This document shows, piece by piece, positions 1 through 38,571 of a stretch of DNA of 38,571 nucleotides. How positions within the stretch are numbered: the stretch's first letter is position 1; the number at the start of each line of letters is the position of its first letter. The stretch is from Lophium mytilinum. Taxonomy: Eukaryota. Made by a program: the position numbers and the translations under genes. Below the pieces are notes generated by a model. The model searched no databases. It was not told the DNA's origin and saw nothing but the letters and a program-made list of their open reading frames with translations. The stretch is from the NCBI GenBank assembly GCA_010093605.1, contig MU004188.1, forward strand, positions 24,182-62,752, given 5' to 3'.

Positions 1-157
1 TATACTTACTATATATAGAGTATTTACTAATAGATTATTATACCTATATATATTAGCTTTATATAAACTATAGGGCTTATAATACTTACCTATTAAGGTC
101 TATTTTATCTATAACTTTATTTATAATCTCGCTATTACCTTTACTATTTAAGGCTAT
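1..157 (-). pseudogene. Downstream fragment of the host-element gene interrupted by element A
   Basis: Matches 37348-37504 without indels; contains a minus-strand intron GTAAGT...GCTAAT...TAG at about 44-89. Confidence 0.7.
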
Positions 158-396
158 TATTATAGTTATAGTATAGAAAGGCTTAGTAGTATAAGGTAAC
201 TAGGTTAAATTTAAGAAGTTATATAAAAAGTAGAAAGAGAGGCTTCTAGAAAGAAACTATATATATAGAGGAGAGAGGCGCGTAGGCGCTAGGCGGGCTA
301 GCGCGTAGGCGGCGCTAGGTAATGTAATAGGTATAGAGGCAGGAGGCCGGTAATAGGTAAATTATATAACTAGAGAACGGGGCGTAATCTATTATA
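158..396 (-). repeat. 3' LTR of element A
   Basis: Direct repeat of 7956-8194, same length; adjoins the polypurine tract. Confidence 0.95.
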
Positions 397-410
397 CTAC
401 CCCCCCATTT
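397..410 (-). other. Polypurine tract of element A
   Basis: CTACCCCCCCATTT on plus is a G-run followed by TAG immediately before the 3' LTR on minus. Confidence 0.85.
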
Positions 411-469
411 AAGAACGCTAGAAGGAAATAAAAAGAAAAAGGAAAAGAAAAAGAGGTTATAGGCTATAT

Positions 470-3400
470 CGGGTTTAAATATAAGGGCGTAGTTATCTAG
501 TATAGTAAATTATATAGCGTAGTTTAGCTAATTATTAGTTATATACTAGTATATAAGAAGCTAGTATACTTAAGGTATTACTTATAAGGGCTTTTCTATT
601 ATAATAGCTTAGCCTACTTTATACAGCTAAAAATTCTAATCTTATTATAGTTATTATATATAAGGTTGTAATAAACTATATAAGGCTATTAATCGCGGTA
701 TAGAGGTATAGTAAGGTAATTATATAAAGATAAGGGCGTAGGTTGGTATAGAGTAATTATAATTATAATTAGTTAGTAGTAAGGTTATTATTATTATTAA
801 GGTTATTATTATTAGTAAGGCGCGCGCGCTAATTATTATTTAGTTTAAAGTCTAGATAAGAGCCGTTGGCATTAGGGTTAAGGTTATAGAATTTACTAAT
901 TAGGTCCGCGGCTTTAGATATAAATTACTTCTATAGTTACTATTTCTATAGTATAGTATAGCCCTTATAAAGTTCTTTATATTTAAGGTAGTAGTGTTCT
1001 TTTAGTCCGCGGCCGCGCCAGCGGCTATTAATAATGCGCGTAATTAGATATTATTTAACGGACTTAGAGGTAATAGGGTTAATTACCTAAACGGGAGGTA
1101 GTAGTAGCTAGTATTAGCCTAGTAGCGGACGGGACCTATCTAGGTGGAGTAGATATAGGTAGAAGACGGAGTATATTTAAGATTCTTTAAGGCTTATATT
1201 TATAAAGTTAAGTTAAAAGGCGTAACTATTATTAATAATCTTACTAATGTAAAAAGAACTGAGGTTCTTATAATTAAGTAACTTATTTAGTTAGGTAGTC
1301 TTTATATTACGGGCGTTAAGCTAGACCTAGTTATTAACTTAGAGCTTTAGCGGAGGGTTATAGTATTAGTTTATATAGTCTACTTACTTAGTTTATACCT
1401 ATATTATTATAGCCTTATATTTATTTAGAATCTTCTTTATCTAGTTAATATATCTATTACCTTAAAGCTGCCGGCGGCGAATAGTAGTATTATTGCTAAG
1501 GTTTAGTATAGGTAGAGGTTAAGGCGCGGGTTAGGTATTATTTATAATACTAGGTAGAGGTTTAAGGCTAGAGCGCGGGTAAAAACCCTTATTAATAAAG
1601 AATAGCGTTATTATAGTAGAGGTATTAACTTAGTTATTTACTAAAAATTCGCCGATAGGTAAATAATTAACCTAATTATTTTAGCGGTAGTTAATAAATT
1701 ACCTTAGGTAAGCCTTTATAATAGTGTTTATATTTTTAGTTTAGCTATTAGTTTTAGGGTGCGCTACTATAGAAATATTTTAGTAGATACTAAGGCGCTT
1801 ATAGACTTATTTCTAAATATCTAAAATAAAATATAGGTTGTAATTACTAATAATAATGTAAGGAAGTCTATAGAGATAATAGATTTTATAGAGAAAAGTA
1901 TTAATAATATTATAGATAGAAGTACTGCTTATAGAAATATAGTAATATTCCTTACTAGCGCGGTAGATAATAACTAGAATTTTAGTATAGATTTAGCTAT
2001 TACACTTATAGGGAGGGAGCTCTATAATAAAATCTATAGTAATATTAGTCTAATGCTATTCTAGTATATTAAGTAAATGTAGAAGGCCTTATTTCTTATT
2101 ATAGAAGGCCTTTAATTATTTACAACTATAGTAGGCGCTAGTATAGTTTTTAACTAAATTGCGTATACCTAGCTAGAAGTAGTAATGTTAGATAAGTTTA
2201 TATATACTATATTTTTCCGGGTACCTACTAATAGTAGTGTTATAGGTAAGCTATAGAAGCTTAAGGCGTAAATTATTATATATAGGTATATATAATCGGC
2301 CGTAGTAATATAGTTAATTATAGCGGACTTTAAATTTTAAGATATCTAGGTTACTAACTATATTGCGTAGTAATTAAGAAAGTATATATTTACTATTATA
2401 TATAAGCGTAATAAGTTTATAGAGTATAGAGTTAAAGAGCGGTTCTTATAAGTTCTATAGTAGGCTAAAGTAGCCTTTATTAAATAGGTTAGTAAGTATA
2501 CGCTAATAGATTAGGTTAGGGTCTACGTAGAGGTTATTATTATTTACCTAGAGTAGTTTAATTATAAGAGGAGGGTTAGAGTTAAAGTTAGGGTTAGAGT
2601 TAGAGTTAGGGTTAAAGTAAGGGTTAGAGTTAATATTATTATTACGCGCGTAACTATATAGTTATACAGGTGCAAGAAGAAATTAAGAGTATATCTTTAA
2701 TAGTAGCAACTCTATAGCTATTAACGGGTCTAACTCTTTATAGTAAGGTACTAGCCCGATTAGATTTAGTATATAGCCTAGGCTATTATTAGGTAAGCTT
2801 ATTAAAACGTCTAGTAAATAAGATACTACTCTATTCTCTAGGTTATAAGATTTAAGAACCGTTTAGTATTAGAATTAATAGCGAGGATTATTTAGGTCTA
2901 TAGAAAAATCTTATAAATATTTTATAAGGCTATCTAGTTTCCCTTCTAAAACGCCTAGTTAATAGATAATTTTAAAGTTAAAACCGGCGAGAAAGCTAGC
3001 CTAGCGGGCCTGGTAATAGTTAAGGTATTTAGTTAATATAAAGTATTCTAGATTATAATAGTCTATAAGTATATTAGTAGAATTATCTAGGTTAGCGCTA
3101 GCTAATTTAGGTCTCTATTCTTTAAAGGCTTTAATAATAGTAAGTAACTTCTTATTATAGATTTTATAATTGCATTCCTAGGGGTTTATTTTAGAGGAGA
3201 AGAAGGTAATAGAATAGAGTAAGCCGTTTTTACCTTCTTATAATATAACGCTAGCAGTAATATAGTCTAAAGCGTTAGTTTTAATATAGACTTTCTTGCC
3301 GTATTAAAAGTGGTAAAGAATAGGTACTATAGTAAACGCCGTCTTAAGCGCTTAGAAAGCAGTATTATATTTATTATTCTAAGTAAACTACGCCTTAAGC

Positions 3401-5241
3401 TTAGTCTTCTTACTATCTATAGTTTTTATTATAGATATAAGTAGGCTAATAATACGCAAGAATGCGTGTATAAAATATTAATAGAAGTTAGTAAATTTTA
3501 AAAACGCCTATATATCGCGCAGGCATATTAGTATTATCTAGTTAATAATAGCGGCAACTTTCTTAGGGTCTATTTAGACGCCGCTAGTTATAATAATAAG
3601 GCCTAGGTATTTAATTTCTATCTTATTAAATTTGCACTTAGTAAAATTATAGTTAAGGCCGGCTTTATTAAGTTATTTAAAAACTTTAGCAACGTGCTTC
3701 TTATATTATTCTTTTATACTATTTATATAGACTAAGACGTTATCTATATAAGTAGAATAGAAGTTATTAAGGTAGTTATATAGCGTTTAATTAATATAGA
3801 ATTAGAAGCGGCCTAGGCCCCCTATAACACTAAATAGTATAATAAGTAATTTATATTAGCTCTAGTAAGTAGAGAAGGCTATAAGGCCTTTATCTCCCTT
3901 ACGCATTTAAATATAATTAAATGCGGATATAACGTCTAGTTTAGAGTACTACTTAGTATTACTAAGCTTTTAGAGTGTTTCTTAGACTAATAGTAATAGA
4001 TATTAAGTTTTAATTATTATTATATTAACGGCTCTATAGTTAACGCAGAATTAGACCCTACTACCCAGTTTCCGGACGAGAAGTATAGAAGAGGACGTAG
4101 ATAACTATAACTTATAAATAAATCCTTTATTAAGGTTATTATTAATCTATTTCTTAATAACTTTAAGCTCTTCTTTAGATATAGCGTACGGACGGGCTTT
4201 AGGTAGTTTATTAGCGCTAGAAATAAGATTAATTTTATAATTAATTTCTAGTTAATAAGGGGGAAGCGTATTTACTTCTACTTAGTTAAAGATATAGACG
4301 TAGCGGCATAGTTATTTAAGTAGTTATTAAACTATCTCCTTATAGAAGAGGTGCTTCTTAGCGCGCATAAACTTTTTAATATCTTTAGCAGTAATTTTAT
4401 AGACTTTAAGTAGAATATTATTGCCTATATAGAAGGTAATAACTTATAAGCTATTATAAGTAATAATAAAGTTCTTATTCTTATTTTCTAAAGTTTTAAT
4501 AATATAATAAGAAATCTATTTAAGCTTCTATTCTTTATACTTAGAGATGGCGGCTATTTATATATAGGCGTCTATGCTAATAGGTTTCTAGTCTATAAGG
4601 TTATAGTAATTATTAGGTATATTATAAAAACGCATACTATTTACCTAGATAGTAATAGAGTTATAGTTAAAATAGTATATATAGTTCTAGCATAGTTTAT
4701 AGTAAGAGTAAATAAAGTCTAGGCGGCCTACTTTCTAGTTAATAGCTAGGTTATATTCTTAGAGCTAGTTAAGTTCTATAATAATATTATAGTCTCCTAG
4801 GTTAGTAATATAAGCCTAGTAACGGCTCTAATAGCTATTTATATCTATACTAAGAAGGGCTTTATATATTACTTTTTAGGTAATAGCTAATCTATTAGCT
4901 AGTTTAAGAACTTAGGCTTTTTTAAGGGGTTTTAGAGGTAGATTTACTAGGTGCGTAAACTTAGTACTAGTAAATAAATTAGTGGCTCTATAATTAAGAT
5001 AAGAATTAATTTTTATTATTTCTATAGGTTGTCCTTTCTTATAGGTTTATACTATTGCTAAAAGAACTATATTATTTACCCGCTTAATATTAAATCCTCT
5101 ATCTTTATTTTAAAATAGTTTCTATTAAGCTTTACTAAAAGAGGCTGCTAAAATAATAAGCCTTTAGTACTAAAGGTTTTATATAACTAAGTTCTTATTA
5201 TATTATAGACCGCAACTATAGTTTATAACCTTACTTTTCCC
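470..5241 (-). pseudogene. pol: pol relic of element A (protease, RT, RNase H, integrase, chromodomain)
   Basis: Minus strand: RT YIDNV (=YVDDV) near 3735-3750; RNase H TNALDY (=TDASDY) near 3262-3280; protease LNYRAT (=LDCGAT) near 4980-5000; collinear with pol of B. 3' end approximate. Confidence 0.92.
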
Positions 5242-7540
5242 TTAGAACTCTTACCTTTAGAGTAGCTAAAGCCGCGGTTATTATTAAGGGTTTTATAGTT
5301 GTTAAAACTATTATTATCTAAAAGTTCTTTAACGCGAGTAGTATAATTATTAAGACGGGGTGCTAGAAATATATCTATCTAATAAGTAGTAAAGCCTAAT
5401 TTATTAAGTTAATTTATAGAGTAGTATAGATTTTAGGTAAAGTACTTAAGAAGATAGTAGTAGAAATACTTACCCTTCTTTATAAGTGCTTCTTTATTAC
5501 CTTCGCGGAGTTTATTAGGCGGGGCCTAGTTAGAGAGAGGCGTAATCTTAATATTCTCTTAGGTTATAGAGGCAGTAGCTATAGTTAGAGGGCGTAGAGT
5601 GTAGTTATAGTTGCGGTAATTATAGTTATAATTATTACGGTTTTAGTTATTATAATTATAACTATCGCGACTATTATAATTAAAGCCTTAGGGCTAGTTA
5701 TAATTAAAGTTACTAAAGCTACAGTTAGTAGGTTGCGCGTTCTTATTAATACTATTATTATAGAGCTATTTATATATAGTATTAATCTACTATAGGCTAG
5801 TAGTAAAGCCTTTACCTAAAATAGCGCCGGTAATAATATCTAGGCGGAGTTTCTATTTAAGGTTATAGATATTATTATAGCCTCTTTAGCCTAGAAGGTA
5901 GATTATATATAATTTTATTAGTTTCTATATATAATTAGGTATTATACTACTTATCTAGATAAGCTTATAAAGCTTATTCTTAGTAGTGCTAATTTTATTA
6001 GAGTTATTATATTAGAAGTCTAAGAATATAATAGCTTTCTAGATAGTAAGGAATAGCTAGTAGCTATCTTACTAGGTGCGGAAGCCCTTAAGGAGTATGC
6101 CCGTAAGACACTTACTAAGGTAGATAAGGCGTAAGAGTTTACTAGATTTTATAGTATAGCTACTATAGTTAACTTTATTTAGAAATCTATAATAGAACTT
6201 AGAGTACTTATCCTTATTACTTCTAAACTTATCTAGATAGAGCTAGAACTTATCTTCTATATAAGGGACGCTATTTAGAGTAATACTAAGGTTTTAATAA
6301 TCTTTAGACGTCTTAATATAGAAATCTTAGTAATAGTAACAGGGACAGCTTATATTTTATAAATATAAGCGTAAGCGTAAGTATAAGCGTTAATAAAAGT
6401 AACGCTTATAAAAGTAGTTATAATAATAAGATAGGCTATATATATAATTATAGTAATAAGGAAGGCTTTTATTATTAAATAAGGGCGGGCTAGAGTTATA
6501 GCAACCGCGTATATATTCTATAGTGCGGCGAGCTTAATTTTTATTACTTATATACTCTATAGTATAATAAAGTTAATTAATATTATAGTTGCGGCCTACT
6601 AAGAGGCTATTATTAGCTTGTGCTTCTTCTAAGTAGATTACGCTATTAAGGGAGGCGAGTAGATCTTTAGCTACTGCGGTAATAGAGTTAATAGGTAGTA
6701 GAGGAGTAATAGGGTAGTATAGACGGGGCACTATAGGGGGTATTATTATAGAGGCAGCTATAGTAGGCGCAGGTATAGAAGTATACTAAAGTATCTATAG
6801 TATTTTAATTTTATTCTCTAAAGCTATAAGGCGCGTATTATATTTATACTTATTTTTAGCTACTTAAGTAAAATTAGCTATAAGGTATTCTATAATCTTT
6901 CCTTACTCTATAAATTACTTATTAGCCTAAATATAATTCTTCTACTAGGCCTTAATATCTATATTAAGAGAAGTAATAGTCTTATTAAGAGAAGTTACTA
7001 TCTTTTTATAAGTATAGAGTTTATTTTTATATTCTTCTAGTTTAGTTTTAATATTAAGTAGGCGTTTAAGTTTCTTATATATAGCTTCTAACTTATTATT
7101 CTTTTTATTATATTCTTCTTTAAGAACTCTAATCTTATCTTAAAGGTTATACTATACTTTCTAGTTATCTTTATATATCTACTAGAGAATCTTAGTTATA
7201 GCTTAATAGCTTCTAAAAATATAGAAGAAGTAGATAGAGTTAGCTTAGACTTACGCAAGAAAGTCTTAAGAGTCCGTAATCTTAATTAAACTGTTAAACT
7301 AGTTATTACTGGGCAGAAGTAAATAATCTAGAAACTTAGTAACATTATTAATAGCGTTAAGAAACGTGCTCCGGTTGCGGCCCTAACTAGAAGTATAATA
7401 CTTAGTAATAGAGCTATAGATTATTAGGTCTAGAGTATATATAGAATTATTAATATTATTATCTTTAGTAGCGTCTTTATTCTAGGTAAGCTAATTCTCT
7501 TTCTCTTAGGTTAGCTAAGTATCGGCGCGCACTATTTAGG
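5223..7540 (-). pseudogene. gag: gag relic of element A
   Basis: Collinear with gag of B; coiled-coil-like N-terminal part, degenerate zinc knuckle near 5420-5475, ends GGA AAA GTA AGG TTA TAA. Start approximate. Confidence 0.8.
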
Positions 7541-7955
7541 TAGACTGCTAGGTATCTTCTTAGATAGACTACTAGTTTACTAGCTTTTAGAGGGGCGCAC
7601 TCTTTAGAGTCTTATAAGGAGACTTAGAGGGCGCGTAAGACTATAAATAAGATAGTAGTAGAAAGTAGAAGGCTAGTTATAAGCTACTGCGCCTAGAGCG
7701 TCTAGGTTCTATTCTAGCGCCTAGTAGAGGCGGTAGATTACTTATTATAGAGGATATAGTAATAGCGCTTAGTAATATAAAATAGTAGTAAGGTAAGATA
7801 GTATAGCTATATACCCTTTAGTATTATATATATAGTTATATAGGTACGCTTACTAGGCTATTAGATAGCTTAGTAAATAAGAATTAAGGTTTAAGAGTTA
7901 AAGTAGTAATAGTAAAAAAGAATTAGTACTAGTTAGAGTATTAGATACAACCTAA

Positions 7956-8194
7956 TATTATAGTTATAGTATAGAGAGGCTTAGTAGTATAAGGTAACTA
8001 GGTTAAATTTAAGAAGTTATATAAGAAGTAGAAAGAGAGGCTTTTAGAAAGAAACTATATATATAGAGAAGAGAGGCGCGTAGACGCTAGGCAGGCTAGC
8101 GCATAGGCGGCACTAGGTAACATAATAGGTATAGAGGTAGAAGGCTAGTAACAGGTAAATTATATAACTAGAGAATAGAGCGTAATCTATTATA
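7956..8194 (-). repeat. 5' LTR of element A
   Basis: Direct repeat of 158-396; followed on minus by TTAGGTTGTAT at the PBS position. Confidence 0.95.
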
Positions 8195-8199
8195 GCTAT

Positions 8200-11100
8200 A
8201 TTATCTACCCTACTACCTTAATTCTCTAGCGTAACTTTATTAAGTAAACCCGGTAATTTATCTATAGTATTTTACTATCCTTATATATATATACCTTCTC
8301 TACTTTTTTTAACTCTATTATCTAATACCTTATCTATATCTACACCTGCTTCTACCTTATTTTTAAGTTAGGTAAATTCCTCTTCTATAACCTTAGTTAC
8401 TAGTATTAGGTAGAGAGATAATAAGGCAGCGTACTACTCTATCTAAACCTAACTATTATTATACGCTAGTTATATAAACTAACTTATATTAGCTAGCATT
8501 TTCTTCTTATTTATTTATTCTATAGCGTCTATTCTAGAAAGTACTTCTATAGCCTTATTTTATTATACTAAGAATAATTCTACTATAATCTCTTTATTAG
8601 TTATTTATATAAGTATATAAAGTAGTAATATAGTAATAAGAGCTAGTATTTAGTATTATATTATTAGTTCTAGTTATATAGGAGTAGAAGCTGCTATAGT
8701 TTATTAAGCGCGTAAACTTGCGTATAGTATTATAGCCGTCTATAGAGTATTCTAGAGGGTAAGGATAGTATATATACCTATATATATATATAGTATAGCT
8801 ATAGATTTAAGAAATACTTTATAGAAATAGTATATAGTAGATAGAATCTAGCCTAGAGCTCTATTATTATTATTTACGGCTTACTAAGGTATCCCTACGC
8901 TAGAAGGTAGTAATAGAGAGGGTAATACCTCTCTAGTATCTAGAGATAGTAGTAATATAGGTGTATAAGAAGATAATATAGAAGATATAGATAATAGTAA
9001 CTCTAATACTACCTCTTCTACTTCTTTATCTACTTAGGCTACTTCTTTATTTACTTTACTTTCTTTAGCTACTTCTTCTTCTTCTTTAACTACTGCTCTC
9101 TTAATAGTTTATATAATAGTATACTTACTACTATTACTTTAATCTTACTCTATAGCTTCTATTAATTCTATATTACTTTAAATTTTAGGTATATATTAGG
9201 CTACTCTTAACTTACTAGAGTATATACTACTACTAGTAGACTACTAGGTATAAGAAAGTTATATTAGTTAAGTAGGTTAAGAGGTTAGAGAAGTAAGAGA
9301 ATAAGTACTACTATAAGTAGCCCGCCCTAGAGTAGAATATTAGGTGGGTTTAGTAGATAGAGAAGGAGTAGTAGAATAGATACTACTATAGGTAGACTAC
9401 TATAGAGAAGTATATTATATAGGTTATATAGGTTAGATAGATAGAAAAGAAATAGTAAAATAGGTACTACTATAAGTAGACTACTGCAGAGAAGTATATT
9501 ATATAGATTAAGTAGAGGTAGAAGATAATAATTCTTCTATTAAGACGGGTTCTACTTAAGTTTATTAGAACCTAACTATAAATACTAGAAGATTATAAAA
9601 GATATACTAATTATAAGTTATATAATAGTTTTCTCTAAAGGCTTCTAAGGTATAATTAGTTATTAAAAGGGCGTAGGCGCAGGGCGGGTAGAATAAGGGG
9701 CCCTAATATTTATACTAGAAAGACCTCTAGGGTTTTTAAAGATAATTAGAAATAGATCTAGAATAGAAGTAGAAGTAGGCTTACTAGCCTTTTCTACTGC
9801 AGCTATTTAGTCTATAGCCCTCTTCTTTTTATCTCTCTTACGTTGGTTTAAATCTACTATTAAATGTAATTTAGCTACTTTTTACTCTTTTTTATTCTAG
9901 TACTTTTAGGGGCGTTCTATACTAACTACTAGGTATAGTAGTAAGAGGGATAATAGTTTAGAATATAGAGCTAAGAAGCGGAAAGTAGTTAAAGAGTATA
10001 ATTAGTTAAAAATAAGAATTTATTAATATTCTTATTATAGGGCTTACTCTGCCTAACCTATTTTAACACCCCTTATAGATACAGCTACTTAGTTAAGATT
10101 ACTAGGGAAGGGCCCTAGTAGGAAGGCTTTCTATAGTAGCTCTATTAATTACTTTATCTATAAATATTATATAAACTATATTCTACCCTTTACTTTATAT
10201 ATTTTATTTAATGCGGCTAAAATTTCTATTATATAAGAATACTATCTAGTAGCAACCTATACTAAGGTAAGGCTATTATAATATAAAACCCTTTCTATTA
10301 TATCTATTACCCTCTATAGGTACCTACTACTAGGACTTTACCTTTTCTATAATACTTTAAATTTAATTATATATACTATATATAGTATTATAGCTCTATT
10401 ATAGTATCTTAATATCTAGGAGTTATTATATATAGTAGTAGAAGGCTACTTAATTATAGAGCTATACTCTATGCTACTAGCTACTCTCTTTTCTTACTCT
10501 CTATACCTACCTAGAGCTATAACTATAGCCTATAAAATATTTCTAAATTACTAGAATACTATTATATTATATAATAAGTAATTTTCCTTATAAATATCTT
10601 TAATTTTATATTATAGTAGTTCTATATAGCGCTAGTTAAGGTCTTTATTAAGTATAAGGCTAGTATTATACTAAACTCTTTAAGTAACTTCTATTATTTA
10701 GAATCTTACCTCTATATATAACTACTACTACTACTATAGCCTATATATTAATTCTAAGTTAATAAATTACTATTATATTATATATTATATATAATTCTTT
10801 ATATATTTCTTCTATACTATATTATAGTAGTTATATACAGTAGTAGTTATACTAATTCTTAAGTATAAGGCTATTCTTACGCTAAACCCTTTAAGTAATT
10901 TCTATCCTATGCCTACATACTCTATAGCCTCTCTATACCTACCTTAAGCTACTACTACAGCTTATAAATTAAATTAAAGTTAATAGAACGCTATTATATT
11001 ATATTCTAAGTATTATTCTTTGCATGCATACTCTATTTTATATTATAGTAGTTAAATGCGGCGGTGTAAGGTTATACTATATATAATTCTTAAAGGTTAA

Positions 11101-11300
11101 TTTTCTTTATATTAAACTTACTTCTCTCTATCTAACTCTAACCCTCTAGCCCCTATAATAGTAGTAAATAAAAAACTAGATTATCTATAGAATTCTATAA
11201 GAAGATAGTAGATATTTTACGCTACCTCTTCTTCTATATATTAGGCGATAGAATAGAGTCTATAGAAGGGGTTCTAATAAGGCGTCTATTAAAGGTACTA
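8200..11300 (-). pseudogene. Unidentified intron-containing ORF relic (Glu/Lys-rich, Ser/Thr/Pro-rich and internally repeated segments); may be the C-terminal part of the SNF2 gene
   Basis: Minus-strand codon-like runs such as AVVKEEEEVAKESKV (about 9050-9100) and RKRDKKKRA (about 9815-9845); GT-AG intron-like segments; 8200-9266 duplicated at 37505-38571. Confidence 0.55.
10460..11070. repeat. Degenerate tandem repeat, about 210-220 bp unit, at least 3 copies
   Basis: TATTATAGTAGTT recurs at 10609, 10820 and 11041; TAAGTATAAGGCTA near 10650 and 10860; CTCTCTATACCTACCT near 10498 and 10929. Confidence 0.7.
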
Positions 11301-14300
11301 AGAGGGCTAGAAGATAGAGTTAAAGTAGGTTAATAGGCAGAAGTAGAAGCTACTATAATAGTTAGCACTTAAGTAATATAATAGGCGATACTAAAGGGCC
11401 CTAGTAGAAAGGCTTCCTAAAAAGGCCCTAGAATAAATTCTTACCTATATACTTTATAAGGAATAAAGTATTATTCTTATACTCTTTACCTTTAGAGTTA
11501 TTACTATTTAGCCTACTAAAAGGGTTATTATTATCTATATTACTAAAAATAGCGGGCACTTAATATAAAGGGTTATACTTTAGCCTATATTAATAGATAA
11601 AAGGGGTATAAGCCTTTCTAGTAGTACTCTTTATAGGGGTAGGCATATTAGATTTAGTAGAATTTAAGTCTTTAACTATAATAGTAGACTTAGGGTTAAG
11701 CTTATACTTCTTAATAGTAGCCGCTAGTATAGCACTAGCTTTACGCTTCTACTTTAAAGCTTTACTATTTTATTACTCTAGCGTTTTTAGCTTTAGCTTT
11801 AGGGTGGCTTTTACTATAAAATATAGATTAGTAAAGTATAAAGAGGTAAGTAGAGCCCTAGTAGAAAGCCTTCCCGCTAGAATCTATAAGGGCAAACTTA
11901 CTACTTATAGAATAATACTTAAGCCTTAAACCTAGCTTATTAATATGCAGTTTCTTAGGCGCTCTACTTACACCCTTCTTCTACTCTTCTTCTAATTCTA
12001 ATTTAGTAAATTTATACGCTTATTCTTCTTAAAACTTATTACTAAACCTATTAGACTAAAAAGTTATATTACCTTATATAAGAGTTATTAGAAATATAAG
12101 AATATCTTATAGAAAGTTAAAGCGCTTAATATATAATTCTACTAGCATATTTAAAATATCTATTTTACCTATAATAAGGCGGGGTGTAATACTCTTATTA
12201 TTATAGGTTACCTATATATACTAGCTATCTAGGGTTAGCTTTTCCTTAGAGGTCCCCTCTACCTTAATCTAGTTAGTATTTAATATAGTAGTAAGACTAG
12301 AAAGCGCTATCTATACCTAGCGTAAGAGAGTAAAGGCATTAAATATATTCTAGATAAAGAACGCAGTTACTATAATAGTAAACTTCTAGCTAATCCTATA
12401 TAAACGCGCTATTACCTACTTCTTAATCTAAATAGAGCCTGCAGGGTTAAAAAGATATATATTATAATAAGTAGACTATAGATTAAGTCTAGCTCTATTA
12501 GTCTAGTAACTAGTAATAAGAATCTTTACTTTAGAGTTAGGGTTATTAAATAATAAGATAAGGTTATCCCGGTTAGTAGTAGAGAGATTAGAGGCTAGTA
12601 TATAAGTATCTATTTTATAATAGTTAATAATCTTAGTAAGAATTATTTACTTATCTAGGTAGTTAGTCTAGATAATAACCTTCTCTATATACTTAATAAT
12701 ATTATTAGCTAAATAGTATAGTAGTGTAGCTACTTTAGGGGTATTATAGATAAAAAGGGTAATAATATAATAAAAGGGTGCAGACTTTACTTTAAAGTCT
12801 TTCTAATTAGGGTTAGTTTAGATATTCTTATTCTAGGCAATTTACTTTATTATGCCTTGTAAAACATCTATTTCCTTTAACTAGTAACCGCTATTATTCT
12901 TAAGAGGGATAATTTTTAGGCCGTTCTTAATCTTATTACCCTCTAAATCTAAGACCTTCTCTTGCGGATATACTATTATAGCGCGCTTAAAGTAGACTAA
13001 AAATAGCGTAGTACTTATAAGATTAAGAGTATATATAGAGCATGTATTAAATATATAGGTACGCTAGCCTATACAGTTCTTAGTAGAAACTATTAATAAC
13101 TTAAGATAGCTTAGTAATTTATTAGTATAGATAATATAGCCTAGTTTTATAGGCTATAGCTTAATTACTTATATAACTAACTATAGAAGTAATCCTCTAA
13201 TTTAGATAGTAGAATTAGTAGAATTATTTAGGTATATAGAAGGGTATAAGTAAGTAATTATATACTTACTAAAAATTAAGTATAAATAAAGCCTCTATAT
13301 AATCCTAGAGAAATATTAGAAAATTAAAGTAAATAAGAGAAGAAATAAAAGCCCTAGCTAGAAGTCTTTCTACTAGGGCCCTTTATATAATAACTTACAG
13401 GTTAAATAAAGGTAGAATAAAATTTTTAAAAGCCTTACGTGTATACTAGAAAATTACACCTAAATAGTTATTAGAAAGCTTAAATAGATTATTAGTACCC
13501 GGAATAAACTTAGCTTTACCGGGTTTTAAGCGGTACGTGCGGAATTATAGATACTTATCTCTTAGTTCTATAAAAGATATATAAGTAGGTATATTAGTAA
13601 TACCTATATATAGCGGGGTTCTACTATAAAGTATAGTAAAGTCTAAGTAAAGCTATAATATAGTTAGGTAGAGGTTTACTTAGTTACTTTTAATAAGCTA
13701 GCACTTGTCTATAAATTAGACATTAAAATAGCTACTTAAGAGACTAGGCTAGGTAGAGCTTAGGCAATATTTAACCTAGTTCTTTAGCTTAGTAAGATTA
13801 TTATTACTATACTACTTTAATGCGGGCTAGGGACTATACTAACTAGCTATTACCTAATAGCTGGCGATTATAATACTCTTAGCATTCGCCTTATTTTTAG
13901 TATTAAATAAGGGATAGTCCCTAGTTAAGGTATTATATAGAAATATAGCGCTATAGAAAGTAACTTAGCCCTTTAATAAATAGATATAGAGCTTAAGTTT
14001 AAAACTAAACTATATAAGTTTATTTGCTATTTAGTATACTAAAATAGAAGGTATAAGAAAAAGAAAGAGCTTTACTAGCCCGGGGTCTTTCTTATCTATA
14101 ACTTTGCGCTGGCGCTTAGTAATAAGCTATAATTAAATTAGTAGATGCTAAGAGAAACTATTAAAGGGGTAGTAGAAAGGCTTTCTATTAATACCCTTTA
14201 AAGAGAAATTACTTATATATCTAATAAGGGTAGCTATTAAAAATGTCTTTCTAATACTAATCTTATCTATAATTAAAGCCCTACTAAGAAAGCCTTTCTA

Positions 14301-16400
14301 TATAATATAGTATATATAGTAAGCCCTAGTAATACTACTACCTTAAGTAAATATTACTATTTATTATAATAAGGCGGGGTTTCTAATAGTTATAAATATA
14401 TAGGGCCTTTATTACTTCTTTAAGGTTATCTAGCTAATAGGCTTTATTAGTTATTAGAAGGCGGAGTATACTTTATATTATAAGATCTACCGCGGTTAAT
14501 ATAGTAAAGGGGATAATATTCTTTATATTAATAGTAGTAGCCCTTATATTAGCCTCTATATCTTAGGCATATTTAATACTATCTAGATTAGTATACTTAT
14601 TCTTATTTAGATCTATAGCGCATATATTTAGGTGCTATTTAATAGTATATATAAAATCTTCTACTATCTATCTAATTACCTAATATATATTATATTAAAA
14701 CTTTAATAAGTTCCAGTTAATTATTACTCTAGTGCGCTTAGCATGCGTAATTACTAACTTAAGCTTCTATTTTATAGTACTAGTAATATACTTAGTACTA
14801 GTAATATTAATATTATCTTTCTTCTTATTAACTAGGTTTATAGTAATTTTCTCTTTAGATAACCCCTAGATAGGGTTATCTATATTAACCTCTATATTAA
14901 TAGCCGCAAGTTCCTTCTTAGTAAAATAAGAGGGCGACTACTAATAGGGAGGCCTAGAAGGGCCTTAATAGAAAGGCTTTCTATTAATATTCTTACTACT
15001 ATAAGTAATAGTTTTAGCCGGGGTCTTAGGTACTAGTGCTAGACTAAGCTTTATTTTTTAAAGAATATTCTATATCTTAATTTAGTTCTTAATATAGACA
15101 GTTCTACTAGCTTAAGACAGGCTACTTTTAAATTCTATATTTTTCTTTAATTTAAAGAAGATTCTAAGCGCTTTATTATTAGTAATATTAGCACAGTTAT
15201 ATAAAAACCTACTAAACCGCTTCCAGTAGTAATTAAAGCATTAACTAATAAATTAAGCTACCTAATCTACGGGTTTATAGTTATCTATCTTAGGCTAAGA
15301 AGTAGTATATTACTATAGATTATATAACTTACTAGTCTTAAAAGTATTTAGAATAGTAGTAAAACTAGCCTCTTAATTTTAACTATATATAGCGCGCTTT
15401 AGGTCTAAATACCTATTCTTATACTTATTTTAAATTACTTAAAAATTAGGCTTAGCTAGAATTACTTTAAGTTCTACTTTTATTTAACTATAAAGCTTAG
15501 CTAACTTTATTCTACTAGTATATAGCGTATTTACTAAGGCCTATAACTTCTCTAACTTTTTATCTTTTCTACTACTAGTAACTAGCGCTTAAAGCTTTTC
15601 TTACTCTTTATTAAAGTTCTTAGAAATATTAGAGTTATTACTATAGTTATTACTATCTAGATAAACTACTTTACTATTTACTAATATAAGCGTCTCTAGA
15701 TCTATTATAGTGGCCGGCTAATTACGCTTTAAATTAATATAGGTATTAACCCCTAATTTAGTAACTAGTAGAGAGGTAGAATTTAGATCTTCTAGCACTT
15801 TAGAAGAAGTAGATTATTTCTTATAGCTATTTACTAGGTTAGTTATAGGTAATATATATAGGAATGTAATCTTTACTACTACCTTACTAGGGTCCCTATT
15901 ACTTAAGGTATTTATAGCTAGCCTATTAATATATTAGCTTATCTTAAATAATAGAAGAAAGAAGGTAGATAAAGAGCCCTAGTAGAAAGGCTTTCTACTA
16001 AGACCCTATATACTATGCCGGGTATTTTTAGTATTATTATTTTCTTAATATTTTCTACCGCCGCATCTTTAAAATTAAGGTAGACTAATCTACTAAGACT
16101 AGTAAAGGGCTCTAGTAGAAAGCCTTTCTATAATAATCCTTATAATATACTTACCTTACTCTACTCTTAGAGAAATTGCAATAGAATAAACCTATTAGTA
16201 GAATTAGCTATAATATAACTTAATTTTACCTGCTAGATAGTAAACTTACTAAAAGGCTTAACCGCTAGCTAAAAGAACGCCTAAAACTAGCTAATTACGG
16301 CTCTAATATAGCTAGAAAGCTGCTAACTATTATCTAGCAAGTAAGAAACTAGCGTGCAACTATTCCGCAGGTAGCTAGATAAGTAGAAGTAATAGAGGTG
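11300..16400 (-). pseudogene. SNF2/SWI2-family (SF2) helicase-like ATPase gene relic, multi-exon
   Basis: Minus-strand motifs in the expected order (observed, then de-RIPed): SRALIIDKISIRKT = GGALIADExGIGKT (motif I, about 14245-14285); IDKC*LIK = VDECQLIK (II, 13689-13712); YSRTP = YSGTP (III, about 13613-13628); FNNPNSKVKILI and RARLNL*S = GAGLNLQS (V, about 12470-12552); FNP...*VIARLYRIS*K = QVIARLxRIGQK (VI, about 12385-12452). Outer boundaries approximate. Confidence 0.85.
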
Positions 16401-16684
16401 CGGTAGTATAGAAAAAGAGGTTAGTATAGAAGTAAGAAAGTTAAAGCTGCTAGGCAGTAGATAAGTTTATAGGCGGCCGGGCTAATAGCCGCCGGCTACT
16501 AAGATACTAAGCCTTTAATAGTAAACTACTTAAGTTAACTCTTAAGATTAATATAATAGCTATATATTATATAAGGTTAAAATATCGCAGGTATAAATAT
16601 ATTAGTGTTTTACTTAATTTTACTAATATATAAATATTTATAGTTAATCTATAATACTATACTATATATTACCTAGTTCTAGTA

Positions 16685-16694
16685 NNNNNNNNNN
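16685..16694. other. Assembly gap with duplicated flanks
   Basis: 10 N; 16638-16684 is repeated exactly at 16695-16741. Confidence 0.9.
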
Positions 16695-16989
16695 TTATAG
16701 TTAATCTATAATACTATACTATATATTACCTAGTTCTAGTAATATAGTACTACGCTAAGATAGGTTAATAGAATATTGCGCGTTATTATATAACTATTTA
16801 TTTATAGTATAAGAGTTTTACTAGAAAGCTTTTCTACTAGAGCTCTTTACTACTTATATTAAGTATACCTATTATTACCTCTCTTCTTATATATATTACT
16901 GCTATATACCTACTAGATAAGAATTTGCGTACTATATAAGAGCCTAGCTAGAAGCCTTTCTACTAACGCTCTTTATATTTTATACTAAA

Positions 16990-18761
16990 TACTTTACTAT
17001 CTTTCTTATTAATAATTCTTCTTTATAACGCCGCCCCTACTAGTCTACCTATTAATACTTAAATCTATATACTCCTTAAAACTCTTCTACTTAAGCCTTA
17101 TTCTTCTAGGCCTCTTACTCTAAGTTCTTTAAGTTTTCTATTTCTAAGCTATAGTTACCTAAACTCTCTTTATACTTATACTCTTTATCTAATAACTAAC
17201 TACTTATATCCCCCTCTTACTTCTTCTATATTACTAAATAATTCCGGAATTCTTTAATTATTAGAATCCTGCCTAAATAAGCCCTTAGGCTATTTAGTAT
17301 ATAGTACTTAAATCTAAGCTAGATATATTTTAGATTAACTTAACCCCTAGGGCCTATAATATTATCCTCTATTATTATTATCTTTAACTTTCCTAGGCTT
17401 TCCTAGGTTATATTCTATACTTCCTTTGCAACTATATCTATACTAAGGTTAACTACCCCCCCTTAAGCCTATTCTTTAATATATTAGCTTAGTTAGGCTA
17501 CCTTATAGTAGTAGTTATTTAGTAGTTATATATAGATCTACTATATATTTATAATTATATCTCTTCCTCTAATATTATCTTATATATCTTTAGAGTTATT
17601 TTATTTAGCTTAATGCGTGGTTAAAATTTTATTATTATTATATCTTAGAAGAACCTAGAGTAATAAGGCGGCTCTTACTTATAGATTATTAAGGAATTAT
17701 TCTACTATTTTTAGTAACGCTTTATTTCTAATTATTATATTTAATCTTTACAATTTTATATAGAAGGGACTATTATTCTATTTTTAAGTTTCTATAGCTA
17801 GATCTATAATATTAAATAGCGGCTAGACTTAATTAATCTAGCGTCTAGTTAAGTATATTAGATAATTTATATTACTATTTCTAGCTATATTCTATATACA
17901 GGCGTAGCTTACTATAAGTTCTAACTTTATATATAGCCTTATAAGTATATTAAAATAAAGCGCAACTATAGATCTATATAGAATACTCTTAAGAAATTAG
18001 TTATATAGTTCTTTACTCTTCTATTATATCTTAGTATTTCTATCTTCTTCTATATACTATCTACTTAGAAGCTTATATATATTAGTATAGTATACCTTAA
18101 TAATAAGCGCAGCTACCTTACCTATCTATAGCGGTGCCGATTACTAATCTTTTTATACTTTAGTTCTATTTTTATATTAAATAGCTAGTATATACTATGC
18201 TATAATACTATACTATAGATACTATATCTCTATATTCTTCTTAGTAAGAGATACCTAGATCTAAGCTTTAGTAAATATAGCTTAGAATTAATTCCTAAGG
18301 CCGGCTTACAGTTAATTAACGCCTTAAGAACTAAGTTATAGAGGCGTTATTATCTAATCTAAGTACTCTAACTTTAGCTAAGCTATACTATACTTCTTAA
18401 GGGAGTCTAATAATCTAAGGCTATATAAGGTTATAGAATTCTAGGGGTCTTTTTAATTTATCTACTCTTTTTTCTATAGTATAGATAATTAAGTAGAATT
18501 ACTATATCTAGTAGTAATTTATATAAGGTAAATATAAAGAGATGCTAAATAACTATTTACTAGCTATTTATCTAGTATTACTATATGCCTAGTATTACGC
18601 CCGGGGGTAACCTAAAGAGATAGTACCTAGAAAAGAAATATCTAGTAATTAAGGTTTATAATAGTAAAGGTATTAACTTCTTCTATAGAAAGAACCTAGT
18701 AGGGGTAATAAGACTTACTACTATTATCCGGCCTATTCTTTATAGTAAATTTAGAACTTAC
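16990..18761 (-). pseudogene. Unidentified ORF relic of the host element, interrupted by element B (5' part continues at 35350-35573)
   Basis: One minus-strand frame reads as protein for about 1.6 kb if TAG/TAA are restored to Gln/Trp; candidate intron GTAAGT...TTTCTAG at about 18628-18717; TSD links it to 35350. Confidence 0.5.
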
Positions 18762-19004
18762 TATAATAGATTACGCCCTATTTTCCGGTTATATATTTAC
18801 CTATTACTAGCCTTCTACCTCTATACCTATTATATTACCTTGCGCCGCCTACGCGCTAGCCCGCCTAGCGCCTACACGCCTCTCTTCTCTACATATATAG
18901 TTTCTATCTAGAAGCCTCTCTTTCTACTCCTTACACAACCTCTTAAAATTAACCTACCTAGTTACTTTATATATACTAAGCTCCTCTATACTATAACTAT
19001 AATA
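18762..19004 (+). repeat. 5' LTR of element B
   Basis: Direct repeat of 35107-35349; TATATA at 18894-18899. Confidence 0.95.
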
Positions 19005-19015
19005 TTAGGTTGTAT
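19005..19015 (+). other. Primer-binding position of B (non-tRNA type, probable self-priming)
   Basis: TTAGGTTGTAT directly follows the LTR; AGGTTGT(A/G)T is complementary to ACACAACCT at 18933-18941 within the LTR. Confidence 0.6.
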
Positions 19016-19429
19016 TAATACTCTAACTAGCACTAATTCTTTTTTACTATTACTACTTTAACCCTCGTACCTTAATCCTTATTTACTAAGCTATCTAATA
19101 GCTTAGTAAGGCGTACCTATATAAACTATATATATAATACTAAAGGGTATATAGCTATACTATCTTACCTTACTAAGCGCTATTACTATATTCTTTATAA
19201 TAAGTAATCTACTACCTCTACTAGGCGCTCTACTAGGCGCTAGAGCCTCTACTAATAACCTAGGACCTAGATATTCTAGGCGCAGTAGCTTATAACTATT
19301 CTTCTACTTTCTACTATTTTATATATAGTCCCGCGCACCCTTTAAGTCTTCTTATAAGACTTTAAAGAGCGCGCCCCTTTAAAAGCTAACTAAGAGAGAC
19401 ACCTAATAGTCTACCTAAATAATATACGC

Positions 19430-21689
19430 AGATAATACTTAGCAGGCTACTTAGAAGAAAGAGAATTAAGTTACCTAAGAGAACTAGCTTACCTAAGATA
19501 ATAACGCTACTAAAGATAATAATATTAATAATTCTATATATACCCCGGACCTAATAATCTACAGCTCTATTACTAAGTATTATACTTCTAGCCGGGGCCG
19601 TAACCGGGGTACGTTCCTTAACGCTATTAATAATATTACTAAATTCCTGGATTATTTACTCCTGCCCGGTAATAACTAGTTTAATAGTTTAATTAAGATC
19701 GCGGACTCTTAGGACTTCCTTACTTAAGTCTAAGCTAACTCTATCTACTTCTTCTATATTCTTAGGAGCTATTAAGCTATAACTAAGATTCTCTAGCAGA
19801 CATGTAAGGATAACTAGAAAGCGCAGCGCAAACTCTAAGATAAAATTAGAGTTCTTAAAGATAAATATAATAAAAAGGATAATAACTTAAAAGCCGCGTA
19901 TAAGAAACTTAAACGCTTACTTAATATTAAAACTAAACTTAGTAAATATAAAAATAAACTTTGTATTTATAAGGATATAATTACTTCTCTTAACGCGGAC
20001 GTTAAGGCCTAGTAGAAAAACTACCTCTAAGCTAATAAGTAATCTATAGAGCGAGGAAAAATTATAGAACGCCTTATAGCTAACCTTACTTAAGTAGCTA
20101 AAAATAAGTATAAATATAATACGCGCCTTACTACTTTAGAGAATAAAATTAAAATACTATAGATACTTTAGCGTACTTTTATACCTGCGCCTACTATAGC
20201 CCCTTCTATAATAGTACCCCTAGTGGCACGCTATTCTATTATACCTCTACTACTAGTTAACTCTATTACTATAGTAGCTAAAGATCTACTCGCCTCCCTT
20301 AATAGAGTAATCTATTTAGAAGAAGCATAAGCTAATAATAGCCCCTTAGTAGACTATAATACTAATTAACCTTACTGCACTATAGAGCACGTAAGTAATA
20401 ATTAAGCTTACTGCACCTTAGACTACGTACGGGGCCGCTATAACCCTAGCCCGCCCTTATTTAATAACGGAAGCCCCCCTTATCGCCGCAATTACACGCG
20501 TAGTCTATCTTATTATTATAATTACTTCTGTAAGTATTACTCTTATTAACGCTTACGCTTACGCTTATAATTATATTTATAATACGTAAGCTATTACTAT
20601 TACTAGAACCCCTATATTAAGACGTCTAAAGATTATTAAAACCTTAGTATAGCTCTAAATAGAGTTTCTTATATAGAAGATAAGTTCTAGCCCTATCTAG
20701 ATAAGTTTAGAGGTAATAAAGATAAGTACCCTAAGTTCTATTAGGGATTTCTAAATAAGGTTAACTATAGTAGCTACACTATAAGGTCTAGCAAGCCCCT
20801 ACGTCTTATATATCTTAGTAAATAACTTACTAGTATACCTTTAAAAGGCTTCCGTGCCTAATAAGATAGCTACTAGCCCTTTCTTACTATCTAGAAAGCT
20901 ATTACATCCTTAGACTTCTAATATAATAACTCTAATAAGATTAGTACTACTAAGAATAAGCTTTATAAGCTTATCTAGACTAATAGTATAACCCCTAATT
21001 ATATATAGAAGCTAATAAAGTTATATATAATCTATCTTCTAGGCTATAGGGGCTATAATAACGTCTATAACCTTAAGTAGAAACTCCGCCTAGATATTAT
21101 TACCGGCGCTATTTTAGGTAAAGGCTTTACTACTAGCCTATAGTATATTAACGCCGCACGTAAATAGCTCTGCAATAATAGTATTAATAAGAACGCGCAA
21201 TCTAATAACTGCAGCTTTAGTAATTTTAACCGCAACTAGCCCTAAGGCTTTAATCGCAATAGTCGCAACTATAATAACTATAATTACTGCAACTATAATT
21301 ATAACTATAACTGCAACTATACTCTATACCCTCTAACCGCCGCTGCTATCTCTATAACCTAAGAGGATATTAAGATTACCTCTCCCTCTAACTAGGCACC
21401 CCCTAATAAACTCTATAAAGGCGATAAAGAAGCGCTTATAAAGAATAGTAAGTGCTTTTACTGCCGCCTTTCTAAATACTTTACCTAAAACCTATATTAC
21501 CCTATAAACTAACTTAATAAACTAGGCTTTACTACTTATTAGATAAATCTAGCACCCCGTCTTAATAATTATGCTGCCCGCGTTAAGGAACTATTAGACG
21601 ATGATAGCTTTAATAACTATAAAACCCTTAATAATAAGCGCGGCTCTAGCCACTCTAAAGGTAAGGCTAAGAGAAAAGTAAGGTTATAG
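19430..21689 (+). pseudogene. gag: gag relic of element B
   Basis: Zinc knuckle CFYCRLSKY(H)... at 21453-21503; the frame reaches TAG at 21687-21689 just after the slippery site. Start approximate. Confidence 0.82.
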
Positions 21690-24600
21690 ACTAGAGTTGC
21701 GGTCTATAATATAATAAGAACTTAGTTATAGAGAATCTTTAGTATAGAAGGCTTATTATTTTAGTAGCCTCTCTTAGTAAAGCCTAATAGGAACTATTTT
21801 AAAATAAAGATAGAGGATTTAATATTAAGCGGGTAAATAATATAGTTCTTTTAGTAATAGTATAAACCTATAAGAAAGGACAACCCGTAGAAATAATAAA
21901 AATTAATTCTTATCTTAATTATAGAGCTACTAATTTATTTACTAGTACTAAGTTCGCGCACCTAGTAAATTTACCTTTAAAACCCCTTAAGAAAGCCTAA
22001 GTTCTTAAACTAGCTAATAGATTAGCTGTTGCCTAAAAAGTAATATATAAAGCCCTTCTTAGTATAGATATAAATAGCTATTAGAGCCGTTACTAGGCTT
22101 ATATTACTAATCTAGAAGACTATAATATTATTATAGAACTTAACTAGCTCTAAAATTATAACCTAGCTATTAACTAGAAAGTAGGCCGCCTGGACTTTAT
22201 TTACTCTTACTATAAACTATACTAGAACTATGTATACTATTTTAACTATAACTCTATTACTATCTAGGTAAATAGTATGCGTTTTTATAATATACCTAAT
22301 AATTACTATAACCTTATAGACTAGAAACCTATTAGCGTAGACGCCTATATATAAATAGCCGCTATCTCTAAGCGTAAAGAATAGAAGCTTAAATAGATTT
22401 CTTATTATATTATTAAAACTTTAGAAAATAAGAATAAGGACTTTATTATTACTTATAACGGCTTGTAAGTTATTACCTTCTATATAGGCGATAATATTCT
22501 ACTTAAAGCCTATAAAATTACTACTAAAGATATTAAAAAGTTTATGCGCGCTAAAAAGTACCTCTCCTATAATAAGATAGTTTAATAACTATTTAAATAA
22601 CTACGCCGCTATATCTATATCTTTAACTAAGTAGAAGTAAATATACTTTCTTCTTATTAACTAGGCGTTAATTATAAAATTAATCTTGTTTCTAGCGCTA
22701 GTAAACTATCTAAAGCCCGTCCTTATGCTATATCTAAGGAAGAGCTTAAAGTTATTAAGAAATAGATTAATAATAACCTTAATAAAGAGTTTATTTATAA
22801 ATTATAATCCTCTACGTTCTCTCCCGTACTTCTTATCTAAAAACCGGGCGGTGGAGTCTAATTCTATATTAACTACAGAGCCGTTAATATAATAATAGTT
22901 AAAACTTAATACCTATTACTACTAGTCTAAAAGACTCTCTAAAAGCTTAGTAACACTAAATAGTACTCTAAGCTTAATATTATTTCCGCCTTTAACTATA
23001 TTTAAATGCGCGAAGGCAATAAAGGCCTAATAGCCTTCTCTACCTAATAGAGTTAATATAAATTGCTTGTTATGCTATTTAGTATTACTAGGGGCCCTAG
23101 ACGTTTTTAGTTCTATATTAATTAAACACTACATAACTACCTTAATAACTTCTATTCTATCTATATAAATAATGTCTTAGTCTATATAAATAGTATAAAA
23201 GAATAATATAAGAAGCATATTACTAAAGTCTTTAAACAACTTAATAAAGCTAGCCTTAACTATAATTTTACTAAGTGCAAATTTAATAAGATAGAAATTA
23301 AGTATCTAGGACTTATTATTATAATAGGCGGCGTCTGCATAGACTCTAAGAAAGTTGCCGCTATTATTAACTAGAAAATACTAATGTGCCTACGCGACGT
23401 ATAAGCCTTCTTAGAATTTACTAACTTCTACTAACGCTTTATATACGCGTTCTCTTAGATTATTAATCTACTTATATCTATAATAAAGACTATAGATAGT
23501 AAAAAGACTAAACTTAAGGTATAGTTTACTTAGAACGCGGAATGCAACTAAGCTTTCTAAGTACTTAAGATAGTATTTACTACTATATCTATTCTACGCT
23601 ACTTCTAATATAGTAAGAAGGTCTATATTAAAATAGACGCTTCTAACTATATTATTACTAGCGTTATATCTTAAGTAGGGGAGGACGGTCTACTCTACTC
23701 TATTGCCTTCTTCTTATCTAAAATAAGCCCCTAGGAATATAACTATAAAATCTATAATAAGGAGCTACTTGCTATAGTTAAGGCTTTTAAAGAATAGTAT
23801 CTAGAACTAGTAAGCGCTAATCTAGATAACCCTATAGATATACTTATAGATTACTATAATCTAGAGTACTTTATATCTACTAAGTACCTTAATTATTGCT
23901 AAGCCCGCTAGGCTAGTTTTCTAGCCGGATTTAACTTTAAAATTATCTACTAACTAGGCGTTCTTAGAGGAAAACTAGATAGCCTAATAAGAAGATTATA
24001 AGACCTGCCTACTAATCTAGATAACCCCTGTAATTAGTTTTAGCACTAAATAGTCCTTAAGTCTTATAACTTAGGGCTAGGAGTAGCATCTTATTTACTA
24101 GATATTTAAATAAGCTTACCTAATAATAGCCTAGGCCGCACGCTAAACCTAATTAGGCTACTGCCTTGCTATAAAGAGTTAGACCTATTAATAACTATAG
24201 AGTTACTACTATTAAAGATATACTCTTAATTTCTTCTTACACCTATATAGTTATGTAGCTACACGCGCAATAATAATATTAACTCTAACCCTAACTCTAA
24301 CCCTAACTCTAACCCTAACTTTAACCCTTACCTTAAACCTAATCCTTCTCTTGCAATTAAACTACTCTAGGTAAATAATAATAACCTCTATATAGACCCT
24401 AACCTAATCCGTTAGTATATACTTACTAAACTATTTAATAAAGGCTACTTTAGCCCGCTATAAAACTTACTAGAGCCGCCCTTTAACTCTATACTTTATA
24501 AACTTATTACCCTTATATATAATAGTGCGCGCGCACTACTCTAACCTTTATATAATATTATTAGCAATCTTAATATCTTAGAATTTAAAGTCCGCTGTAA

Positions 24601-25984
24601 TTAATTATACTACTATAGCTAATTATATATACCCGCGTATAATAACTTACGCCTTAAGCTTTTATAGCTTACCTATAATACTACTATTAGTAGATACCTA
24701 GAAAAGTATAGTATATATAAACTTATCTAACGTTACTACTTCTAGCTAGGCATACGTAATTTAGTTAAGAACTATACTAGCGCCTGCTATAGCTATAAAC
24801 AGTTAAAAGCCTTCTAAGATAAGAAATAAGGTCTTCTACGTTTACTTAATATACTAGAATAGCGCTAGACTAATATTACTATAGATTTTATTATAGAGCT
24901 CCCTCTCTATAAGTATAATAGCTAAGTCTATACTAAGATTCTTATTATTATCTACTGCGTAAGTAAAGAACATTATTATATTTCTATAAGCGGCACCTCC
25001 GTTAATAATATTATTAATACCTTTCTCCGCAAGATCTACCGCCTCTACGGCCTTTCTTATATTATTATTAGCAATTATAATCTATAATTTATTTTAGACA
25101 TTTAGAAATATATTTATAAGCGTATTAGCGTCTATTAAAATATCTCTATAGCAGCCTACTCTAAAACTAATAGATAAATAGAAAACGTAAACGCTGTTAT
25201 AAAGGCCTACCTTAGGTAATTTATTAATTACTGCTAGAATAACTAGGTTAACTACTTACCTATTAGTAAGTTCTTAGTAAATAACTAAGTTAATACTTCT
25301 ACTACTATAACGCTGTTCTTTATTAATAAGGGTTTTTACCTGCGTTCTAGACTTAAGCCTCCACCGGGCGTAATAAATAATATTGCTCTAGACCCTCTAC
25401 CTATACCCGCTCTTAGCACTAACGCTACTATTTATTGCTGTTAGCTTAAGAGTAATAAGTATATTAACTAGATAAAAGATATTCTAAATAAATATAAGGC
25501 TATAATAATATAGATATAAACTAAATAGGTAGACTATATAAACTAATATTATAACTCTCTACTAAAGCTTTAAGTTAATAACTAGGTATAGCTTAACGCC
25601 CGTAATATAAAGATAACCTGCCTAAATAAGTTACTTAATTATAAGAATCTTAGTCCTTTTTATATTATAAAGGTTATTAATAAGGGCTACGCCTTCTAAC
25701 TTAACTTTATAAATATAAGCCTTAAAGGCTTTTAAACGCACCCTATTTTCCACCTATATCTACTTTACCTAGATAGGTCCCGTCCACTGCTAGGCTAACG
25801 CTAGCTACTACTACCTCCCGTCTAGGTAATTAATCCTATTACCTCTAAATTAGTTAAATAACACGCAATTACGCGCATTATTAATAGCCGCTAGCGCGGC
25901 CGCGGGCTAAAAGAACGCCGCTACCTTAAATATAAAGAACTCTATAAAGAATACTCTATACTATAGAAATAGTAACTATAGAAA
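21671..25984 (+). pseudogene. pol: pol relic of element B (PR-RT-RH-IN and start of chromodomain)
   Basis: Protease YLNYRAT at 21911 and RT YINNVLVY at 23162 share one frame; RNase H IDASNY near 23633 and NYKIYNKELLAIV near 23741; integrase HHCC region about 24670-24800; LSPF (=LGPF) near 25649; chromodomain start HAITRIINSR near 25862. Confidence 0.94.
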
Positions 25985-26189
25985 TATAATAGATCTAGGC
26001 CTCTTTTCTAGCTATAAGCCTAGCACGTGTCTAATAGTTACGTGCTCGCTAGGAATATTATTATTCTACTACCAGCGTGCCTCTCTAGATAGATTATAAG
26101 CAGCCTTATACTCCGGCTTCTTATAGCACGTCTTATAATATAATTCTACTTTTTATTCTATATACCTCTATACCTTACTACCTATAATA
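25985..26189 (+). repeat. 5' LTR of element C
   Basis: Direct repeat of 34331-34535. Confidence 0.95.
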
Positions 26190-26384
26190 CTATATACTAC
26201 CTATATATATAATTTTCTTTTCTATAGCCCTAATTACTTATTGCAAAGTTACGCCGCGCGCTATACCGCTGCAGCCTTAATATTATTACTTTAGTAGTAT
26301 AACCTCTTAAATTAATTATGCAACCTACGGGTACTAATTCCTTTAAGACCCTATTACTAGCCTACTAGCTATCTAGTTAAGAGA

Positions 26385-26800
26385 CCTTTAGGTCTATATA
26401 GCTATATTTTTATAACCTATAGGCGTATAAAATAGTCTATAGACCTACCTAGTTAATAGCCTATAGGCTGCCTAGTTAAATAGCCTATAGGCTACTTATC
26501 TACAGCCTACAGGTTAGCCTAGTCTACGGCCTGCGGGTTAGCCTAGTCTATAGCCTGCGGGTTAGCTTAGTTAATTTACTTAGTATACGGCCCGCGGGTC
26601 TACTTAGTTATACGGCCTGCGGGTATATTTAAATAAGCCTATAAAGTTACCTAGAATTACTAAGAATAAGTAGCCGCTTAATTTCTAGCTTTAAAATAGC
26701 CTTGCTATAGGCTATTATAGACTCTCTATTTTATATAGTCTTACTATAGGCTATTATAGACTCTCTATTTTATATAGTCTTACTATAGGCTATTATATAC
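26385..26800 (+). repeat. Tandem repeats in the 5' leader of C
   Basis: Degenerate units of about 20-25 bp (CTATAGCCTGCGGGTTAGCCTAGT-like, about 26385-26625) and a 39-bp unit x2.5 (26701-26798). Confidence 0.8.
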
Positions 26801-27193
26801 TTACTATATAAACACCCCTTTTCTTATATTATATAGACCTAATAGGCCGCGTAGACTTTTCTATATTATTTACTATACGCTAACCTAACTTAGAACCGGC
26901 CACGTAGCTATTTTAACTAGCCGCCCTTACCCTCTTTCTCTTTCTTACTCTCTTACTTACCTACTACCTATAAACCCTTCTATAAAGCTATAAGAAATTT
27001 ACTTCTATACTATCTAGCGTAACCTATAGGTTAATAGTTCTATATTATTCCGCGTAATAGATAGATTACGCGCTATAGCTACTATTTTCTCTTACTAGCG
27101 TACTGCCCTACTATAAGCACCGCTAAGAACCCTGTTTTTATTAAATCTAAGCCTAACTCTAATAATAACTCTACCTCTAGTAATAATCTAGCT

Positions 27194-29476
27194 ATGTTAG
27201 TCTCTCTATTATAAGCGCGCCTTAAGCGTAAATACTAGTCCTCCTAAGAGGACGAACCTAAATAATTTGCCTAAGACTCTAACGCCCTAGTTAATACTTA
27301 ATTTACGTCCGCTACTATGGGATAGAGCTAGTAAGTCCCCCTTAATAATAATAATAATAAGATTAAAAATGTTAACGGGCCTTCCTTAGGAGCTATTAAC
27401 ACCCTAGAAAAGAAATAAGTTAGTAAAACTCTATTACGCCTTATAGTATAGACCCCGGGCAATTTTATTAAGGACTCTATATTTATTAACTATTCTACTA
27501 TTAGTAAAGATAAGTAACTTAGCCTTATCTAGATTAATAATGTAAATACTTACCTTATACTTATTAAGGCGAACCCTATAAAGTAGTTCTAGATTCTGCA
27601 GGGATATAAGATATAAGCCTAGCGCGAGGAGATTACACGCGAAGACGCTAAGGAGCGCTGCCGCGCACTATAGATTAAGGTTAACCTTAAGCGTAATATT
27701 ATAAAGAAATAGAAAGATATTATAAAAGATAAGAAGAATAAAGTCTAAGAGCTTTTAGAGTAAGTAGAAGAACTGCAGAAGAAACTTATAGAAGCTAAGA
27801 GTAAATTTAATAAGCTTATAGAAGCATCTACTACTAATAAATAAGTCTAAGTCTATAAAAATAAAGTGGCTGCGCAGGAAGTTAAACTTGCTAGTAAAGC
27901 TAATAAACTCCTTTACCTTTTAATAAAGTCTAAGAAGCTTAAGAAAAAGCTAGAGGAGACTAAGGGAAAGCTATAAAAGGCGATAGAGTAGACTAAGTAT
28001 TAGATTAAGAATCTAGCTATATATAAGAATAACTACTATAAAGCTAAGATAGCTTATAAACTTTAAGTAAGTAAGGTAATAAAGCTAGAAAAAGAAGCTA
28101 TAAAGCTTTAACGCTAGATAATTACTACTAACGCTATAGCATCTACTTCTAAATAATAGGCTATACTAGTTAAGACTTCGGCCATAACTTTATATAAGCC
28201 TACCTAACCTAATACTATTAATAGCTTCTTTCCTATAGTATAGCCTCTATTAGGTAATAATAGCTATAATAAGGAGAATCTATATAAGCGTAAGAAGCGA
28301 TCTAAGAAGTAGAAGCGTAAATCTTATTAGAGTAAGCCGCATAATAATAATAACTCTAGTAGTTCTAATAGCTCTACTAGCTTATTTAATTTAGATAATA
28401 ACTGCCGTAGTTATAGTTGTAATAGATACTACTTTAAGCGCTACCGCTTATACTTATATTTGCGCTTAAGATTACACACGCGCAACTATATTGTGGACGC
28501 CCTAGAATTTACCGGTAATAAGGTATAGTATTCTAGCTAGAAGGCTTACGTTATACTTAAGATTTCTAGGGGCGGCTGTAAGTTCTAAAATAACTACCTA
28601 TAGCTTAGATATATAATCTCCTAAATTAAGCTTAACTTAGTAGCGGGATAATATATAATATTTAAATAGATATCTAAGAATAAGCTTATTACTCTAGTAG
28701 ACGCCTAGGCCTTTATAGATAATTAGTTTCTTAACTCTAATATAGAGAATACGGCCTAGAATAAAATCCGCATAATGTTCTAGGAATAAAACAAATTAAT
28801 AGATAATTTCTAGAGCTGTATTACTAAGTAAGCTAATATAATACCTAAGTAGAATAAGAATAATAATATAATAACTGTTATTTAGGAGTAAGGACTTATC
28901 TAGGTAAATAAAGGCGCTATAATAGAAAAGCTGTTTACTAGAACTATAGATATAGTAGCAGCTATACGCCGCTATTAGTGTAATAATAATATATTAATCT
29001 GTATTTATACTATATACCGCGCTAACCTAAATATCTAGCGGGGCTAGCGCGGTAGACGTGGCGGCTATTAAGGAAGCTATAATACTTATAGAGGTTACTA
29101 GTTATAGCGCGGCCTATACCTATATACTTAAGCTTCTTAGTCTAACTAACTACTAGCTATTGCAGCCGCAGGCGTTAATAATACTAATCCGCGTATAGGT
29201 TAGCTATAGGCCCTAGTTAATATCCTAAATAGCTAGAAGCCTCTAGGCGTAATAACTAATACTAAGCGCGCTATACTAAGAGCTAATAGTATCTATTACT
29301 ATTGCCGCATATCTAGTTATAAGAAGGATAACCCTAATTGCCCTATAGCTTAGCTCGTGTCTTAGTGCTCTACTCTACCTCCGCGCCCTAGTTAACCTGG
29401 CGCACTAGCTATTCGCGCTATAAACTTAGCTACTTAGTAAAAATAGGAACATAGCTATAGATAGGGAAATGCCTAG
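27194..29476 (+). pseudogene. gag: gag relic of element C
   Basis: ATG at 27194 is in frame with the zinc knuckle at 29294-29341 and with GGA AAT GCC TAG (stop 29474-29476); K/E-rich coiled-coil segment at about 27650-28130. Confidence 0.85.
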
Positions 29477-32400
29477 CTCTAGATTATAGCCGCGACTTAG
29501 GGCCTATAGTAAGTAGTAGCAACTTAATACTAGTTACACAGTTAATATATAAAGGAATAGTGGGCATAATAAATAAGCTAGATAGACTAAGGCTAGAATT
29601 TATAGATACTCTTAAGATTAGTAAGGCTTTAATTTAGACGGATGTCCCTCTATAGAATAAGTACTATTTAAAGCTTATAGAAGATATTTAGATATATAAA
29701 AATAGTAAGCCTCTTTCTATAATATCTACTCTTTCTCTACTTAATAGTAGAGCTATATATATCTTTATTAATACTACTTACGCGCATACTAATAACCTTT
29801 CTCTTATCCCCCTTGTAAAAGCCTGTACCCTTAAACTTATAAATAGAGGAGCTATTATAAAGAAGATTACTTATATTACGCTTATCTACTTTAATCTTAA
29901 CGGGCATGCTAAATAGTTTAAAGCTTTTATTATAGACCTTAGCCCGGCGTTAATTATCCTAGGTTATAAATGGCTTAAAAAACATAACCCCGCGATTAAT
30001 TAGTAGAAATACTGTATAGATTTCTTCCGCCTATACTATAGGCGTTACTATATAAGGAATAGCTTAATATTAGTATAGAGCCCGTCTTATTACTCTTAAG
30101 CTACTTTCTCCCCTATAGATAATACGGCTAATATATACTATATTTTAGCTAGGCTAACTTACGCCTATATAAGAAAGGGCTAGCTTATAGAGAAACTACT
30201 ACTCTATATACTCTAAGATATTAACGCTAACTATAATATCTTAATATATAATAATAGCATCTAGGTTCTTATTATATAATAGGGCACTAATATACCTAAA
30301 CGCGTTAATATAATTACTATAATAGATATTAATAAGTTTCTTCGCGCCAAGACCTATATAATAAAAGAGGAGATTCTCCGCAAGCTACTAAAGGAATATT
30401 ATTAGTTTATTAACGTGTTTAACTAAATAGACGCTAATACTCTTCCGCCTAATTAACCCGGCGTAGACTATAAGATCTATCTACTTTCTAGTATAGAGGA
30501 AAAGCTTCTACGTGCACAGCTATACTTAATATCTAAGGGTAAACTATAGGTAGTTAAGAAATAAATAGATAATAACCTTACTAAAGGCTTTATTAAGCTA
30601 GCTTAGTCTAATATATCTTCGCTAATCCTTCTTATCTATAAGCCGGGCGGTGGAGTACGCTTCTATATAGACTACCGCGCTATTAACGCCCTTACTATTA
30701 AATTATAGTATTCTATTCTATTAATATAAGAGACCGTAAACTAACTAAGCCACGCTAAATAGTTTACTAAGCTAGATGTTATTAGCGCATTTAATAGAAT
30801 CTAGATAAGGCTAGAAGATAAATATTTTATAGGCTTCGCGACGTAATATAGCGTATTTAAGTTTAAAGTTCTACTATTTAGCCTTATAGAAGGGCCGGCG
30901 ATATTCTAAGGCTATATTAATAACGCGCTCTATAATTATTTTAATAACTTCTACTCTATATACTTAGATAATATTCTAATATACTCTACGGATAAGGATT
31001 AATATAAGAAGTATATTAAGAAAGTGCTCTAATAACTACGCAAGCACGGCCTATAAGCCGATATTAAGAAATTAGAGTTTAGCGTTAAATAGGTAAAATA
31101 TCTAGGCCTAATTATTATAATAAAGGGCATCTAAATAGACCCTAAAAAGGTAGAAGCTATTATAAGCTAGCATGCGCCTACGTGCATTAAGAATATATAA
31201 GCTTTTCTTAGGCTAGCTAACTTCTATTACTGCTTTATCTACGGATTCTTCTATATTATATACCCTCTTACCTTAATAATATAGACTTTAGAGAGTAATA
31301 AGAAGAATAAGAAAGAAAGACCCTAGCCTAAATTTAAATAGATAAATAATTATAAGAAGGCCTTCTAAGTGCTTAAAGACGCTTTTATGTCCGCACTAGT
31401 ACTAGCCTACTTCTAGTATGGTAAGAAAGTCTATATTAAGATAGACGCATTAGATTATATTATTGCTAGTATTATATTATAGATAGGAGAAGACGGGCTT
31501 CTATACCCTATTACTTTCTTCTCTATAAAGATAATGCTGCAGAAGACTAACTATAAAATATATAATAAAGAGCTCCTAGTAATTATTAAGGCCTTTAAAT
31601 AGTGGCGCCCTAAACTTGCTAGTGCAGACCCGGAAGACCTAACTAAAATTCTTATAGATTACTATAATTTGGAATAGTTTATAATAACTAAGTAGCTTAA
31701 TTAATAATAAGTATAGTGGGCGGAGTTTCTTACTAGTTTTAACTTTAAGATTATTTATCGGCCAGGAGTATTTAGTATTAAGCCTAATAGCTTAACTAGA
31801 TGTTTATAGGACTTACTAAAGGGACTAGATAACCCGTGTAACTAGTTCTAATATTAGATAATACTTAAGAGCTATTACTTAGGTCTAGGAGTTACACTAA
31901 TTATTAATAATAAGGAACTAGATAATATACTAGAAGACACTAAATAGATAAGCTATATAATAAGTGGCCTGTTAGCTAACTCTATACTAAGCTTCTTATT
32001 TAAAGAACTTCTATGCTACCTTATACTTAACCTATTACTAGCCGCAAGCCTCTATCTAAACTTCTTCTAGCTCGCTCCCGCCGCTATATAAGAAGATGGC
32101 GCGTTGCCTATAGTAGCGCCTAAACCCGGCGCTAAGCCTAAATAATTACTTAGTAACCTAATTAGTAACGCTTATTAATTACTATTACTACTAGAGGAAC
32201 TAATAGACCTAGCGGTGCACTTACTAATAGCGCTAGTATAGAATAAAGTGCGCACCCTTTCTATAGAACTATAGTAGTTGCTTAGTAATCTTAATATAGG
32301 TGTACTAGAAGTTATTAGTAAAGGCTAGAACGCCCGCCTATACTACTATAGTAGATTATATATTCTAGATTATACTGCGCTATGCCTACGTCTACTGCAG

Positions 32401-34130
32401 GTCTTATATATAGTACTAACTAGCAGTTATCTAGAAAAGCACGGGACGTATAAGCTCCTCTAGAGGTATTACTTCTAGCCTAAAATAATAGATTTAGTTA
32501 AGTAATTTACTAAAGCCTGCTATGGCTGCCGGCGAGCTAAAGCCTCTAGGAGTAAGAAATAGGGCCTACTCCGCAGCCTGCCTATTAGTAAACATTGCTG
32601 GACTAATATTACGTTTAACTTTATTACTAATCTTTTACCCTGTATTAGGAACGGCATTAAGTATACTTCTATTCTTATAGTTATTAACCGCTTATTTAAG
32701 TAGTAATACTATATTCCTATAGCTAGTATAACGGTAAAGAACGTTGCTAATATATTTATCTATAAGATCTTCTATTTATATAGACTACCCTAAAGGATTA
32801 TTAGCAACCTAGATACTAACTTTATCTTAGATTTCTAGCGTTGCGTTTATATACGCCTAGGCGTTAATCTATAGATATTAATAGCGTACTACTCTAAAAT
32901 AGATAGGTAGACTAAGAATATAAACTTATTTATAAAAGCCTTTCTATGGCTATTTATTAACTATTAGTAAAGTAATTAGGTTAACTAACTACCTATTAGT
33001 AAATTTATTATAAATAATATAGTTAATGCCTCTATAGGATTCTTACTATTTTTCTTTAACTATAGGTTCCATCTAAAGTAAGGTATAGAGCTACTAGCTC
33101 TACTAGAATAAGGCTAAGGCCTAGTATACTATACCTGTATAAACCTAACGCTTACTAATTAATATATTACCTACCTATAAGAAGTGCTTATAGAAGGCTA
33201 ATAATAAATAACCTAGGTAAAAGATAAATAGGCTAAGTTTACTAATTACTACTATAACCTACTACCGCTAATAAAGGTGGATAATTAGGTGTAGCTTAAT
33301 GCCTATAATATTAAGACGGAATATAAGAATAAGTTCTTAGACTATAAGAATATTAGACTATATTAGATTAAGAAGGTTATTAACTACAGCGCCGCGTATA
33401 AACTTAAGCTTCTATAGAATATGCTAGCTAAATAAGTTTAGCCGGTATTCTTACTATACCTGCTATACCTTAATAACTCTTAGCTAATTAAAGGTTAACA
33501 ACAACCTAAACCGCCGCCCGTTGTAGTTATTAATAAAGGAGGATAAGAGAATATAGAATACTCTATTAAGGATATTATTACTAGTAGATAGTAATAACGC
33601 GGGCGCTACTAGAAATTATAATATAAGCCCTGGTGGACTAGTTACACTATACTAAGTAATTAGGAGAATTAGAGTTATTTTAAAGGAGAAGGCGCTTAGA
33701 GACTAGTATAGCGTTTCTATTAGCTACACCTACGCGAGGATGGGCCCTATTAGGACTTTCTAAAACTACTAGAAGGATAGTAATATAATAAGGACCTAGA
33801 GTTAAATAATAATAAGTAACCCGCTGCGCGTATAGTGGCCCTACGGCTAGAATTAGTTAAAGTTAATAGCTTAAAGATTATAATGTAAGCTATAAGGTTA
33901 GCTAGCTAATTAAAGTAAGACTAAACTCTTTACTTTAGATTCTCCGCTGTACGGTTTCCGCCAAGTTATTAGAGAAGGTTGTTACCTAGTAACGCCGTAA
34001 GTACGCCGCTATAAGATACTAAGTTTATCTATAATTATAGGTTGTAGTGCAGTGCGCACTAGACTTCTACTAAGTATACTAAGGTTATAAGGCTACTAAT
34101 ATATAGGTAAATACTTACTAACGTTCTAAA
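29464..34130 (+). pseudogene. pol: pol relic of element C (PR-RT-RH-IN-chromodomain)
   Basis: LLNSRA (=LLDSGA) at 29737 and YLDNILIYS at 30961 share one frame; IDALDY at 31441; YNKELL at 31561; integrase ACYGC near 32515; IRLY (=IGPY) near 33352; chromodomain EYSIKDIITSR...YKPWWTSY at about 33556-33740. 3' end approximate. Confidence 0.94.
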
Positions 34131-34132
34131 TT

Positions 34133-34228
34133 TATTATAATTAGTCCTTCTATTATAATTAGTCCTTCTATTATAATTAGTCCTTCTATTATAATTAGTC
34201 CTTCTATTATAATTAGTCCTTCTATTAC
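34133..34228 (+). repeat. 18-bp perfect tandem repeat x5 (TATTATAATTAGTCCTTC)
   Basis: Units start at 34133, 34151, 34169, 34187 and 34205. Confidence 0.95.
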
Positions 34229-34315
34229 GGTTCCGTAGCCTTCTATATACTTACTACGGCCCCGTAACCTTATAGTTTATATAGTTTTTATTTAGAGGAG
34301 GGGTTTCTCTTTCTT

Positions 34316-34330
34316 AAAAGGGGGGGGTAG
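34316..34330 (+). other. Polypurine tract of element C
   Basis: AAAAGGGGGGGGTAG directly before the 3' LTR TGTAAC. Confidence 0.9.
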
Positions 34331-34535
34331 TGTAACGGATCTAGGCCTCTTTTCTAGCTACAAGCCTAGCACGTGCCTAATAGTTACGTGCTTGCTAGAA
34401 ATATTATTATTCCGCTACCGGCGTGCCTCTCTAGATAGATTGCAAGTAGCCTTATACTCTAGCTTCTTATAGTATATCTTATAATATAATTCTACTTCTT
34501 ATTCTATACACCTCTATACTTTACTACCTGTAATA
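34331..34535 (+). repeat. 3' LTR of element C
   Basis: Starts TGTAACGG; direct repeat of 25985-26189. Confidence 0.95.
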
Positions 34536-34540
34536 AGAAA

Positions 34541-35040
34541 TAATTTATATCTAAAGCCGCGGATCTAATTAGTAAGTTCTATAACCTTAACCTAGACGCT
34601 AATAGCTCTTATCTAGACTTTAAACTGAATAAAGATTAGCGCGCGCGCCTTACTAATAATAATAATAATAACCTTGCCGCTAATAATAATAACTTTAATA
34701 ATAATAACCTTACTAATAACTACTTATAATTATAATTACTCTATACTAAACTATATTCTTATCTTTATATAATTACCTCGCCGCACCTCTATACCGCGAT
34801 TAATAGCCTTATATAGTTTATTGCAACTTTACGTATAATAACTATAATAAGATTAGGATTCTTAGCCGTATAAAGTAGGCTAAGCTATTATAACGGGAAA
34901 GCTCTTATAAGTAACGCCTTAAGCACGCTAGCTTCTTATATATTAGTATACAACTAATAATTAGCTAAACTACGCTATATAATTTACTACACTAGATAAC
35001 TAATTTACACCTTTACATTTAAACCCGACAGGGCCTATAA
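34541..35040 (+). pseudogene. pol: Remainder of B pol (end of chromodomain plus acidic C-terminal extension)
   Basis: Reverse complement of A at about 460-925; AAT/AAC runs are consistent with RIPed Asp codons. Confidence 0.7.
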
Positions 35041-35106
35041 TACTATTTTCTTTTTCTTTTCCTTTTTCTTTTTATTTTTCTTCCAGCGTTTTTAAATAGG
35101 GGGTAG

Positions 35107-35349
35107 TGTAATAGATTACACCCTATTCTCTAGTTATATATTTACCCGTTACCGGCCTCCTGCCTCTATACCTATTATATTACCTCGCGCCGCCTACGCG
35201 CTAGCCCGCCTAGCGCCTACGCGCCTCTCTTCTCTACGTATATAGTTTCTACCTAGAAGCCTCTCTTTCTACTTCTTATATAACCTCTTAAAATTAATCT
35301 ACTTAGTTACTTTATATATACTAAGCTCCTCTATACTATAACTATAATA
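35107..35349 (+). repeat. 3' LTR of element B (PPT at 35094-35106)
   Basis: Begins TGTAAT after AAATAGGGGGTAG; direct repeat of 18762-19004. Confidence 0.95.
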
Positions 35350-35899
35350 CTTATACTTTCTTTAAGTTGCTTAAGTATAGTAAGAAGTACTTAGAACTTA
35401 GTTTAAACCCTATAGAATAAGTATCTATCTCTCTAGAGTATAGTATAGTAGCGTTAGAGAATAGTAGTAAGACTATTTTAAAGCTATTTTCTTTTTAATA
35501 ATTCTCTAGAGCTACCTACCGCTTTAAACTACTACTTAATTATTTTAGTTAAGAATATAAGAGCTTCTAGTTANNNNNNNNNNTAATAGTTAAAAACCTA
35601 GGTTAATAACCTAAGTAGATTAGGAAAAACTATAGTAAACTATTAGAGTTAAACTAATATATTAATACTAATATAAATAAACTAGTTTTTAATATTATTA
35701 TAAGTTTAATACTTTAGTTATATACTATAGCTACTAGTAAACTACTATATCTACTATATACTATCTAGGTAACATAATATAATTAAATTTGCAGCACCTT
35801 AGAAATATAACCTAAGAAGGGCCTCTAGGGGCTACTTAAGGCCCTATAAATATTTACACGCAGTATTAGAGCTCTATAAGCTATGCTAGCAGCGTTATA

Positions 35900-35936
35900 G
35901 TAGAATTATATATTATAACCCCTATTATATAGTATT

Positions 35937-35969
<33 letters not shown>

Positions 35970-36889
35970 ACTAATAATACTAATAATAATCCTAAAACTA
36001 AACCTACTAACTAAAGACTAAGTAGAATATCTATACTAATATCTAAGCGCTTATTAAAGAAGCCTATAGTATATAGAACTCCCTATAGAATAAGCCTATA
36101 TTCTCTAACCCTAAAATAAATAATACTCTTAAGTACCTCTAGAACTTTACTAGGCGTATACTAGCTAGCCTCTTAGGTACTATAGAGGACCTATAATAAA
36201 CGCTATAAAGAAAGATAATAAAGATAATAGAAAAAATATAGAAGGGTATATAGGTACTATCTATATAAGAAATAACCTATACAGTAGTAATAGTAGTAGA
36301 AAGAAATAGTAAAACTATAGAAAATAGAAAGTATATAATATAGACTACCTATAAAATTACTATATATATTAAGAATAAGAAGAAACGCGCCATAATAAAT
36401 AAGAACTTAAATATAACTATTATCTATAAGCTTTAAGTAGTAGAAGAGCCTAATATAATAAAGATCTATAGTATTAGAAAGCTCTAAAGTAGAGATATAA
36501 AGGCCTATATACTAAATATAACTACTAAGAAAGCCCTATTAAAGAAGAAGGAATAGATAAAGGTTCTAGGTAAAATAGTATAAATCTAAATACCTAAGGT
36601 CCTCCTAGAGGTGCACGGAGTACCTAAAGAAATAGACCTAGAGAATCTAATACTATAAAGTAATATTATATAAGATAATAAGGTACTATATCTAGGCCTA
36701 GCTATATATAAAATTATATAGAAGCACCTAAATTAAATCTAGGCTATTAGAAATAACCCTAAATAGCGCGCTTCTTTAGCTATAGTTACTATAGGTATAG
36801 AGGTAATAGTAAATAAGATTATAGATAGCAGGCTAGTATAGAATAGATATATACTAAAGGCTATAAAGTATAAAATAGGCTTTATAGCT
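35900..36889 (+). mobile_element. Tad1-clade LINE ORF1 (gag-like) relic, truncated by an assembly gap
   Basis: Frame reads RKL*SRDI (=RKLQSGDI), E*IKVLG, EVHGVP (about 36608-36625), DNKVLYLGLAI..I*K, ASLAIV...VNKIIDSRLV*NR; this motif series is typical of fungal Tad1-like ORF1 upstream of the CCHC knuckles. Start approximate. Confidence 0.75.
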
Positions 36890-37293
36890 NNNNNNNNNNN
36901 NNNNNNNNNNNNNNNNNNNNNNNNNNNNNNNNNNNNNNNNNNNNNNNNNNNNNNNNNNNNNNNNNNNNNNNNNNNNNNNNNNNNNNNNNNNNNNNNNNNN
37001 NNNNNNNNNNNNNNNNNNNNNNNNNNNNNNNNNNNNNNNNNNNNNNNNNNNNNNNNNNNNNNNNNNNNNNNNNNNNNNNNNNNNNNNNNNNNNNNNNNNN
37101 NNNNNNNNNNNNNNNNNNNNNNNNNNNNNNNNNNNNNNNNNNNNNNNNNNNNNNNNNNNNNNNNNNNNNNNNNNNNNNNNNNNNNNNNNNNNNNNNNNNN
37201 NNNNNNNNNNNNNNNNNNNNNNNNNNNNNNNNNNNNNNNNNNNNNNNNNNNNNNNNNNNNNNNNNNNNNNNNNNNNNNNNNNNNNNNNNNNNN
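36890..37293. other. Assembly gap (a further 10-N gap lies at 35574-35583)
   Basis: Run of N. Confidence 0.99.
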
Positions 37294-38571
37294 TAGAAAG
37301 AGTTAAGATATATAGTAAGTATACTAGACTTCTAATACTAATTAGATTATACTTACTATATATAGAGTATTTACTAATAGATTATTATGCCTATATATAT
37401 TAGCTTTATATAAACTATAGAGCTTATAATACTTACCTATTAGGGTTTATCTTATCTATAACTTTATCTATAATCTTACTATTACCTTTACTATTTAAGG
37501 CTGTATTATCTACTCTACTGCCTTAATTCTCTAGCATAACTTTATTAAGTAAACCCGGTAATTTATCTATAGTATCTTACTATTCTTATATATATATACC
37601 TTCTCTACCCTCTTTAACTCTATTATTTAATACCTTATCTACATCTATACCTACTTCTACCTTATTCTTAAATTAGGTAAATTTCTCTTCTATAACCTTA
37701 GTTACTAGTATTAGATAGAGAGATAATAAGGCAGCGTACTACTCTATCTAAACCTAACTATTATTATGCGCTAGTTATATAAATTAACTTATATTAGCTA
37801 GCATTTTCTTCTTATCTATTTATTCTATAGCGTTTATTCTAGAGAGCACTTCTATAGCCTTATTTTATTACGCTAAGAATAATTCCGCTATAATCTTTTT
37901 ATTAGTTATTTACGCAAGTATATAGAGTAGTAATATAGTAATAAGGGCTAGTATTTAGTATTATATTATTAGTTCTAGTTATATAGAAGTAGAAGCCGCT
38001 ATAGTTTATTAAGCGCGTAAACTTACGCGTAGTATTATAGCTATCTATAGAGTATTCTAGAGGGTAAGAATAGTATATATACCTATATATATATATAGTA
38101 TAGCTATAGGTTTAAGAAATACTTTATAGAGATAGTATATAGCGGGTAGAATCTAGCCTAGAGCTCTATTATTATTATTTACAGCTTACTAAGGTATCTC
38201 TACGCTAGAAAGTAGTAATAGAGAGGGTAACACCTCTCTAGTATCTAAAGGCGGTAGTAACACAGGTATATAAGGAGATAACGCAGAAGATATAGATAAT
38301 AGTAACTCTAATACTGCCTCTTCTACTTCTTTATCTACTTAGGCTACTTCTTTATTTACTTTACTTTCTTTAGCTACTTTTTCTTCTTCTTTAACTACTA
38401 CTTTCTTAATAGTCTATATAATAGTATACTTACTACTATTACTTTAATCTTACTCTATAGCTTCTATTAATTCTATATTACTTTAAATTTTAGGTATATA
38501 TTAGGCCGCTCTTAACTTACTAGAGTATATACTACTACTAGTAGACTACTAGGTATAAGAAAGTTATATTA
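37294..38571 (-). repeat. Second, uninterrupted copy of the host element segment
   Basis: 37348-37504 matches 1-157 and 37505-38571 matches 8200-9266, with equal lengths and mostly transition differences. Confidence 0.95.

Follow-up and report, generated by a model that had tools for sequence, protein, structure and literature searches.

A RIP-Degraded SNF2-Family ATPase Gene in an Apparently Repeated Unit of Lophium mytilinum, with Palindromes in Candidate Introns

Introduction

What kind of DNA carries the ruined helicase-like gene that lies between two retrotransposon copies in a contig of Lophium mytilinum, and did that DNA move or was it amplified in place? We know of no explanation for how helicase-bearing repeat blocks multiply. 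The question was addressed in a window of 38,571 nt (by which we mean the whole stretch of DNA analyzed; positions 24,182 to 62,752 of contig MU004188.1, forward strand, assembly GCA_010093605.1). An earlier note on this DNA had reasoned that the helicases of fungal DNA transposons are of RecQ or PIF1 type and not SNF2. As a rule for fungal repeats this does not hold, as the Parastagonospora nodorum SN15 repeat X3X3R8 carries Rad5/SNF2-like helicases together with uncharacterised ORFs (PMC3017866). This multicopy, RIP-degraded repeat is 26 kb long and contains three helicase genes besides a gene for a Rad6-like ubiquitin-conjugating enzyme; its helicase-bearing part, X3, occurs in tandem, and X3X3R8 is not reported to encode a transposase (Hane & Oliver 2010, PMC3017866).

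Results

Retrotransposon insertions and the repeated host unit

The SNF2-bearing block sits between two inverted copies of LTR retrotransposon A, each with 5-bp target duplications. Copy A1 (158..8194, minus strand; LTRs at ~158-396 and 7956-8194) is gypsy-like and is flanked by GCTAT at 153-157 and 8195-8199, the corresponding empty site being GCTGT in the second host copy near 37500. Copy A2 (18762..35349, plus strand) is flanked by CTTAC at 18757-18761 and CTTAT at 35350-35354. Positions 915-8195 of A1 align with 25997-18761 at 84.5%, and 158-932 align with 35349-34536; A2 is interrupted by a second LTR retrotransposon, B, which is nested in it (~25992-34535; LTRs at 25992-26189 and 34338-34535). 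The LTR pair of A1 differs by 18 transitions and no transversions over 238 columns, and that of B by 19 transitions and no transversions. Reverse transcriptase and RNase H were tested in A1 only and were both detected there on the minus strand (RVT_1, E 4.8e-12; RT_RNaseH_2, E 2.5e-17). By their LTR pairs and 5-bp target duplications, and in A1 also by the RT and RNase H domains, A and B are LTR retrotransposons.

When these retrotransposons were excised in silico, host DNA 1..9266 and 37348..38571 formed one seamless direct match. Part of the block is present twice, as the earlier note had claimed: positions 1-163 match 37348-37509 at 93.9%, and 8195-9266 match 37500-38571 at 93.7% over 1072 nt. 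The short piece left of A1 (1..157) is continuous with the DNA from 8200 onward. The joined match (1-158 plus 8195-9266) contains 75 transitions, one transversion, and one gap column in 1225 columns, which argues that the copies were nearly identical when RIP acted. The second copy starts at 37348, is in direct orientation, lacks the A1 insertion, and is still running at the end of the window (38571), giving the repeat a period of ~12.7 kb. Between A2 and this start, the host unit continues through 35355..37347 with a GC content of 0.205 and no match elsewhere in the window. The demonstrable duplication amounts to ~1.2 kb and the SNF2 part is seen once in the window; both ends of the match are window edges rather than points where similarity is lost, which leaves room for a repeat far longer than 1.2 kb. 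Fractions of 0.43 and 0.40 of the words sampled from 11500-14500 were present in two sequencing runs of one sample. We infer that the SNF2 part also exists in several copies and that the unit multiplied by segmental or tandem amplification rather than by transposition; the arrangement is apparently head-to-tail, as extrapolated from 1.1 periods.

The remainder of the host unit offered few landmarks. The stretch 9298..11054 looks non-coding, has no Pfam matches, and contains two arrays found by Tandem Repeats Finder, an 84-nt unit repeated 2.6 times (9298-9510) and a 211-nt unit repeated 2.6 times (10492-11054). No second gene was recognized in the window. The earlier statement that no transposase or terminus was identifiable agrees with our Pfam scans and terminal-repeat search of the window, which yielded no transposase, recombinase, terminal repeat (terminal inverted repeats of the host unit included), or target duplication of the unit. 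The same note had called the block a mobile or amplified unit. Amplification is borne out by the direct repeat, with which head-to-tail amplification fits as well as transposition does, whereas mobility found no counterpart among the features searched for.

The SNF2-family ATPase relic

The one recognizable gene of the unit is the relic of a full-length, collinear SNF2-family ATPase gene on the minus strand (12236..15543). An HMM of alignment A4 matched a family-specific N-terminal region at 15543-14341 (frame -0, E 9.4e-9), the SNF2 N-lobe at 14129-13353 (frame -1, E 4.4e-12), and the helicase C-lobe at 13129-12236 (frame -2, E 8e-29). These three matches are collinear on one strand and occur nowhere else in the window; the best E in the reversed sequence, used as a control, was 1.5. 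A second family HMM, built from 36 phmmer matches of at least 500 aa, produced exactly two matches in the six-frame window, both on the minus strand. One covered the N-lobe (14093-13410, frame -1; 60.3 bits, E 4.2e-20) and the other the C-lobe (13129-12236, frame -2; 118.6 bits, E 9.8e-38), confirming the SNF2-family helicase proposed earlier.

Motifs I, II, III, V, and VI had been reported in order, and all but the first are present in the HMM alignments. For motif II (Walker B), DEAH aligned to DKCX at 13709-13698; for motif III, TATP aligned to SRTP at 13625-13614; for motif V, GlNLq aligned to RLNLX at 12490-12476; and for motif VI, QAiGRvrRlGQ aligned to XVIARLYRISX at 12418-12386. The DECQ previously given for motif II is absent as a literal string but can be read back through RIP from DKCX, since RIP-type changes turn E into K and Q into a stop. 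A stretch resembling motif I, at ~14440-14380, aligns to the segment preceding the FWQP box of the family. The place where Walker A (motif I, GxGKT) is expected, 14340-14130, is interrupted by two palindrome units, and no HMM aligns motif I there. Splice models around this motif (495 candidates) discriminated little, scoring from a median of 52.6 to 60.9 bits.

Pfam returned nothing at E ≤ 0.1 from stop-masked six-frame translations of 8195-18762; with shorter pieces, its sole match was Helicase_C, whose 14.7 bits (E 0.037) fall short of the cut-off of 23.5 bits. A second gene or a recombinase could have been missed, because Pfam is weak on DNA so degraded.

RIP state of the block

The whole window has a TA/AT index of 1.84 and a (CA+TG)/(AC+GT) index of 0.18. 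Within 11100-16400, the values were 1.87-1.90 and 0.14-0.17, the latter on par with the proven repeats (0.07-0.27). RIP at 3-7 kb from any repeat visible in the window is as strong as it is inside the retrotransposons. No ORF of at least 100 aa was found in the window. When the relic was compared with the family consensus over 487 aligned codons, 115 were identical and a further 103 were explained by C>T or G>A changes only, whereas changes in the reverse direction explained just 10. Among 50 highly conserved columns, 41 were identical (27) or RIP-explainable (14), and stop codons occupied 28 of the 487 aligned codons. From this codon comparison (103 RIP-direction against 10 reverse mismatches), the gene appears to have been intact once and to have been hit by RIP afterwards. 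The earlier description of the SNF2 gene as fully RIPed holds on both the indices and this directional test. A perfect direct duplication of 47 nt (16638-16684 and 16695-16741, 100% identity) was also observed inside the RIPed DNA.

Palindromes and candidate introns

Eleven copies of a 41-nt palindrome with the consensus TAAAGGGCCCTAGTAGAAAG[G/C]CTTTCTACTAGGGCCCTTTA occur at 10106..16975, each within an intron-like unit that shares the gene's orientation (minus strand). Their centres lie at 10126, 11412, 11869, 13365, 14180, 14293, 14976, 15990, 16123, 16829, and 16955, so the sites are confined to 10.1-17.0 kb of the window; none was found in the 24.6 kb of retrotransposon DNA. An exact 13-nt core had seven matches, all within 10120-16129, compared with 0.04 expected. 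A donor-like signal together with branch and YAG signals was found at 6 of the 11 sites on the minus strand and at 0 of the 11 on the plus strand; such pairs occurred at 8.5% of 2000 random positions. One candidate intron of 94 nt (GTAAGT...CTCTAG, 13305..13398, minus strand) has one palindrome inside, and its removal would join the N-lobe frame to the C-lobe frame, since its length of 1 mod 3 fits the step from frame -1 to frame -2.

The conserved part is the ~41-nt core, the flanks do not align, and, judged by the central base, copies lie in both orientations. Hairpin z-scores ranged from -0.14 to -2.92, and 1 of the 11 stretches beat all 200 shuffles; this modest present stability may be due to RIP having eroded the stems. 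A search of 10000-17100 against Rfam gave one chance-level match (E 0.89). The same 13-nt core occurs once in a metagenome contig carrying a distant relative of the gene (L001, described below), a result reached by 0 of 200 shuffles. There, the core lies inside a canonical intron (GTAAGT...TTAAC...TAG) just after Walker A, at the same gene position as here, in a relative only ~30% identical in the SNF2 C-lobe. On these sequence signals, the palindromes are candidate hairpin cores of an introner-like intron family multiplied within one transcription unit.

The palindromes also bear on how far the gene reaches. The earlier proposal of one very long multi-exon gene from about 16400 to beyond position 1 agrees with the SNF2 homology at 15543-12236 and with the eleven oriented intron-like units from 16955 to 10126, which make a long intron-rich minus-strand gene, or several co-oriented genes, plausible over ~17.0-10.1 kb. 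Its farther part did not stand, as coding support is absent in 8195-10100 and across position 1.

Homologues and related metagenome loci

The stop-masked (X) translation of 12100-13369 (minus strand) was used as a phmmer query against 1.84 billion proteins and gave 83 matches at E ≤ 1e-3, six of them at E ≤ 1e-10 (best 1.7e-27). Among 17 homologues, Pfam detected SNF2-rel_dom (PF00176) in 15 and Helicase_C in 16. Assignment to the Rad5/Rad16-like subfamily was considered and rejected, as Pfam found RING or HIRAN domains in 0 of the 17, and likewise none in the window frames. The Rad5-like label of X3X3R8 may therefore not apply here. One relative, P0014, matched solved structures in the N-lobe only (best E 1.7e-17), which argues against a conserved housekeeping SNF2 subfamily. 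One source lists P0014 as a hypothetical protein from Microsporum audouinii. Hardly anything was gained from word-based protein searches (P0004 alone; P0006 with six generic SNF2 proteins; P0014 alone), and the protein atlas gave generic SNF2 clusters only. Residues 140-300 form a helical core in a model of the N-terminal domain (mean pLDDT 49.6), whose fold search gave no convincing match (best Z 5.2, below the tool's quoted chance range). The relic protein is a candidate orphan, fungus-specific SNF2-family DNA-dependent ATPase, with a predicted helical, family-specific N-terminal region and two RecA-like lobes.

Four contigs of one metagenome (L001-L004) carry a distantly related SNF2 unit, one of them un-RIPed (GC 0.486) and three RIPed (GC ~0.35). 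With the un-RIPed copy as the starting point, 503 of the 511 differences between L001 and L003 are C>T or G>A. The unit that the contigs share is sharply bounded (L001, 231-7751), and the un-RIPed copy is flanked by AT-richer DNA (GC 0.40 and 0.39). Pfam detected no second gene in the L001 ORFs or in L003 1-7301. Searches of L001 and L003 likewise gave no sign of a transposase, a tyrosine recombinase, a Rep domain, or terminal inverted repeats, nor of a target duplication around the unit. Comparison of L001 and L003 with the window by tblastx matched the SNF2 C-lobe only, so the metagenome unit is best regarded as an analogue and distant relative rather than the same repeat.

Discussion

The locus is probably one RIP-inactivated copy of a ~12.7 kb direct, apparently head-to-tail repeat whose sole recognizable gene was long and intron-rich and encoded an orphan SNF2 ATPase, the palindromes being the hairpin cores of introner-like introns. 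In such a history, the unit would have been duplicated, and C>T and G>A changes by RIP would have followed in all copies; retrotransposon A would then have inserted twice into this copy and B into A2, and the inserted A and B would have been RIPed in turn.

The unit could instead be a mobile element or part of one, either an undescribed DNA element with the SNF2 ATPase as its main protein or cargo carried by a larger element (a Starship, for instance) with its recombinase beyond the window. We regard this as possible though doubtful. Repeated SNF2-bearing units in three fungi (here, the metagenome loci, and P. nodorum X3X3R8) would suit it, as would the sharp ends of the metagenome unit and the AT-richer flanks of its un-RIPed copy, which are what a young insertion would have. 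However, neither the window nor L001 and L003 contain a detectable transposase, tyrosine recombinase, Rep, TIR, or unit-level target duplication, the N-terminal region models as helical with no convincing fold match, and the two copies in the window lie next to each other in one orientation, as tandem amplification would leave them. It is considerably less probable that the 1.2-kb duplicate represents a small repeat of its own, or else a long terminal direct repeat, and that a single-copy SNF2 gene was degraded by RIP leakage. RIP is known to leak into single-copy genes that lie within AT-rich repeats, and the demonstrable duplication is limited to 1-158 and 8195-9266; yet the match stops at window edges, and the relic lies ~3 kb from the nearest proven repeats (9266 and 18762), is RIPed as heavily as they are, contains the 28 stops counted above, and does not belong to a conserved housekeeping subfamily by the structure matches of P0014.

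For the palindromes, a miniature palindromic DNA insertion or a set of protein-binding sites rather than introns is an unlikely reading. The restriction of conservation to the core, the two orientations, and the modest hairpins speak for it. Against it stand the bias of splice-like signals to the gene strand, the reading frame restored on removal of one unit, the core in a canonical L001 intron at the equivalent gene position, and the lack of copies in the retrotransposon DNA. We retain candidate introns in a repeated unit as the preferred reading.

Similar blocks are already known, in X3X3R8 and in the four metagenome contigs, so we regard the present block as a variant rather than as an element of a new kind. 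X3X3R8 resembles it as a multicopy, RIP-degraded SNF2 unit (the multicopy state of the SNF2 part being inferred here), a likeness drawn from its published description. Compared with the 26 kb and three helicases reported for X3X3R8, there is one SNF2 gene per ~12.7 kb period here. The Rad6-like enzyme reported for X3X3R8 had no UQ_con match in the frames of 8195-18762, a part of the host in which Pfam is weak. Other large fungal repeats with a helicase-type ATPase are Starships, Helitron, AcademH, and KolobokH. Identity with the last three was rejected, as the helicase here is SNF2-type rather than PIF1- or RecQ-type and no Rep or DDE transposase was found. No DUF3435 captain of Starships was matched in six frames of 8195-18762 and the scanned pieces, the unit ends lying outside the window, and a literature search for SNF2 genes in Starship cargo or giant fungal elements found nothing specific.

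Introner-like elements of fungi are reportedly also the subject of work by van der Burgt and colleagues from 2012. Introner-like elements (Collemare et al. 2013, PMC3609843) and, in the Hypoxylaceae, the symmetrical sister (stw)introns (PMC8469720) share with the present units near-identical introns in many copies, a symmetrical hairpin-forming core, and new gene positions. In contrast to those elements, the 11 copies here lie within 6.9 kb of one repeated unit, the rest of the window having none; conservation extends over just ~41 nt, splicing is predicted from sequence signals, and the core is kept in the homologous intron of the distant L001 relative.

With this locus, large helicase-bearing repeats that are amplified by fungi and destroyed by RIP would be clearly documented twice, or three times if the metagenome loci are counted. 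A bolder proposal is that the orphan-SNF2 units across Pezizomycotina (here, P. nodorum X3, and L001-L004) constitute an undescribed mobile or self-amplifying element, which would encode a single large protein, an SNF2 translocase of ~1,100-1,400 aa with a helical family-specific N-terminal domain, and would carry along a conserved hairpin intron from which new introns could arise; we consider this quite unlikely. If the palindromes mark introns, a single gene would hold an unusually dense set of introns from one hairpin-bearing family, with the position of the core kept in a distant relative, and would offer a compact test bed for the spread of introner-like elements. For annotators, the locus also illustrates how such relics may be recognized, as the family HMM reached E 1e-37 where Pfam scored E 0.04.

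Window Composition and Nested Retrotransposons

The whole 38.6-kb window had a GC content of 0.29 and extreme RIP indices (TA/AT of 1.84 and (CA+TG)/(AC+GT) of 0.18), and it contained no ORF of at least 100 aa. Self-comparison and reading of the junctions demonstrated that it consists of host sequence invaded by retrotransposons. The first copy of LTR retrotransposon A (A1) lies on the minus strand at 158–8194 and carries RVT_1 and RT_RNaseH_2 domains. Its LTRs are 238 nt long and show 18 transitions and no transversions between them, and its 5-bp target duplication is GCTAT, with the empty site (GCTGT) kept near 37500. The second copy (A2, 18762–35349) is inverted relative to A1, has the target duplication CTTAC/CTTAT, and is split by a nested LTR retrotransposon, B (~25992–34535), whose 198-nt LTRs share 90% identity (19 transitions, no transversions). 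The RT regions of B and A are ~66% identical. Since A1 ends at 8194 and A2 starts at 18762, the segment 8195–18761 is exactly the host DNA between both A insertions. Two LTR copies of A have kept a palindrome (at 279–311 and 35191–35223) that is GC-rich (0.76) and whose arms are 14 nt long.

Identification of the SNF2 Relic

Pfam searches of stop-masked translations of 8195–18761 returned nothing at E ≤ 0.1, and the sole match from a shorter piece was Helicase_C (E 0.037). A HMMER scan of 1.84 billion proteins, using 12100–13369 (minus strand) as the query, gave 83 matches at E ≤ 1e-3, with a lowest E of 1.7e-27. Among 17 scanned homologues, 15 contained SNF2-rel_dom and 16 contained Helicase_C, while none contained a RING or HIRAN domain. 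A family HMM built from 36 matches of at least 500 aa matched the whole window at two places only, an N-lobe at 14093–13410 (E 4.2e-20) and a C-lobe at 13129–12236 (E 9.8e-38). A second HMM, built from eight long homologues and the N-terminal ORF of an un-RIPed metagenomic relative (contig L001), also recovered a family-specific N-terminal region at 15543–14341 (E 9.4e-9; best E in the reversed-sequence control, 1.5). All three matches follow one another in collinear order along the minus strand, in frames −0, −1, and −2. In the family, the N-terminal region is a predicted helical domain (mean pLDDT 49.6), and a fold search with this model gave no meaningful match (best Z 5.2).

Across 487 codons aligned to the family consensus, 115 were identical and 28 were stops; C>T/G>A changes alone could explain 103 of the mismatches, and the reverse direction 10. 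The relic is a member of the family that was once intact and was inactivated by RIP. Four of the five SNF2 motifs listed in the earlier note, II, III, V, and VI, were recognisable; its "DECQ" is DKC-stop read back through RIP. P0014, a protein relative that one source lists as a Microsporum audouinii hypothetical protein, matched solved structures at best at only E 1.7e-17, which indicates that the family is a fungal orphan SNF2 lineage rather than a housekeeping remodeller. A short open stretch, "IRLVLERHFXXLPLLD", was noted between two palindrome units (14262–14215, minus strand); it loosely resembles the Walker A region of the family (VGLGKTFQ...) and may be a mini-exon.

The Repeated Host Unit

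Excision of A1 and A2 (B included) left 13.9 kb of host DNA. The first 1.2 kb of this host (1–158 plus 8195–9266) matches 37348–38571 in direct orientation as a single seamless match, and the two copies differ over 1225 columns by 75 transitions, one transversion, and one gap column. As nearly all differences are transitions, the copies were essentially identical at the time of RIP. The match runs from the first base of the window to the last, and both ends of the repeated unit therefore lie out of view. Counted along the host, the repeat period is ~12.7 kb, as a head-to-tail array would give, an arrangement we infer from the 1.1 periods in view. The SNF2 relic lies ~3 kb from the nearest proven repeat on either side and shows RIP as strong as theirs; given this, and given that the visible duplication ends at the window edges and not through loss of similarity, the SNF2 part is probably multicopy itself.

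The earlier observation of a RIPed SNF2 relic within a repeated block was confirmed, and its reading was right on the gene and on RIP. Of the proposed "mobile or amplified unit", amplification holds, as a direct repeat; mobility is unproven. A search of the host in the window, after excision of the retrotransposons, revealed neither terminal inverted repeats nor any other terminus of the unit. Host positions 35355–37347 (20.5% GC, long TAA/TAATAA runs) are richer in AT than any other part of the unit and have no counterpart in the rest of the window. Amid heavily RIPed DNA, a 47-nt stretch is directly duplicated without a single difference (16638–16684 and 16695–16741); this duplication is either younger than the last RIP round or below the RIP target size.

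Palindromes and Candidate Introns

Between 10106 and 16975 there are 11 copies of a 41-nt palindrome. Its exact 13-nt core gave seven matches against 0.04 expected, with none in the retrotransposons, and the copies align to one another in the core only. In the orientation of the gene, most copies lie a few bases past GTAAGT or ATAAGT, the form that RIP makes of it, and are followed 3' by a CTAAC/TTAAC-like branch site and then YAG. The minus strand shows a donor signal together with a branch-plus-YAG signal at 6 of the 11 sites and the plus strand at 0 of 11; among 2000 random positions, 8.5% carry both. Both frame changes of the SNF2 gene fall at palindrome sites, and the unit at 13398–13305 is 94 nt, the exact length class needed to bring the N-lobe and the C-lobe into a single frame. 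The core, AGGAAGGCTTCCT, was found once each in metagenome contigs L001 and L003 (one match was reached in 0 of 200 shuffles of either). In L001 it lies within a canonical intron directly after Walker A, and at the corresponding position the window, too, has a palindrome unit.

Based on the strand-biased splice signals, the 94-nt frame fit, and the core in the homologous L001 intron, we read the palindromes as hairpin cores of a putative introner-like intron family. As they stand today, the hairpins are modestly stable (z-scores −0.14 to −2.92). Comparable families are introner-like elements (PMC3609843) and, in Hypoxylaceae, the sister introns with their symmetrical structure (PMC8469720). 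By their span, the 11 units partly support the idea of a long gene with many exons, or of several co-oriented genes, on the minus strand over ~17.0–10.1 kb; they give no support to the proposed extension to position 1.

Related SNF2 Units and Precedent

Four contigs from a single metagenome carry an SNF2 unit that is a distant relative of the one in the window; by tblastx, its C-lobe alone aligns to the window. L001 is un-RIPed (GC 0.486, RIP indices 0.99 and 1.01), whereas L002–L004 are RIPed (GC ~0.35); going from L001 to L003, 503 of their 511 differences are C>T or G>A. The ends of the shared unit are sharp (L001 231–7751), its L001 flanks are AT-richer than the unit, and Pfam found the SNF2 gene and no other gene in L001 and L003.

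The earlier note in effect took an SNF2-type helicase to be unprecedented in fungal repeats. This was mistaken: the Parastagonospora nodorum repeat X3X3R8 is 26 kb with tandem helicase-bearing X3 units and nine gene-bearing copies (PMC3017866). Taken together, the window unit, the metagenome units, and X3X3R8 indicate that SNF2-bearing blocks are repeatedly amplified and RIPed in ascomycetes. Literature searches found no published description of the window unit or of an SNF2 gene as Starship cargo.

Several smaller features of the metagenome unit, 7.5-kb-plus in one un-RIPed and three RIPed copies, were also observed. The hexamer AATTGT is present at both junctions of the un-RIPed copy, which also has a 208-nt stretch (L001 4478–4686) absent from the RIPed copies and one in-frame stop (5796–5798). 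Upstream of its SNF2 gene, L003 contains approximately three tandem sub-repeats of ~2.3 kb (700–7460).

Follow-up and report, generated by a model that had tools for sequence, protein, structure and literature searches.

A 39-nt palindrome in the predicted introns of a RIP-destroyed SNF2-family gene of Lophium mytilinum

The origin of new introns, and the role of short repeats in it, is an open question, and in fungi, where the mechanism is not known, the cases of introner-like elements (ILEs) and symmetrical sister introns suggest that hairpin structure is the decisive feature. A stretch of 38,571 nt from contig MU004188.1 of the ascomycete Lophium mytilinum, called the window in the following, holds an unusual fossil that bears on the spread of short mobile sequences as well as of introns: the common part of a set of predicted introns is here a bare 39-nt hairpin behind the 5' splice site, and it is found in every detectable intron. 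How one palindrome came to occupy the introns of one gene is the question that this locus raises, and it is tentatively answered here by a tiny foldback insertion module that may have colonised the introns of one SNF2-family gene. The coordinates of the features are collected in Table 1.

Table 1. Features of the palindrome-bearing region (positions are those of the window; f0 to f2, reading frames)
Feature	Position	Strand	Remarks
Palindrome c1	10107..10145		surrounding sequence without coding signal
Palindrome c2	11393..11431		core scan, alignment
Palindrome c3	11850..11888		one arm retains G/C where most copies show A/T
Palindrome c4	13346..13384		half-site scan, alignment
Palindrome c5	14161..14199		core scan, alignment
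Partial palindrome c6	14274..14312		centre and right arm only; outer right arm is coding
Palindrome c7	14957..14995		within a single uninterrupted reading frame
Palindrome c8	15971..16009		best-kept copy; 21-nt core exact
Palindrome c9	16104..16142		core scan, alignment
Palindromes c10 and c11	16810-16848 and 16936-16974		within the duplicate block 16790..17000
Direct duplicate of the c8-exon-c9 block, about 220 nt	16790..17000		holds c10 and c11
SNF2-family gene, RIP-inactivated	10933..16066	-	minimal extent
SNF2 ATPase core, motif I to Helicase_C	12230..14282	-	split by introns c5 and c4
Predicted intron c2, 92 nt	11353..11444	-	GTAAGA ... CTAAC ... TATAG; length suits frame change f0 to f2
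Predicted intron c3, 88 nt	11814..11901	-	GTAAGT ... CTAAT ... TATAG; suits f2 to f0
Predicted intron c4, 94 nt	13305..13398	-	GTAAGT ... CTAAT ... TCTAG; phase and frame f1 to f2 checked
Predicted intron c5, 90 nt	14127..14216	-	ATAAGT ... CTAAT ... TATAG; in frame
Predicted intron c6, 58 nt	14284..14341	-	GTAGTA ... CTTTCTTAG; suits f0 to f1
Predicted intron c8, 91 nt	15923..16013	-	GTATAT ... CTAAT ... AATAG
Tentative intron c9, 88 nt	16067..16154	-	GTAAGT ... TTAAT ... AAAG; flanking frames weak

The palindrome and its copies

A half-site scan with alignment finds eleven degraded copies of the palindrome, all between 10107 and 16974 (centres at 10126, 11412, 11869, 13365, 14180, 14293, 14976, 15990, 16123, 16829 and 16955), and none elsewhere in the whole window. 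The full unit is a perfect palindrome of 39 nt, AAAGGGCCC-TAGTAGAAAG-S-CTTTCTACTA-GGGCCCTTT, and its 21-nt core, TAGTAGAAAG-N-CTTTCTACTA, has one exact match and seven matches with at most three mismatches (range 11402-16839), where shuffled sequence is expected to give 0.05 matches with at most three mismatches and never gave more than one in 100 shuffles. The original prediction, which had been made by reading the letters, had spoken of about eleven copies within 7 kb and of none in the retrotransposons (putative elements of the window with LTR-like direct repeats), and both statements agree with the scan. It had also seen copies in both orientations, which is meaningless because the unit is a perfect palindrome; the flanks identify c10 and c11 as a directly oriented duplicate of c8 and c9. 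The spacers of the duplicate align directly, with z=5.4 in the RY alphabet (reached by 0 of 1000 shuffles), and have 41 identical positions, 31 transitions and 11 transversions. When 8490-18758 was compared with itself in purine/pyrimidine code, no duplicated blocks appeared other than this one, tandem repeats and the palindromes; 14100-14760 as a duplicate of 14896-15580 was considered and set aside as marginal (122.5 against a shuffle maximum of 120, with 143 transversions).

According to the alignment and the information content of the half-sites, conservation among the eleven copies stops at the 39-nt core, and donor offsets and flanks vary. An extension of the palindrome to GTAAAG...CTTTAC, which would mimic splice sites, was dropped, the half-site information beyond 39 nt being negligible. 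Terminal inverted repeats are present in a trivial sense, as the unit consists of two inverted arms of 19 nt and nothing else, and in each copy one arm is far more degraded than the other. As RNA, the consensus unit is predicted to fold into an 18-bp hairpin of -29.4 kcal/mol; present-day copies fold better than shuffles in seven of nine cases (z -1.6 to -1.9) and have z above 0 in the other two, a modest result that RIP explains. No consistent direct repeat that could be a target-site duplication (TSD) was seen by eye at the edges of palindromes or introns, in RIPed AT-rich DNA that can hide a 2-nt or TA-type TSD, and an 8-nt repeat, TAGGGCTT, flanks c6 only.

The 21-nt core has no match in metagenome contigs and none in viral contigs, and its sole match in genome contigs, a hairpin of a bacterial MAG that is without the GGGCCC flanks, was judged to be chance. 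A literature search by four motif strings matched 82 papers, and the motif was not found in print among the matches listed, which are primers, barcodes and the like. Rfam gives no relevant family, with one sub-threshold chance match to mir-146 elsewhere.

The gene that carries the palindromes

An SNF2-type gene on the minus strand had been proposed by the original prediction, and a profile of distant homologues now confirms it (121 and 63 bits). This profile matches the minus strand at 14282-13344 and 13132-12230, and the local homologue HMMs score the ATPase core with 63.2 and 120.9 bits, a second pair with 39.7 and 91.0 bits. For the SNF2-related N-terminal domain, the local profile, whose homologues themselves carry Pfam SNF2-rel_dom, gives 39.7 bits at 14282-13344 and 63.2 bits at 14072-13344; for Helicase_C the local family profile gives 120.9 bits, and 84 library proteins match at E<=1e-3, the best at 3.3e-30. 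On the RIPed translation, Pfam Helicase_C stays below its cut-off (E=0.039, 14.6 bits against 23.5) and the Pfam SNF2 N-terminal domain has no direct match, and tblastn with the homologue P0042 and with P0011 backs the same region of the core. With both the N-terminal ATPase and the Helicase_C part found, the gene can be assigned, as far as sequence allows, to the SNF2-family ATPases. Its 5' end is uncertain because RIP removed most ATG codons, and its 3' limit was set where the coding signal ends.

The gene is destroyed by near-saturating RIP. All five blocks of the window have a TpA/ApT ratio of 1.82-1.87 and a (CpA+TpG)/(ApC+GpT) ratio of 0.14-0.22, where the thresholds for RIP are about 0.89 and about 1.03, respectively, and the spliced gene contains 104 in-frame stops, all of them TAA or TAG. 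A search for homologous proteins with the RIPed translation found nothing among 7,995 scored candidates, and a Pfam search with X at stops, which is insensitive in RIPed DNA, found nothing in the six frames of 9000-17400 and 17300-18760 or on the plus strand of 400-7950. For P0001, a JGI hypothetical protein from a 1,762-bp contig, no longer homologues were found, the near search returning P0001 alone, and 97 pattern matches in metagenomes included no confirmed related locus. In two DNA sequencing runs from a single sample, a fraction of 0.42-0.44 of the sequence words is present.

Introns and the restored reading frame

Removal of six revised introns results in a single frame of 1,540 codons with a codon log-odds of +392 bits under a model trained on about 580 of the same gene's 1,540 codons, and the other two frames then have -315 and -531 bits. 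Without splicing no frame is positive (-156, -40 and -291 bits), and all five frame switches in the gene body occur within 30 nt of a palindrome intron. The introns are strand-specific as well: of the seven minus-strand loci in the gene body that show a complete module of donor, branch site and acceptor, five contain a palindrome, compared with none of five on the plus strand, and five of eleven copies have a strict minus-strand donor on their 5' side (background 0.083). When donors are defined in a RIP-tolerant way (72 of these occur on the minus strand of 9000-17400, 8,401 nt), they are found 5' of nine of eleven copies on the minus strand (background 0.25) and of one of eleven on the plus strand. 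An association of the palindromes with minus-strand introns of the SNF2-type gene is thus supported, and from frame and signals we infer that the segments were spliced.

The signals are those of U2-type introns (GT donor, CTRAY, YAG) in c2, c3, c4, c8 and c5, the donor of which, ATAAGT, is probably a RIPed GTAAGT; they are weaker in c9 (TTAAT...AAG) and in c6, which has no branch consensus, and absent for c7. Of 49 GT-AG models, the c4 intron as drawn scores highest with the family HMM (200.2 bits). At the place of c5, homologue P0042 has a gap of 22 residues, HMM scores not separating splicing from read-through here. The position of this intron just after motif I may be old, an indirect hint being that 20 of 84 homologue ORFs begin there in a stretch of 44 positions, about 8.6 times the density further downstream. 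The c6 intron has the partial palindrome at its 3' end with the acceptor within the right arm, and the coding sequence of motif I begins immediately after it; this partial copy had been missed by the original prediction. For c8, the downstream frame (f0) is firm, and the upstream side suits only with a short exon from the ATG at 16066 in f2, just before which the tentative c9 intron ends, possibly as an intron of the 5'-UTR. Read as one frame, the stretch around c7 scores 132.6 bits, compared with a shuffle maximum of 54.8, and it offers no fitting GT-AG pair of sensible size; an in-frame intron of 105 nt (14892-14996) is possible there and was dropped for weak signals.

In the six long introns, which measure 88-94 nt, 4-17 nt separate the 5' splice site from the hairpin (12, 13, 13 and 14 nt in four of them), and without the palindrome 49-55 nt are left, an ordinary size for fungal introns. 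They are not of the mirtron type, since the ends of the hairpin are off the splice sites and 35-48 nt with a normal branch site come after it. The tails resemble each other more than shuffled tails do (0 of 500) and more than random pieces of exon do (4 of 500).

The intron structure differs in part from the one predicted originally. Among eight proposed intron-like segments, those at 11814-11901, 13305-13398 and 15923-16013 stand, and with them the longer design with a separate CTAAT branch site, as c3, c4 and c8 have a GTAAGT or GTATAT donor, CTAAT and YAG. The segments at 11391-11444 (54 nt), 14158-14216 (59 nt) and 14954-14996 (43 nt) each break the frame of the neighbouring exons, and 16099-16154 (56 nt) misfits the weakly scored frames beside it; the eighth segment, 10102-10152, is surrounded by sequence that has no coding signal. 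Removal of the segments first drawn for c8, c7, c5, c4, c3 and c2 gives +85 bits in the best single frame, where the revised set gives +392 bits. A short design of 43-59 nt with the hairpin arm as branch site has to be given up, because the frame-compatible introns are about 90 nt long and have ordinary branch sites: for three of the short segments a canonical CTAAY...YAG is present 35-40 nt further 3', which makes introns of 92, 90 and 88 nt, two of which demonstrably fit the frame. The donors and acceptors that the short versions place right next to the palindrome are apparently fortuitous or formed by the ends of the palindrome itself. An acceptor in the right arm (directly after CTTTCTACTAG) was considered for every short form; it fits c6 and would suit c2 and c9, where the 88-92-nt versions with branch sites are better. 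In RIP-saturated DNA, short introns drawn by eye around palindromes are unreliable, whereas frame tracking with a codon model together with a homologue profile recovered the intron structure.

How the hairpin may have reached the introns

If a foldback module colonised the gene, which we prefer as a tentative explanation, the 39-nt palindrome itself would be the spreading unit, an insertion made of inverted repeats only that multiplied within one SNF2-family gene. The surviving insertions would be those at places in introns where a self-folding 39-mer does no harm to splicing, and the hairpin would be harmless since, once it is folded out, an intron of about 50 nt remains. RIP would at a later time have destroyed the entire gene, which was probably part of a repeated segment. 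Insertion of the module, as opposed to its inheritance along with each intron, the way in which it moved and the neutrality of the hairpin for splicing are what we infer here. Six copies lie behind 5' splice sites, the partial c6 in a seventh, short intron, c7 in the reading frame and c1 in non-coding DNA downstream, and c10 and c11 come from the segmental duplication; the copies outside canonical introns (c7, c1, and c6 with its place at the 3' end) count for insertion, as do the ordinary size of the introns without the palindrome and the position of c5, which homologues may have in common. Look-alike introns of fungi have been reported to arise when repeats enter regular introns (Collemare et al. 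2013, PMC3609843). Against insertion count the lack of a visible TSD at the palindrome edges, as judged by eye in RIPed DNA, and the fact that exactly one copy lies in every detectable intron and none is empty, which is unlikely for random hits: the chance that seven hits fill seven introns singly is 7!/7^7, or about 0.006, unless insertion was saturating or targeted. Similar donor offsets and the likeness of the tails are what a copying of whole introns predicts and hence also speak against an insertion of the module. We know of no free-standing mobile palindrome of 39 nt from fungal nuclear genomes, and it is rather doubtful that a freely moving palindromic micro-element either homes to the place just downstream of 5' splice sites or gives rise to introns at that place, and has in this way filled all introns of one SNF2-type gene.

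The single occupancy of all detectable introns, the uniform length, the similar offset of the hairpin and the tail likeness above controls are what would be expected if an ancestral intron of about 90 nt with the hairpin had been copied to other sites in its own transcript or gene, for instance through reverse splicing, reverse transcription and recombination, its other parts having diverged and the hairpin having been kept. Such an introner-like multiplication, already proposed by the original prediction, is the main rival and only a little less probable, and it matches traits given for ILEs in the available text of PMC3609843 and PMC9860276 (Gozashti et al. 2022), namely about twice the regular length, stable structure as in the consensus hairpin here, canonical signals and no TSDs, of which none was visible here in RIPed DNA; proliferating symmetrical introns, sometimes two in one gene, are documented in that of PMC8469720 (Fekete et al. 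2021). However, identity is confined to the 39 nt, heads and tails being without clear homology, so that strong selection on the hairpin alone would be needed; c7, c1 and c6 are not accounted for, the position of c5 is possibly common to homologues, and known ILE families sit in many unrelated genes. As only the 39-nt core is common to the introns, insertion of a module into ordinary introns fits somewhat better. It is improbable that the gene requires the hairpin in each intron as a functional signal, in RNA or DNA, that is kept by selection or gene conversion, such as a protein-binding site, a dsRNA-nuclease substrate that yields small RNAs, or a shortener of the effective intron. One copy per intron in a similar place and a core kept against diverged flanks would suit such a signal, and several identical hairpins per transcript would resemble a small-RNA cluster, but Rfam offers only the mir-146 match elsewhere, one arm of each copy is much more degraded, present copies fold only modestly better than shuffles (which RIP explains), and neither c1, the in-frame c7 nor the origin of the copies is explained; for the array of protein-binding sites that the original prediction had considered, the analysis gave no positive evidence. 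Duplication of exon-plus-intron blocks without any mobility accounts for c10 and c11, and segmental events make up half of the same-gene intron duplications reported (PMC3609843), but as a full explanation it is refuted and its probability very low, as the SNF2 motifs on either side of c2 to c6 differ, are not repeated and are colinear with homologues and the self-comparison reveals no further blocks beyond the one marginal candidate. It is just as hard to believe that the palindromes belong to a transposon as internal repeats and that AT-rich RIPed sequence only gives the appearance of introns: such DNA is rich in TAG and GTAAGT-like strings, as the 72 RIP-tolerant donors illustrate, and four of the eight segments first proposed fail the frame test, but the frame of 1,540 codons is restored only when the six segments are removed, the profile scores the c4 intron highest as drawn, donors and complete intron modules are strand-specific, and Pfam, insensitive as it is here, has a transposase or transposon domain in no frame of 9000-17400 or 17300-18760.

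Dispersed palindromes of 30-40 nt that form hairpins exist as REP elements in bacteria and as GC-clusters in mitochondria, in different genomes and with different machinery, and to our knowledge none of these is linked to spliceosomal introns. If the reading as a micro-element were true, the palindrome would be a nuclear, intron-linked counterpart of them and the smallest introner-type module so far. Intact relatives, if they exist, would separate the hairpin as a mobile unit from a mark of whole-intron copying and from a splicing signal. Among intron-linked systems, MITE-type Introners of algae were reportedly described by Huff et al. in 2016 and ILEs of Dothideomycetes by van der Burgt et al. 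in 2012. Intron-inserted repeats and the algal Introners are similar to the present case in that a short inverted-repeat unit lies inside introns, and according to the available text of PMC3609843 and PMC9860276 intron-borne repeats are limited to introns either because insertion into exons does damage or because splice signals come with the element. The algal Introners are described there as having terminal inverted repeats and TSDs and as being spread across thousands of genes (PMC9860276), whereas the unit here is a pure palindrome of 39 nt that has no visible TSD, stops short of the intron ends and has copies seen in one gene. ILEs of Dothideomycetes are nearly identical along their full length, are found in tens to hundreds of unrelated genes and have no TSDs (PMC3609843). 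The introns described here share with them the canonical splice signals, a length of about twice the normal one (88-94 nt), a stable predicted hairpin (-29.4 kcal/mol for the consensus) and the multiple copies, but only the 39-nt core aligns, in a comparison that is blurred by RIP, and the copies seen in the 38.6-kb window are all in one gene.

Same-gene duplications (SGDs) resemble the case by having related introns in one gene, and c10/c11 relate to c8/c9 by a segmental event as do half of the SGDs; reported SGDs are of normal length, have no special stability and number at most 16 members per species (PMC3609843), whereas here six to seven introns of one gene have a hairpin module in common and not the whole sequence. 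The symmetrical sister (stw)introns of Hypoxylaceae proliferate and, as far as their descriptions are available, consist of inverted repeats with a central palindrome and have no TSDs (PMC8469720; PMC12403724); their inverted repeats of 45-55 nt reach the intron termini around the central palindrome TTTCTAGAAA (PMC8469720), in contrast to the internal palindrome of 39 nt and different sequence that is followed here by an ordinary tail with a branch site. With symmetrical introns, ILEs, same-gene duplications and intron-inserted repeats all published (PMC8469720, PMC3609843, in the text available), the original statement that no described system is recognisable was too strong. A repeat family of Parastagonospora nodorum, X3X3R8, is affected by RIP and contains Rad5/SNF2-like helicase genes according to the available text of Hane & Oliver 2010 (PMC3017866), the main text of which does not contain the string "palindrom". 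By this description X3X3R8 provides a context for a RIPed SNF2 gene among retroelements, and a relationship between the two is a lead only.

A 39-nt palindrome in eleven degraded copies

The repeated unit is a perfect palindrome of 39 nt, AAAGGGCCC TAGTAGAAAG S CTTTCTACTA GGGCCCTTT, and in 20 aligned half-sites the information content drops to background outside of it. The 21-nt core has 1 exact match and 7 matches with at most three mismatches, all within 11402-16839, where 0.05 are expected by chance and 100 shuffles gave a maximum of 1. Half-site scanning and alignment located 11 copies (c1-c11, numbered along the window; c6 is partial), which bears out the about 11 of the original prediction, and neither core search nor half-site scanning found a further copy in the rest of the 38.6-kb window. 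A solitary half-palindrome, consisting of the centre and one arm, lies within an exon at 11610-11625, and a very degraded sequence near 9700 (about 9698-9737; GGGCCCTA...TACTAGAAAG A CCTCTAGGG) may be a twelfth copy.

As RIP is saturating here, the visible consensus is the post-RIP sequence. At three half-site positions with a T or A majority, C or G is retained in at least two copies, and the original palindrome was therefore richer in G+C. The majority consensus folds as RNA into an 18-bp stem of -29.4 kcal/mol, and the folding of the present RIP-damaged copies is modestly better than that of shuffles, with z from -1.6 to -1.9 in seven of nine introns and above 0 in the other two. In each copy one arm is near the consensus and the other is far more degraded, transversions included; on the gene strand this is the 5' arm in seven copies (c1, c2, c3, c5, c7, c8, c9) and the 3' arm in three (c4, c10, c11). 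RIP alone should affect both arms of a palindrome alike. At c3 (11850-11901) the symmetry runs further outward, the 5' GTAAGT pairing with ACTTAC directly after the palindrome. A GTAAGT donor can thus be read on the plus strand, too, at a distance of 4 nt from the palindrome, and no other copy has donor-like strings on its two strands.

Rfam holds no matching family for the palindrome, a literature search for the motif strings gave no relevant paper among the matches listed, and metagenome scans with the 21-nt core and for loci related to P0001 (the best-scoring homologue of the host gene) were both blank. The one exact core match in a prokaryote genome collection (L001, a bacterial MAG contig, 301-321) is a hairpin that was rejected as a true copy, as it lacks the GGGCCC flanks and about one chance match is expected at that collection size.

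Predicted introns in an SNF2-family gene

Pfam is nearly blind on the RIPed translation of the host gene (minus strand, at least 10933..16066), with Helicase_C at E=0.039 falling short of the cut-off. When the frame-2 translation of 11902-13198 was compared with 1.84 billion proteins in a full HMMER search, 84 of them reached E<=1e-3. The top one is P0001 (3.3e-30), a lone JGI 'hypothetical protein' from a contig of 1.8 kb. The long homologue hits contain both SNF2-rel_dom and Helicase_C, and look-alike proteins occur mainly in Ascomycota (protein atlas). A profile from 34 hits scores 63 bits against 14072-13344 and, in a different frame, 121 bits against 13132-12230, so that the SNF2 protein named in the original prediction is correct, and a profile from the nine longest hits extends the first match to 14282, thereby taking in motif I. 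The 5' end of the gene is uncertain because RIP removed nearly all ATG codons.

The reading frame was followed with a codon log-odds table trained on two profile-supported stretches, which make up about a third of the same gene that is under test. All five frame switches of the resulting Viterbi path in the gene body lie at most 30 nt from a palindrome-bearing segment (c8, c6, c4, c3, c2), and the path has no switch there without a palindrome. Joining the nearest GTAAGT-type donor on the 5' side of a palindrome to the first CTRAY...YAG module on its 3' side yields a uniform set of introns of 88-94 nt (Table), and the coding sequence of motif I begins directly after the shorter intron c6.

Coordinates of palindromes, reading frames, predicted introns and repeats
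Feature	Position	Strand	Remarks
Palindrome centres, c1-c11	10126, 11412, 11869, 13365, 14180, 14293, 14976, 15990, 16123, 16829, 16955		
Viterbi frame path (f0-f2, frames of the gene strand)	f1 16335-16042; f0 16041-14344; f1 14343-13402; f2 13401-11836; f0 11835-11365; f2 to 10933	minus	
Predicted intron c2	11353-11444	minus	92 nt; donor + branch/acceptor rule
Predicted intron c3	11814-11901	minus	88 nt; donor + branch/acceptor rule
Predicted intron c4	13305-13398	minus	94 nt; donor + branch/acceptor rule
Predicted intron c5	14127-14216	minus	90 nt; donor + branch/acceptor rule
Predicted intron c6	14284-14341	minus	58 nt; acceptor within right arm of palindrome
Predicted intron c8	15923-16013	minus	91 nt; donor + branch/acceptor rule
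Predicted intron c9 (weaker)	16067-16154	minus	88 nt; donor + branch/acceptor rule
LTR-like direct repeats	1-396, 7952-8489, 37348-37794; 18759-19004 and 35104-35349		87-95% identity
Pair of repeated segments	22730-23374 vs 30529-31170		7.8-kb offset
Tandem array	9289-9524		3 units, each 75-84 nt long; 3' of the SNF2 gene (minus strand)
Tandem array	10497-11053		3 units, each 211-221 nt long; 3' of the SNF2 gene (minus strand)

Without splicing no frame scores positive (-156, -40 and -291 bits), and with the six revised introns (c8, c6, c5, c4, c3, c2) taken out and c7 kept, one frame reaches +392 bits over 1,540 codons, the other frames having -315 and -531; 104 of these codons are stops, all TAA or TAG. 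Additional removal of the 43-nt c7 segment breaks the frame. Removal of the revised introns restores the frame, but that of the c8, c7, c5, c4, c3 and c2 segments as first proposed leaves the best frame at +85 bits. The short segments proposed then, of 54 nt (c2), 59 nt (c5), 43 nt (c7) and 56 nt (c9), have lengths that disagree with the exon frames, those beside c9 being weakly scored. For c3 and c8 the rule returns the very same coordinates, and of 49 GT-AG models (single or double) it was the c4 segment as proposed that had the best profile score, 200.2 bits. For c5 the profile does not discriminate between intron models; one homologue has a 22-residue gap at this site.

Five of seven gene-body loci with a complete canonical intron module carry the palindrome, compared to none of five modules on the plus strand. 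On the minus strand, 5 of the 11 copies have a strict donor immediately 5' of the palindrome (background 0.083) and 9 have a RIP-tolerant one (background 0.25); on the plus strand it is 1 of 11. By frame, profile and splice signals, the six revised minus-strand segments are predicted to be introns, and it is highly improbable that the palindrome segments are not introns at all. Within 44 positions just after motif I, 20 of the 84 homologue ORFs have their start, so that starts are about 8.6 times as dense there as in the part downstream. ORF callers give such clustered starts where an intron sits, and the cluster, accurate to about 12 residues only, coincides with the location of c5, the intron position of which is, on this indirect evidence, possibly old.

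Origin of the copies

Nothing but the palindrome can be aligned between copies. The distance from the donor G to the palindrome in the long introns is 14, 13, 13, 12, 17 and 4 nt, and subtraction of 39 nt leaves introns of 49-55 nt. From palindrome to branch site, the intron tails resemble each other more than shuffled tails do (0/500), and more than random pieces of exon (4/500), which may reflect composition, the tails being T-rich, rather than homology. Copy c1 is in sequence without coding signal, and c7 falls in a stretch of 527 codons that, read as one frame, has 132.6 bits, against a maximum of 54.8 in shuffles. A search at c7 gave no sensible GT-AG pair that keeps the frame; an in-frame intron of 105 nt is possible, but its signals are weak. 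Copies c10 and c11 are not independent. The spacer between them aligns in direct orientation to the exon that separates c8 from c9 (41 identical, 31 transitions, 11 transversions; z of 5.4 in the RY alphabet), as a segmental duplicate of about 220 nt should do after divergence by RIP. Self-comparison gave no further internal duplication except two tandem arrays, which are also plain in the purine/pyrimidine alphabet. No consistent target-site duplication (TSD) is visible. Two direct copies of the 8-mer TAGGGCTT stand 45 nt apart in and next to intron c6, the second of them in coding sequence immediately ahead of SNF2 motif I; the pair may represent a target-site-like duplication or have arisen by chance.

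We tentatively prefer, without holding it to be probable, that the 39-mer itself has multiplied and landed in ordinary introns, as conservation is restricted to the core, the residual intron size is normal, copies are found also outside canonical introns (c7, c1, c6), and the c5 position is possibly old. However, each detectable intron has exactly one copy and none is left out, the donor offsets are similar, there is no TSD, and we know of no precedent for a nuclear element so small. The one copy per intron and the uniform architecture would rather fit a copying of whole hairpin-bearing introns inside the gene, with the hairpin alone still recognisable, and so would the published properties of introner-like elements (ILEs), which have about twice the normal length, stable structure and no TSDs. 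Such copying is conceivable but somewhat doubtful, as identity over whole introns is absent and c7, c1 and c6 are left unaccounted for.

That the hairpin is functional and kept by selection is unlikely, and segmental duplication can hardly be the whole story, being valid for c10 and c11 only. In fungi, ILEs, duplications of introns within one gene and insertions of repeats into introns have all been described (PMC3609843), but here it is a bare internal palindrome of 39 nt in a single gene. The same sets it apart from the proliferating symmetrical introns of Hypoxylaceae (PMC8469720), from ascomycete Introners, reported to have no TIRs and TSDs in contrast to algal ones (PMC9860276), and from a repeat family of Parastagonospora nodorum that is RIPed and carries Rad5/SNF2-like helicases (PMC3017866). 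It differs from all compared systems in that the palindrome follows the 5' splice site at a similar offset in every detectable intron of one gene.

The AT-rich surroundings

The window is AT-rich over its full 38.6 kb (GC of 0.18-0.35 in 1-kb bins), and the RIP signature is near-saturating in every block, with TpA/ApT at 1.82-1.87 and (CpA+TpG)/(ApC+GpT) at 0.14-0.22, the usual thresholds being 0.89 and 1.03. The palindromes sit in a stretch of 10.3 kb (about 8490-18758) bounded by LTR-like direct repeats, and these repeats, together with the offset segment pair, suggest several LTR-element copies around the SNF2 stretch. With X at stops, a Pfam scan of 400-7950 (plus strand) gave no domain, RT and integrase included. 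At 16640-16742, one sequence of about 46 nt (TTATAGTTAATCTATAATACTATACTATATATTACCTAGTTCTAGTA) is repeated on either side of 10 consecutive N (16686-16695), and this arrangement seems to stem from assembly or gap closing, not from biology. The RIP-saturated DNA upstream of the gene retains a short island rich in G+C (GGCGGCCGGGC...GCCGCCGGC) at 16461-16495.
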